A stretch of 32,000 nt of DNA from Phycisphaera mikurensis NBRC 102666. GTDB taxonomy: Bacteria > Planctomycetota > Phycisphaerae > Phycisphaerales > Phycisphaeraceae. Positions within the stretch are counted from its first letter, which is position 1. Each line of letters opens with the position of its first letter. The stretch is from NCBI RefSeq assembly GCF_000284115.1, contig NC_017080.1, positions 1,920,001 through 1,952,000 of the forward strand, in the 5' to 3' direction. The notes below the pieces were generated by a model that ran no database searches, had not been told where the DNA came from, and saw only the letters and a list, made by a program, of their open reading frames with translations. Of this stretch, positions 1 to 32,000 are shown piece after piece. A program made the position numbers and the translations under genes.

Positions 1-547
1 CGTCCAGGTCGCCCGAGGCCAGCGGCGGCTTGGCGAGGTGGTCGATCACCATCGGCAGCCCGGGCAGCCGCTCGCACAGCTCCGGCACGAGCGGGAGGTG
101 CTTGGTGAGGATCAGCAGGTCGAAGCGGAGGCCACGCTCCCGCAGACGCTCCAGCCCGCGGAGCACCGCCGGGCTCAGCAGCCAGCGGTCGTCGGGCTCG
201 GCCTGGACGACGTGCCGGATGCCCCGGAGCTTCGGGCGCTCCGCGAGCTCGTCGAGCCGATCGTCCAGCGCCTCGGAGGTGAGGTCGACCCAACCGACGA
301 CGCCGGCGATCCGCGGGTGCGCTTCGGCGAGGTCGAGGTACCAGTCCGTCTCGGCGTCGCTGTGCGTCGCCTGCACGAGCACCGAGCGGGCGAAACCGGC
401 GGGGCCGTCGCGGCGGGCGAGCTCGGGGGCGAGGCGGGCCGGCCCGAAGTCCTCCGTCAGCGGCTCCATCCCCGGGCTGATCCAGTCCTGCGGGTTGCGG
501 GCGTGCTCCCAGAAGTGCTGGTGGGCGTCGATGAAGGCTTCGGGCAT
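1..547 (-). CDS. Amidohydrolase-2 family protein, probably a sugar lactonase (L-fucono-1,5-lactonase type). The C-terminus runs off the window.
   Basis: Absent from the ORF track because it stays open to the window edge. My reverse translation from the ATG at 547-545 gives MPEAFIDAHQHFWEHARNPQDW and, near the edge, LPMVIDHLAKPPL. These are the HxH metal motif and the later DH motif of the amidohydrolase_2 fold. It has an ATGA overlap with the stop of the upstream FucU-like gene. Confidence 0.75.
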   Translation of the reverse strand, partial: MPEAFIDAHQHFWEHARNPQDWISPGMEPLTEDFGPARLAPELARRDGPAGFARSVLVQATHSDAETDWYLDLAEAHPRIAGVVGWVDLTSEALDDRLDELAERPKLRGIRHVVQAEPDDRWLLSPAVLRGLERLRERGLRFDLLILTKHLPLVPELCERLPGLPMVIDHLAKPPLASGDLD

Positions 548-1011
548 CAGGCGGCTCCGGGGGCGGGCTGCACGACGCCGATCGTGAGCAGGATGTTCGC
601 GAAGAGCGCCTGCTCGCCGGTGGCGATGACCAGGCAGAGATCCTCGGACATCGCCTCGCGGTTGAAGGCCGGCTTCTGCAAGGCGTCGAAGCCGCCGGTG
701 AAGCCCGCCCGCTCGGCGAGCACGCGGCGGTAGTGCGCCCAGACCGGCGGGTCGCCGGTCATCGCGTAAGCGCCCTCGCGCTCGGGCTCCATCACCGCCA
801 CCGCCTCGACGGGCACGGCGTCGCACACCAGCTCCAGGGCCGTGGCCCCGCCGAGCAGGCCCGGCCGGAAGTTCGCCCAGACCGTGGAGGCGGCGGGATT
901 CCGCCGCGTGCTGTGCGGGTAGTTGCCGTCGGTGATGAGCACGCGGGCGAGGTGCCCGGCGCGGCCGAGGACGCCGAGGATCTCGGGGTGGGTGAGGGAG
1001 GTCTTGAGCAT
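547..1011 (-). CDS. fucU: RbsD/FucU family mutarotase (L-fucose mutarotase-like)
   Basis: The 154 aa ORF starts MLKTSLTHPEILGVLGRAGHLARVLITDGNYP and ends LCLVIATGEQALFANILLTIGVV, typical of RbsD/FucU pyranase/mutarotase proteins. It lies in an operon with dehydrogenases and a lactonase, next to a GH29 fucosidase. Confidence 0.8.
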   Translation of the reverse strand: MLKTSLTHPEILGVLGRAGHLARVLITDGNYPHSTRRNPAASTVWANFRPGLLGGATALELVCDAVPVEAVAVMEPEREGAYAMTGDPPVWAHYRRVLAERAGFTGGFDALQKPAFNREAMSEDLCLVIATGEQALFANILLTIGVVQPAPGAA

Positions 1012-1039
1012 CGGGAGCCTGGGCCTTGGACCCGTGGAT

Positions 1040-2053
1040 TCAAGCGACTTCGATCATCGCCTTGATGAGGCCGGGCTGCTTCGCGAGCCCCCCGAAGCGG
1101 TCGACCACCCCGGACAGCGGCAGCCGGTGCGTGATCCACGGTGCCGTGTCGATCTCGCCGGCCTCGACCATCGCGATCGTCCGCCGGAAGGCCTCCGGCG
1201 TGGAATTGCGGCTGGCGAACAGCGTCAGCTCGCGCTTGTGGAAGTTCGTGTCGTCGAAGGTGAGATCGCCCCGGAAGAAGCCGATGAAGACGATCCGGCC
1301 GCCGTGCGCCACGAGCTCGAAGCCGGCGGCCATCGAGCCGGCGTGGCCGGTGGCGTCGAAGAGCGCGGTGGGGAGGTCGCCGCCGTTGATCTCGCGGAGC
1401 GCCGCGGCCGCGTCTCTGCCGGCGGGGTTGAGCGTGCGGGCGACCCCCAGCACGTCGCGGCAGAAGGCGAGCCGCTCGTCGCTTAGGTCCATGACGATGA
1501 CGTCCGCGCCGCGGGCGAGGAGGAACTGGATCGCCGTGAGGCCGATCGGCCCCGCACCGACGACCAGCGCCGTCTCGCCCGCCTCCACGCCCCCGCGGTC
1601 GACCGCATGGCACCCGATGGTCAGCGTCTCGATGAGGGCGAGCTGGTCGAAGCTCAGCGACGCCGAGGGGTGCAGGTTCGCCGCGGGCACGACGAAGCGC
1701 TCGCGCATCCCGCCGTCCGCGTGCACGCCCAGCACCGCGATGTTCTCGCACGCGTTGGTCCTCCCGCGGCGGCAGGCGATGCAGCGGCCGCAGGCCATCA
1801 CCGGAGCGACGCAGCAACGGCAGCCTGTGGGCAGATCCACGCCCTCGCCCGCCTCCACCACCTCCACCCCGAGCTCGTGGCCGAGGATCCGCGGGTAGGA
1901 GAAGAAGGGCTGCCGGCCGGTGAAGGCGTGCAGGTCGGTGCCGCACACCCCCAGGCGGTGCACCCGGACGAGGGCTTCGCCCGGGCCGGGCGCGGGGTCG
2001 GGAGCCTCCAGCGCCTCGAAGCGGCCGGGCTCGGCGAGGGAAACGGTGAGCAT
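1040..2053 (-). CDS. Zinc-dependent medium-chain alcohol/polyol dehydrogenase (MDR family)
   Basis: The 337 aa ORF carries GVCGTDLH and GHE catalytic-zinc motifs, a Cys-rich structural-zinc loop (CGRCIACRRGRTNAC) and a GAGPIG Rossmann motif. Its start overlaps the stop of the upstream AKR gene (ATGA at 2051-2055). Confidence 0.85.
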   Translation of the reverse strand: MLTVSLAEPGRFEALEAPDPAPGPGEALVRVHRLGVCGTDLHAFTGRQPFFSYPRILGHELGVEVVEAGEGVDLPTGCRCCVAPVMACGRCIACRRGRTNACENIAVLGVHADGGMRERFVVPAANLHPSASLSFDQLALIETLTIGCHAVDRGGVEAGETALVVGAGPIGLTAIQFLLARGADVIVMDLSDERLAFCRDVLGVARTLNPAGRDAAAALREINGGDLPTALFDATGHAGSMAAGFELVAHGGRIVFIGFFRGDLTFDDTNFHKRELTLFASRNSTPEAFRRTIAMVEAGEIDTAPWITHRLPLSGVVDRFGGLAKQPGLIKAMIEVA

Positions 2054-3000
2054 CAGCGGTTCTCCTGGATGCCCGAGGGCCAGCTTTGGTTGTGGACGGG
2101 CTCGAGCACGGCCAGCACGTCGGCGAGCAGCTCCTCGTCAATGGGGTCGCTCAGCGCCTCCACGTTGCTCTGCATGCGGGCGGGGCTGGCCGAGCTCACC
2201 AGCGTGCTGGCGATCCTCAGCTCGGCGACGGCGTACTGCACCGCGAGCTTCTCGATGCGGGCGCCACGCCGCTCGCAGAGCTCCGCGGCGGCTTCGCACG
2301 CGGCCTGCAGCTCCTTCGGCGCCGGGTGCCACGCGGGCGCCCCGCGGTGCGTCAGCAGGCCCATCGCCAGCGGCGACGCGTTGATCACGCCGATGCCGGC
2401 GGCCTCGAGGGCGGGCAGGGCGTCGAGCAGCGCGGTGTCGTGGAGGCCGTAGCGGCAGTACGAGAGCACCGTGTCGATCGAGCCGGCGTCGACCCGGTCC
2501 ACCACGGCCAGCACGACCTCCAGCGGGAGGCCGGTGATCCCCACGAAGCGGGCTTTGCCCGCCTCCACCGCCCGGCGCATCGCGGGGATGCACTCTTCGA
2601 CGACGACGTCGAGGTCGCCGAACTCGACGTCGTGGGCCTGGATCAGGTCGACGTGGTCGACCCCGAGGCGGCCGAGGCTCTCGTCGATGCTTCGGGTGAT
2701 CCGATCCCCGGTGAAGTCGAAGTCCGGGGCTTCGGGTCCGTACCGTCCGCACTTCGTGGCGAGCACATAGCGGTCGCGCTGGACGCCCCGCAGCGCCCTG
2801 CCGAGCACCGTCTCCGCCTTGGTCAGCCCGTAGTAGGGCGCGACGTCGATGAGGTTGATGCCCAGGTCCAGCGCGTGGTGGACGGTGCGGATGCCCTCGG
2901 ATTCGTCGATGTCGCGGAAGACGCCGCCGAGGGAGGAGGCGCCGAAGCCCAGGGAGGAGACTTGGAGGCCGGTGCGGCCGAGGGATCTTCGTTCGAGCAT
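2053..3000 (-). CDS. Aldo/keto reductase, candidate L-fucose / D-threo-aldose 1-dehydrogenase
   Basis: The real product is the internal portion of the 2053..3513 ORF, starting MLERRSLGRTGLQVSSLGFGASSLGG, a classic AKR N-terminus, with DVAPYYG and LATKCG motifs. The ATG at 3000-2998 was chosen. The upstream 171 codons are low-complexity and overlap the divergent gene. An alternative ATG lies at 3021. Confidence 0.8.
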   Translation of the reverse strand: MLERRSLGRTGLQVSSLGFGASSLGGVFRDIDESEGIRTVHHALDLGINLIDVAPYYGLTKAETVLGRALRGVQRDRYVLATKCGRYGPEAPDFDFTGDRITRSIDESLGRLGVDHVDLIQAHDVEFGDLDVVVEECIPAMRRAVEAGKARFVGITGLPLEVVLAVVDRVDAGSIDTVLSYCRYGLHDTALLDALPALEAAGIGVINASPLAMGLLTHRGAPAWHPAPKELQAACEAAAELCERRGARIEKLAVQYAVAELRIASTLVSSASPARMQSNVEALSDPIDEELLADVLAVLEPVHNQSWPSGIQENR

Positions 3001-3094
3001 GGCTTCAGCGGTGCAGAGCATTGACAGCGAGGCGGCGGGCCGCTTAAGTAGGTTACCGCGGCGTCTTGGACGCTGATACCCCTCAGGATCGCAC

Positions 3095-3838
3095 ATGCCA
3101 CAGACTCCCCATCGCCTGCTGCTCGCTCTCTGGTCCGCGGCATGCCTCGCGGGCACCGCCTCCGCCGACTTCGCGGCGGACTTCGACGGCCTCGCGGCCG
3201 GGGAAGGCCCCGGAGGTGCCTGGATCGTCGACGGCACGGTTGAGGCCGCCGCCGCCGGCGGCGGGGAGGCGCTGCGCCTGCGCTCCGAGGGCAACGACTC
3301 CTCCGCCACGGCGCGGCGGCCGGTCGAGATGGTTGCGGGCGAGGAAGCCTGGACGGCTTCGGTGGACTGGTGCCCGGGCAGCTGGAGCAAGCCCGGCGTC
3401 GTCTTGGAGCTGACGCAGCCCAACGCGAACCAGCGTCTGTTCCGGATCACGACCCTCAGCGGGAAGAACACCTTCCGCGCGACCGACTGGCCCGGCGGCG
3501 AAGAGACCGACACGCCGATCGGGGAGGACTACAAGAAGGACCACTGGTACCGCGTCACCGCCACCGGCACGCTCGGCGAGCCGGAGTACGCCGTGAGGAT
3601 CGTCGAGCGGGGCCGCGAGAACGCTGCGGACGGAGAGGTCGTCTTCGATTCGGCCGGGGGGCCGAAGCTCCGCGTCAACCCGTCCGTGCGGGAGCCGAGC
3701 CTGCTGGGCTTCGGCGTCTGGCAGGGCCAGGGACCGGAGGGGTACGAGATCCTGGTCGACAACGTCAGCTTCACCTCCGGCAGCCCTGCCGCCGCCGACG
3801 CCGGCGGCGACCCGGAGCCACCCGCCGAGCCGGAATGA
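3095..3838 (+). CDS. Secreted hypothetical protein, concanavalin-A/LamG-like jelly-roll (inferred)
   Basis: The 247 aa ORF has a clear signal peptide (MPQTPHRLLLALWSAACLAGTASA/DF). Its beta-rich body (DHWYRVTATGTL, YEILVDNVSFTS) resembles lectin/glucanase-fold modules. Its stop overlaps the ATG of the GH29 gene (ATGA at 3835-3838). Confidence 0.6.
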   Translation: MPQTPHRLLLALWSAACLAGTASADFAADFDGLAAGEGPGGAWIVDGTVEAAAAGGGEALRLRSEGNDSSATARRPVEMVAGEEAWTASVDWCPGSWSKPGVVLELTQPNANQRLFRITTLSGKNTFRATDWPGGEETDTPIGEDYKKDHWYRVTATGTLGEPEYAVRIVERGRENAADGEVVFDSAGGPKLRVNPSVREPSLLGFGVWQGQGPEGYEILVDNVSFTSGSPAAADAGGDPEPPAEPE

Positions 3839-5403
3839 ATCGAGGATCGGCCGGCCCGCCGGCCCGCCAGCGCCACCTGGAACGCAAGATGATCGCAACG
3901 ACACAGGAGGCTCCCGGCGCCGCGCACGCTCCCGACGCCGGGGCGGGGCGGTTCGAAGCGACCTGGGCTTCCCTCGGGCAGTTCGAGATCCCGGACTGGT
4001 ATCGCGACGCGAAGCTTGGGATCTTCATCCACTGGGGCGTCGCATCGGTGCCGGCGTACAAGAGCGAGTGGTACCCCAAGTGGATGTACCAGCGGGACAG
4101 CGAGTTCTTCGCGTACCACGCGGAGACGCACGGACCTCAGGGCACGTTCGGCTTCAAGGACTTCATCCCCGGCTTCACCATGTCCGCCTGGGACCCGGCG
4201 GCCTGGGCCGAGCTGTTCGAGGCCTCGGGCGCCCGCTACGTCGTCCCGGTGGCGGAGCACCACGACGGCATCGCCCACTACGACTACAGCAAGTCCCGCT
4301 GGACGACCCTGAAGGTCGGGCCCCGGCGCGACCTGATCCGCGAGCTCGGGGACGCCGTCCGCGGGCGGGGCCTCAAGTACGGCGTGTCGTCGCACCGGGC
4401 GTACAACTGGCGGTTCTACACGTACGAGGACGGCTTCGACACGACCGATCCGGCCTTCAGCGATCTCTACGCGCGGCCGCACGCCCCGGACGAGGCGGCG
4501 GACGAGCCCTTCCTCCGCGACTGGCTCGCGCGCACCGAGGAGCTCGTCGACAAGTACCGACCCGACCTGGTCTGGTTCGACTGGTGCATCGGCTGGCCCG
4601 AGTTCGAGCCGTACCGCCGGGCGTTCGCGGCGCACTACTACAACGCCGCGGACCGCTGGGGCAAAGAGGTGGTGGTCAACTACAAGGAGGAGGACTTCGC
4701 CCCGGGCACCGGCGTCTTCGACATCGAACGCGGGCAGCTCGACGAGATCCGCGCGGACTTCTGGCAGACCGACACGTCGATCTCGCGCAACGGCTGGGCC
4801 TACAACGAGGACCCCGGCAACAAGTCGGCGACGTCGCTGCTGCACGACCTGATGGACGTGATCAGCAAGAACGGCTGCCTGCTGCTGAACATCGGACCGC
4901 GACCCGACGGAACCATCACCCAGGAGCAGGAAGACGTGCTCCGGACGATGGGGGCCTGGCTGCGGCAGAACGGCGAAGCGGTGTACGGAACCCGCCCCTG
5001 GAAGGTCTTCGGCGAAGGGCCCACCCGCGTCAAGGCCGGAACCTTCCAGGAGAAGGAGAACGCGGGTTTCACGCCGGAGGATCTGCGCTTCACGGCGTCC
5101 GGGGACACGCTCTACGCGACGACGCTCGGCGTGCCGAGCGGAGACCGGCTGCTGGTCCGTTCGCTGGGCTCGACCCTGAAGCTGCTGCTCGGCGACGTGC
5201 TCAGCGTCGAGATGCTCGGCCACGACGGGCCGCTCGCGTGGGAGCGCGGCGCTGATGGCCTGGCGGTGACGCTCCCCCCGCTCGACCACGCCCGCCACGG
5301 CATCGCGCTGCGGATCCGGACGCGGCCGCCGGAGGCGCCGAAGCGGACGGCGGACGCGGCGGGCTCCCACACCGCCGACAACGACATCGATTCGGCGGTC
5401 TGA
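3835..5403 (+). CDS. Alpha-L-fucosidase, glycoside hydrolase family 29
   Basis: It carries WYRDAKLGIFIHWGVASVPAY, AEHHDG and DLVWFDW motifs typical of GH29. The start is either ATG 3835 (coupled to the upstream stop) or ATG 3889 (MIATTQ). The part of the 3370..5403 ORF before 3835 overlaps the previous gene and is rejected. No signal peptide follows either start. Confidence 0.85.
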   Translation: MNRGSAGPPARQRHLERKMIATTQEAPGAAHAPDAGAGRFEATWASLGQFEIPDWYRDAKLGIFIHWGVASVPAYKSEWYPKWMYQRDSEFFAYHAETHGPQGTFGFKDFIPGFTMSAWDPAAWAELFEASGARYVVPVAEHHDGIAHYDYSKSRWTTLKVGPRRDLIRELGDAVRGRGLKYGVSSHRAYNWRFYTYEDGFDTTDPAFSDLYARPHAPDEAADEPFLRDWLARTEELVDKYRPDLVWFDWCIGWPEFEPYRRAFAAHYYNAADRWGKEVVVNYKEEDFAPGTGVFDIERGQLDEIRADFWQTDTSISRNGWAYNEDPGNKSATSLLHDLMDVISKNGCLLLNIGPRPDGTITQEQEDVLRTMGAWLRQNGEAVYGTRPWKVFGEGPTRVKAGTFQEKENAGFTPEDLRFTASGDTLYATTLGVPSGDRLLVRSLGSTLKLLLGDVLSVEMLGHDGPLAWERGADGLAVTLPPLDHARHGIALRIRTRPPEAPKRTADAAGSHTADNDIDSAV

Positions 5404-5576
5404 AGAGCCGGCCGGACCGCGGCCGCGGCGTCGCCTCCGCCGCGTCGGCCATGCCCCGGCACCGCGAGATCGATCGCCTTGTGCGCCCGCTTCTGGCGGC
5501 GTGCAGTCGCTTCGGTGTGCGGCGGTCCGCTGCCGGGAGGACGAGAAGAAAAGCCAGGGAATTGCGAAGGAAAAGC

Positions 5577-5604
5577 TTGATCGAGGTTGGCGTTTTGCTA
5601 AATT
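5577..5604 (+). promoter_or_regulatory. Sigma70-like hexamer pair (TTGATC, 16 nt spacer, TAAATT) in a low-GC intergenic island
   Basis: Read directly: TTGATC at 5577-5582 and TAAATT at 5599-5604. It sits between two convergent genes, so it has no obvious gene to drive. Promoter consensus for this lineage is not known to me. Confidence 0.25.
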
Positions 5605-5689
5605 CGCCTCGTCGTCCTGCGGCCGACGGCTTCGGGCATCGGCAAAAGGAAACGGGTCCTGTTCTTACCGGGAGCCGGACACGATTTGA

Positions 5690-5718
5690 GCGGATCCCGC
5701 CGTGGGCGGCGGGTCCGC
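5690..5718 (+). other. GC-rich stem-loop (about 11 bp stem with one bulge, 6 nt loop)
   Basis: GCGGAtCCCGCC (5690-5701) pairs with GGCGGG..TCCGC (5708-5718). No U-tract follows. It lies about 110 nt downstream of the hexamer pair at 5577-5604. Confidence 0.3.
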
Positions 5719-5892
5719 TCGGCGGGAAGAGGTGCCGCATGGCAGGGCTTCCCGGCTGTGGTTCGAGAGGACCCCGGAGCCCCCGGGCTCGCACCTCGGA
5801 GGCACCGGCACGCGCGACGCTTCCGGTCGACACGCCGCAACGCGGGACGGCAGGCAGCCGACGGACCTCCGGGTCCGCCGGTCGCTTGCGGG

Positions 5893-7407
5893 TCACGCCG
5901 ACCCGGCCGTCAGCGCGGTGGGGAGGGCCGCCATCTCCGGGTACCGGTCGTCCGCGTCGCCGAGCTCTTCCTTCAGCGCCAGCAGCTGCTTCTTGAGCCC
6001 GGCGATCACCGCCGCGCAGGCGGGGTCGTCGATGCGGTTGACGTTCTCCGCCGGGTCCGACCGCAGGTCGTAGTACTCCCACCCCGGCGGCGTGCTGCCG
6101 GGGAGCGCGTCCGTGGCGTCCAGCGGCAGGCCGTAAAAGTGGATGAGCTTGTGGTCCCGGGTCCGCAGCCCGTAGTGCGCGGGGTTGTGGTGGTGGGCCA
6201 TGTGCATCCAGTAGCGGTAGTAGACGCCCTTTGGCCAGTCCTCGGCGGCATCGCCCGCGAGATTCGCCCGGAAGCTGCGGCCCTGCATCGCATCGGGTGC
6301 GGCGAGGCCGGCGTAGTCCAGCAGCGTCGGGGCGAAGTCGACGTTGCTGATCATGTCCCCGTTGGTGCCGCCGGCGGGGATCTCGCCGGGGAGCCGTGCG
6401 ATCAGCGGCATCCGCATCGCCTCGTCGTAGATCCAGCGCTTGTCGATGTAGTCGTGCTCGCCGAGGAACATGCCCTGGTCGGATGTGTAGAGGACCAGCG
6501 TGTCCTCCGCGAGGCCCTCTTCTTCGAGCGTGTCGAGCAGCCGCCCCACGCCCTCGTCGATGGCGGCGCAGCAGCGGAGGTAGTCCTTCAGGTACTTCTG
6601 GTACGCGGCTCGCGTCCGGCCGTCGGCGTCGAGGCCGCGGACGTCCAGCGGGCCCGTGGGGTAGGCGGGATCGCTCATCCGCAGGATCGCGTTGCGGACC
6701 GGGTTGCGGTCGGACACCGAAGTCCCGTGGTGGCGCGTGCAGGGGGCGCGGCGGGCGTGGTCTTCCCAGAGGTTGTCCGGCTCGGGGACGTCCACCCCGT
6801 CGAAGAGGTGCTCGTGCCGCGGGTGGTACTCGAAGTCGTCGTGCGGGGCCTTGTGGTGGCAGCAGAACAGGAAGGGCCGGTCGCGGTCTCGGTTCCGCAA
6901 CGCCTCCACGGTGAAGTCGGTCACCAGGTCGGTGACGTAGCCGCGGTGCCGGGTCCCGCCCTCGCTGTGGTGGGCGTGGTAGGAGGATGCCCAATCGTCT
7001 CCGGGACCGAGGAAGTGCGGATTGAAGTACACGCCCTGGCCGGGGAGGACGCGGTAATCGTCGAAGCCCGCGGGGGGGCAGTGGACGTGCCACTTCCCGT
7101 AGAGGCCCGTCTGGTACCCGGCCGCCCGCAGTCGTCGCGGGAAGGTGTCGGCGTCGGCGTCGAGGGCGTCGCTGAGCGTGCGGACGCCGCACGCGTGGCC
7201 GTGCAGGCCGGTGAGGATGGACGCCCGGCTGGGGGTGCAGATCGCGTTCGTGCAGAAGCACCGGTCCACCCGCACGCCGCCCGCGGCCAGCCGATCGAGG
7301 TGGGGCGTTCGGAAGACTTCCGCGAGGATCGAGCCGTACGCGCTGATCGCCGAGGCCGCGTGGTCGTCGGCCATGATCATCAGGATGTTCGGGCGTTTCT
7401 GCGGCAT
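5893..7407 (-). CDS. Formylglycine-dependent sulfatase (arylsulfatase family), no signal peptide
   Basis: The internal start gives MPQKRPNILMIMADDH, followed by the sulfatase signature CTPSRASILTG and GKWH. The ATG at 7407-7405 was chosen. The upstream 86 codons of the 5893..7665 ORF are Arg-rich junk. Confidence 0.9.
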   Translation of the reverse strand: MPQKRPNILMIMADDHAASAISAYGSILAEVFRTPHLDRLAAGGVRVDRCFCTNAICTPSRASILTGLHGHACGVRTLSDALDADADTFPRRLRAAGYQTGLYGKWHVHCPPAGFDDYRVLPGQGVYFNPHFLGPGDDWASSYHAHHSEGGTRHRGYVTDLVTDFTVEALRNRDRDRPFLFCCHHKAPHDDFEYHPRHEHLFDGVDVPEPDNLWEDHARRAPCTRHHGTSVSDRNPVRNAILRMSDPAYPTGPLDVRGLDADGRTRAAYQKYLKDYLRCCAAIDEGVGRLLDTLEEEGLAEDTLVLYTSDQGMFLGEHDYIDKRWIYDEAMRMPLIARLPGEIPAGGTNGDMISNVDFAPTLLDYAGLAAPDAMQGRSFRANLAGDAAEDWPKGVYYRYWMHMAHHHNPAHYGLRTRDHKLIHFYGLPLDATDALPGSTPPGWEYYDLRSDPAENVNRIDDPACAAVIAGLKKQLLALKEELGDADDRYPEMAALPTALTAGSA

Positions 7408-7655
7408 GGCCGGCGACGTTAGCCGGAACAGGCGATTCGCCCTGTGGCGGGGTTCCCGGCGTTGCGACAACCGGGATGGGCGCAAGAAGACCGATGGCGT
7501 GCTCCCGCGGATCCGCCGGCTCGACATCGCCGCGAGGAGCCGCCGCAGTCGCAACGCGTGGTGCCGCGTCACGGCGGGCCGCAGCCGGTAGCATCGGCTC
7601 CTTTCCGCTTCCCGATCCCGCGGCAACGCCCGCGCCCTTAGGACACCCAGGCTCC

Positions 7656-8918
7656 ATGCTCGCACTCCAGAAACTCTCGTTCGGCGTCGGCGACCGCTTC
7701 GCCCACCAGGCCGCCGCTCAGCTCCGCGCCTTCCGCGAGCTCGAGAAGCTCGGGCCGGTGGTGACGCCGGTCTGGAACAAGAGCAACCGCGAGCACACCT
7801 TCATCGGCTCCGAGCCGGCGCAGGTGCGGGAAGCGGCGGCGGCGGCCGTCGAGGCGGCCGGGTGGTCGCACCCCTGGCACGTCGACGCGGATCACATCAA
7901 CCTCGGAACCGTCGACGCCTTCACCGGCTGCAGCGACTTCTTCACGATCGACGTGGCGGACGCGATCGGCAAGCCTTCCGACGCGTCCGACGTCGACGCC
8001 TTCATCGCCCGCCACCGCGAGCTGATCGGCACGCTGGAGATCGACGGCCTCGGCGAGCCGCTCACCATCACCGAAGCCGACGTCCGCGCGACCGCCGACC
8101 ACTTCCTGCTCGCGACCCGGCGGGCCGGCGAGGTGCACCGGCACATCGCGGCGCGCCGCGGCGACGCCGACTTCATCGCCGAGGTGTCGATGGACGAGAC
8201 GCCCGATCCGCAGACGCCCCCGGTGCTCCTGGTGATCCTCGCGGCGCTCGCCGACGCCGGGGTGCCGCTGCAGACGATCGCGCCCAAGTTCACCGGCCGC
8301 TTCAACAAGGGGGTCGACTACGTCGGCGACCTCGCCTGCTTCGAGCGGGAGTTCAACGACGACGTCGCGGTGATCCGGCACGCCGTGGCGGCCTACGGCC
8401 TGCCGGAGAACCTCAAGCTCTCCGTGCACAGCGGCAGCGACAAGTTCAGCCTCTACCCGATCATCCACCGCTCGATGCGGGCCACCGGGGCCGGCGTGCA
8501 CCTCAAGACCGCCGGGACGACGTGGCTGGAGGAGGTCATCGGCCTCGCCGAATCCGGCGGCGAGGCGCTCGACCTGGTCCGCGACATGTACGCCTACGCG
8601 CTGGGTCACGTGGAGGAGCTCTGCGCCCCCTACGCCGACGTCATCGACGTCGACCCCGCCGCGCTGCCGGGCGAGGACGAGGTCCGCGCCTGGGACGGGC
8701 CGCGCTTCGCGCAGGCGCTCCGCCACGTGCCCGGCGGCGCGGGGTTCGATCCCGCCGTCCGCCAGCTGATCCACGTCTCCTTCAAGGTCGCGGCCCGGGA
8801 GGGCGAGCGGTACACGCGGCTGCTGAAGGAGAACGAGGCGGTGGTGGGCGAGCAGGTGACCCAGAACCTGCTGGAGCGGCACATGAAGCCGCTGTTCCTG
8901 GGTTCCGCGGGCTCTTGA
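7656..8918 (+). CDS. uxaE: UxaE-family tagaturonate/fructuronate epimerase-like protein
   Basis: The product starts MLALQKLSFGVGDRFAHQ and contains WHVDADHI, HSGSDKFS and HLKTAGTTWLE, which I recognise as the UxaE family pattern (from memory, no search possible). The 60 codons upstream (7476-7655) use many A/T-ending and rare codons (aga, tta, gga), unlike genuine coding sequence here. Confidence 0.6.
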   Translation: MLALQKLSFGVGDRFAHQAAAQLRAFRELEKLGPVVTPVWNKSNREHTFIGSEPAQVREAAAAAVEAAGWSHPWHVDADHINLGTVDAFTGCSDFFTIDVADAIGKPSDASDVDAFIARHRELIGTLEIDGLGEPLTITEADVRATADHFLLATRRAGEVHRHIAARRGDADFIAEVSMDETPDPQTPPVLLVILAALADAGVPLQTIAPKFTGRFNKGVDYVGDLACFEREFNDDVAVIRHAVAAYGLPENLKLSVHSGSDKFSLYPIIHRSMRATGAGVHLKTAGTTWLEEVIGLAESGGEALDLVRDMYAYALGHVEELCAPYADVIDVDPAALPGEDEVRAWDGPRFAQALRHVPGGAGFDPAVRQLIHVSFKVAAREGERYTRLLKENEAVVGEQVTQNLLERHMKPLFLGSAGS

Positions 8919-8987
8919 CCGATTTCAGAAAGCGTCCACCGGCGGCTGCGCGTCCTGCGCGGGTGCCGAGGCGGGTTCGCCAGGCGG

Positions 8988-9911
8988 TCAGGCGAAAAGA
9001 CCCGCTTCCGCCAGCCGCAGCAGCACCGCGACCAGCGGCCCGGCGAGCAGGACCGAGTCCCCCACGTCCATGACGCCGCCGAAGCCGGGGATCGTCCGCG
9101 CGAAGTCCTTCACGCCGGCGGCCCGCTTCAGGGCCGAGGCGAACAGGTCGCCGACCTGGCCGGCGAGACCCAGGACGGCCCCGCAGGCGAAGACCACCCA
9201 GAGGGCGACCTCCGGGAGCGTCGAATCTGCGCCTCCGGCGTCCGTTGCCCACCAAAGCGCCGCGGCGATGAGGCCCGCGAGCGTCATACCGCCGGCGAGG
9301 CCCTCGCGGGTCTTGCCCGGGCTGAGCCAGAGGATCAGCTTGTGGCGGCCGAGGTAGCGGCCGGTGAAGTACGCCCCGACGTCGCAGCTCTTCACGACCA
9401 GCATCGCCAGGACCATGAAGGGCGCAGGCGAGAGCGCCCGGACCCACAGCCACGAACCGGTCAGCAGCCCGATGAAGAGGAAGCCGACGGCGAAGCCGGC
9501 GACCAGCGCGAGGGCTCGCTCGGCGGAGCGGCTGCGGGAGCAGCCGAGGAGCACCGCCCAGCCCATGCCGACGGAGACGAGGCCCAGCGTGACGAGCAGC
9601 GCGTCGGCGTGGCCGTCGCCGGCGGCGGCGTCGCCGGCGTGCCCCGCGGCGAGCGCGGCGGCCCCCACGAGCGCGACGAGCAGGCCCGCGGCGGCGCCGC
9701 CGCCGAGCGTCGCGGCGCCCACGGTCCGCCCGACGGCGGCGAAGAGCACCGCGATCTCGCGAGACGCCCCGTAGGCGAACGGAGCGAAGACGCCCAGCAC
9801 GAGCACGCCTCCGGGCAGCCAGCCGGCCGCGGCGGCCCGCGCGTCCAGCCAGAGCATCAGCAGCAGCCAGGCCACCATGACCACGGAGGAGGGGAGGCGG
9901 TGGCGGAGCAT
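8988..9911 (-). CDS. cdsA: Phosphatidate cytidylyltransferase (CdsA) family membrane protein, with an atypical signature
   Basis: The 307 aa polytopic protein contains KSCDVGAYFTGRYLGRHKL, SPGKTREG and GDLFASALKRAAGVKD...IPGFGGVMDVGDS. This aligns to the CDS signature ending IPGHGGxLDRxDS, but with His to Phe and Arg to Val. Confidence 0.75.
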   Translation of the reverse strand: MLRHRLPSSVVMVAWLLLMLWLDARAAAAGWLPGGVLVLGVFAPFAYGASREIAVLFAAVGRTVGAATLGGGAAAGLLVALVGAAALAAGHAGDAAAGDGHADALLVTLGLVSVGMGWAVLLGCSRSRSAERALALVAGFAVGFLFIGLLTGSWLWVRALSPAPFMVLAMLVVKSCDVGAYFTGRYLGRHKLILWLSPGKTREGLAGGMTLAGLIAAALWWATDAGGADSTLPEVALWVVFACGAVLGLAGQVGDLFASALKRAAGVKDFARTIPGFGGVMDVGDSVLLAGPLVAVLLRLAEAGLFA

Positions 9912-10006
9912 GGCGGGAGCCTAAAGGGCGGCGGGGAAGCTGCCGGCGACCGCCGAAGCCCCGGAAGGGCGGTGGGGCGCGGAGAGGCCCGTAGTCTCCG
10001 CGCCCG

Positions 10007-11914
10007 ATGCCGGCCGCTCCCTCCCGCCCCTCCCCGCTGCCCGCTCCCGCGCCCGGCGTGCGGCGTCGGCGGGCCGTCGGCGGCCTGGTCCGACGCATCC
10101 CGCTGCTCCTTCTCGCCGCCTGGCTGCCGCTCGCCGTCGTGGCCGCCGAAGCGGCCGACGCCCTCGGGGGAGCCGGCGGCGTGTACGGCGGCGAGGCCCG
10201 CGTCTGGCGCGTCGGCCCGGGGGCCAAGGCCCAGACGATCCGGATCGACACCGGGCCGCTCCCCGGCGCGGGCGAAGCGGCGACGCTGCGCCGCGCGACC
10301 GCCCTGCGTGGCCGCGTCGCGGCCGCGGCGTCGGGCCCGGGCGGTCGCTCGCTCTGGCTGGTTCTCGGCGGCGGGGCGGTCCGCGAGCTCACGGCGGCCC
10401 CGCCCGCCGCCTCCGGTCGCTTCGCGCCGCGGATCGACCTGCGGCCCGCCGCCGACCTCCCCGCGGGCGAGCGGGCGGTCGCGCTGCTCGCGGTGGAGGA
10501 CGGGCTGTGGGTCCTGACGCGGCCGGCCGACGCGGCGGCGACGGCCGGCGGGGCCGCGGCCGAGCCGGAAGCGGCGGCCGTTGCTTCAGGACCGGCCTCG
10601 GAGGCCGCCCCCGCCGGAGACGCCGCCGAGCCCGCCACCCGCTCTCGCGCTATGGAGCTCCGCCTGCTCGGCGTCGGCGGGGCGTCGCCTCCCGCGCCAC
10701 CCGAGAGCCCTCGGCCGGCGACGGCCGGGCCCGCAGAGCCCGCGCCGCCCGCCTCGCTGCTCTTCCTGGGCCGCCAAGGCTGGGAGCGGCACGCCGCTCC
10801 GGGCGGCGCCGGAGCGGAGGGCACCGACGCCTTCCTGCTGCCGGCCGGAGACGCCGCCGATCCCGGCAGGCCCGCGGTGCTGCTGCGCGACGCCGCGGGC
10901 GGGCTGACGCTGCACGACCCCGCCGCGGGCGGAGGCGGCGACGCCGGGGCCTGGGCGAGGCGCAGCCTCGGCACGAGCCCGCCGCTGATCGCCGCGCCGC
11001 TGCCGCTGGACGGCGGGGCGGTGCTGCTGTTCGGCGGCGAGGCGGACGCGGGAGCCTCCGCGGAGATCCTCCGCCCGGCCGCGCCCAAACCGCGCCTCCC
11101 GCTTGCCGACGCGGAGCCCGCACTCGCCGCGGAGGGCCCGCTCGCGGGGGCCTTCGCCGGCAACGGCCGCTGGTGGCTGGCGCGGGAGGCCGATCCGCCT
11201 CCCGCCGGCGCCGCCGCGCCCGCGTGGCTGCGCTGGGCCGCCGAGGCGCCGGCCGAGGAGGGGCTCTCGCTCGTGCCCGTCTCCGCGGAGGGCACCCCGG
11301 GCACGCCGCGGGCGGTGGGCGTCAGCCGCAACCCCGCCGGCGGCATCGCGGCCGACTTCCCGCTGCTGCTGCTCGTGCTGATGGTCGCGACGATGGCGAC
11401 CTTCCTCTTCTGGCGGCGGGACCCCAGGAAGCAGGAGCTGCGGCTCGGTCCCGATCAGCGGCTTGCCACGACGCCGACGCGGCTCGCCGCCGCCGCGATT
11501 GACCTCCTTCCGGGCCTGCTGCTGGCGTGGCTGGCCTTCGGTTCCACGGCCGAGTCGCTCTTCGCCCACTGGCCCGGCCTCGGGCGGCCCAGCACGCCGC
11601 TGCAGACGCTCCCGCCGCTGCTCGTCGTGGGCGTCACCACGCTGCACACCGGCCTCGCCGAGGCGGTGACCGGGCGGTCGCTCGGGAAGCTGCTGCTGCG
11701 GCTGCGGGTGGCCGATCTCGCCGGCGGCCGCGTGGGCTTCGGCCGGGCCCTGCTGCGCATGGCCATGAAGCCCGTCGACCTGCTCGCCGTGCTGCTGCTG
11801 GTGCTCCCGCTGATCAATCCGCACCGCCAGCGCTTGTGCGATTTGGTCGCGGGCACGGTGGTGCTGGGGCCGGCGGGCTCCGACGCGGACCGGGGCGCGT
11901 CGCCGGGGCCGTGA
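10007..11914 (+). CDS. RDD-domain membrane protein with a large Ala/Gly/Pro-rich N-terminal exported region
   Basis: The 635 aa ORF has an N-terminal signal/anchor (IPLLLLAAWLPLAVVAAEAA). The C-terminal 190 aa match the RDD family layout (RLAAAAIDLLPGLLLAWLAF ... GRSLGKLLLRLRV ... RQRLCDLVAGTVVL). Third-position GC is high throughout. Confidence 0.65.
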   Translation: MPAAPSRPSPLPAPAPGVRRRRAVGGLVRRIPLLLLAAWLPLAVVAAEAADALGGAGGVYGGEARVWRVGPGAKAQTIRIDTGPLPGAGEAATLRRATALRGRVAAAASGPGGRSLWLVLGGGAVRELTAAPPAASGRFAPRIDLRPAADLPAGERAVALLAVEDGLWVLTRPADAAATAGGAAAEPEAAAVASGPASEAAPAGDAAEPATRSRAMELRLLGVGGASPPAPPESPRPATAGPAEPAPPASLLFLGRQGWERHAAPGGAGAEGTDAFLLPAGDAADPGRPAVLLRDAAGGLTLHDPAAGGGGDAGAWARRSLGTSPPLIAAPLPLDGGAVLLFGGEADAGASAEILRPAAPKPRLPLADAEPALAAEGPLAGAFAGNGRWWLAREADPPPAGAAAPAWLRWAAEAPAEEGLSLVPVSAEGTPGTPRAVGVSRNPAGGIAADFPLLLLVLMVATMATFLFWRRDPRKQELRLGPDQRLATTPTRLAAAAIDLLPGLLLAWLAFGSTAESLFAHWPGLGRPSTPLQTLPPLLVVGVTTLHTGLAEAVTGRSLGKLLLRLRVADLAGGRVGFGRALLRMAMKPVDLLAVLLLVLPLINPHRQRLCDLVAGTVVLGPAGSDADRGASPGP

Positions 11915-12034
11915 CGCTGCGTTGGCTCCGGCGACGGCCCGGCCCCGGTGGCGCGGCCGGCGGGCTCGCGATCCGGCCGTCATCGGGGCTGCCGCCGCGA
12001 GGGCGAGCCCCGGACGCTGGGTCGGGCGTCGGCG

Positions 12035-12649
12035 TCAGCCCGCCGCCGACGCCTCCCCGAGCACGTCTTCGCGCTGCAGCCGGGCCATCAATTCCGGCAG
12101 CAGCCGGTCCAGGTCCGCCGCGTGCTCGGTCGCGATCTCCGCGGCCGGCGTCAGGTCCACCGGCCGGTGCAGCCGCTGCGCGAAGTGCCCCGACATCTGC
12201 CCGAAGGTCGCGAGCAAGCCCGCCCGGCTCGCGTACCGCAGCAGCCAGCCCTGCCGCAGCATGCGGCGGCACGCGGCCCGCATGCGCGGCGGCATGTGGC
12301 CGCGGCCGGCGTAGAGCCCGCCGTGGTAGCGGCGGATCGCTTCCTCCAGCGGCAGCGGGTGCAGCCCGGGCCACGCCCGGCACAGCGCGGCGTCGAGGCA
12401 GACGTCCGCGGCGATGCCGGCGAACCGGCCCAGCCGCGGGCGGAAGAACGCGGCCGCCTCGAGGAAGGCGGGGTGGGCGTCCGTCGCCCGGTCGATGCGG
12501 CGGTGCCGCCGCACCTGCGAGCAGACGGCCGGCGGCAGGCCAAGCGGCAGCGGCCCGCGGACCAGGTCGGGCATCAACGCGCCCACCAGCGCAGCCGGCT
12601 CCGCCACGCCGCGGGGCCGGGCCAGGTACAGGTGCGCGAGGAAGTTCAC
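12035..12649 (-). CDS. acpH: Acyl carrier protein phosphodiesterase (AcpH / DUF479 family)
   Basis: The 204 aa ORF begins MNFLAHLYLA, the hallmark AcpH N-terminus, and has later HRRID and D..LD motifs. Confidence 0.75.
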   Translation of the reverse strand: MNFLAHLYLARPRGVAEPAALVGALMPDLVRGPLPLGLPPAVCSQVRRHRRIDRATDAHPAFLEAAAFFRPRLGRFAGIAADVCLDAALCRAWPGLHPLPLEEAIRRYHGGLYAGRGHMPPRMRAACRRMLRQGWLLRYASRAGLLATFGQMSGHFAQRLHRPVDLTPAAEIATEHAADLDRLLPELMARLQREDVLGEASAAG

Positions 12650-12824
12650 CGGCCCGCAGTGTGGCCGGTGGAGCGGCCGCGTGGGCCGCCGATGGGACGG
12701 CGGGCCCGCGGTCGGCTAAAACCTAGACGCACGCGCGGCCCAGCGCGGCGCGGCCACGCCGCGCCGGGCCGCTTCCGGTCCCCGTCCTCCGGGCGGTCGG
12801 CCCCCCCACCCCGACGGAAACGCC

Positions 12825-15677
12825 ATGCCCGACGTGAGCTTTGACGGACATGCCTTCCTCGTGGAGCGTCGCCGGGTCTTCCTCGTCGGCGGCACGGTGC
12901 ACCACGCCGCCAGCCCCGCCGCCGAGTGGCCGCGCCGGCTCGCCGCCGCGCGTCGCGCCGGCCTCAACTGCATCGAGACCGCGGTGCCCTGGCTGCTGCA
13001 CGAGCCCGCTCCCGGCGAGTTCGACTTCTCGGGCCGGGCCGATCTCGCCGCTTTCCTCCGCCTCGCCGGCGAGGCGGGGCTCTTCGTCCGGCTGCGGATG
13101 GGCCCGTACGTGGGCGCCGGCTTCGGCGGCGGGGGCCTGCCGGCCTGGCTGCCCGAGGTGCCGATCACCAAGAAAAGCGGCCCGATGAAGGCCCGCGAGT
13201 CCAGCGATCCCTTCATGGCCGCCTGCACGCGCTGGTACACCCGGCTGATGAAGGAGGTGGCGCCGCTGCAGGTCAGCGCCTCCCGCGTGGGGGACGCGAC
13301 GCCGGCCGCGTCGCGGGCCGACGCGGCGCTGGGCCCGGCCGCGGGCTACCGCGGCGAGGGTGGCGGGCCCGTGCTCGCGATGCAGAGCGAGCACCGCTGG
13401 CTGTGCCACTCGCCCGCCGAGCACGCCAACTACCACCGCACGCTGATCCGCTTCCTGCTCGAGGGCGGCGCCCGGGTGCCGATCACCGCGGCGAACCAGC
13501 TGTGGCAGCCCGTCGACGGGGCGGTGCAGACCTGGTCGAGCACCGCCGGCGCCGGCTCGGCCGACGCCGAGACCGGGCTGGCGGGCACCGCCCGCCAGCT
13601 CGCGGGCGTTCAGCCGGGGCGGCCGCGGATCGTCGAGATTCTGCCCGGTCCGGCCGCGCCGTCCGCGGGCGACGAGCTCGCCGCCGCCGCCGAGGTGCTC
13701 GCCGTCGGCGCGATGCCGCACCTGGGCGCCTTCGGCGGCGGCCGGAGGCTCGGTTTCGACGGCGGGCTCGACGCCGACGCCGACCCGGCCGGCGACCTGA
13801 TCGACTCCGCCGGCCGGCCTCGCGACGGCTTCCACGCCCTCCGCCGGCTCCTCTGCTTCGCCTCCTGCTTCGGCAACGCGCTGGGGCAGGCCGAGCCCGC
13901 GGCCCCCACGCCCGTGCTGCGGCCACGCTCTGTGGGCGCCGGCGTCACGCTCCTGCCGGTGGGCGGCGAGGCCGGTGGGGCGCTGTTCCTCTTCGCGGGC
14001 TCCGAGCAGAAAGCCGACGCCGCCGAGGTGCTCCTGCCCGATGGCCGCACCCTGCGCGTCCCCCTTGGCGAAGACCGGCTGGCCTGGGTGGCCCGCGACC
14101 TCCGGCTTGGCGCGAAGGGCCGCATCGGCCACGCCACGCTCCCGCTGGTGGGCTTCTTCCACGATGCGCTGCTCGTGCTCGTGGGCCCCGCCGGCAAGGA
14201 GGGCGAGCTCGAGCTCAACGGCGCCCTCCACCGCCTGCCCGTCCCCGCCAAGGGTGATGCCGAGCCCGCGGTCGTGCCGCTTGGCGCCGGCGTCCACGCC
14301 GTCGTGCTCAACGAGCAGCAGCACGAGGGCTTCGCCGTCGTGGCCGAGGGCGTCTGCCTCGGCGTGGACCCCTTCGAGGCGCCCGCCGAGTCCGCCGACG
14401 CCGACCCCGCCGAGGCCGCCGACGCTCACCGCGTCGTGCCCGCGGCCGCCACGCTGCGCCCCGCCGCGGGCCGCACCTCCCGCTTGGTGGTGGGGGTCGG
14501 CGGCGGCGTCGAGACCACCGAGCAGGTGGCCCCGCGTCGGCCCCCGGCGCCCAAGCTCGGCGCCTGGGCCGCCCGCGGCACCTCCGCCGAAGCCGACGGC
14601 ACCGCCGCGGGCTACAAGCCGGTGCCCGCCGTGGGCACGCCCGCCCGGCACGATCCGGCCCGCGGCGACGCCTACGGCTGGCTCACGCTCGACAACCCCG
14701 GCGCCGCCGCCGCCCGCACCGAGCCCACCGTCTTCCCCGGCGGGCCCTGCCGCCTGCACGTCTTCAGCGACGGAAAGCCCGTCGCCGTGGTCGGCCCCGG
14801 CGGCGACGGCGCCCGGTGCGACCCCCCCGAGGTCGCGCTCGGGGGCCGCACCGCCTTCCTCGTCGCCGGCGGCGTCCGCCCCTCCGGCGGCCTCCCCCAG
14901 GACCAAGCCCCCGGCCTCGCTGCCCCGCCCGTGAGCCTCAAGGAGGTCGAGCTCGGCGAGCCCGAGGTCACGACCACCCGCGCCCCCGATCCGTTCAAGA
15001 TCTCGGGCTACGTGCCCGGCCGCAGCAGCGAGGACGCTCCGCTGGGCTCGCGTGTGGCCTACGGGGTCAAGCTGCTCGGCAAGAAGCCGCTGTTCCTGCG
15101 GGGCCCGGTCCCGGCGGCCGGCACCGTCGTGCTCAACGGCACCCCCGTCGCCCGCTTCGGCCCCGACGCCGGGGCCTGCCCGCACTGGCGTATCGACCCC
15201 GCCGCCGAGGGCAGCAAGATGAAGGCCGGCACCAACGAGCTGGTGTTCCACTTCGACGCCGTGCTCGCGGACCCGGTCGCTGCTCTTGGCGCGCTCCGCG
15301 CCTGGCGCGAGGAAGCCGACCGCACCCCCTCGGGCAAGGGCGTGTGGAGCTTCTGCCCGTGGCGCGTCCCCGGCTTCGAGGGCGACGCGCCCAAGCCCGC
15401 CGCCGGCCTGCCCGTTTGGCACCGCTGCACCTTCTCCTCGAAGCGGCTGGATTTCCCGCTGTTCCTCGAGCCGGTCGGCCTCACCCGCGGCGTCGTGCTG
15501 CTCAACGGCCACGCCGCCGCGCGCTACCGCGTGGCCGGCCCCGGCGAGAAAGCACCGCCCAAGCCCGCGCCGATCCACCTGCCCACCGGCTGGCTCTCGG
15601 CCACCGGCGAGAATGAGCTGGTCCTGTTCGACGAGCACGGCGCCTCGGCCTCGAAGGCCAAGCTGCGTTGGGGCTGA
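12825..15677 (+). CDS. Glycoside hydrolase family 35-like protein (divergent beta-galactosidase homologue), 950 aa
   Basis: The N-terminal 110 aa match the GH35 TIM-barrel start: FDGHAFLVERRRVFLVGGTVHH, W...AGLNCIETAVPWLLHEPAPGEFDFSG, GLFVRLRMGPY, GGLPAWL. The expected ENEYG acid/base motif reads QSEHRW instead. There is no signal peptide. Confidence 0.65.
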   Translation: MPDVSFDGHAFLVERRRVFLVGGTVHHAASPAAEWPRRLAAARRAGLNCIETAVPWLLHEPAPGEFDFSGRADLAAFLRLAGEAGLFVRLRMGPYVGAGFGGGGLPAWLPEVPITKKSGPMKARESSDPFMAACTRWYTRLMKEVAPLQVSASRVGDATPAASRADAALGPAAGYRGEGGGPVLAMQSEHRWLCHSPAEHANYHRTLIRFLLEGGARVPITAANQLWQPVDGAVQTWSSTAGAGSADAETGLAGTARQLAGVQPGRPRIVEILPGPAAPSAGDELAAAAEVLAVGAMPHLGAFGGGRRLGFDGGLDADADPAGDLIDSAGRPRDGFHALRRLLCFASCFGNALGQAEPAAPTPVLRPRSVGAGVTLLPVGGEAGGALFLFAGSEQKADAAEVLLPDGRTLRVPLGEDRLAWVARDLRLGAKGRIGHATLPLVGFFHDALLVLVGPAGKEGELELNGALHRLPVPAKGDAEPAVVPLGAGVHAVVLNEQQHEGFAVVAEGVCLGVDPFEAPAESADADPAEAADAHRVVPAAATLRPAAGRTSRLVVGVGGGVETTEQVAPRRPPAPKLGAWAARGTSAEADGTAAGYKPVPAVGTPARHDPARGDAYGWLTLDNPGAAAARTEPTVFPGGPCRLHVFSDGKPVAVVGPGGDGARCDPPEVALGGRTAFLVAGGVRPSGGLPQDQAPGLAAPPVSLKEVELGEPEVTTTRAPDPFKISGYVPGRSSEDAPLGSRVAYGVKLLGKKPLFLRGPVPAAGTVVLNGTPVARFGPDAGACPHWRIDPAAEGSKMKAGTNELVFHFDAVLADPVAALGALRAWREEADRTPSGKGVWSFCPWRVPGFEGDAPKPAAGLPVWHRCTFSSKRLDFPLFLEPVGLTRGVVLLNGHAAARYRVAGPGEKAPPKPAPIHLPTGWLSATGENELVLFDEHGASASKAKLRWG

Positions 15678-15721
15678 GCCCGCCGGGGCTGCCGGATCCC
15701 GCCCGCCCTACGCTCCCGAAG

Positions 15722-16039
15722 ATGCCCGAATCCTCCGCCTCCAAGACCAAGCTCGAGGTCGTCGAGCCCATCGGCGCCCGCGTGCTGATCCGCAAGGACG
15801 AGGACCGCAAGACCACCAAAGCCGGCATCCACCTCCCCGACAAGATCGAGATTCCCACGATCACCGGCCGGATCGTCACCGTCTCCGCGGAGGTGGACAA
15901 CGACGACGACTACCCGCTGAAGCAGTACGACCGCGTGCTCTTCAACCCCAAGGGAGCGATCCCGGTCGAGTTCGAGGGCGACAACCGGCTCTTCGTCGTC
16001 CCCGTCGAGAACGTCGTGGCCGTCTTCCGCAGCCGGTGA
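15722..16039 (+). CDS. GroES/Cpn10-like co-chaperonin, with no adjacent GroEL
   Basis: From ATG 15722 the product reads MPESSASKTKLEVVEPIGARVLIRKDEDRKTTKAGIHLPD...GRIVTVS...YDRVLF...VVPVENVVAVF. This follows the GroES pattern, including a mobile-loop-like KTxxGIxLP. It starts 45 nt after the GH35-like stop. Confidence 0.65.
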   Translation: MPESSASKTKLEVVEPIGARVLIRKDEDRKTTKAGIHLPDKIEIPTITGRIVTVSAEVDNDDDYPLKQYDRVLFNPKGAIPVEFEGDNRLFVVPVENVVAVFRSR

Positions 16040-16111
16040 GCCGCGGGGCCCGCCGGGGCCCGAGACCTCGGACGGGGCCGGCGGCCCGGTGGCTCGGAGC
16101 GAGCGGGCGGT

Positions 16112-18505
16112 TCACCCGCGCCGCGGCAGCGGCACCCGGAAGGCGTGCCGCCCGGGCGCGAGCTCGCGCTCCGCGCCGCCCTCGCCCACCGCCACCGCCG
16201 GGCACCCCTCCGGCACCACGCACCGGACCGCCGCGTGATCGCCGTCCACCCGCCAAACCACCTCCGCGCGGCCTCGTGGCGTGTGGAGCGTCGTCGTCGC
16301 GTGCGCCAGCCGCCGGTCCGGCCACGGCCGCACCCGCAAGCGCGGGCCGGCCTCCCCGTGGGCAAAGTCCAACCCGCCCACGCGCCGGTAGATCCAATCG
16401 CCCACCGCGCCGTAGGCGTAGTGGTTGAGGCTGTTCATCGTCAGGTCCACGAAGCCGCGCTCGGGGTGCCAGCTGTTCCACCGCTCCCACATCGTCGTGG
16501 CGCCCAGCGTCACCGGGTACAGCCAGCTCGGGTAGGTCTCCTTCAGCAGCAGGTCCACCGCCAAGTCGGTGCGGCCGCCCGCCTCGAGCACCGGGCACAA
16601 GAGCGGCGTGCCCAGGAAGCCCGTCGCGAGGTGGTGGTCACGCTCCGCCAGCAGGTCCAGGAGGTCGGCGAAGACCGCCGGCCGCGCCGCCTCGGGCACG
16701 AGGCCGAAGCCCAGCGCAAGCAGGTGCGCCGTCTGCGAGCGGGCCGTCAAGCGGGCGCCGCGGAGGTAGCGCCGCGCGAACGCCGCCCGCGCCGCCGTGG
16801 CGTCCGCCGCCGCCTCGGCGCGCTCGGCTTCGTGCCCGAGCACGCCCGCGACGCGGCCGAACACGTCCAGCGCGTTCGCGAAGAACGCCGCGGCGATCAG
16901 CGGGCGCGGCGTGCCGCTGGATAGGGGCGAGGCGGCGTCGCCATCGAGCGCCAGCCAGTCGCCGAAGCCCCCGAAGATGCCGTGGGCGGCCGGGTCGCGG
17001 AAGCCGCCCTCGCTGGTCCGCCTCTGGAAGTCGATCCAGCGGCGCGCCAGGTCCCAGCTCTCCGCCAGCCGCGCCTTGTCGCCGTAGGCGCGGTACGCCG
17101 CCCAGGGCACGGTCACCGCGGCGTCCGACCAGCCCGGCCCGCCGTCCTCGCGGTCGAGGACGTTGGGCACCACCGCCGGAACCGCACCCGCCTGCGGGCC
17201 CTCCCGCAGCTGCGCGTCCCCCACGTCGCGCATCCACTTGGTGAGGAAGCCCGACACGTCGCGGTGGAACGTCGCCGTCGGTGCGAAGACCTGGATGTCG
17301 CCGGTCCAACCCAGCCGCTCGTCCCGCTGCGGGCAGTCCGTGGGCACCTCCAGGAAGTTGCTCAGCAGGCCCCAGCCGATGTTCTCGTGCAGACGCTGCA
17401 GCAGCGTGTGGCCGGTTTGGAAGGTGCCGGTGCGGGGCATGTCGTTCGCCATCACCAGGCCGGTGAGGCTGCCAGCGTCCGGCGGATCGGCTCCGCCCGT
17501 GCCCGCCGCCGCGTGACGCGGGATCCCCCAGGACACCTCCGCGTAGCGGAAGCCGTGGAAGGTGAAGCGCGGCGTCCACGTCTCACCCGCCGGGTCGCCG
17601 CGGAGCACGTAGCCGTCGGTCGCCCGGGCGCTCCGCAGGTTCGAGACGTCCAGGTTGCCCGCCGGATCGAGCGCCTCGGCGAAGCGAATCCGGACCGCCA
17701 GACCCGCCGGCCCCCGAACGCGCAGCCGCGTCTTGCCCGTGAAGTTCTGCCCGAAGTCGAAGGCCCACGCCTCCCGGCCGTGCCCCGCCGCGACCTTCCG
17801 GGGTGCGGCCACCGGCGTCAGCTCCGCCACCACCCGCACCGGCGGGGCGGGGTTGTCGAAGATCCGCTCGGGCTCCACCGGCGGCCGGATCGCCTCCACC
17901 GGGCACCAGCTCGCCGAGCCGCCGCCGCCCGGCGTCGACCAGCCCGGGACCTCCCGCAGCGCGTCGTGGTGCTCGCCGTCGATGAGGTCCGCCGCCCGGA
18001 TCGGCCCCTCGGCCCACCGCCAGCCGTCCCCTTTGCCGCCGTTCGCCGCCGGGGGGCGGGTCGTCAGCACCCGCACGCGGCCGTCCGCCTCGTCCAGCAC
18101 CAGCGCCGCCCGCAGCGCCGGCCGCTGGCCCCAGAGCTGCCCGCGGTCCAGGTGCGCCACCCGCCCGGCGTACCAGCCGTCGCCGAGCACCGCCCCGAGC
18201 GTGTGGTCCCCCGCGTCCAGCCGCGCCGCCAGGTCGTGGCGCTGCACGTGGACGCGGTGGCCGTAGTCCGTCCAGCCCGGCTGCAGGAGGTCCACGCCCA
18301 GCCGCTGCCCGTCCAGCTCCGCCTCGTAGACGCCCAGCGCCGTGATCCAGAGCGTCGCGTGCCGCGGCCGGGCCGCCAGCGTGAAGTTCAGCCGCATCAG
18401 CGGGGCCGGCACCCCCACCATCGCCGTCCCGCGGATCGGCGTGCCCACCCAAGCCGCCTGCGCGAGCGCCGCCCGCCCCGTGTCGCCGGCCGGTGAGGGT
18501 CCCAT
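16112..18505 (-). CDS. Alpha-L-rhamnosidase, glycoside hydrolase family 78
   Basis: The ATG at 18505-18503 gives MGPSPAGDTGRAALAQAAWVGTPI. The product contains the GH78 hallmark DCPQRDERLGWTGD, plus FHGFRYAEV and HYAYGAVGDW. The remaining 690 upstream codons of the 1487 aa ORF are antisense to ctaA/ctaB and are junk. Confidence 0.9.
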   Translation of the reverse strand: MGPSPAGDTGRAALAQAAWVGTPIRGTAMVGVPAPLMRLNFTLAARPRHATLWITALGVYEAELDGQRLGVDLLQPGWTDYGHRVHVQRHDLAARLDAGDHTLGAVLGDGWYAGRVAHLDRGQLWGQRPALRAALVLDEADGRVRVLTTRPPAANGGKGDGWRWAEGPIRAADLIDGEHHDALREVPGWSTPGGGGSASWCPVEAIRPPVEPERIFDNPAPPVRVVAELTPVAAPRKVAAGHGREAWAFDFGQNFTGKTRLRVRGPAGLAVRIRFAEALDPAGNLDVSNLRSARATDGYVLRGDPAGETWTPRFTFHGFRYAEVSWGIPRHAAAGTGGADPPDAGSLTGLVMANDMPRTGTFQTGHTLLQRLHENIGWGLLSNFLEVPTDCPQRDERLGWTGDIQVFAPTATFHRDVSGFLTKWMRDVGDAQLREGPQAGAVPAVVPNVLDREDGGPGWSDAAVTVPWAAYRAYGDKARLAESWDLARRWIDFQRRTSEGGFRDPAAHGIFGGFGDWLALDGDAASPLSSGTPRPLIAAAFFANALDVFGRVAGVLGHEAERAEAAADATAARAAFARRYLRGARLTARSQTAHLLALGFGLVPEAARPAVFADLLDLLAERDHHLATGFLGTPLLCPVLEAGGRTDLAVDLLLKETYPSWLYPVTLGATTMWERWNSWHPERGFVDLTMNSLNHYAYGAVGDWIYRRVGGLDFAHGEAGPRLRVRPWPDRRLAHATTTLHTPRGRAEVVWRVDGDHAAVRCVVPEGCPAVAVGEGGAERELAPGRHAFRVPLPRRG

Positions 18506-18745
18506 CAGCGTCGACCGCCGGCGCTTCGCGTGCCCGACCGGGCGGGAATCGGGTTCAACCGGCCGTCGGGCATCACGAGAACCTAACAGGAGCGGGAGCC
18601 GCGGCGGGCGGCGATCCGGGTCGCGGGCCCGACGGGGCCAGGCGGGTGCGGGGTCGCTCCGGGGCCCACGGACCGCCGCGGATGGCCGCTGCGGGCGCCC
18701 AGAAGCGGCGGCGGTCCGCGGGTCGGGCGGACCTACGCTGGGCCC

Positions 18746-19966
18746 ATGCGCCGCGACGCCGACACCATGCCGGTCTCTCCGACGGTTCCGCGCTTCCGCG
18801 GGTGGCTGTTCGCGCTGGCGTGCGGGCTCGTCCTGGTGACGGCGGTGATGATCTTCATCGGCGGCAAGGTCACCAGCCACGAGGTGGGGATGGCGGTGCC
18901 GGACGGATTCGAGACCTTCGGGCACTGGTCGCTGGTCGCGCCGCTGAACCTGTGGTGGCACGACTTCGGCACGCGGTGGGAGCACCTGCACCGGCTGCAG
19001 GGCTACGTCGTGAGCTTCACGACGCTCGGCCTGTTGATCGCGCTGTGCTTCGCGGGGGTCCGCGACAAGCGGAAGGGACTGATCGTGGCGGGCGTGGCGC
19101 TGTCGGCGGGCGTGATCCTGCAGGCGCTCCTGGGGATCCTGCGGGTCGACGAGGTCTCCCGCGCCCTGGCGGGCGTGCACGGGGTGGTCGGGCAGCTGTT
19201 CTTCGCCGCAACGGTGCTGACGGCGGTGCTGGTGGGGCCGGGGTGGACGCGCCGCCTGGCCGCGGTGCGGCGGGGCGAGGCGGCGCGGCGGCGGTGGCCG
19301 ACCGGTGCGCTGGTGCTGCTGGTGGCCCTGGTGGGGCAGCTGGTGCTCGGCTCGGCCGTGCGGCACGCAGGGGCGGGCGAGGCGATCCCCGATTGGCCGC
19401 TGCATTACGGCCAGGTCGTGCCGCCGATGGACCAGGCGGGCGTGGACGCGGCGGTCGACGAGGCCTGGGCGGCGGGGGACTTCGGCGGGACTTTCGAGAT
19501 GACGCGGGTGACCGGCACGGGCGCGGTGGAGACGGTGAGCTCGCGCCCGGCGGTCGAGGCCGGTCAGGTGCACCTGCACCTGACCCACCGCCTGGGGGCG
19601 TACGCCATCACGCTGTTCACGCTGGTGCTGGTCGGCTGGACGCTGCGTCGGGATGCGGGCGTTGCCGCGGCGGAGCCGGGCGCGGCGACGGCGGGGGTGT
19701 CGGCCGGGCTGGTGGTTCTGCTGGCGCTGCAGGTCGCGCTGGGCGTGGCGACGGTGCTCGGGCACGTGCACCCCACGCTGGCGACGCTGCACCAGTCCAC
19801 CGGGGCGCTGCTGCTGGGCCTGGCGGTGGTCTTCGCGGCGCGGAGCTCGGCGGCGATCGCGGCGCGGCGGGCGCTGCCCGCGTCGGCTCGGGCGGACGCG
19901 GCGACACCGTCGGCGGGCGGCCCGGGCTGGACCGGGGCCGGGAGCCTCGCCGGGAGCGTGAACTAG
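18746..19966 (+). CDS. ctaA: Heme A synthase (COX15/CtaA family)
   Basis: The 406 aa polytopic protein has the paired His-containing halves typical of CtaA (WEHLHRLQGY, GVHGVVGQL, HLHLTHRLGAY, LATLHQSTGALL). It is followed directly by ctaB. An alternative start is ATG 18767. Confidence 0.8.
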   Translation: MRRDADTMPVSPTVPRFRGWLFALACGLVLVTAVMIFIGGKVTSHEVGMAVPDGFETFGHWSLVAPLNLWWHDFGTRWEHLHRLQGYVVSFTTLGLLIALCFAGVRDKRKGLIVAGVALSAGVILQALLGILRVDEVSRALAGVHGVVGQLFFAATVLTAVLVGPGWTRRLAAVRRGEAARRRWPTGALVLLVALVGQLVLGSAVRHAGAGEAIPDWPLHYGQVVPPMDQAGVDAAVDEAWAAGDFGGTFEMTRVTGTGAVETVSSRPAVEAGQVHLHLTHRLGAYAITLFTLVLVGWTLRRDAGVAAAEPGAATAGVSAGLVVLLALQVALGVATVLGHVHPTLATLHQSTGALLLGLAVVFAARSSAAIAARRALPASARADAATPSAGGPGWTGAGSLAGSVN

Positions 19967-20902
19967 GTGCAGGCCCACGCCGCCTCCGAGCGCACGCGGA
20001 CGCCGGCCGCGCGGGCGGTGGCCTGGTCGGACTGGGTGGCGCTCACGAAGCCGCGGATCACGCGGATGGTGGTCGTCACGGCGGGGCTCGGCTTCCTGAT
20101 GGCCACCCTCGCGGGCGCAACGTGGACCTGGGCGGGGCTGCTGGGCACGCTGGCGGGCACGGCGGCGAGCTGCGCGGCGGCGGGGGTGTGGAACCAGGTG
20201 ATCGAGCGGGAGGCGGACGCGCGGATGAGCCGCACGCGCTCGCGGCCCGTGGCGGCGGGTCGGGTCTCGCCGCGCGACGCGACGGGCTTCGCCGCGGTGC
20301 TGGCGGTGCTCGGCCAGGGCCTGCTGTGCACCTTCGGCACGCCGCTGGCCTCGGCGCTGGCGGCCGCCACGATCGTCCTCTACGTCGGGCCGTACACGCT
20401 GCTGAAGCCGAAGACTCCGGCGTCGCTGTGGGTCGGGGCGGTGCCGGGGGCGTTGCCGCCGGTCATCGGCTTCGCGGCGGCGAGCGCGGGCTTGGCGGGA
20501 ACGCCCTGGTATGGCGCCACCTCCGCCGCGGTGTGGTGGGTCTTCGGGGTCATGTTCTTCTGGCAGATCCCGCACTTCCTCGCCATCGCCTGGAAGCTGC
20601 GGGACGACTACGCGGCGGGCGGGCTGGCGATGCTGCCGGTGGTGGACCCCGGCGGCCGGCGCACGGGCCGGCAGGCGGTGGCCGGGGCGGCGCTGCTGCT
20701 GGCGTGCGTCCTCACGCCCGCAGCGACGGGAACGCTGGCGGTCTGGGCGGCGGTGCCCTGTGCCCTCGCGGCCGCGGCGTACCTGGGCCTCGCCGCGGCC
20801 TTCGCCAAGGGGCTGGATCCGGTCGCGACGCGGCGGCTGTTCCTCGCGTCGCTGGCGGTGCTGCCGCTGATGCTGGCGCTCTTCGCGGTGGGGGCTCTGT
20901 GA
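19967..20902 (+). CDS. ctaB: Protoheme IX farnesyltransferase (heme O synthase)
   Basis: The GTG start lies immediately after the ctaA TAG stop (19964-19966). UbiA-family motifs are present: LTKPRI, NQVIEREADARMSRTRSRPVAAG, FFWQIPHFLAIAW. Confidence 0.9.
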   Translation: MQAHAASERTRTPAARAVAWSDWVALTKPRITRMVVVTAGLGFLMATLAGATWTWAGLLGTLAGTAASCAAAGVWNQVIEREADARMSRTRSRPVAAGRVSPRDATGFAAVLAVLGQGLLCTFGTPLASALAAATIVLYVGPYTLLKPKTPASLWVGAVPGALPPVIGFAAASAGLAGTPWYGATSAAVWWVFGVMFFWQIPHFLAIAWKLRDDYAAGGLAMLPVVDPGGRRTGRQAVAGAALLLACVLTPAATGTLAVWAAVPCALAAAAYLGLAAAFAKGLDPVATRRLFLASLAVLPLMLALFAVGAL

Positions 20903-21912
20903 GCGACGCCGCGCCGCCCGCCGTGCTCGTCGAGGGCCTGCGTCACGCTTACGCCGGCGGGCGGGAGGCGCTGCGTGGCGTCGGGTTCCGCGTCGAGCCC
21001 GGCGAGATCGCCGCGTTGCTGGGCCCCAACGGCAGCGGCAAGAGCACCGCCTTCCGGATCCTCGCGACGCTGATGAGGCCCGCCGCGGCGGCGGGTCCGT
21101 CCGGCCGGGTGGAGGTCTTCGGCGCTTGCCCCTGGGAGAACCCTCACGCGGTGCGGGAGAAGATTGGCGTCGTCTTCCAAAGCCCCAGCCTCGACGGCGA
21201 GCTGACGGCGGAGGAGAACCTCCGCTGCCAGGGCAGGCTGCAGGGGCTGCGTGGGGCGTCGCTCCGGGAGGCGGTGGGGCTGGGGCTGGAGCGGGCCGGA
21301 CTGGTGGCGCGGCGTGGCGACCGGGTCCGCGGCTTCTCCGGCGGCATGAAGCGGCGGCTGGAGGTGGCCAAGGCGATGCTGCACGGGCCCGAGCTTTTGC
21401 TGCTCGACGAGCCCGACGCGGGGCTGGACCCGGCGGCGCGGGCGACGCTCTGGGAGCAGCTCGACGCGCTGCGGCACGGGGCGGGCGCCACGGTGTTGCT
21501 GACCACCCACCTGATGGATCTGGCGGCGCGGGCCGACCGGCTGGTGCTGCTCGACCGCGGGTCGGTGGTGCGGACCGGGACCGCGGCGGAGTTGGTGGAC
21601 GCGGCCGGCGGCGAGGCGGTCCGGCTGGAGCCGGCCGATGGCGACGCGGCGGCCCTGGCCGATGACCTCCGGGGCGAGGCGGGGCTCAGCCGGCTCCGGG
21701 TGCTCCCGCACGGCCCGCGGCCGGCGCTGCGGCTGCGGAGGGCGGACGCGGCGGCGTGGGTGCTCGGGTTGCGGGAACGCTGGCCGGACCGCTTCAGCCG
21801 CGTGAGCTACGGCCCGGCGACGCTGGAGGACGCCTTCGTCGAGCTCATCGAGCCCGCGGCCGAGGTGGAGCCGGCCCCGCCCGCGAGGCGGGGCCGCGGG
21901 CGGGGCCGGTGA
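20899..21912 (+). CDS. ABC transporter ATP-binding protein (ABC-2/DrrA-CcmA type), with no cognate permease in the window
   Basis: GTG 20899 overlaps the ctaB stop (GTGA). It carries Walker A GPNGSGKST, a Q-loop, signature FSGGMKRRL, Walker B LLLLDEPDAGLD and an H-loop TTHLM. A C-terminal extension of about 100 aa resembles that of ABC-2 ATPases. Confidence 0.85.
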   Translation: MSDAAPPAVLVEGLRHAYAGGREALRGVGFRVEPGEIAALLGPNGSGKSTAFRILATLMRPAAAAGPSGRVEVFGACPWENPHAVREKIGVVFQSPSLDGELTAEENLRCQGRLQGLRGASLREAVGLGLERAGLVARRGDRVRGFSGGMKRRLEVAKAMLHGPELLLLDEPDAGLDPAARATLWEQLDALRHGAGATVLLTTHLMDLAARADRLVLLDRGSVVRTGTAAELVDAAGGEAVRLEPADGDAAALADDLRGEAGLSRLRVLPHGPRPALRLRRADAAAWVLGLRERWPDRFSRVSYGPATLEDAFVELIEPAAEVEPAPPARRGRGRGR

Positions 21913-23267
21913 CCGGGGGGAGCGCCTTCGGCGGGCCGCGACGCGTGATCGGGCATCCGCGGACCGCCGGCCTTTCGCCGGTCGCGGCGCTGCGGTCCGC
22001 GGATTCCGCCGGCGACCGGGCATTCCTGCTGCACTCCGGGCGGTACGACGCGGCGCACGCGCGCTACAGCGTGCTGGCGCGGGCGGACGGGGCGGTGCGT
22101 TGGTCGGAGGGCGACGCGGCGGACCCCTTCGACCAACTCGGGGCCGCCGCGGGCGACGGCGCCCTGTGGCTGGGCTTCCTCGGCTACGACCTGGCGCGGC
22201 GGGTGGAGCGTCTCCCCGGCGGGGCCGTCGGCGACCGGGCCTGGCCGGGGCTCGCGTTCCACCGCTGCCCCGGCTGGTTGGAGCACGACGCCGCGGCGCC
22301 GCCCGGATCCCGGTGGGCCGCTTGCGGCGAGCTGGCGGGCACGCCCGACGACGAGCTGGTGCGGATCTTCGGCCTCGGCGAGGGCCTCGCCGCCGCGGGC
22401 TTCGCCGCCGGCCCGGCCGCCGCGGACCGGCCCGGAGCCGAACACGCCGCGGCGGTCGCCGCGGCGCTGGGCTACGTCGCCGCGGGCGACGTCTTCCAGG
22501 TGAACGTGGCCCGCCGCTGGGGCGGGAGCTTCCGGGGGAGCACGGCTGCGCTCTACGCGGCGCTGGCCGAAGCGGCCGGGCCCTGGTACGGGGCCCACCT
22601 CCCCTGCCCGGGCCTCGGGCGCCTCGCGGACGCGGCGCTGTGCTCCGCCTCGCCGGAGCTGTTCCTGGAGGTGGAGCCCGGGGGCTGGGTCACGACGCGG
22701 CCGATCAAGGGCACCGAAGCCGCGGGCGGAGCCGGGCTCGAGGCGTCCTCCAAGGACGCGGCCGAGCTGGCGATGATCGTCGACCTGCTGCGCAACGACC
22801 TGGGCCGGGTGTGCCGGCCGGGGTCGATGGCGGTGCCGGTGCCGCGGGCGGTGGAGGACCACCCCACCGTGCGGCACGGCGTGGCGACGGTGCGCGGTCG
22901 GCTGCGGGCGGAGGCGGACCTCGCGGACCTGCTGCGGGCCACCTGGCCGGGCGGCTCGGTCACGGGGGCGCCCAAGGTGCGGGCGATGGAGATCATCGAC
23001 GAGCTCGAGCCGGTCCGGCGGGGGCCGGCCTACGGCGCGATCGGCGGGATCCGGCGGGACCCCGCCGCGGCCGCCGCGGGCGAGGGCTGGCGCGTGCGCC
23101 TGAACCTGGCGATCCGCACCCTGTGCGTCGCCAACGGCCGCTACGACTTCCACGTGGGCGGCGGGATCGTCGCCGGATCGCATCCCGCGGACGAGCTGGC
23201 CGAGACGCACGTCAAGGCCGCCGCGATGCTCGCGGCGTTGCGTTGCGGGGCGGGCAGCCCCGGCTGA
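21909..23267 (+). CDS. pabB: Chorismate-binding enzyme, aminodeoxychorismate synthase component I-like
   Basis: GTG 21909 overlaps the ABC ATPase stop (GTGA). Motifs are SPELFLEV, TRPIKGT (the Lys in PIKGT is characteristic of PabB rather than TrpE), AELAMIVDLLRNDL, PGGSVTGAPK and GGGIVAGS. Confidence 0.75.
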   Translation: MTGGSAFGGPRRVIGHPRTAGLSPVAALRSADSAGDRAFLLHSGRYDAAHARYSVLARADGAVRWSEGDAADPFDQLGAAAGDGALWLGFLGYDLARRVERLPGGAVGDRAWPGLAFHRCPGWLEHDAAAPPGSRWAACGELAGTPDDELVRIFGLGEGLAAAGFAAGPAAADRPGAEHAAAVAAALGYVAAGDVFQVNVARRWGGSFRGSTAALYAALAEAAGPWYGAHLPCPGLGRLADAALCSASPELFLEVEPGGWVTTRPIKGTEAAGGAGLEASSKDAAELAMIVDLLRNDLGRVCRPGSMAVPVPRAVEDHPTVRHGVATVRGRLRAEADLADLLRATWPGGSVTGAPKVRAMEIIDELEPVRRGPAYGAIGGIRRDPAAAAAGEGWRVRLNLAIRTLCVANGRYDFHVGGGIVAGSHPADELAETHVKAAAMLAALRCGAGSPG

Positions 23268-23332
23268 GCGATGCGCAGCCTGCGGGCGGCGGCGGCACCG
23301 GGCCGCTCGCCGGCGTCCCGCCGCTGCCGCGA

Positions 23333-24289
23333 TCACTCGGGCGCTTCGAGCGTGCGCAGCGAGAGGCCCGCGGCGACCAGCTTCTCCTTGATCTCATCGA
23401 GCGTGGTGGCGCCGAAGTTCTTCACGCCCATCAGCTCCGCTTCGGTCATCATGACCAGGTCGCCGAGGCTGTCGACGCTGAGCAAGGCGAGGGCCTTGCG
23501 GGCCCGCACCGAGAGGTCCAGCTCGCCGACGCTCCGCTCCATCAGGTTGCCCTCGCCGGACTCGGCCTCGACCTCGGAAAGCCGCTCCTCGCGGGCCTTC
23601 TCCTGCGCCCGCTCGAGGTCCTGGCCCAGCCGCAGCCCCTTCTGGGCGAGCATCGACTTGATCTCGTCGATGCTGGCCTCGCCGAAGTTCTTGTAGCTGC
23701 GCAGCTCGGCCTCGGACACGCGGAGGAGGTCGCCGAGGGTCTTGATGTCCATCTTGCGCAGGCTGTTGCGCGTTCGGTAGTCCATCTCGAAGTCCGTCAC
23801 CGGCACGTCGAGCAGGGCGGCGTGGCGATCGTCCCGCTTCTCCTGGTCGTCGTCGATGACCATCTCGCGCGAGGCGAGGATGTCCTTAATGAACAGCCGG
23901 GCCCGGGCGTGGTTGGGGTCGGTCGCCAGCACCTGGCGGACGCAGCGCTCGGCCTGGGGCAGCTTGCCGCGGTCCTCGTAGAGCACGGCGAGGTTGATGA
24001 GCGCGTGCAGCGGCGCTTGCGGGGTGCGGACGCACTCCTCGTAGAGGTGGATCGCCTCGTCCTCCTCGCCGAGCAGGTCGAGGTTGTAGGCCAGGCGGAA
24101 GCTGATGTTCGCGTCGTCGGGGTCGGCCGCGTAGGCGGCTTCGTACTTCTCGACGGCGCCGACGCGGTCGCCCGCGTCCTCGAGCTTCTGGCCCTCGCCG
24201 AAGGCCTTGCCCGCGGCGGCGCTGTCGCGGAAGTCGCCCTCGGCGGCGGTCTCGTCGGTGGAAGGGGTCGTTGCTTCGGATTCGGCCAT
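23333..24289 (-). CDS. TPR-repeat protein with two RNA polymerase alpha-subunit C-terminal-domain-like (helix-hairpin-helix) modules
   Basis: The ATG at 24289-24287 gives MAESEATTPS. The N-terminal half is TPR-like (AVEKYEAAYAADPDDANISFRLAYN, LAVLYEDRGKLPQAERCVRQVLATDPNH). Two repeats follow that match the alpha-CTD pattern (RTRNSLRKMDIKTLGDLLRVSEAELRSYKNFGEASIDEIKSML and VRARKALALLSVDSLGDLVMMTEAELMGVKNFGATTLDEIKEKL). Confidence 0.75.
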   Translation of the reverse strand: MAESEATTPSTDETAAEGDFRDSAAAGKAFGEGQKLEDAGDRVGAVEKYEAAYAADPDDANISFRLAYNLDLLGEEDEAIHLYEECVRTPQAPLHALINLAVLYEDRGKLPQAERCVRQVLATDPNHARARLFIKDILASREMVIDDDQEKRDDRHAALLDVPVTDFEMDYRTRNSLRKMDIKTLGDLLRVSEAELRSYKNFGEASIDEIKSMLAQKGLRLGQDLERAQEKAREERLSEVEAESGEGNLMERSVGELDLSVRARKALALLSVDSLGDLVMMTEAELMGVKNFGATTLDEIKEKLVAAGLSLRTLEAPE

Positions 24290-24292
24290 GGC

Positions 24293-24349
24293 GGGGCTCC
24301 GGGGCGGGGCGGGTAAGCGGGGCGGGGGGCGGGCCCGCCGGGGGGCGGG
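24293..24349 (+). other. Dense strand-asymmetric G-tract cluster (G-quadruplex-capable) in a divergent promoter region
   Basis: At least nine runs of 3 or more G within 57 nt on the + strand, read directly: GGGGCTCCGGGGCGGGGCGGGTAAGCGGGGCGGGGGGCGGGCCCGCCGGGGGGCGGG. It begins 4 nt from the start codon of the minus-strand alpha-CTD/TPR gene. Confidence 0.7.
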
Positions 24350-24533
24350 ATCGCCGGGAAGCACCGGGAACGGGGAGGACGCGGCGCCGCGAGGCGCACG
24401 AGCGGACCCCGCCCGCCGGGCGCAGGGCGAGGAGGCTAGGCCGGTTGCCGCCGACCCGCAAGGCGAGGTAGGCTGCTTCACCCGAGGCGGAGCGGCCCCC
24501 CGCGTCTCCTCCGCCCGGACCCCCAGACCCGTT

Positions 24534-26429
24534 TTGACCCAAGCCGCGATCCAGGCCGACCTCCCGGGTGCCCTGCCCGCCCGCGGCTTCGATGAGGCCG
24601 AGCGGCTCGTGCGCTTCGGCGGCCCGCCGGACGCGTTCCTCGCCGAGCTCCTGCTGGCGCAGTGCCGCTTCGCCGGCGCGGCGGGCGGGGCGGTGCTGCG
24701 CCGAGCCGAGGGCGGCCCGGGCGTGGAGTGTCTGCAGAGCGTGCCGCCGGGTGCGGCGGGTCGGGATCCGGAGGAGGAGGCGGCGCCGCCTTGGCTGCGG
24801 GAGGTGGCGGGGGTGGTCGGTGGCGCCGGCGGCTGGCCGCGGGAGGCGGCGAGCTTCCCGCTGGAGTCCGGCGACGGGCTCTACGGCGAGGATGGGCAAC
24901 GCCACGCGGTGGTGCTGCCCCTGGGCGCCTTCGCCAGCCTCGACGCCGTGGCGGCCTTCGTGCTGGAGGGCTGCGACGCCGACGAGGCGCACCACGCCTG
25001 CCGCCGGCTGGCCTTCACGCTCTCGATGCTCACGCTCTACGAGGCGCGGCAGGCGCTGGGGGCGCGCGAGGCGGACCTCCGCGGCCTGGCGCTCGCGACG
25101 GGCACGCTGGCGGCGCTGAACCGGCAGGGCCGCTTCGGCAGCGCGGGCCTGGCCTTCTGCAACGAGGTCGCGAGCCGCTTCGAAGCCGAGCGCGTCAGCT
25201 TCGGCGTGGTTCGCGGCCGGTACGTGAAGCTGCGTGCGATGAGCCAGACCGAGCACGTGCACCGCAAGATGGCGGCGGTGCAGGCGATCGAGGCGGCGAT
25301 GGAGGAGTGCCTCGACCAGGACACGGAGGTGCAGCACCCCGCGGCGCCCGAGGAGCCGGTGGTGGCGCGGGCCGCGGCGGAGCTGGCGCGGCGCGAGAGC
25401 TGCGACGCCGTGATCTCGCTGCCGCTGCGGCGAGCCGGAGAGGCGGAGGCGGTGGTGACGCTGGAGCGGGCCAGCCGCGGGCTCGACGCGGCCGAGGCGT
25501 CCTTCCTTCGGCTCGCTTGCGAGCTGTGCGGCCCACGCTTGCTGGAGATGGAGGCCGCGGACCGCTGGGTGGGGGCGCGGGCCGCGGCCTCGGTCCGCCG
25601 CGGCCTCGCCCTGTTCGTGGGCCCAACGCACACCTGGGCGAAGGCGGCGGCCATCGGGCTGCTGGCGGCCCTTGCCGTGGTGACGCTGGTGGACGTGCCC
25701 TTCCGGGTGGATGCGCCCTTCGAGCTGCAGGCGGTGACGCGGCGGCAGGTGCCCGCGCCCTTCGAGGGCTACCTCGCCACGGTCGCGGTCCGCGCCGGCG
25801 ACGTGGTGCAGGCCGGCGACGTGCTCGGCGAGCTGGACACCTCGGAGCTTCAGCTGGAGCGTGCCCGGCAGCAGGCCGAGCGGCTCACGCACCAGAAGGA
25901 GGCCGACGAGGCGCGGCGGGAGGGCAAGACCGTGGACGTGCAGATCGCCGAGGCCCGCGCGGCCGAGGCGCAGGTTCAGGTGGAGCTGAACGACCACCAG
26001 ATCGCTCAGGCGACGCTGCGGGCTCCGGTGGCGGGGAGCGTCATCTCCGATGACCTCCAGCAGAAGCTCTTCAGCCCGGTGAAGCGCGGCGAGCTGCTGT
26101 TCGAGGTCGCCCGGCTGGGGCAGCAGCGGGCGGAGATGCGGGTGAGCGACGAGGACATCCCCTGGGTCCGCGAGGGCCAGACCGGCAGCCTCGCCCCGGC
26201 ATCGACGCCGGGCGATCCGGTCGGCTTCCGGGTGGGCCGCATCGAGCCCATCGCCGAGGTCGTTGACGGCGAGAACGTCTTCCGCGTGCGGCTGGAGCTG
26301 CTGGAGAGCCGCCCGTGGTTCCGCCCCGGTGTCGCCGGCGTCGCCAAGATCGACGTCGGCAAAGGCAGCATCCTCTGGGTCTACACGCGCGAGGCGGTCA
26401 ACTTCGTGAGGTTGAAGCTGTGGCTGTGA
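24534..26429 (+). CDS. HlyD-family periplasmic adaptor with an N-terminal cytoplasmic region of about 330 aa (tandem GAF-like domains)
   Basis: The C-terminal 300 aa have an adaptor layout. It runs TM (AAAIGLLAALAVVTLV), lipoyl-like hairpin (GYLATVAVRAGDVVQAGDVLGELD), coiled coil, LRAPVAGSVI, then a beta-barrel. The N-terminal GAF assignment is pattern-based. TTG 24534 is proposed as the start: third-position GC is high after it and poor before it (gta, cga, gga, aga, gtt). The ATG at 24207 would overlap the divergent gene. Confidence 0.7.
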   Translation: MTQAAIQADLPGALPARGFDEAERLVRFGGPPDAFLAELLLAQCRFAGAAGGAVLRRAEGGPGVECLQSVPPGAAGRDPEEEAAPPWLREVAGVVGGAGGWPREAASFPLESGDGLYGEDGQRHAVVLPLGAFASLDAVAAFVLEGCDADEAHHACRRLAFTLSMLTLYEARQALGAREADLRGLALATGTLAALNRQGRFGSAGLAFCNEVASRFEAERVSFGVVRGRYVKLRAMSQTEHVHRKMAAVQAIEAAMEECLDQDTEVQHPAAPEEPVVARAAAELARRESCDAVISLPLRRAGEAEAVVTLERASRGLDAAEASFLRLACELCGPRLLEMEAADRWVGARAAASVRRGLALFVGPTHTWAKAAAIGLLAALAVVTLVDVPFRVDAPFELQAVTRRQVPAPFEGYLATVAVRAGDVVQAGDVLGELDTSELQLERARQQAERLTHQKEADEARREGKTVDVQIAEARAAEAQVQVELNDHQIAQATLRAPVAGSVISDDLQQKLFSPVKRGELLFEVARLGQQRAEMRVSDEDIPWVREGQTGSLAPASTPGDPVGFRVGRIEPIAEVVDGENVFRVRLELLESRPWFRPGVAGVAKIDVGKGSILWVYTREAVNFVRLKLWL

Positions 26430-26430
26430 G

Positions 26431-26562
26431 AGCGGAGATGAAGCGGGTGAAGAAGTGAAGAAGTGAGGAAGCGAAGAAGTGAGCAGCAGCAGTGGATCCA
26501 GGAACCGGCCGGCGGAGCCGCCGCGTCGTGCCTGACTTCTTCTCTTCTTCGCTTCTCCGCTT
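26431..26562 (+). repeat. Intergenic inverted array of octamer repeats
   Basis: Tandem octamers GTGAAGAA, GTGAAGAA, GTGAGGAA, GCGAAGAA, GTGAGCAG occupy 26447-26486. Complementary units TTCTTCTC, TTCTTCGC, TTCTCCGC occupy 26537-26560. The segment 26449-26468 is complementary at 18 of 20 positions to 26531-50, and AGCGGAGA (26431-38) pairs with TCTCCGCT (26554-61). A 12-nt direct repeat CCGGCGGAGCCG occurs at 26509-20 and again at 26565-76, abutting the ATG at 26577. Confidence 0.85.
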
Positions 26563-26576
26563 GACCGGCGGAGCCG

Positions 26577-28766
26577 ATGCAAAGACCCACCTTCCACGAG
26601 TCCTGGTACCGGATCTCCGCCCTCCGGCCGCGGCTGCGCGCGGTGGTCCAGGTGTTCCGGCAGCGCTTCCGCGGCAAGACCTGGCACGTGCTGCGGGACC
26701 CCGCGAACAACCAGTTCTTCCGGCTCGACGACGCGGGCTTCCGCTTCGTCGGGCTCCTCGACGGGAAGCGAACCGTGGGCGAGGCGTGGGAGGCCACCGC
26801 GGCGCAGCTGGGCGACCGGGCCCCGACGCAGGGGGAAGCGGTGCAGGTGCTCGGCCAGCTGTACCAGAGCAACCTGATCGCGGCGGAGCTGCCGGCCGAC
26901 GCCGAGGGCATGTTCGACCGCTTCAAGCGGCGCCGGCACAAGCAGGTGGGCGGCTACCTGATGAACATCATGTTCGCGAAGATTCCGCTCTTCGACCCCG
27001 AGCACCTGCTCGAGCGGTGGAAGCCGGCCTTCATGTGGATCTTCGGCCCCGTGGGCGTCGCGCTCTGGCTCGCGCTGATCGCCGCCGGGTTGCTCTCGCT
27101 GGGAGGCCGCGCCGAGGAGCTGCTCGGGCAAGCCGGCAACATCCTGGATCCCTCCAACTGGATCTTGCTCTACGCCGCATTCGGCCTGGCGAAGGTGCTC
27201 CACGAGTTCGGCCACGCCTTCGCGGTCAAAGCCTTCGGCCGCTCGGAGCAGGTCGAGGCCGAGGTGCACGTGCTCGGGGTGATGCTGCTGGTGCTCGTGC
27301 CGGTGCCGTACGTGGACGCGACGGGTTCCTGGGCGTTCCGCTCGAAGTGGCGGCGGGCGTTCGTGGGCGCGGCCGGCATGTACGTCGAGCTGGCGCTCGC
27401 CGCGGTGGCGGCGATCGTCTGGTCGCAGACGTCGCCCGGCGTGGTGCACGCGCTGGCGTACAACGTGATCTTCATCGCCGGCGTCTCGACGATCCTCTTC
27501 AACGCGAACCCGCTGATCCGCTTCGACGGGTACTACATCCTCTCGGACCTCACCGAGACGCCCAACCTCTACCAGCGCAGCAACGACTACCTCAAGTACC
27601 TCGTGCGCCGCTTCGCCTACCGCGTGCGGGAGCCGCACAACCCGGCCCAGAGCCCGGCCGAGCGGCCGTGGCTCGCGGCCTACGGCGTGTGCTCGCTGGT
27701 CTACCGGGTGCTGCTCTTCGGCGGGATCCTGCTGTTCGTGATCGGCAAGATGTTCTTCGTGGGGGCGTTGATGGCGGCGGTCTCCATCGTCGCCTGGCTG
27801 TTCGTGCCGCTGGGCAAGTGGGTGCGTTACCTGCTGACCTCGCCGGAGCTGGCGCGGACGCGTGGGCTGGCGCAGGGGGTCTCGCTGGCGGCGGTGGCGC
27901 TCGTGGCCCTGGGGGTGGGCGTGGTGCCGGCCCCCGACCGGCAGCGGGCGGCAGGCCTGGTGGAGCCGGACCGCTTCGAGGCGGTTTTCTCCCGCAGCGA
28001 CGGCTTCATCGACGCGGTGCTGCCGACGCTGTCGCCCGCGGACCAGGGCGTGCTGGTGGCGGCGGGCAACCGCGAGCTGCTCGCCCGGCGCGACCGGCTG
28101 GAGGCGCGGCTGGGCCTGCTCGCGGCGCAGCAACGCAAGGCCGAGCGGGAGGACGTCGCGTCGGCGCAGGTGGTGCGGCGGCAGCACGAGGCGACGGCGG
28201 GGCAGCTCGCCCGCGTGCGGTCGGAGATCCAGATGCTCTCGCTGTCTGCCCGCGTAGGCGAGGCCGGGCAGCCGGCGTGGTGGGTGGGTCCGGACGTCGA
28301 CCGCTTCAAGGGGGCGTTCGTCCCCCGGGGGGAGGCGCTGGGGGTGGTCGCTTCTCTGGAGGACCTGGTGATCCGCGTGGCCGCCGACCAGCACCTCGGC
28401 CCGCGGCTGCGGGGCGAGGAGTGGATCGGCCGGGCGGTGGAGGTGAAGACCGCCGGCCGGCCGGACCTCACCTACGCGGGCCGGGTGGAGCGCGTGGGGC
28501 CGGCCGGCACCGAGCAGCTTCCCTCGGCGGCGCTGGGCTTCGCCGCCGGCGGACCCATCGCCACCGACGCCCGCCGCACCGACGGGACCACGGCGGCGGA
28601 GGCCGTCTTCGAGGTGCGGGTGCGGGTGCTGCCGACGGCGTCCGACCAGCCGCCGCTGCGGGCGGGCCAGCGGGTGATGGTGCGCTTCCGCTTTGCCGAC
28701 CGCCCGCTGATGACCCAGGCGGTGCTGGCGCTGCAGCAGCTGTTCCAGGGCCGGGTGGGCGCGTGA
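26577..28766 (+). CDS. Polytopic site-2-protease (peptidase M50)-like zinc metalloprotease fused to a C-terminal HlyD-like adaptor region, with an N-terminal PqqD/RRE-like domain
   Basis: The 729 aa ORF has HEFGH at 27201-27215 and NANPLIRFDG (NxxPxxxxDG) at 27501-27530, the two S2P zinc-site motifs, both inside hydrophobic segments. The N-terminus (FFRLDDAGFRFVGLLDGKRTVGEAWEATAAQLG...AVQVLGQLYQSNLI) resembles PqqD-like peptide-binding winged helices. The C-terminal 290 aa have a coiled coil plus beta-rich HlyD-like layout. Confidence 0.8.
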   Translation: MQRPTFHESWYRISALRPRLRAVVQVFRQRFRGKTWHVLRDPANNQFFRLDDAGFRFVGLLDGKRTVGEAWEATAAQLGDRAPTQGEAVQVLGQLYQSNLIAAELPADAEGMFDRFKRRRHKQVGGYLMNIMFAKIPLFDPEHLLERWKPAFMWIFGPVGVALWLALIAAGLLSLGGRAEELLGQAGNILDPSNWILLYAAFGLAKVLHEFGHAFAVKAFGRSEQVEAEVHVLGVMLLVLVPVPYVDATGSWAFRSKWRRAFVGAAGMYVELALAAVAAIVWSQTSPGVVHALAYNVIFIAGVSTILFNANPLIRFDGYYILSDLTETPNLYQRSNDYLKYLVRRFAYRVREPHNPAQSPAERPWLAAYGVCSLVYRVLLFGGILLFVIGKMFFVGALMAAVSIVAWLFVPLGKWVRYLLTSPELARTRGLAQGVSLAAVALVALGVGVVPAPDRQRAAGLVEPDRFEAVFSRSDGFIDAVLPTLSPADQGVLVAAGNRELLARRDRLEARLGLLAAQQRKAEREDVASAQVVRRQHEATAGQLARVRSEIQMLSLSARVGEAGQPAWWVGPDVDRFKGAFVPRGEALGVVASLEDLVIRVAADQHLGPRLRGEEWIGRAVEVKTAGRPDLTYAGRVERVGPAGTEQLPSAALGFAAGGPIATDARRTDGTTAAEAVFEVRVRVLPTASDQPPLRAGQRVMVRFRFADRPLMTQAVLALQQLFQGRVGA

Positions 28767-30820
28767 GCAGCGGTGTGGTCGCCCCGACGCCGCGGACCGT
28801 GGCCGCCGGAGAGCTCCTCGGCTCGCGGTCCGCGGGATCCGGCGCGGCCGACGCGGCCACCCGCCTGCCCAGCGGGCGGTGGCGGCGGCTGGCGGCGCCG
28901 TCGGGGCCTCCCACGCCGCTGCGCGGCCTCGACGCGGCTTGGGACGCCGTCGTCGCCTGCGCGGTGCCCTGGGTGCCGCGGCGTCGCCGCTGCCTGCGCC
29001 GCGCGGAGCGGGTGCTGGCTTTGGCGGCGGGGCTGGAGGCCCTGCCCACCGCGGAACTCGCCGAGCAGACCCGGGCGGTCGCCGAGCGCTTCCGCCTCGG
29101 CCGCGACACCGCGGCCGACCTCGACCTCGCGTTCGCGGTCGTCCGCGAGCAAGCCACCCGCGTGCTCGGCTTGCGGGCCTACCCGGTGCAGGTCGCCGCG
29201 GCGATCGCGATGGAGCGCGGCGCCATCGCCGAGGTGGCGACCGGCGAGGGCAAGACGCTGATCGCCACGATGCCCGCGGTGCTCGCGGGCTGGCGTGGCC
29301 GCGGCTGCCACGTGCTCACCGCCAACGACTACCTGGCGGCGCGGGACGCCGAGAAGATGCGGCCGGTGTACGAGGCGTGCGGTCTCACGGTCGCCTCCGT
29401 CGTCGACGCCACGCCGCAGGAGGCCCGGACCGCCGCGTACGCCGCCGGCGTCACCTACACGACCAACAAGGAGGCGGCCGCGGACTTCCTCCGCGACCGG
29501 ATCGTCGCCGGCCGCGACGCCTGCCTCGCGGACGGATTGTTGCGCGAGCTGGTGCGGGGCGCGGGGCTGGGCTCGGGCCGCGGCGTCGCGGGCGTGCAGC
29601 GTGGGCTCGAGCACGCGATCGTCGACGAGGCGGACGCGGTCCTGATCGACGAGGGCACCACCCCACTGATCATCTCCGGAGAAGCCCCCAGCCCCGGACG
29701 GGAGCAGGCCCACCGCGAGGCGGTCGGCCACGCCGACGCCTTCTCCCGCGGCAGGGACTACCGCGTCGACGAACGCTTCCGCGAGGTGGTGATGACGCCC
29801 GCGGGCCGGGCCCGCGTCGCCCGCCTCGCGGGCACCTCGTCGGGCATCTGGAGCGGGCGTCGCCGCGCCGAGGAGCTCCTGAACCAGGCCATCACCGCCC
29901 GCGAGCTCTACCTCGCCGGCCGCGACTACGTGGTGCAGGACGGCAGAGTCGTCATCGTCGACGCCTTCAACGGCCGGTTGATGCCCGATCGCAGCTGGTC
30001 CGACGGGCTGCACCAGGCGGTGGAGGCCAAGGAGCGGCTGGCGCTCTCACCCCCGCGGGAGACGCTCGCGCGCATCTCCTTCCAGCGCTTCTTCCGCCAC
30101 TACCGCCACCTCTCGGGCATGACCGGGACCGCCCGCGAGGAGCGACGCGAGCTTTGGAAAACCTACCGGTGCCCGGTGGTCGCGCTGCCGACGCACCGGC
30201 GGCCGCAGCGGCGCGATCAGGGCATCCGCATCACCCGCAGCCGCGACTCGCGGATCGCCGAGGTCGTGCGCGACACGCAGGAGAAGCGGTCGGTCGGCCG
30301 GCCCGTGCTCATCGGCACGCGGTCGGTGGCCGAGAGCGAGCGGCTCAGCGAAGGCCTCGAAGCGGCCGGCATCCCGCACCGCGTGCTCAACGCCGTACGC
30401 CACGGCGAGGAGGCCGCGGTGGTCGCGGGGGCCGGCGAGGTCGGGCGCGTCACGCTGGCGACCAACATGGCCGGCCGCGGCACCGACATCGCCCTCGGCG
30501 AGGGCGTCGCGGAGCTCGGCGGCCTGCACGTGATCGTCTGCGGGATGAATGACGCCCGCCGCGTCGACCGCCAGCTCTTCGGGCGGGCGGCCCGCCAGGG
30601 CGAGCCGGGCTCGGCCGTGATGGTCTGCTCGCTGCAGGACGGTCTGCCGGTGCAGCACGCCCCGCGCGTGGTGCGGGCCACGCTGGGGCGGCTCTTCCCC
30701 CGGGGGGTCTTGCGGCTGGCGCAGCGGCGGGCGCAGAACCGGGCCCGTTCGCAGCGTGCCGGCGTGCTGAAGCGCGACCGCTGGCTCGCGGAGAGCCTCG
30801 GCTTCGCCGGCATCGAGTGA
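28763..30820 (+). CDS. SecA-like DEAD-motor ATPase, truncated after NBD2 (no helical wing or C-terminal linker, and little or no helical scaffold)
   Basis: GTG 28763 overlaps the stop of the M50/HlyD gene (GTGA), and third-position GC is high from that codon. SecA motifs are present: FAVVREQATRVLGLRAYPVQV, ATGEGKTL (Walker A, 29240-), LTANDYLAARDAE, IVDEADAVLIDEGTTPLIISG (DEAD at 29624-29635), a PPXD-like segment (DYVVQDGRVVIVDAFNGRLMPDRSWSDGLHQAVEAKE), TNMAGRGTDI and RVDRQLFGRAARQGEPGS. Only about 68 residues follow the last motif. The start is uncertain by tens of codons. Confidence 0.8.
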   Translation: MSSGVVAPTPRTVAAGELLGSRSAGSGAADAATRLPSGRWRRLAAPSGPPTPLRGLDAAWDAVVACAVPWVPRRRRCLRRAERVLALAAGLEALPTAELAEQTRAVAERFRLGRDTAADLDLAFAVVREQATRVLGLRAYPVQVAAAIAMERGAIAEVATGEGKTLIATMPAVLAGWRGRGCHVLTANDYLAARDAEKMRPVYEACGLTVASVVDATPQEARTAAYAAGVTYTTNKEAAADFLRDRIVAGRDACLADGLLRELVRGAGLGSGRGVAGVQRGLEHAIVDEADAVLIDEGTTPLIISGEAPSPGREQAHREAVGHADAFSRGRDYRVDERFREVVMTPAGRARVARLAGTSSGIWSGRRRAEELLNQAITARELYLAGRDYVVQDGRVVIVDAFNGRLMPDRSWSDGLHQAVEAKERLALSPPRETLARISFQRFFRHYRHLSGMTGTAREERRELWKTYRCPVVALPTHRRPQRRDQGIRITRSRDSRIAEVVRDTQEKRSVGRPVLIGTRSVAESERLSEGLEAAGIPHRVLNAVRHGEEAAVVAGAGEVGRVTLATNMAGRGTDIALGEGVAELGGLHVIVCGMNDARRVDRQLFGRAARQGEPGSAVMVCSLQDGLPVQHAPRVVRATLGRLFPRGVLRLAQRRAQNRARSQRAGVLKRDRWLAESLGFAGIE

Positions 30821-30851
30821 AGCGGGAGGTGCTGAGGTCGCCGGGTCGCGT

Positions 30852-30902
30852 TATCGGCCCGCCGCCGCCGTCTGGCCCGGCGGAGGCACCCGCTGGCCGA
30901 TA
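30852..30902 (+). promoter_or_regulatory. Stem-loop between the SecA-like gene and fliS (possible terminator or 5'-UTR structure)
   Basis: TATCGGCC (30852-30859) is perfectly complementary to GGCCGATA (30895-30902). A nested CCGCCG/CGGCGG pairing lies inside. The structure ends 10 nt before the fliS ATG. Confidence 0.35.
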
Positions 30903-30911
30903 GATCCCGGC

Positions 30912-31382
30912 ATGACGCCCGCACGACCCGCCCAGGCTCCGAACCCTTACCTCCGCACGAAGGTGATGACCGCGAGCCCCGAGGAGCTGCGTCTCATGCT
31001 GCTCCAGGGCGCCGAACGCTTCGCCAAGGCGGGGCGGAAGGAGCTCGCCGCCGAGACGCCGGACCTCGAGAAGAGCCACGAGTCCCTGATGAAGGCTCAG
31101 CGGATCGTCGTCGAGCTCTCCACGAGCATGAATCCGCGCCTCGCGCCGGAGGTGGTGGAGCGGCTGACCGCGCTGTACACCTACATCTACAAGCTGCTCG
31201 TCGACGCCAACCTCACCCGCGAGCTCGGCCCGCTGGACGAGGCGATCCACCGCATCGCCTACGAGCGGGAGACCTGGGTGCTGCTGATGGAGCAGAACCG
31301 AGCGGAGGCCGGCGGCGACGCAAGCGGCGGCGCGGCGACCACCCGGCAGGCCGCGCTGACGGCGTATCCGCCGGCCGCGTGA
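30912..31382 (+). CDS. fliS: FliS-family flagellar export chaperone-like protein
   Basis: The 156 aa ORF follows the FliS four-helix pattern. Matching segments are NPYLRTKVMTASPEELRLMLLQGAERFAKAG (Y..xxVxTASPxxLxxMLxxGA), RIVVEL, LTALYTYIYKLLVDANL and DEAIHRIAYERETW. No flagellin, fliD or other flagellar genes are in the window. Confidence 0.7.
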   Translation: MTPARPAQAPNPYLRTKVMTASPEELRLMLLQGAERFAKAGRKELAAETPDLEKSHESLMKAQRIVVELSTSMNPRLAPEVVERLTALYTYIYKLLVDANLTRELGPLDEAIHRIAYERETWVLLMEQNRAEAGGDASGGAATTRQAALTAYPPAA

Positions 31383-31666
31383 GCGAGCCCTCGCGGGGGT
31401 TGCGGGGGCGTCGCCGTGCACCGGTCGAGGTTCGGGTGTGCGGCGCCCGGGTGCCACGCCGCTTGCGGGGCGGGGTGCCCGCAGGACACGCGGCAGACCC
31501 GTGCCTCCGCCGGCGTCGCCTCCGGCGACCGCCACCCCGGCAGCGGCGTGCCGCCGACGGTGCCGAGCGTCCGGGTTCTCGCAAGAGAGGGGCGAGGAGA
31601 GGGGCAGGGCCCCCACTTGCTTGCAGCGGGCTCGCTTCGCCGATGCCCAAGCCGCACGCGGATCCG

Positions 31667-32000
31667 TCAAGCCGCGGCCGATCGCCGGGTGAGCGCCTCC
31701 GGGCCGCTGCAGAGCTCTTCGAGGGTCACCGGCGGGCCGGTCAGGTTGCCCTGGACGTGGTCGAGGCCGATGCCCTGCACGCCGGCGAGCTGCTCAGGCG
31801 TCTCCACCCCGCAGGCCAGGGTCGCGAGGCCCATGGCCCGGGCGAAGCCGATGATCGCCTGCAGCACCTGGAAGCGCGCCGTGTCCCCGCCGAGGCCGCT
31901 GATGAAGAAGCGGTCGATCTTTACCGCCCGCAGCGGGAGGCCCGCCAGGAAGGCGAGGGGCGACCGCTCGCGGCCGAAGTCGTCGAGCACCACCGCCAAG
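31667..32000 (-). CDS. EAL-domain protein, C-terminal part only (N-terminus lies beyond the window end)
   Basis: VVLDDFG, AVKIDRFF, ACGVETPEQL and HVQGN align to the EAL motifs DDFGTG, KIDRSF, EGVET.EQ and QGY. The ORF is open to the window edge. Confidence 0.65.
   Translation of the reverse strand, partial: LAVVLDDFGRERSPLAFLAGLPLRAVKIDRFFISGLGGDTARFQVLQAIIGFARAMGLATLACGVETPEQLAGVQGIGLDHVQGNLTGPPVTLEELCSGPEALTRRSAAA

Follow-up and report, generated by a model that had tools for sequence, protein, structure and literature searches.

A conserved locus of Phycisphaera mikurensis that joins a SecA paralogue to a site-2 protease and HlyD-type adaptors resembles a secretion machine

Gene content and features of the locus

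The 32,000-nucleotide stretch of DNA that was analysed (hereafter the window) contains three ORFs, all present and on the + strand (Table 1), which are the Phycisphaera mikurensis copy of a conserved 'secondary SecA_DEAD/type-I-secretion-like' locus. The first account of this locus, P. mikurensis included, was given by Kamneva, Poudel and Ward (PLoS One 2015; PMC4452313), whose S2 Table places PSMK_16490 (gene 1) under cluster 3 and PSMK_16500 (gene 2) under cluster 1. The preliminary description of this DNA, which proposed an envelope-spanning complex of a composition for which it could name no characterised system, was right about the domains and their architecture but not about the novelty, since both the locus and the hypothesis had been published by then.

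Gene 1 is called in the same way by NCBI and two other gene callers, and its product shows 100% identity with the NCBI P. mikurensis protein, as does that of gene 2 with its P. mikurensis counterpart. The start of gene 3 differs by gene caller (28763, 28775 or 28799). There is indeed a GTGA at the gene 2/gene 3 junction (28763-28766), as had been noted, and the putative translational coupling of these genes depends on which start is chosen. The structured repeat spacer reported between genes 1 and 2 is also real: it consists of an octamer repeat, GTGAAGAA, at 26447-26486 and a long, imperfect hairpin (-66.6 kcal/mol, z -2.75; arms 26453-26483 and 26532-26562), the stem of which is retained, by way of compensatory changes, in two related contigs of the Phycisphaera lineage, and it matches no Rfam family.

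Table 1. Features of the locus (positions in the window)
Feature	Position	Strand	Details
Gene 1 (PSMK_16490), GAF-GAF / TM / HlyD-type periplasmic adaptor	24534..26429	+	631 aa, TTG start
Gene 1 cytoplasmic sensor-like region	24579..25559	+	AlphaFold model and family-level GAF matches
Gene 1 single transmembrane helix, aa 367-390	25632..25703	+	hydropathy and AlphaFold model
Gene 1 periplasmic adaptor (MFP) part	25707..26426	+	lipoyl, alpha-hairpin (aa 437-491), beta-barrel
Intergenic spacer, octamer repeat and long hairpin	26430..26576	+	repeat and folding analysis
Gene 2 (PSMK_16500), RRE(PqqD) / site-2-protease (M50) membrane core / HlyD-type adaptor	26577..28766	+	729 aa, ATG
Gene 2 PqqD-like RiPP-recognition-element (RRE) domain, aa 18-101	26628..26879	+	Pfam and AlphaFold model
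Gene 2 membrane core, aa 142-449	27000..27923	+	HEFGH and NANPLIRFDG motifs
Gene 2 HEFGH, aa 209-213	27201-27215	+	motif search
Gene 2 NANPLIRFDG, aa 309-318	27501-27530	+	motif search
Gene 2 periplasmic adaptor (MFP) part, aa 451-729	27927..28763	+	alpha-hairpin aa 499-552
Gene 3, secondary SecA_DEAD protein, NBD1-PPXD-NBD2 and scaffold-helix stub	28763..30820	+	673-685 aa by start
Gene 3 preprotein cross-linking domain (PPXD), aa 319-421	29717..30025	+	Pfam SecA_PP_bind 2.6e-25

Domain architecture of the three proteins

The three co-directional genes encode the domains that had been read from the sequence, that is, an HlyD adaptor with a sensor-like extension, a fusion of RRE-like, site-2-protease (HEFGH plus NxxPxxxxDG) and HlyD parts, and a short SecA-family ATPase. 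In gene 1, Pfam finds HlyD_3 (1.3e-13), HlyD_D23 (9e-12) and Biotin_lipoyl_2 (2.2e-7), together with a weak GAF match (E 0.09, aa 210-333), a domain that is detected at E<=1e-3 in 22 of 25 orthologues. The AlphaFold model (m4b1740c460d9, pLDDT 89) displays two GAF-like alpha/beta modules (aa 16-145 and 201-342) connected by a long helix (aa 149-196) and followed by one TM helix (aa 367-385 in the model; hydropathy maximum 2.22 at aa 372-390) and then the adaptor. The latter resembles MacA, AcrA and MexA (Foldseek E 1e-14 to 1e-12), with MacA and LipC as PDB profile matches.

Gene 2 passes the Pfam PqqD cut-off (24.1 bits vs 23.4), its RRE being modelled as three strands followed by three helices, with 10 positions invariant across phyla. 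Peptidase_M50 and HlyD_3 are weak in the P. mikurensis sequence itself and are found in 19/25 and 17/25 orthologues, respectively, while the catalytic H209, E210, H213, N309, P312 and D317 are invariant across phyla, whether 78 or 25 orthologues are compared; conservation along the protein is highest in the RRE and the protease core. As modelled by AlphaFold (pLDDT 86.9), the last 270 aa are similar to Spr0693, MacA, MexA and AcrA (Foldseek E about 1e-9), with EmrA as PDB profile match, and the alpha-hairpins of both adaptors have AcrA/MexA length.

Gene 3 is a SecA paralogue whose ATPase and preprotein-binding domain are intact. Like canonical SecA and Gram-positive SecA2, it combines a DEAD motor (NBD1 and NBD2; SecA_DEAD 1.9e-89, P-loop_SecA 1.6e-43) with a PPXD, and all ATPase motifs are present: GEGKT (29243-29257), DEAD (29624-29635), TGTA, GRGTDI and GRAARQGEPG. 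However, it aligns with B. subtilis SecA over residues 23-558 only (about 40-50% identity), lacks the helical wing domain (Pfam finds no SecA_SW), the two-helix finger (IRA1) and the C-terminal zinc/SecB-binding tail of canonical SecA, has an N-terminal extension of about 75 aa (variable) and a 27-aa insert, and scores under every SecA and SecA2 equivalog cut-off (NCBIfam). No TM segment is apparent from its hydropathy and, in contrast to SecA2, no SecY2 or accessory Sec genes are nearby.

Conservation and neighbouring genes

The locus is widespread, spanning at least six phyla. Of about 69 loci, 63-65 keep the order gene 1-gene 2-gene 3, with gene 1 immediately upstream in 65/68 and gene 3 immediately downstream in 63/69 (counting only loci with room for the neighbour gene), so that the synteny on which the preliminary description had staked its proposal does exist. 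These loci come from Planctomycetota, Verrucomicrobiota, Lentisphaeria, Desulfobacterota, Beta- and Gammaproteobacteria, Rokubacteria and Methylomirabilia. The clusters of relatives also hold genes for a third, small HlyD adaptor, an OEP (TolC-like) protein and DUF3467, none of which occurs within 10 kb in P. mikurensis.

The P. mikurensis locus is the one of Kamneva and co-workers, with its SecA_DEAD protein without wing/scaffold, its Peptidase_M50 membrane protein with HlyD and its GAF-HlyD protein, but differs in lacking, within 10 kb, the small HlyD (cluster 2), OEP, SapC (cluster 4) and the cluster 5 small hypothetical protein (probably DUF3467). As for transporters, it holds true that the window has no ABC, RND or MFS membrane pump, TolC-like factor or SecY/SecE, although there is an ABC ATPase gene (20899-21912), which adjoins heme a synthesis genes and is two other genes away from the module.

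Giant proteins as candidate cargo

In relatives, the module adjoins co-directional ORFs for giant proteins of 1,000 to over 2,600 aa with an N-terminal LEPR-XLL motif (a basic run, then F/L-x-F/L-E-x-LEPRxLLSAD), some of which start 43-139 nt past gene 3. The motif is present in 9/11 available giant-ORF N-termini (7/9 scanned pass the NF012209 cut-off), and Pfam finds domains in seven of eight giant ORFs – RTX, Big_5/CARDB, Laminin_G/RHS, InlB-B, PKD or cohesin/cadherin – and no match in the eighth. In a six-frame translation (1.83 million aa), the strict motif is confined to module-adjacent ORFs. In the reverse direction, module genes occur in 12 of 120 metagenomic stretches (median 5.8 kb) that were chosen only by a LEPR-XLL coding pattern, and there the LEPR gene is usually immediately downstream of gene 3. 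A hydrophobic stretch precedes the motif in only 2/121 LEPR N-termini, so that a Sec-type signal is lacking. The association concerns a minority of loci (11/80 by motif, about 19/80 by giant ORF): no LEPR-XLL ORF was found in the window (which has no candidate cargo gene at all), in the 10 kb on either side, in two close relatives, in Algisphaera or in genome L086. In P. mikurensis, the cargo, the third adaptor and the outer-membrane factor, being absent nearby, would therefore be encoded elsewhere in the genome. Together, these sequence patterns suggest that the cargo is a giant surface protein with an N-terminal LEPR-XLL tag rather than a small peptide. We did not find this link in the searchable literature, and PMC4452313 makes no mention of a PqqD/RRE domain, RTX/giant proteins or the LEPR-XLL motif, the trio itself having been published there in 2015.

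Proposed mechanism and alternative explanations

The locus looks like a secretion machine with a SecA-like motor, and the trio may well be the core, in inner membrane and cytoplasm, of a machine that spans the envelope, works independently of SecY and exports and processes leader-bearing proteins. In such a machine, (i) the cytoplasmic RRE of gene 2 would bind an N-terminal leader, most likely, in relatives, the LEPR-XLL motif of giant RTX/cadherin/PKD-type surface proteins without a Sec-type signal (a pairing that we only infer), (ii) the soluble gene 3 motor would hold the unfolded chain and drive it forward with ATP, (iii) the chain would cross a membrane assembly of the 7-TM site-2-protease core of gene 2 and single-TM gene 1, (iv) the zinc site of gene 2 would cut off the leader, (v) genes 1 and 2 would contribute their adaptor domains, and relatives also the small third adaptor, to a duct through the periplasm that leads to a TolC-like outer-membrane factor and (vi) the tandem GAF region would gate or regulate the whole. 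An envelope-spanning complex would be consistent with all findings, and is favoured because relatives have small HlyD and OEP genes inside their clusters and both adaptors have hairpins of AcrA/MexA length. Several points count against export: canonical SecA pushes chains with its two-helix finger, which gene 3 lacks, the cluster contains no channel-type transporter, and site-2 proteases are not known to act as polypeptide conduits.

The mechanistic proposal is otherwise that of Kamneva and co-workers (PMC4452313), in which the SecA_DEAD protein is the ATPase, the M50 protein the membrane component, HlyD and OEP the conduit and GAF the sensor of a type-I-secretion-like system; we found no experimental characterisation of the locus in the literature searched, nor any assignment of its homologues to a characterised pathway.

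Leader recognition by gene 2 is proposed because MpaP, the leader peptidase of daptide clusters, is likewise an RRE fused to a site-2 protease (PMC10028931) and because aa 18-409 cover the full length of the NCBIfam daptide_HExxH model (E 3e-43). Gene 2 shares with MpaP and with YydH/LiaK, the other of its best NCBIfam matches, an N-terminal PqqD-like RRE ahead of an HExxH intramembrane metalloprotease. This might point to small-peptide (RiPP/bacteriocin) maturation, in which the RRE binds a short-peptide leader that M50 cuts as in daptide/epipeptide pathways, the adaptors and outer-membrane factor export the product and the SecA-like ATPase supplies the energy, and a weak match of gene 1 to the NHLP bacteriocin HlyD model (NCBIfam) goes in the same direction. 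We nevertheless consider it unlikely, as scores are well under the cut-offs (148 bits vs 300 for daptide, 27.8 vs 225 for YydH), gene 2 has three extra TM helices and a 280-aa C-terminal periplasmic adaptor compared to MpaP, and its surroundings contain neither daptide biosynthetic genes nor short precursors. Moreover, no conserved small ORF family (DUF3467 being the sole conserved small protein) or modifying enzymes adjoin the module in 80 loci, and the PPXD clamp and giant LEPR-XLL neighbours indicate long polypeptides.

Regulated proteolysis is the canonical role of site-2 proteases (RseP, SpoIVFB). The module could accordingly cut an anchored regulator or damaged membrane protein, with the SecA-like ATPase as unfoldase/extractor, GAF as metabolite sensor and the adaptors as periplasmic scaffolds rather than a duct. 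The GAF region, the lack of a channel-type transporter in the cluster and the expression of the GAF gene alone in exponential-phase M. extorquens (reanalysis in PMC4452313) would all fit, but this looks quite unlikely when no conserved sigma/anti-sigma pair adjoins the module, the RRE implies a soluble leader ligand, and two to three adaptors with TolC-docking-type hairpins, plus the OEP gene of relatives, are hard to explain without a duct.

A defence or efflux device that captures, degrades and expels antimicrobial peptides or toxic compounds (a resistance pump of the MacAB type with its own protease) is very doubtful. The adaptors are structurally nearest MacA, AcrA and MexA, many loci, P. 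mikurensis included, have no cargo gene nearby, and transposon insertion in SPO2713, the orthologue in R. pomeroyi, gives a viable mutant with a fitness drop only in one co-culture with another bacterium (PMC10041152), which also lends some side support to the export reading. Against this, a cytoplasmic RRE and SecA-like motor suit outward handling of a cytoplasmic substrate, the association with LEPR-XLL giants is reciprocal, and PADLOC (whose library covers anti-phage systems only) returns no match.

Finally, that gene 3 is the genome's housekeeping secA, cut short by a frameshift or misassembly in a chance neighbourhood, as its NCBI annotation ('protein translocase subunit SecA') might hint, can be dismissed as vanishingly improbable. 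The preliminary description had named such a truncation as a possible refutation. The best 120 homologues of gene 3 all measure 608-697 aa, share its three domains and lack SecA_SW, and homologue alignments reach residue 681-685 in dozens of genomes. Gene 3 itself scores under the SecA/SecA2 cut-offs and is followed downstream by FliS, the synteny extends across phyla, and a published phylogeny separates secondary SecA_DEAD proteins from canonical SecA (PMC4452313).

If the export-and-processing machine is real, its function would be analogous to that of peptidase-containing ABC exporters (PCATs) with HlyD and TolC, a SecA-like protein and M50 standing in place of the ABC/C39 unit. Type I secretion systems and PCATs (HlyBD-TolC, CvaAB-TolC, LapBCE) share with the module membrane-fusion adaptors built of lipoyl, hairpin and barrel domains as well as the TolC-like factor and giant RTX adhesin-type neighbours of its relatives, and PCATs also the proposed coupling of leader removal to export. 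In contrast to these systems, the module has no ABC transporter, its ATPase being a SecA paralogue, its protease is an intramembrane zinc M50 rather than C39, its two to three distinct adaptors include two fused to other modules, and its candidate signal is N-terminal (LEPR-XLL) rather than a C-terminal T1SS signal. Another parallel, by domain composition, is with Omnitrophota/Actinobacteria giant proteins (bioRxiv 10.1101/2023.11.21.568195), in which SecA_DEAD and PPXD without scaffold/wing are likewise tied to the export of giant multi-domain surface proteins; there, however, the motor lies inside the giant protein, whereas in this locus it forms a 685-aa protein of its own, encoded in one operon with the protease and adaptors.

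Architecture of the module

The preliminary description recognised, in three consecutive genes of P. mikurensis, two HlyD-type adaptors, an intramembrane protease and a SecA-family motor, and this inventory was confirmed by ORFs, domains, motifs and synteny. All three gene products are 100% identical to proteins annotated in P. mikurensis. The N-terminal region of gene 2 (PSMK_16500) matches PqqD above the Pfam gathering cut-off (24.1 versus 23.4 bits) and adopts in the structure model the three strands and three helices of an RRE (E25-31, E34-41, E46-50, H52-59, H67-81, H85-97). Peptidase_M50 scores below its gathering threshold (16.8 versus 27.2 bits) and HlyD_3 is also weak; among 25 orthologues, Peptidase_M50 was found in 19 (E<=1e-3), HlyD_3 in 17 and PqqD in 11. 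The motifs of site-2 proteases (MEROPS M50) are intact (HEFGH at aa 209-213, NANPLIRFDG at aa 309-318), and none of H209, E210, H213, N309, P312 and D317 varies among 78 close and 25 distant orthologues. By its HExxH and NxxPxxxxDG motifs, gene 2 is a predicted site-2 protease. An AlphaFold model (pLDDT 86.9) shows the N-terminal RRE, a helical membrane core whose last helix spans aa 429-449, and, at the C-terminus, an adaptor resembling Spr0693, MacA, MexA and AcrA (Foldseek E about 1e-9). From this model and hydropathy we infer seven membrane helices, a count that would make the RRE cytoplasmic and the adaptor periplasmic. Across phyla, gene 2 is best conserved in its RRE and protease core, which fits a conserved ligand.

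Gene 1 (PSMK_16490) has clear Pfam matches to HlyD_3, HlyD_D23 and Biotin_lipoyl_2 and a weak one to GAF (E 0.09); of 25 orthologues drawn from several phyla, 22 match this domain. Its AlphaFold model (pLDDT 89) consists of two alpha/beta modules with a 48-residue linking helix, then a TM helix (the only one by hydropathy) and a periplasmic adaptor similar to MacA, AcrA and MexA (Foldseek E 1e-14 to 1e-12). Genes 1 and 2 thus share with type I secretion systems an MFP with lipoyl, alpha-hairpin and beta-barrel parts, but the ABC inner-membrane energiser of such systems is absent: no ABC transporter lies within the module, either in the window or in 80 related loci.

Gene 3 lacks a TM segment and contains SecA_DEAD, SecA_PP_bind (2.6e-25) and P-loop_SecA, with no SecA_SW. 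It has in common with housekeeping SecA an intact PPXD and the ATPase motifs of the DEAD motor (GEGKT, DEAD, TGTA, GRGTDI, GRxxRQGxPG), whereas the scaffold is missing and, since only ~45 aa follow NBD2, so are the wing domain, two-helix finger and C-terminal tail; the alignment with B. subtilis SecA covers residues 23-558 only. Gene 3 stays below the equivalog cut-offs of housekeeping SecA (533 versus 814 bits for PRK12904, 514 versus 800 for TIGR00963) and below those of the Gram-positive SecA2 models (486 versus 1085, 440 versus 930, 393 versus 725, 378 versus 1100), and the window holds no SecY-like gene of the kind that would give an accessory SecA2 context. The GTGA overlap between genes 2 and 3, from which translational coupling had been deduced, is present at 28763-28766. 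Coupling is plausible but not established, as gene callers and annotations differ over three in-frame GTG starts (28763, 28775, 28799); homologues show little conservation over roughly the first 75 residues.

Features of the module, its surroundings and related loci (L numbers denote module loci in related genomes)
Feature	Locus	Position	Strand	Remarks
Gene 1	window	24534-26429	+	TTG start, 631 aa (gene calls)
Gene 1/gene 2 spacer	window	26430-26576	+	octamer repeat and long hairpin
Gene 2	window	26577-28766	+	729 aa
Gene 3	window	28763-30820	+	SecA_DEAD, SecA_PP_bind, P-loop_SecA (Pfam)
TPR/RNA_pol_A_CTD gene	window	23333-24481	-	divergent, upstream of gene 1
FliS gene	window	30912-31382	+	flagellar export chaperone, after gene 3
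ctaA, ctaB, ABC ATPase genes	window	18587-21912	+	abut or overlap
ABC ATPase gene	window	20899-21912	+	ATPase only
Open frame	window	9995-11914	+	639 codons, stop to stop
Gene 1/gene 2 spacer	L083	9789-10000
Gene 1/gene 2 spacer	L084	9777-10000
Giant LEPR-XLL ORF	L027	14446-22188
Giant LEPR-XLL ORF	L030	14290-22152
Giant LEPR-XLL ORF	L061	7386-15287
Giant LEPR-XLL ORF	L081	14251-22128
Giant LEPR-XLL ORF	L080	3-6932
Giant LEPR-XLL ORF	L078	2-6388
DUF3467 gene	L013	1981-2370
DUF3467 gene	L072	1924-2241
DUF3467 gene	L086	7593-7964
SapC-family gene	L080	6953-7771		cluster 4 of the 2015 study

Previous description and distribution

The preliminary description knew of no characterised system of this composition and called its novelty unverified; the gene association is already known: it was published in 2015 for P. 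mikurensis itself, and restating it therefore adds nothing new. In the locus of Kamneva, Poudel and Ward, a secondary SecA_DEAD protein without wing and scaffold is accompanied by HlyD-bearing M50 membrane proteins, GAF-HlyD proteins, another HlyD protein and, in some genomes, an OEP protein (Kamneva et al., 2015; PMC4452313). Gene 2 is an adjacent Peptidase_M50 membrane protein with HlyD (cluster 1) and gene 1 a GAF plus HlyD/biotin_lipoyl protein (cluster 3), both named under their locus tags in S2 Table of that study, and gene 3 is a SecA_DEAD protein without all or most of SecA_SW. In the scheme proposed by the same authors, SecA_DEAD is the ATPase, the membrane component comes from the M50 protein, and sensing falls to GAF (PMC4452313); the envelope-spanning complex suggested in the preliminary description agrees with this hypothesis and is likewise a proposal. 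Literature on the locus tags, DUF3467, LEPR-XLL and PqqD/M50/HlyD/SecA combinations yielded only this paper, one fitness table and one Vibrio genome note, with no later functional study of the module among them. The only experimental trace found is a viable transposon mutant in R. pomeroyi SPO2713, with some fitness loss in one co-culture (PMC10041152). The portions of a 2021 Chem Rev review of tripartite systems available to us do not discuss the module.

Relatives of gene 2 occur in at least 597 genomes (one genome per species scanned) from many Gram-negative phyla. The 80 best of these loci come from Planctomycetota, Verrucomicrobiota, Lentisphaeria, Desulfobacterota, Beta- and Gammaproteobacteria, Rokubacteria and Methylomirabilia. 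Among them, gene 2 is immediately preceded by gene 1 in 65 of 68 loci and immediately followed by gene 3 in 63 of the 69 with room, so that the trio passes the synteny check proposed for it. Many related loci encode a third adaptor (~280 aa), upstream of gene 1 or after gene 3, and those of Verrucomicrobiota and Desulfobacterota also have a gene for an OEP (TolC-like) protein inside the cluster. Directly upstream of gene 1, 22/82 loci (three are tabulated) encode a DUF3467 protein of 100-130 aa with a disordered, charged N-terminus, which by its position is probably the unnamed cluster 5 of the 2015 study. No PDB relative of DUF3467 was found by sequence or profile; the idea of a SecB-like chaperone was dropped after hhalign against E. 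coli SecB (an approximate sequence) returned a probability of 0.6%. In L080, from Pseudomonas sp. MMS21, a SapC-family gene (Pfam 1.5e-71) sits between a giant RTX/serralysin-like ORF and the GAF-HlyD gene; the name SapC originally comes from the S-layer type I secretion operon of Campylobacter fetus.

No characterised machine is known to combine a SecA motor with a site-2 protease and tripartite-pump adaptors in this way. The module remains moderately interesting because it is widespread and uncharacterised, and because its link to LEPR-XLL proteins offers a testable cargo and signal. Tractable carriers include Pseudomonas sp. (MMS21 TM103, L080, with an adjacent giant gene), Methylobacterium extorquens (AM1, META1p2399-2402) and Ruegeria pomeroyi (SPO2713-2718).

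Giant LEPR-XLL proteins as candidate cargo

In about 19 of 80 loci the module is flanked by giant co-directional ORFs of 1,000 to over 2,600 aa (most of them truncated where the fetched locus ends), several beginning only 43-139 nt after gene 3. Pfam finds RTX repeats in the giants of L030, L061 and L080, Big_5, CARDB and beta-helix in L081, Laminin_G and RHS in L027, InlB-B repeats in L047, PKD in L054, and cohesin, cadherin, dockerin and PKD in L078. Most of these proteins begin alike: F-E-x-L-E-P-R-x-L-L-S-A-D is common to 9 of the 11 with an available N-terminus, and 7 of 9 scanned N-termini pass the cut-off of the NCBIfam 'LEPR-XLL domain' (NF012209). In its strict form the motif was found in 11 ORFs from 10 loci, with one variant besides; all of them adjoin the module, and the rest of the 1.83 million aa of six-frame translation has none. 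Counted by locus, a LEPR-XLL protein stands beside the module in 11/80 related genome loci.

The association also holds in reverse. When metagenome contigs were scanned for the DNA pattern encoding LEPRxLLSAD, 12 of the 120 stretches recovered (median 5.8 kb) carried homologues of genes 1-3, usually with the LEPR gene following gene 3 immediately and in the same orientation. For a module that roughly 1% of genomes carry once, a random gene would be expected beside it in far less than 0.1% of cases, a rough estimate rather than a computed control. Further giant LEPR-XLL neighbours of the module, from several phyla, were seen in L088, L136, L194, L200 and others. Conservation in the leader extends outside the search pattern to a basic run, F/L-x-F/L, and E at -2 (110 of 119). 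A hydrophobic stretch precedes the motif in only 2 of 121 N-termini, so LEPR proteins lack a Sec-type signal. The basic run and F/L-x-F/L-E before LEPRxLLSAD in the metagenome stretches (L087-L206) superficially resemble the RRxFLK n-region of Tat signals; for giant RTX proteins, export by Tat is improbable.

This reciprocal genomic association makes the LEPR-XLL giants candidate cargo, and their leader a candidate signal, a link absent from the searchable literature. Two searchable papers use the term LEPR-XLL, and neither connects it with the module; one of them describes a Vibrio protein of about 8,000 aa that combines LEPR-XLL with RTX and serralysin domains and is similar in this to the giant of L080. 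The motif, even relaxed, is absent from the window, from L001 and from L083 and L084 (contigs of the Phycisphaera lineage), and no LEPR-like ORF lies near the module in the window, its surroundings, two close relatives, Algisphaera or one further genome (L086).

A possible export-and-processing machine and its alternatives

We consider it about an even call that the module is an export-and-processing machine. Each step of its operation is one that we infer: (i) the RRE of gene 2 would bind an N-terminal leader, (ii) the SecA-like motor would clamp and push the unfolded chain, (iii) the M50 core would remove the leader, (iv) the heterologous adaptors would link to a TolC-like factor and (v) the GAF region of gene 1 would regulate the whole. 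More tentatively, the module may be the core of an undescribed SecY-independent, type-I-like pathway driven by a SecA paralogue, whose cargo would be giant surface proteins (up to about 8,000 aa) with a LEPR-XLL leader read by the RRE and cut by the fused site-2 protease. If so, LEPR-XLL would be a new class of secretion signal, a SecA motor could work without SecYEG, RREs would have a new use outside RiPP biosynthesis, and giant adhesins and toxins would have a new secretion route. Three main points weaken the machine reading: the two-helix finger is missing from the SecA-like protein, only a minority of loci show the cargo link, and no site-2 protease is known to act as a channel.

An unlikely alternative is RiPP-like maturation and export of a small peptide. 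Gene 2 matches the NCBIfam model of the daptide intramembrane metalloprotease (NF041824), an RRE-S2P leader peptidase, over its full length (E 3e-43), but well below the cut-off (148 versus 300 bits). The window and related loci hold no daptide biosynthetic genes or precursors, and a screen of the 80 loci for conserved small ORFs (25-130 aa) that could be RiPP precursors returned none besides DUF3467 and its antisense shadows. Signalling or quality control by intramembrane proteolysis, for which the protease core of gene 2 and the GAF region of gene 1 would be the natural parts, is quite improbable; the adaptors and the OEP gene inside the cluster in relatives weigh against it. That the module is a defence device for peptide or drug efflux, as its MacA-, AcrA- and MexA-like adaptors might suggest, is very improbable, and none of the three proteins matched a defence model of PADLOC, a library of anti-phage systems. 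An annotation artefact is practically out of the question; the particular case raised earlier, that gene 3 is the sole housekeeping secA truncated by a frameshift, is excluded because all 120 best homologues are equally short (608-697 aa) and without SecA_SW.

The locus in the Phycisphaera lineage

Around the P. mikurensis module, no gene for a TolC-family outer-membrane factor (OEP), the small HlyD (cluster 2), DUF3467 or SapC was found in the window or within +/-10 kb. S2 Table of the 2015 study has no cluster 2 entry for this species, and cluster 2 or OEP-type genes can lie elsewhere in a genome (PMC4452313). In their place, the conserved neighbours in this lineage are two other genes. The divergent upstream gene encodes TPR repeats and two RNA-polymerase alpha C-terminal domains (RNA_pol_A_CTD 1.9e-34) and adjoins the module in each of the three Phycisphaera-lineage genomes, despite their different outer flanks. 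A FliS gene follows gene 3 here, in L083 and in L002, a second P. mikurensis contig (L084 ends before this position); the next closest relative, L003, has small HlyD and DUF3467 genes there.

In a window of about 75% G+C, the spacer between genes 1 and 2 contains four or five GTGAAGAA units, a repeat that the rest of the window lacks, together with a complementary pyrimidine arm; its fold is a long hairpin (-66.6 kcal/mol, z -2.75). In L083 and L084, whose genes are 83-86% identical, the spacers are longer, with different repeats that still pair. The purine/pyrimidine hairpin is thus kept in three genomes while its repeat differs (GTGAAGAA versus GAGACG versus GAGAGAAA), and RNAalifold on the three spacers gives changes on both sides in 16 of 63 predicted pairs. 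It is lineage-specific, because in most other lineages genes 1 and 2 all but abut. The stem is not followed by a U-tract, a promoter and terminator scan did no better on the real sequence than on shuffles, and Rfam returned for 23000-32000 only a chance snoRNA match (E 0.96), leaving the spacer without a family. The hairpin might serve in attenuation or as a site of RNA processing; for M. extorquens, an internal terminator has been inferred downstream of the GAF gene (Kamneva et al., 2015; PMC4452313).

Farther upstream, genes for ctaA (COX15), ctaB (UbiA) and an ABC ATPase abut or overlap and are followed by one for a chorismate-binding enzyme. This ATPase gene lies beside ctaA/ctaB, is the only transporter-related one near the module and appears unrelated to it. 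The most G+C-rich stretch of the window (0.83 at 10001-11000) falls in a long open frame whose sole Pfam match is a C-terminal RDD domain (1.2e-10).

What the first reader, a model, noticed from the sequence alone, without database searches (positions are those of the whole stretch)
28763..30820. SecA paralogue with an intact ATPase motor but no SecY-engaging C-terminal half
Walker A (TGEGKT), DEAD, TNMAGRGTDI and GRxxRQGxPGS motifs and a PPXD-like preprotein cross-linking segment are all present, so the motor and substrate clamp look functional. The protein stops about 68 residues after the last NBD2 motif. Canonical SecA has roughly 300 further residues: the helical scaffold with the two-helix finger, the helical wing, and the C-terminal linker/zinc site. 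Those missing parts are what insert into SecY and bind SecB. This protein therefore probably does not drive SecYEG and may dock on the co-encoded membrane proteins instead. It also has about 65 extra N-terminal residues before the first SecA-homologous helix. These have genuine coding-type codon usage.
Basis: partly seen in the sequence, partly recalled or inferred. Interest (0 to 1): 0.72.

Follow-up and report, generated by a model that had tools for sequence, protein, structure and literature searches.

The report
Truncated SecA motor of M50/HlyD exporter
This is a real, conserved short copy of the protein-export motor SecA that has lost the parts that plug into the normal export channel. 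It sits in an operon with a membrane protease and periplasmic adaptor proteins. This gene family, including this very locus, was already described by comparative genomics in 2015, and its function has still not been tested experimentally.

Summary
Window 28763-30820 (+) in Phycisphaera mikurensis NBRC 102666 encodes a 685-aa SecA-like protein. It has intact ATPase motifs and a PPXD. It ends 68 residues after motif VI. No SecA C-domain is encoded anywhere in the window.

The truncation is native. More than 150 clusters at 50% identity are all 620-700 aa. Family members end in a conserved L-[GAS]-F-[ASG]-G-x-x-E tail that follows a remnant of the scaffold helix of about 34 residues.

The gene is coupled by a 4-bp overlap to an upstream gene for a protein with three parts: a PqqD/RRE-like domain, an M50-type protease core with HEFGH and NPxxxFDG intact, and a membrane-fusion-protein (MFP) domain. 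That gene follows a GAF-like/MFP gene. The same gene order holds in 60 of 67 related loci across at least seven phyla.

[quoted passage not shown] Their S2 Table lists PSMK_16490 and PSMK_16500, so the finding is already known.

Three points appear to be new. The M50 protein carries an RRE-like domain. DUF3467 is a frequent accessory gene. Giant proteins with an N-terminal LEPR-XLL domain are often encoded next to the operon, which makes them candidate cargo. None of these accessory or cargo genes lies in this window. I could not check directly whether the same genome has a canonical secA.

The parts
24534..26429 (+). First operon gene (PSMK_16490). It encodes 631 aa: an N-terminal cytoplasmic GAF-like region, one transmembrane helix, and a periplasmic HlyD/MFP domain.
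   Evidence: Gene call from the second P. mikurensis assembly. Pfam matches HlyD_3 (1.3e-13), HlyD_D23 and Biotin_lipoyl_2. GAF is only weak here (E 0.09) but significant at the same position in orthologues. Listed in S2 Table of PMC4452313.
26577..28766 (+). Second operon gene (PSMK_16500). It encodes 729 aa: an N-terminal PqqD/RRE-like domain (residues about 18-101), a polytopic M50/site-2-protease-like core with HEFGH (27201-27215) and NPLIRFDG (27507-27530), and a C-terminal MFP domain of about 280 aa.
   Evidence: Pfam PqqD scores 24.1 bits against a cut-off of 23.4. Peptidase_M50 is weak. NCBIfam daptide_HExxH gives 3e-43, below its cut-off. H209, E210, H213, N311, P312 and D317 are invariant in 54 homologues. 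The AlphaFold model has pLDDT 83.7. Foldseek matches the C-terminal part to MacA, MexA and AcrA.
28763..30820 (+). SecA-like ATPase, 685 aa, lacking the SecA C-domain. This is the finding itself.
   Evidence: It is 100% identical to P. mikurensis protein P0001.
28763..28978 (+). N-terminal extension (residues 1-72). Residues 1-36 are variable and disordered. The conserved motifs are W40-R41-x-L43 and G55-L-D57-A-A-W60.
   Evidence: Alignments A1 and A2. pLDDT values. GC3 of 0.93. The distance from the M50 stop codon to Walker A is 127-130 codons in most loci, against 104 residues in E. coli.
29237..29257 (+). Walker A motif, ATGEGKT (residues 159-165).
   Evidence: Invariant in the family.
29510..29593 (+). 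Family-specific insertion of about 27 residues in NBD1 (residues 250-277). It is absent from E. coli and B. subtilis SecA.
   Evidence: It appears as gaps in the pairwise and multiple alignments. The model has a helix at 255-265 with low pLDDT.
29624..29635 (+). DEAD motif (Walker B), residues 288-291.
   Evidence: D288 and E289 are invariant.
29717..30025 (+). Preprotein cross-linking domain (PPXD), residues 319-421.
   Evidence: Pfam SecA_PP_bind, 2.6e-25, covering profile positions 8-110 of 110.
30206..30682 (+). NBD2 (residues 482 to about 640), with TNMAGRGTDI at 30461-30490 and GRAARQGEPGS at 30581-30613.
   Evidence: Pfam P-loop_SecA. Motif positions. R572, R608, R611 and Q612 are invariant.
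30698..30799 (+). Remnant of the long helix of the helical scaffold domain (residues 646-679).
   Evidence: AlphaFold helix H646-679. It aligns with E. coli [21 protein letters not shown].
30797..30817 (+). Conserved C-terminal motif LGFAGIE. The family consensus is L-[GAS]-F-[ASG]-G-x-x-E.
   Evidence: C-terminal tails of 59 complete orthologues from several phyla. L679, G680, F681, G683 and E685 are at least 90% conserved in A2.

Best explanation
The gene encodes the cytoplasmic ATPase of a three-gene envelope-spanning export and processing module. It is not a SecYEG-driving SecA.

**Shown**
- It is a natural SecA of the "N68" type: NBD1, PPXD and NBD2 plus a stub of the scaffold helix.
- All catalytic motifs are under conservation.
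- It ends in a conserved tail.
- It is translationally coupled to, and co-inherited with, two partners. One is a polytopic M50-type metalloprotease that carries a cytoplasmic PqqD/RRE-like peptide-binding domain and its own periplasmic MFP domain. The other is a GAF-like/MFP protein.

**Inferred**
- The motor docks on these membrane partners, perhaps through its conserved N-terminal extension or its C-terminal tail.
- It uses the PPXD/NBD2 clamp to thread an unfolded polypeptide, N-terminus first, into the M50/MFP assembly.
- The MFP domains and a TolC-family channel complete a type-I-like conduit. In this conduit the SecA-like motor and the M50 protein together replace the ABC transporter.

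**Further inferred from related loci, not from this window**
- The cargo is large to giant surface proteins that carry an N-terminal LEPR-XLL domain.
- The RRE-like domain would recognise this domain as a leader, and the M50 site may remove it.

In P. mikurensis only the three core genes are clustered. The cargo, the small MFP, the outer-membrane channel and DUF3467 would have to be encoded elsewhere in the genome.
For: - **Motor integrity and fold:**
- **Native truncation:**
  - All of the top 150 clusters at 50% identity are 460-761 aa, apart from one giant fusion protein.
  - In 56 of 57 orthologues scored, the protein ends 67-86 residues after motif VI, and the terminal motif is shared.
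  - No SecA C-domain is found in any frame of the window or of the related loci.
- **Coupling and synteny:**
  - The GTGA start/stop overlap.
  - The order GAF/MFP, then M50, then SecA-like holds in 60 of 67 loci with enough flanking DNA. These loci span Planctomycetota, Verrucomicrobiota, Desulfobacterota, Nitrospirota, Alpha-, Beta- and Gammaproteobacteria, Methylomirabilota and Myxococcota.
- **Partner anatomy:**
- **Accessory genes in related loci:**
  - small MFP in 54 of 83 loci;
  - TolC-type OEP in 13 loci;
  - DUF3467 in 23 loci.
- **Published precedent:** the same hypothesis for this very locus is in PMC4452313.
- **Cargo lead:**
  - In 5 of 5 annotated plasmid loci, a gene of 24-39 kb lies directly upstream on the same strand.
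  - Four of those five carry NF012209 LEPR-XLL near the N-terminus.
  - Among the GTDB loci, 10 of 13 adjacent ORFs of at least 1000 aa whose N-terminus is visible have the motif. All five that I scanned pass the NCBIfam cut-off.
Against: - No experiment exists for any member of the family. In Methylobacterium extorquens AM1 the M50, SecA-like and MFP genes were barely expressed in exponential phase.
- M50/site-2-protease proteins are not known to form protein-conducting channels, so the inner-membrane path is unexplained.
- The M50 and daptide-protease models score below their curated cut-offs.
- The P. mikurensis window contains no LEPR-XLL gene, no small MFP, no outer-membrane channel and no DUF3467.
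- LEPR-XLL proteins may be numerous in planctomycete and verrucomicrobial genomes, which I did not test. If so, some adjacency there could be chance.
- One plasmid giant gene lacks the motif at its annotated start.
- Six loci have the M50 gene without an adjacent SecA-like gene.
- Losing the two-helix finger does not by itself prove that the protein cannot bind SecY, because the PPXD also contacts SecY in known complexes (my own knowledge).
Confidence: 0.55

Rival explanations
1. It is a SecA2-like accessory ATPase that still works through the housekeeping SecYEG channel for a special set of substrates. The M50 and MFP proteins would act downstream, in processing or in passage across the outer membrane.
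For: - Mycobacterial SecA2 also lacks the wing domain yet uses SecYEG (my own knowledge). It is the PDB chain whose alignment runs furthest into the tail, to residue 612 of 4uaq.
- The published tree places this clade next to actinobacterial SecA2.
- The PPXD and the clamp are intact.
Against: - The two-helix finger and the whole IRA1 region are missing. SecA2 keeps them.
- Scores against all four SecA2 models are far below their cut-offs.
- No secY2 or asp genes are nearby.
- The tight operon linkage is to M50 and MFP genes, not to Sec genes.
Confidence: 0.12
2. It is an unfoldase that feeds a cytoplasmic or membrane substrate into the M50 protease for regulated intramembrane proteolysis. That is a signalling or quality-control function, under the control of the GAF domain, rather than secretion.
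For: - The site-2-protease-type active site is intact.
- A GAF sensor domain sits on the partner protein.
- The GAF gene is expressed separately in M. extorquens.
- ATP-dependent unfoldases paired with proteases are common (my own knowledge).
Against: - Two or three MFP-fold periplasmic domains and recurrent TolC-family genes have no role in a pure proteolysis pathway.
- Adjacent giant surface-type proteins point to export.
Confidence: 0.18
3. It is part of a maturation and export system for small ribosomally made peptides (RiPP-like). The PqqD/RRE domain would bind a leader peptide, the M50 protease would cleave it as YydH or the daptide protease does, and the SecA-like motor would power export.
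For: - PqqD domain match, and PGAP names orthologues as PqqD family.
- The best NCBIfam matches of the M50 protein are daptide_HExxH and YydH/LiaK epipeptide proteases.
Against: - No precursor-peptide genes or modifying-enzyme genes recur in 83 neighbourhoods.
- The only recurrent small gene, DUF3467, has a conserved folded core rather than a conserved leader followed by a variable core.
- Scores are below the family cut-offs.
Confidence: 0.1
4. It is a truncated pseudogene or an assembly frameshift of an ordinary secA.
For: Only the short length.
Against: - An identical protein occurs in two independent assemblies.
- Thousands of homologues have the same length.
- The C-terminal motif is conserved right up to the stop codon.
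- No C-domain is encoded in any frame.
- The catalytic residues are invariant.
Confidence: 0.01

Closest known systems
Secondary SecA_DEAD domain proteins (Kamneva, Poudel & Ward, PLoS One 2015, PMC4452313)
   Same: It is the same family and the same locus. The proteins have SecA_DEAD and PP_bind domains and lack SecA_SW. [quoted passage not shown] PSMK_16490 and PSMK_16500 are listed in S2 Table. The proposed roles are also the same: the ATPase replaces the ABC transporter, and the M50 protein is the membrane component.
   Different: Nothing differs in kind. This analysis adds the following points.
- The PqqD/RRE-like domain.
- The intact HExxH and NPxxxxDG active site.
- The MFP fold of the M50 C-terminus.
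- The retained stub of the scaffold helix and the conserved terminal motif.
- Identification of the small conserved upstream protein as DUF3467. It is probably the paper's undiscussed cluster 5, judging from its position in S2 Table, but I did not compare sequences.
- The association with LEPR-XLL giant proteins.
- A much wider census: at least 558 loci in species-representative genomes.
E. coli SecA-N68 (engineered C-terminal truncation; PDB 5k9t)
   Same: The domain content is the same: NBD1, PPXD and NBD2 without the C-domain. The model matches 5k9t with E-value 5.1e-46.
   Different: N68 is a laboratory fragment with deregulated ATPase activity (my own knowledge). This protein is a natural, conserved gene product. 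It also has an N-terminal extension, a 27-residue insertion in NBD1, a scaffold-helix stub and a conserved tail.
Actinobacterial SecA2 (for example M. tuberculosis, PDB 4uaq)
   Same: It is a second, smaller SecA paralogue with a reduced C-domain. The published tree places it as the sister clade.
   Different: SecA2 keeps the scaffold and the two-helix finger and works with SecYEG (my own knowledge). This protein lacks both and is linked to M50 and MFP genes. Its score against TIGR04221 is 393, against a cut-off of 725.
Type I secretion systems and peptidase-containing ABC exporters (HlyBD-TolC, PCATs)
   Same: - MFP-fold adaptors and TolC-family channels.
- Operon linkage to giant adhesin-like proteins.
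- A leader-binding and leader-cleaving module attached to the inner-membrane component, as with the C39 peptidase domain of PCATs (my own knowledge).
   Different: - No ABC transporter is present.
- The energy source is a SecA-type SF2 motor.
- The protease is an intramembrane M50 metalloprotease, not a C39 cysteine protease.
- The candidate signal is N-terminal (LEPR-XLL), not the C-terminal signal of RTX substrates.
SecA_DEAD/PPXD modules inside giant Omnitrophota and actinobacterial proteins (bioRxiv 10.1101/2023.11.21.568195)
   Same: These are SecA motor plus PPXD modules without the scaffold/wing domain. They are proposed to act outside the canonical Sec pathway in exporting giant proteins.
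   Different: There the motor is fused into the giant protein itself. Here it is a separate protein of about 670 aa in an operon with M50 and MFP genes.

Membership tests
Canonical SecA (NCBIfam TIGR00963 / PRK12904 equivalogs) | DEAD-type motor: Walker A, DEAD, motif III, motif V with the arginine finger, and motif VI. | tested here: met
   All motifs are present and invariant in the family. Pfam SecA_DEAD gives 1.9e-89 and P-loop_SecA gives 1.6e-43.
Canonical SecA (NCBIfam TIGR00963 / PRK12904 equivalogs) | Preprotein cross-linking domain. | tested here: met
   PF01043, 2.6e-25, covering the full profile.
Canonical SecA (NCBIfam TIGR00963 / PRK12904 equivalogs) | Complete helical scaffold with the two-helix finger, the helical wing domain, and the C-terminal linker/zinc site (Pfam SecA_SW). 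| tested here: not met
   There is no SecA_SW match. Alignments stop at E. coli residue 594 and B. subtilis residue 558. Only a stub helix of about 34 residues is retained. No C-domain is found in any frame.
Canonical SecA (NCBIfam TIGR00963 / PRK12904 equivalogs) | Score at or above the curated equivalog cut-off. | tested here: not met
   514 against a cut-off of 800, and 533 against 814.
Accessory SecA2 (TIGR03714, TIGR04221, TIGR04397, NF012136) | Score at or above the curated cut-off. | tested here: not met
   440 against 930, 393 against 725, 486 against 1085, and 378 against 1100.
Secondary SecA_DEAD domain proteins (Kamneva et al. 2015) | SecA_DEAD present, and SecA_SW absent or reduced to a fragment. 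| tested here: met
   None of the 120 listed homologues has a SecA_SW domain.
Secondary SecA_DEAD domain proteins (Kamneva et al. 2015) | Encoded next to Peptidase_M50/HlyD and GAF/HlyD genes. | tested here: met
   In the window the genes lie at 24534-26429 and 26577-28766. The same order holds in 60 of 67 related loci. [quoted passage not shown] 2015) | Coexists with a full-length canonical SecA in the same genome. | not testable with these tools
   No tool gave access to the rest of the P. mikurensis genome. The indirect support is that the paper treats these proteins as additional to the canonical SecA of those genomes, and that family members lie on plasmids.
Type I secretion system | ABC transporter as the inner-membrane energiser. 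| tested here: not met
   No ABC transporter recurs in the 83 neighbourhoods. The ABC_tran gene in the window (locus L085 coordinates 4323-5336) belongs to an unrelated upstream gene group.
Type I secretion system | Periplasmic membrane fusion protein. | tested here: met
   HlyD_3 and HlyD_D23 domains in the first gene. The MFP fold of the M50 C-terminus matches MacA, MexA and AcrA.
Type I secretion system | TolC-family outer-membrane channel. | tested here: inconclusive
   None is present in the window. OEP genes occur in 13 of 83 related loci, and a TolC gene sits in the Methylosinus plasmid operon.
Peptidase M50 / site-2 protease | HExxH and NxxPxxxxDG zinc-site motifs within a polytopic membrane core. 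| tested here: met
   HEFGH at residues 209-213 and NPLIRFDG at 311-318, both invariant. The model shows transmembrane helices over residues 142-449.
Peptidase M50 / site-2 protease | Score at or above the Pfam or NCBIfam cut-off. | tested here: not met
   PF02163 scores 16.8 against 27.2. daptide_HExxH scores 148 against 300.
PqqD / RiPP recognition element | PF05402 match at or above the gathering score, and a winged-helix fold with three strands and three helices. | tested here: met
   24.1 bits against 23.4, over residues 37-101. The model has strands at 25-31, 34-41 and 46-50 and helices at 52-59, 67-81 and 85-97.

The most novel reading that the evidence does not exclude
The SecA-like motor, the RRE-M50-MFP protein and the GAF-MFP protein, together with a small MFP, TolC and DUF3467 where these are present, form a distinct and widespread secretion system. 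It exports very large surface proteins N-terminus first, using the N-terminal LEPR-XLL domain as a leader. The PqqD-like domain reads this leader and the intramembrane metalloprotease clips it off. In effect it would be a type-I-like conduit driven by a SecA-type motor instead of an ABC transporter. The cargo link and the RRE link are not in the 2015 paper, and I found nothing on them in the searchable literature.
Probability: 0.4. Interest if true: 0.85.

Novelty: already known. Interest (0 to 1): 0.45.

Why it matters
If the published hypothesis is right, Gram-negative bacteria from many phyla carry an export machine that reuses the SecA motor outside the Sec pathway. That would answer how a SecA lacking every known channel-docking element can work. 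It would also give the uncharacterised LEPR-XLL domain of giant proteins a function. The system occurs in culturable, genetically tractable hosts such as Methylobacterium extorquens, Ruegeria pomeroyi and Mesorhizobium, so the idea can be tested directly. As a scan result, however, it is a rediscovery: the truncated SecA and its M50/HlyD neighbours at this locus were reported in 2015.

Tried and rejected
1. **Frameshift or split gene.** tblastn with the E. coli SecA C-domain against all frames of the window and of 83 related loci found nothing. Rejected.
2. **The tail as a relic of the two-helix-finger tip.** MAFFT placed LGFAGIE opposite E. coli LRGYAQKD. This is a 7-residue placement, and the aromatic residues are out of register (F opposite G). 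I do not count it as evidence.
3. **DUF3467 as a SecB-like chaperone.** A profile search of PDB sequences gave only a chance kinase match at E-value 0.11. Left open.
4. **Direct search for the canonical secA of P. mikurensis.**
   - The one genome-contig scan went to the neighbourhood census.
   - The protein searches list only the best 120 hits, and truncated-family members filled that list.
   - The last protein search went to the LEPR-XLL neighbour, and no P. mikurensis orthologue appeared among the best 120 hits.
5. **Promoter and terminator scan of 24200-31500.** No promoter-like sites were found. Terminator-like sites were at the chance level.
6. **Accessory and cargo genes in the window.** I searched for a small MFP, DUF3467, an OEP or a LEPR-XLL gene. 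None was found.
7. **Literature.**
   - No paper combines SecA-like with HlyD, or PqqD with M50 and HlyD.
   - I found no experimental follow-up of the 2015 paper.
   - "LEPR-XLL" and "DUF3467" occur only in passing mentions.


Full report
**Origin and observation**

The window comes from Phycisphaera mikurensis NBRC 102666, a member of the Planctomycetota with about 75% G+C. The translated ORF is 100% identical to a protein of that genome.

The ORF at 28763-30820 (+) reads through without a stop codon for 685 codons. Its GTG start overlaps the TGA stop of the upstream gene, giving the sequence GTGA. Two other annotations begin at GTG 28775 (681 aa) and GTG 28799 (673 aa). A homologue with 74% identity begins MSAGV, which aligns with the VSSGV of the longest form.

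| Motif | Residues |
|---|---|
| ATGEGKT (Walker A) | 159-165 |
| DEAD | 288-291 |
| GMTGTA | 452-457 |
| TNMAGRGTDI | 567-576 |
| GRAARQGEPGS | 607-617 |

Pfam finds SecA_DEAD (1.9e-89), SecA_PP_bind (2.6e-25) and P-loop_SecA (1.6e-43). It finds no SecA_SW. The NCBIfam models for SecA and SecA2 match only up to about position 550 of some 790. All scores are far below the curated cut-offs.

**Where the protein ends**

BLASTP against E. coli SecA aligns query residues 73-628 with E. coli residues 13-594 of 901. phmmer against PDB sequences aligns the query with B. subtilis SecA up to residue 558, and with M. tuberculosis SecA2 up to residue 612.

The AlphaFold model has mean pLDDT 85.5 and pTM 0.82. 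After NBD2 it shows a single helix at residues 646-679, followed by a disordered tail. In a multiple alignment this helix lies on the first half of the long scaffold helix of E. coli, [21 protein letters not shown].

So the last 68 residues keep a stub of the scaffold. The rest of the scaffold, the two-helix finger, the wing domain and the C-terminal linker/zinc site are all absent. About 240-250 residues are missing. Foldseek returns SecA structures as the top 36 matches, including the engineered N68 fragment 5k9t.

**Not an artefact**

- tblastn with E. coli SecA residues 620-901 finds nothing in any frame of the 32-kb window (best E-value 5.4). It also finds nothing in 83 related loci.
- FliS starts 91 bp after the stop codon.
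- An exhaustive search of 1.84 billion representative proteins returns 150 top clusters at 50% identity. All but one are 460-761 aa, and most are 640-700 aa.
- In 56 of the 57 complete orthologues in which the motif VI pattern could be located, the protein ends 67-86 residues after motif VI.
- Nearly all complete orthologues finish with L-[GAS]-F-[ASG]-G-x-x-E.
- The catalytic residues K164, D288, E289, R572, R608, R611 and Q612 are invariant in 54 aligned homologues.

**Family-specific features**

- **N-terminal extension.** In P. mikurensis it is about 60 residues longer than E. coli SecA.
  - Residues 1-36 are variable and disordered.
  - Residues 37-72 carry conserved W40-R41-x-L43 and G55-L-D57-A-A-W60.
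  - GC3 in this frame is 0.93, against 0.95 for the rest of the gene.
  - Across phyla, the distance from the M50 stop codon to Walker A clusters at 127-130 codons, against 104 residues in E. coli. A shorter extension is therefore family-wide, and start/stop coupling is common.
- **Insertion in NBD1.** An insertion of about 27 residues (250-277) lies before the DEAD motif. It is absent from E. coli and B. subtilis SecA.

**Neighbouring genes**

*Upstream gene, 26577-28766 (729 aa).*
- It has a PqqD match above the gathering score (24.1 against 23.4) and a weak Peptidase_M50 match.
- Its best NCBIfam matches are the daptide and YydH/LiaK intramembrane metalloproteases, below their cut-offs.
- HEFGH (209-213) and NPLIRFDG (311-318) are invariant in 54 homologues.
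- Its AlphaFold model (pLDDT 83.7) shows four parts:
  - an N-terminal domain with three strands and three helices, typical of RiPP recognition elements;
  - a helical membrane core at residues 142-449;
  - a coiled-coil hairpin at 499-552;
  - beta-barrel domains.
- The C-terminal part of about 280 residues matches MacA, MexA, AcrA and other adaptors.

*First gene, 24534-26429 (631 aa).*
- It has HlyD and biotin-lipoyl-like domains.
- By orthology it also has a GAF domain. The match is weak here (E 0.09) but reaches 1e-5 to 1e-10 at the same position in orthologues from four phyla.

*Rest of the window.*
- A TPR protein with two RNA-polymerase alpha C-terminal domains is encoded divergently upstream.
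- FliS and a GGDEF/EAL regulator follow downstream.
- The remaining genes are for sugar hydrolases, haem A/O synthesis and other unrelated functions.

**Conservation of the module**

I scanned one genome per GTDB species with the M50-protein alignment. The best 80 span Planctomycetota, Verrucomicrobiota, Desulfobacterota, Nitrospirota, Alpha-, Beta- and Gammaproteobacteria, Methylomirabilota, Rokubacteria and Myxococcota.

The order GAF/MFP, then M50, then SecA-like holds in 60 of 67 loci that have at least 1.5 kb of DNA downstream of the M50 gene. Clustering of the neighbourhoods adds three recurrent accessory genes:

| Accessory gene | Loci (of 83) | Position |
|---|---|---|
| Small MFP | 54 | Upstream of the GAF gene or downstream of the SecA-like gene |
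| OEP/TolC-type gene | 13 | Usually upstream of the small MFP |
| DUF3467 protein (100-130 aa) | 23 | Usually directly upstream of the GAF gene |

None of these three is in the P. mikurensis window. Six loci with enough flanking DNA lack an adjacent SecA-like gene.

**Prior knowledge**

Kamneva, Poudel & Ward (PLoS One 2015, PMC4452313) described "secondary SecA_DEAD domain proteins". Their main points were as follows.
- The proteins lack SecA_SW entirely or keep only a small fragment of it.
- They form a clade separate from the canonical SecA of the same genomes, next to actinobacterial SecA2.
- They are encoded with Peptidase_M50/HlyD, GAF/HlyD and HlyD/biotin-lipoyl proteins, and sometimes OEP proteins.
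- The authors proposed that the SecA_DEAD protein supplies ATPase activity in place of an ABC transporter, and that the M50 protein provides the membrane component.

Their S2 Table lists P. mikurensis PSMK_16500 (M50, one gene away) and PSMK_16490 (HlyD, two genes away). The finding is therefore already known, at this very locus.

No experimental work exists in that paper, and I found no follow-up. The paper does not mention PqqD, DUF3467, LEPR-XLL or cargo. Its undiscussed cluster 5 is probably the DUF3467 protein, judging from its position, but I did not compare sequences.

**A lead on cargo**

This lead comes from related loci, not from the window. The family also occurs on alphaproteobacterial plasmids. 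In all five RefSeq-annotated plasmid loci I opened, a giant gene lies immediately upstream on the same strand.

| Plasmid host | Giant gene length | RefSeq product name | LEPR-XLL (NF012209) near N-terminus |
|---|---|---|---|
| Pontibrevibacter | 31.8 kb | LEPR-XLL domain-containing protein | yes |
| Mesorhizobium ciceri | 31.6 kb | Ig-like domain-containing protein | yes |
| Methylosinus sp. C49 | 26.5 kb | LamG-like jellyroll fold domain-containing protein | yes |
| Pseudosulfitobacter | 38.8 kb | LEPR-XLL domain-containing protein | yes |
| Alisedimentitalea | 24.4 kb | calcium-binding protein | no, at the annotated start |

- After the giant gene the full order is DUF3467, GAF/MFP, PqqD/M50/MFP, SecA-like, small MFP, with TolC last in Methylosinus. 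DUF3467 is present in three of the five loci and the small MFP in four.
- In Pontibrevibacter the giant gene, DUF3467, GAF/MFP, M50 and SecA-like genes overlap or nearly abut.
- The four LEPR-XLL matches lie at residues about 19-68 and score 29-34 bits against a cut-off of 17.
- The motif consensus is a hydrophobic residue followed by E-x-L-E-P-R-x-L-L-S-A-D, after a basic stretch.
- Among the GTDB loci, 10 of 13 adjacent ORFs of at least 1000 aa whose N-terminus is visible carry the motif. These come from Phycisphaerae, Nitrospira and Verrucomicrobiota. All five that I scanned pass the NCBIfam cut-off.
- Several more adjacent ORFs of over 2000 aa run off the fetched flank, so their N-termini are unseen.
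- In the closest Phycisphaerae relatives the neighbour is an AmiA-like/golvesin-C/fn3 protein of about 1150 aa. It lies on the same contigs as the operon.

Caveats apply. LEPR-XLL proteins may be numerous in planctomycete and verrucomicrobial genomes, which I did not test, so some adjacency there may be chance. I did not compute a genome-wide background.

**Mechanism, with levels of support**

*Shown.* The protein is a conserved, catalytically intact SecA motor with a clamp domain. It lacks the elements that canonical SecA inserts into SecY and uses to bind SecB. It is co-inherited and translationally coupled with an RRE-M50-MFP protein and a GAF-MFP protein.

*Inferred.*
- The motor docks on these partners.
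- It threads an unfolded polypeptide, N-terminus first, into a type-I-like conduit built from MFP domains and a TolC-family channel.
- The RRE-like domain recognises an N-terminal leader, and LEPR-XLL is the candidate.
- The M50 site may remove that leader.

*Unexplained.* Two questions remain open. What forms the inner-membrane pore? What do the conserved N-terminal motif and the C-terminal L-x-F-x-G tail bind?

The rival readings are listed with their evidence in the rivals section. They are a SecA2-like helper of SecYEG, an unfoldase for regulated intramembrane proteolysis, and small-peptide (RiPP-like) export.

**Verdict**

The finding is a rediscovery of a published but experimentally untouched system. 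The most useful new element is the testable link between this module, its RRE-like domain and LEPR-XLL giant proteins.

Noticed in passing
Related loci L086 2443-2724, L087 6362-6667, L088 7310-7630; 23 of 83 GTDB loci (e.g. L076 7670-8002): A small DUF3467 protein (100-130 aa; conserved YAN...EEVVL.FG...R.ILSP.AAKRL...YE.RFG) is encoded next to the operon in many phyla, in nearly all cases directly upstream of the GAF/MFP gene. It has no known function. A profile search found no match among solved structures. It is absent from the window.
   Followed up: partly
Related loci L086-L090 (plasmids); L001 1683-5813, L005 4479-7988, L028 14299-22152, L035 2729-7390, L043 7329-10781, L045 15304-21210, L050 7389-15287, L070 13545-20336: Large to giant proteins (1,100 to about 12,900 aa) with an N-terminal LEPR-XLL domain (NF012209) lie next to the operon, nearly always on the same strand. 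They are candidate cargo. Neither the 2015 paper nor the searchable literature discusses this.
   Followed up: partly
Protein P0387, 4930 aa, SecA-like motor at residues 2980-3538: This is a giant protein with an embedded SecA motor. It is the only long protein among the top 150 representatives. It recalls the SecA_DEAD modules reported inside giant Omnitrophota and actinobacterial proteins.
   Followed up: no
Homologue names: NCBI's pipeline names members of this truncated SecA family inconsistently: "prepilin peptidase", "DEAD/DEAH box helicase", "helicase-related protein", "hypothetical protein" or "preprotein translocase subunit SecA". No curated family model covers them.
   Followed up: no
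window 23333-24289 (-): A divergently transcribed gene encodes TPR repeats followed by two copies of the RNA polymerase alpha-subunit C-terminal domain. This is an unusual architecture, and the gene sits directly upstream of the operon.
   Followed up: no
window 9000-12000, especially 10007-11914 (+): This is the most G+C-rich stretch of the window (0.78-0.83). The ORF there has an RDD-family domain only at its C-terminus (residues 487-616), after a long region with no domain match.
   Followed up: no
window 30912-31382 (+): A lone FliS flagellar chaperone gene follows the SecA-like gene after a 91-bp gap. No other flagellar genes are in view. In other genomes the downstream neighbour differs, so the adjacency is not conserved.
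   Followed up: partly
L089 10884-11705: A SapC-family gene is inserted between the M50 and SecA-like genes on the Pseudosulfitobacter plasmid. SapC-family proteins are also a recurrent neighbour (cluster 4) in S2 Table of the 2015 paper for Proteobacteria. Their role is unknown.
   Followed up: no
L011, L016, L023, L032, L039, L066: These loci have the M50/MFP gene and enough downstream DNA, but no adjacent SecA-like gene. In L023 an ORF of 1257 aa follows the M50 gene instead. I did not determine whether the motor is encoded elsewhere in those genomes.
   Followed up: partly

Follow-up and report, generated by a model that had tools for sequence, protein, structure and literature searches.

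A PqqD/RRE-like domain fused to an intramembrane protease and an HlyD domain in Phycisphaera mikurensis: a candidate reader of LEPR-XLL tags on giant proteins

What does a leader-peptide reader do when one polypeptide combines it with a protease of the intramembrane kind and an adaptor domain in the periplasm, and no substrate gene is visible beside it? The question is raised by a gene in a 32,000-nucleotide stretch of DNA from Phycisphaera mikurensis NBRC 102666 (contig NC_017080.1, positions 1,920,001 to 1,952,000), which was analysed over its whole length, is referred to here as the window and supplies the coordinates used below. A first-pass annotation had proposed recognition, cleavage and export of a small peptide: the recognition-cleavage-export idea gains from homology of the protein to the daptide leader peptidase MpaP, whilst the RiPP and small-peptide framing was not supported. 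Genome comparison at the sequence level suggests instead that a tag is read and removed on very large exported surface proteins.

Architecture and topology of the 729-residue protein

The gene lies exactly where the first-pass annotation had placed it, at 26577-28766 on the forward strand, and its 729-residue product is 100% identical to a P. mikurensis protein. AlphaFold2 modelled the full-length protein with a pLDDT of 86.5, and residues 1-112 with a pLDDT of 88 (pTM 0.80). The following features were assigned:

26577..28766, forward strand: target gene, ATG at 26577 to stop at 28766, encoding the 729-aa RRE-S2P-MFP fusion
26577..26648, forward strand: N-terminal extension, residues 1-24 (RPTFxESWYRVxxLRPRLR), from conservation and the model
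26649..26888, forward strand: PqqD/RRE-like winged-helix domain, residues 25-104, predicted cytoplasmic, from Pfam, the model and Foldseek
27030..27536, forward strand: S2P (M50-like) catalytic transmembrane core, residues 152-320, from hydropathy, the model and NCBIfam
27201..27215, forward strand: HExxH zinc site H209, E210, H213, invariant in 69 sequences
27501..27530, forward strand: second S2P motif N309-x-N-P312-x4-D317-G, with N309, N311, P312 and D317 invariant in 69 sequences
27660..27932, forward strand: three further transmembrane helices, residues about 362-452, leading the chain to the periplasm, from hydropathy and the model
27933..28763, forward strand: periplasmic membrane-fusion (HlyD) domain with alpha-hairpin and beta domains, from Foldseek and profile search

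Profile and structure comparison, both of which had been proposed as checks, confirm the N-terminal domain as a PqqD/RRE-type winged helix with similarity beyond chance. The Pfam family PF05402 (PqqD) spans residues 37-101 and profile positions 2-67 of 67, scoring 24.1 bits on the full protein (E = 4.5e-5; curated gathering cut-off 23.4 bits) and 28.3 bits on the isolated domain (2.3e-6), and PqqD was matched by all 30 homologous N-domains scanned (best E 1.4e-8); a profile of the N-domain searched against PDB sequences returned PqqD (5sxy) as its top match, albeit a weak one (E 0.15). The peptide quoted previously for this domain is present, but occupies residues 47-101 and not about 36-100. 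In the model (pLDDT about 95) the order of elements is beta25-31, beta34-41, beta46-50, alpha52-59, alpha67-81 and alpha85-97, i.e. the beta3-alpha3 arrangement. Foldseek against the PDB placed the leader-bound lasso-peptide RREs TbiB1 (5v1u, 5v1v) and 6jx3 among the best matches, with LynD and CteB behind them; TM-scores were 0.62-0.69 on the small targets, probabilities 0.97-1.0 and E-values a modest 0.016-0.14, and the fold is predicted from the model to be closest to that of the lasso-peptide RREs. The generic winged helices Rv2067c and NO66 score equally to RREs in the same search.

Invariant residues of the domain are R49 on beta3 and P83, T84, Q85, E87, L95, N99 and L100 on or beside alpha3; this clustering would fit a leader peptide bound as an added strand between beta3 and alpha3. 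The best-conserved segment of the whole protein is the N-terminal extension (mean column conservation 0.81), which the model folds into a short helix at 10-13 with a strand at 17-20, and in which R3, P4, T5, F6, W10, R12 and P18 vary little or not at all across the homologue alignment. Conservation is highest in the RRE and N-extension (0.76-0.81, compared to 0.54 for the MFP domain), as would fit the reading of a tag that different phyla also conserve.

The protease core opens with a transmembrane helix; the HExxH helix follows, then a re-entrant beta-hairpin and, ending in NxxPxxxxDG, two more transmembrane helices (model helices 158-175, 192-224, 257-284 and 289-309; strands 231-238 and 241-247), with the two S2P motifs falling in predicted transmembrane helices 192-224 and 289-309. 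This is the arrangement of RseP, SpoIVFB and MjS2P (PF02163), in which HExxH also lies in a transmembrane helix followed by a re-entrant hairpin and a later NxxPxxxxDG, and whose active site is near the cytoplasmic face, as predicted here. The target differs from these enzymes in its accessory domains (RRE and MFP, not PDZ or CBS), in that no anti-sigma-type substrate is found nearby and in its Pfam score: M50 (PF02163) reaches only 16.8 bits against a cut-off of 27.2, whilst four orthologues (L025, L029, L030 and L031), together with the variants from E. coli and Burkholderia, exceed it with 27.9-34.7 bits. NCBIfam returned the daptide model daptide_HExxH (NF041824) with an E-value of 3e-43 over residues 18-409, followed by YydH/LiaK (1.8e-6).

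Beyond the core, the model shows helices 362-391, 393-421 and 429-449 and then the HlyD domain, whose hairpin is formed by helices 499-525 and 527-552. Foldseek matched this C-terminal domain to Spr0693, MacA, AcrA, MexA, EmrA and ZneB in the PDB (E 2e-10 to 1e-7), and a PDB sequence-profile search also matched EmrA (E 1.4e-4); Pfam HlyD_3 is weak on the target (17 vs 22.2 bits) and exceeds its cut-off in orthologues. With catalytic residues intact and the HlyD/MFP fold matched, the description of an S2P-type protease, here with its catalytic site complete, and an adaptor in one chain with the RRE stands.

The odd number of transmembrane helices (seven), a distribution of positive charges that obeys the positive-inside rule (9, 6, 8 and 4 K+R in predicted cytoplasmic segments; 1, 0 and 1 in periplasmic loops) and the necessarily periplasmic MFP domain indicate an N-in/C-out topology. 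Sequence and model thus strongly support an RRE in the cytoplasm, an HlyD domain in the periplasm and an S2P active site near the cytoplasmic face. Since the RRE similarity is real and topology places the domain in the cytoplasm and not the periplasm, both checks came out in favour of the original reading of the N-terminus.

A three-gene module and its neighbours

Three further elements and a discarded mini-ORF complete the locus:

24534..26429, forward strand: GAF-HlyD gene, about 631 aa, inferred start TTG 24534 (mechanical ORF from 24207), from Pfam, NCBIfam and orthologues
26430..26565, forward strand: spacer that forms a long, imperfect hairpin, its 5' arm built of GAAG-type and its 3' arm of CTTC-type repeats, from inverted repeats and RNA fold
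26438-26458, forward strand: mini-ORF MKRVKK, within the 5' arm of the spacer hairpin
28763..30820, forward strand: truncated SecA-like ATPase, about 685 aa, NBD1, PPXD and NBD2 only, from Pfam and alignment to B. subtilis SecA

The GAF-HlyD protein consists of a GAF-like cytoplasmic domain, one transmembrane helix and a periplasmic HlyD/MFP domain (HlyD_3 2.1e-13, HlyD_D23 1.1e-11, Biotin_lipoyl_2 3e-7, NCBIfam RND_mfp 5e-22; GAF weak at 0.087); homology to orthologues of 621-647 aa begins near residue 130 of the 740-aa ORF. The SecA-like gene likely starts at GTG 28763, overlapping the stop codon of the target gene (GTGA). Its product (SecA_DEAD 1.8e-89, SecA_PP_bind 2.5e-25, P-loop_SecA 1.6e-43) aligns to residues of about 23-558 of B. 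subtilis SecA only and hence lacks the scaffold, wing and two-helix-finger: it retains the Walker A, DEAD and arginine-finger motifs together with the PPXD clamp, stops after NBD2 and is without the parts that contact SecY. The inverted repeats of the spacer (26453-26483 and 26532-26562) fold with a dG of -66.6 kcal/mol (z -2.5), and in an 83%-identical relative (L039) the stem is longer and built from a different repeat unit (dG -113.6 and z -5.5, a value that not one of 200 shuffles equalled). The MKRVKK mini-ORF was rejected as a gene, because it lies within the 5' arm of the hairpin and its ATG is missing in that relative.

The GAF-HlyD gene is found directly upstream and the SecA-like gene directly downstream of the protease gene in nearly all loci, and the trio is strictly syntenic in 31 genome loci, which belong to Planctomycetota, to Verrucomicrobiota and to the Gamma- and Betaproteobacteria, with alphaproteobacterial plasmids in addition. 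Membership of the gene in a published module had been missed at first: the trio was described computationally as a secondary SecA_DEAD module in Planctomycetes, Verrucomicrobia, Proteobacteria, Nitrospirae as well as Chlorobi (Kamneva, Poudel & Ward 2015 PLoS One, PMC4452313), and the window matches that definition, with a truncated SecA (DEAD, PPXD, NBD2) by M50/HlyD and GAF/HlyD genes. Those authors proposed type-I-like secretion in which SecA_DEAD would supply the ATPase and the M50 protein the membrane component, and likewise found no ABC transporter with the module; their study is purely computational and reports no PqqD/RRE domain, DUF3467 or substrate. New relative to it are the link to LEPR-XLL giants, described below, and a SecA-less sister variant.

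Around the protease gene, 34 anchored loci contain a DUF3467 gene in 15 cases and a short MFP gene in 13, both at variable positions. All three DUF3467 proteins looked up are encoded within a five-gene operon, and of 11 DUF3467 genes carried on plasmids, at least 9 have the protease gene 2-5 kb away. A TolC gene adjoins the module in Thalassospira, Methylosinus, E. coli and Burkholderia. The SecA-less variant occurs on plasmids of E. coli, Citrobacter and Burkholderia with the gene order giant Ig-like or DUF4347 gene, TolC, MFP, MFP, M50-HlyD, and its giants begin with a basic stretch followed by FALESRQLFDGA or LALEPRVVYDAS; the closely related E. coli plasmid system was found in 24 of 5,426 complete genomes. 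As the SecA-like gene is absent from both the E. coli-type and the Thalassospira loci, the SecA-type motor is not universal.

The 32-kb window itself holds no DUF3467, short MFP or TolC gene; an ABC transporter gene is found neither in the window nor conserved in related loci. A six-frame motif search and ORF comparison revealed no LEPR-XLL motif, cargo gene or conserved small ORF within the window either, in agreement with the earlier statement that no substrate gene is visible near the target and with the suggestion that the substrate may be encoded elsewhere. Only the three-gene core is therefore present here, and cargo, DUF3467, short MFP and TolC, if present, are elsewhere in the P. mikurensis genome.

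Giant LEPR-XLL proteins as candidate cargo, and the alternatives

In other genomes the module stands beside large to giant genes of about 1,000 to 12,700 codons with adhesin-like products carrying PKD, SdrD_B, CARDB, cohesin, lectin and Ig-like repeats. Most of the N-termini checked show a basic stretch followed by the LEPR-XLL motif, defined as [FL]-[ED]-x-[LMIF]-E-[PQ]-R-x-[LM]-[LF]-[ST]-[AT]. A six-frame search of all loci for this pattern gave 10 matches in 9 distinct loci, every one of them at the N-terminus of an ORF of at least 850 aa adjoining the module, and the NCBIfam model NF012209 (LEPR-XLL) recognises nine of these ten N-termini. A LEPR-XLL protein gene adjoins the module in 9 PVC loci and on at least 5 alphaproteobacterial plasmids, and all seven annotated plasmid loci of the latter class have a 12-38 kb gene directly upstream on the same strand. 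Counted over the fetched flanks, a large or LEPR-tagged neighbour is present in only about 10 of the 34 protease-anchored loci. The annotated start of the R. johnstonii giant looks wrong. The recurrence of giant LEPR-XLL surface proteins beside the module points to a protein cargo, and these neighbours lack Sec signal peptides and so need an export route. In Chl. chlorochromatii, giant LEPRxLL proteins have been reported without a known export signal and as co-expressed with a horizontally acquired secA.

A precedent for such tag reading is found in MpaP, which is homologous to target residues 18-409 with the same domain order, and whose cytoplasmic RRE recognises a motif in the N-terminal leader with the pattern [LF]-E-x-[ML]-E-[AP]. 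By eye, LEPR-XLL shares this pattern. In the daptide leader ELExMEAP, L(-7) and M(-4) are essential and the cut falls after P(-1) (Ren et al., bioRxiv 10.1101/2023.03.08.531785). The target differs from MpaP in its three extra transmembrane helices and fused MFP domain, and its loci have SecA-like ATPase and MFP partners and likely substrates of thousands of residues in place of daptide tailoring genes and short precursors: oxidative decarboxylase, aminotransferase and methyltransferase genes, and genes for short precursors, which in daptide clusters end in Thr, were found neither in the window nor in related loci. Given this absence and a daptide model score of 148 bits against an equivalog cut-off of 300, we regard the protein as a homologue of the daptide proteases and not as a member.

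From these comparisons and the model we propose that the RRE reads, and the protease removes, the LEPR-XLL tag within a type-I-like exporter that has no ABC transporter, a reading that we consider evenly poised between right and wrong. The 729-residue protein would form the inner-membrane core of an envelope-spanning export machine. Its RRE would take up the tag of a cargo that is nascent or unfolded, as an added strand along beta3 and alpha3, whereupon the SecA-like motor would clamp the chain and feed it N-to-C with ATP, with DUF3467 perhaps acting as a cargo-specific chaperone or adaptor. The S2P site would then remove the tag, cutting at LEPR or immediately behind it if daptide leaders are a guide; three kinds of MFP would build a periplasmic duct to a TolC-type channel, and the GAF-like domain may gate the system on a small-ligand signal. 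Several observations weaken this proposal. S2P enzymes usually cut transmembrane or strongly hydrophobic segments, whereas the LEPR-XLL tag is merely weakly hydrophobic. The window lacks cargo, DUF3467, short MFP and TolC genes, the Alisedimentitalea plasmid giant shows no motif at its annotated start, the Foldseek E-values of the RRE are modest and some loci are SecA-less.

Among the alternatives, regulated proteolysis holds up best, although we consider it unlikely: the S2P site would cleave a protein tethered to the membrane or retained by its N-terminus, and so free an adhesin (cf. LapG/LapA) or a signalling fragment under GAF control, with the HlyD domains as scaffold or sensor. Signalling is the classical role of S2P proteases, the module always includes a GAF-like sensor domain and here a conserved hairpin separates the GAF-HlyD and protease genes. 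In M. extorquens, moreover, expression of the GAF gene was seen to be separate from that of the other operon genes (PMC4452313). Three MFP paralogues, TolC and a SecA-type motor are nevertheless transport hardware, the giants without Sec signal peptides would still need their export route, and an RRE and active site that face the cytoplasm argue for cleavage before export and not after; release controlled by cleavage would also be compatible with tag removal during export, as an added layer.

Rather improbable is a reading in which DUF3467 is the ligand of the RRE, as cargo or substrate or as a docked adaptor, with the giants only indirectly linked. It is the sole small protein that recurs in the operon, its gene often lies directly after the giant gene (4-nt overlap) or directly before GAF-HlyD, it is tandemly duplicated in one locus (L028), and its N-terminus is polar and disordered, with no signal peptide. 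Against this, about half of the loci lack it, as do the SecA-less variant and the window, a motif like known leaders was not found in it, and the adaptor version is compatible with the export proposal. The family (Pfam PF11950) is found in bacteria lacking the module as well. It is mentioned in the literature for P. gingivalis. A SecB-like identity for DUF3467 gained no support from sequence (hhalign probability 0.2% against an approximate E. coli SecB sequence), and no relative of solved structure came to light.

Least of all survives a RiPP pathway, which we consider very improbable. The RRE would here bind the leader of a ribosomally made small peptide with its gene elsewhere, the protease would take that leader off and the HlyD domain would aid export. 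The closest curated relatives are indeed the RiPP leader peptidases named above, an RRE-S2P fusion is the architecture that led to daptides and some homologues carry the NCBI name 'PqqD family peptide modification chaperone'. Against this, the daptide score falls well below its cut-off, neither a tailoring enzyme nor an ABC exporter, nor a short hypervariable precursor, recurs across the more than 50 related loci (nor is a short precursor gene or tailoring enzyme present in the window), the sole recurrent small gene, DUF3467, is conserved over its full length without a variable core, and the RRE is highly conserved across phyla, unlike a fast-evolving leader reader. The small-peptide substrate of the first-pass annotation is disfavoured by what does recur, namely giant surface proteins, a SecA-like ATPase, two further MFPs, DUF3467 and TolC.

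Relation to known secretion systems

If the module exports tagged giants, its logic would be analogous to that of peptidase-containing PCAT-type or bacteriocin ABC transporters with HlyD, where a single unit in the inner membrane recognises and cleaves an N-terminal leader and passes the cargo out by way of an MFP, with or without TolC. Here recognition would fall to an RRE, cleavage to an S2P site and energy, the SecA-less variant apart, to a SecA-type motor, with no ABC transporter and no C39 peptidase; the ABC energiser of classical type I secretion is equally absent. The LapA/LapBCE and SiiE/SiiCDF systems likewise place giant repeat-rich surface proteins beside MFP and TolC genes. Giant-adhesin type I systems depend on an ABC transporter, recognise a signal at the C-terminus and send that end out first; in the Lap system the N-terminus is processed, LapG being a periplasmic cysteine protease. 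By comparison, the signal here would be N-terminal and the protease intramembrane and cytoplasm-facing.

We tentatively put forward a distinct secretion pathway, a proposal that falls a little short of an even balance, in which a RiPP-type RRE has been recruited as receptor for an N-terminal LEPR-XLL tag and the S2P protein serves as both leader peptidase and platform. The partners that we would assign to it with the same reserve are the GAF-MFP protein, the short MFP, TolC, the SecA-like motor in most lineages and often DUF3467. If this is true, LEPR-XLL giants, which are found in many phyla and which one study of the motif describes as lacking a known export signal, would gain a dedicated route, supplying the missing export path for some of the largest bacterial proteins, including the 20,000-37,000-aa LEPRxLL proteins of Chlorochromatium consortia. 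It would also reveal a type-I-like system run by a SecA-type motor instead of an ABC transporter, and would widen the role of the RRE from peptide natural products to protein secretion. The presence of a close relative of the system on E. coli plasmids makes its study feasible in a standard host.

Architecture and topology of the protease fusion

The gene under study lies exactly where the first-pass annotation had placed it, and its product is 100% identical to an NCBI protein of Phycisphaera mikurensis (window GC ~75%):

26577 (ATG) to 28766 (stop), + strand, 729 aa: fusion of a PqqD/RRE N-domain, a site-2 protease (S2P) and a HlyD-type membrane-fusion (MFP) domain

Pfam PqqD (PF05402) matches residues 37-101 over the whole profile, at 24.1 bits (E 4.5e-5) when the full protein is scored and at 28.3 bits (E 2.3e-6) with the isolated domain, against a curated cut-off of 23.4 bits; all 30 of the 30 homologous N-domains tested are matched as well. 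Searched against PDB sequences, the N-domain profile gave PqqD itself as its best match, if weakly (5sxy, E 0.15), and a sequence-only search of the PDB with the whole-protein profile returned EmrA and, weakly, MjS2P, with no RRE found. The AlphaFold2 model of residues 1-112 (pLDDT 88, pTM 0.80) exhibits three strands followed by three helices, the order found in RREs. Foldseek comparison of this model with the PDB gave the leader-bound lasso-peptide RREs TbiB1 and 6jx3, followed by the RRE-containing LynD and CteB, at TM-scores of 0.62-0.69 on small targets and modest E-values of 0.016-0.14; generic winged helices (Rv2067c, NO66) reach similar scores. No single structural score is decisive, and it is on the combined evidence that the RRE assignment, already made in the first-pass annotation, is sound.

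The protease and adaptor parts of the fusion had also been read correctly. Residues H209, E210, H213 and N309, P312, D317 are invariant in 69 homologues; in the full-length model (pLDDT 86.5) the catalytic residues lie in helices 192-224 and 289-309, and a beta-hairpin (231-247) comes after the helix with HExxH, an arrangement known from site-2 proteases. The Pfam M50 score of this protein is 16.8 against a cut-off of 27.2, which orthologues exceed. The C-terminal 280 residues match MacA, MexA, AcrA, EmrA and Spr0693 at about 1e-10. Seven TM helices and a re-entrant hairpin are predicted, N-in and C-out, with 9, 6, 8 and 4 Lys+Arg in the predicted cytoplasmic segments versus 1, 0 and 1 for the loops on the periplasmic side. 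Since the adaptor domain must be periplasmic, helix count and charge pattern together place the RRE and the active site on the cytoplasmic face. The earlier reading would have been refuted by a lack of PqqD/RRE similarity or by a periplasmic N-domain with no peptide-binding groove, and neither is observed.

The three-gene module and its small partners

The fusion gene sits between a GAF-like/TM/HlyD gene (GAF-HlyD; probable start TTG 24534, 631 aa, equal to orthologue lengths) and the gene of a truncated SecA-like ATPase (probable start GTG 28763, overlapping the upstream stop codon). The latter protein aligns only to residues 23-558 of B. subtilis SecA, retaining the ATPase motifs and the preprotein clamp without scaffold, wing or two-helix finger. 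Scanning a genome collection identified 31 loci, distributed over Phycisphaerae, Planctomycetales, Verrucomicrobiota and Gamma- and Betaproteobacteria, with the order of the trio identical wherever the contig permits; the other neighbours in the window (pabB, a TPR/RpoA-CTD gene, fliS) are not conserved beside it. The module corresponds to the 'secondary SecA_DEAD' proteins with M50/HlyD and GAF/HlyD partners, present in one Chlorobi species as well, for which a type-I-like secretion role was proposed in a study that names no substrate, mentions neither PqqD nor DUF3467 and contains no experiments (Kamneva, Poudel, Ward 2015; PMC4452313). The setting of the protease fusion is a SecA-like/HlyD module that had been noticed earlier and is uncharacterised. 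Its carriers include M. extorquens AM1 (META1p2399-2402) and Mesorhizobium ciceri R30.

Two further genes of the window were noted:

23333-24481, - strand: divergently transcribed gene of a TPR protein that carries a pair of RNA-polymerase alpha C-terminal domains (two stretches matching RNA_pol_A_CTD, 1.9e-34), probable true start ATG 24289 (318 aa); an unusual architecture, adjoining the module only in the closest relative (L039, 83% identical; 6612-7565)
10007-11914: ORF over which GC climbs to 0.78-0.83 (window 10001-12000), with a C-terminal RDD domain as its only recognisable part and a long N-terminal part without family match

The spacer between the GAF-HlyD and protease genes is filled by a long imperfect hairpin (window 26430-26565; dG -66.6, z -2.5). 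The relative L039 has a different repeat unit and an even longer stem (9785-10005; dG -113.6, z -5.5), and thus the two hairpin arms co-vary; in other lineages the spacer measures only 20-60 nt. The hairpin may serve in processing, in attenuation or as a terminator, and an internal terminator after the GAF gene has been inferred in M. extorquens (Kamneva et al., PMC4452313). Alignment with L039 reveals no conserved small ORF in the 26430-26576 spacer or upstream of GAF-HlyD, in agreement with the earlier statement that the flanking spacers hold no precursor ORF; the mini-ORF MKRVKK is not conserved in this relative.

All-against-all clustering of ORFs of at least 25 aa from the 31 loci identified DUF3467 as the sole recurrent small family. 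This 100-130 aa protein (Pfam E 1e-18 to 1e-24) and a short HlyD-type protein (short MFP; about 280-300 aa) recur in 15 and 13, respectively, of 34 loci anchored on the protease gene (~40%), at positions that vary between upstream, divergent and downstream; neither is present in the window or next to the module of L039. All three DUF3467 proteins that were looked up independently belong to a five-gene operon of short MFP, DUF3467, GAF-HlyD, RRE-S2P-HlyD and SecA-like genes. DUF3467 (PF11950) shows tight linkage to the module, with the following occurrences:

Loci: L004, L005, L008, L009, L011-L013, L015, L016, L018, L022, L026, L028 (two tandem copies), L032-L036, L038
Plasmid loci: L040-L045, L056

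A SecB-like chaperone role for DUF3467 was rejected at the sequence level (hhalign probability 0.2% against an E. coli SecB sequence), and the DUF3467 profile gave chance matches only in the PDB.

Giant tagged neighbours and variants of the module

Among 11 plasmids with a DUF3467 gene, the RRE-S2P-HlyD gene lies 2-5 kb away in at least 9. In each of the seven annotated alphaproteobacterial loci inspected, a gene of 12-38 kb is found immediately upstream on the same strand, named by PGAP as an Ig-like, LEPR-XLL, LamG-like or calcium-binding protein, and is followed by DUF3467 (6/7), GAF-HlyD, the RRE protease and the SecA-like gene (absent in Thalassospira); a short MFP is encoded elsewhere in the cluster in 5/7 and TolC follows in 2/7. 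DUF3467 often stands directly 3' of the giant gene, which it overlaps by 4 nt in Pontibrevibacter and R. johnstonii. A six-frame search of the loci for LEPR-XLL, an N-terminal motif of large surface proteins, gave ten matches in nine distinct loci (L032 and L033 being near-identical), all at residues 16-68 of ORFs of at least 850 aa directly flanking the module:

LEPR-tagged flanking ORFs: L003, L012, L022, L023, L025, L030, L032/33, L038
Tag: basic stretch, then [FL]-[ED]-x-[LMIF]-E-[PQ]-R-x-[LM]-[LF]-[ST]-[AT]
Example tag peptide: RFEPLEPRVLLSASLL

NCBIfam NF012209 (LEPR-XLL) matches nine of the ten tagged N-termini, eight of them above cut-off, and at three further loci the N-termini of the flanking giant ORFs are off contig. 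A motif HMM built from 13 LEPR N-termini, circular for the training loci, was run over the loci and the window and identified no additional sites. Within the fetched flanks, a large tagged neighbour is seen in only about a third of the protease-anchored loci; the window itself holds the three-gene core only, with the cargo gene absent from it. The tagged proteins contain PKD, SdrD-B, CARDB, cohesin, lectin and Ig-like repeats, as would be expected of surface or secreted proteins. In one plasmid giant the motif is absent at the annotated start. On R. johnstonii pRlX3 (L058 / L056; 315825-345980), a 30-kb Ig-like gene has an annotated start that aligns to ~residue 96 of the M. ciceri homologue, and its N-terminus, hence any LEPR-XLL tag, has probably been cut off by annotation.

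The module also occurs without its SecA-like gene. In Thalassospira marina (plasmid locus L042, record 193606-212571) the LEPR-XLL gene, DUF3467, GAF-HlyD, protease fusion, short MFP and TolC are present, and among them the SecA-like gene is missing: either the motor is dispensable or its gene lies elsewhere. A sister variant is found on plasmids of E. coli, Citrobacter, Burkholderia and Azospirillum, including the following:

L051: E. coli pABWA45_1, NZ_CP022155.1 118682-138427
L052: Burkholderia anthina

In the E. coli and Burkholderia loci the order is giant Ig-like or DUF4347 gene, TolC, short MFP, MFP and M50-HlyD, and both SecA-like gene and DUF3467 are absent. The sister giants begin with a basic stretch followed by FALESRQLFDGA or LALEPRVVYDAS; the N-domains of the sister proteases give a weak alignment to the RRE profile, in which the DPxxNxFFRL strand is retained. 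The E. coli system is present at >=99% identity in 24 of 5,426 complete E. coli genomes, mostly plasmid-borne. PGAP labels the sister protease fusion only 'HlyD family efflux transporter periplasmic adaptor subunit'. A 'prepilin peptidase' of Methylosinus sp. C49 (plasmid locus L043, 3176-5089; record 174172-176088) is really the SecA-like ATPase (SecA_DEAD 1e-103, with PP_bind and P-loop_SecA matches); this family is named inconsistently, the same gene appearing in other records as 'DEAD/DEAH box helicase', 'translocase' or 'preprotein translocase subunit SecA'.

Proposed function in the export of tagged giant proteins

Over residues 18-409 the protease fusion shows homology to MpaP, the leader peptidase of daptides (NCBIfam E 3e-43, a score under the equivalog cut-off). 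MpaP likewise combines an RRE with an intramembrane site-2 protease, and it removes a leader with the motif ELExMEAP by cutting after P(-1), L(-7) and M(-4) being essential (bioRxiv 10.1101/2023.03.08.531785). Judged by eye, the LEPR-XLL core [FL]-E-x-[LM]-E-P appears to share pattern and spacing with this leader. Mean column conservation is highest in the RRE and N-terminal extension (0.76-0.81, versus 0.54 in the adaptor), with the invariant N-domain residues on beta3 (residues 46-50) and on or beside alpha3 (residues 85-97). Known RREs hold their leaders with these elements, and such conservation would fit a ligand which, like the LEPR-XLL tag, shows conservation across phyla.

We therefore propose a stepwise, tag-reading export. 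Starting from the domain identities, catalytic residues, topology, synteny and recurrent tagged giant neighbours observed, binding, cleavage, channel and energy coupling are predicted as follows: the cytoplasmic RRE would capture the tag, the SecA-like motor would clamp the unfolded chain and feed it from its N-terminus, the S2P site would cut off the tag, with the predicted cut at or just after LE(P/S)R, and the three MFP paralogues would form a periplasmic duct to TolC, with DUF3467 as a putative cargo chaperone or adaptor and the GAF-like domain as a candidate regulator of the system. A point against tag cleavage is that S2P enzymes usually cut more hydrophobic segments.

Other roles are possible for individual parts: DUF3467 could be the RRE ligand, which in its adaptor form is compatible with tag-reading export, and regulated proteolysis, for release or signalling, could act as an added layer, which leaves three MFPs, TolC and a polypeptide motor unexplained. 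The small-peptide RiPP pathway of the first-pass annotation, which was right as to the RRE, protease and adaptor architecture, has little support beyond homology. Around the module the window holds ordinary metabolic genes; enzymes for RiPP tailoring, an ABC exporter and TolC are all absent from it.

Related observations come from other giants: Chlorobium chlorochromatii proteins of 36,806 and 20,647 aa begin with a 24-aa LEPRxLL N-terminus, and giant Omnitrophota proteins contain similarly truncated SecA domains. In the literature searched, no paper links LEPR-XLL to the module, and beyond Kamneva 2015 none connects PqqD + M50 + HlyD, DUF3467, LEPR-XLL, DUF4347 and secondary SecA. From its sequence, the protein would be an intramembrane leader peptidase that depends on its RRE and carries a fused MFP domain, with the export of LEPR-XLL-tagged giant proteins as its likely function: as far as the searched literature goes this function would be new, and it is directly testable.
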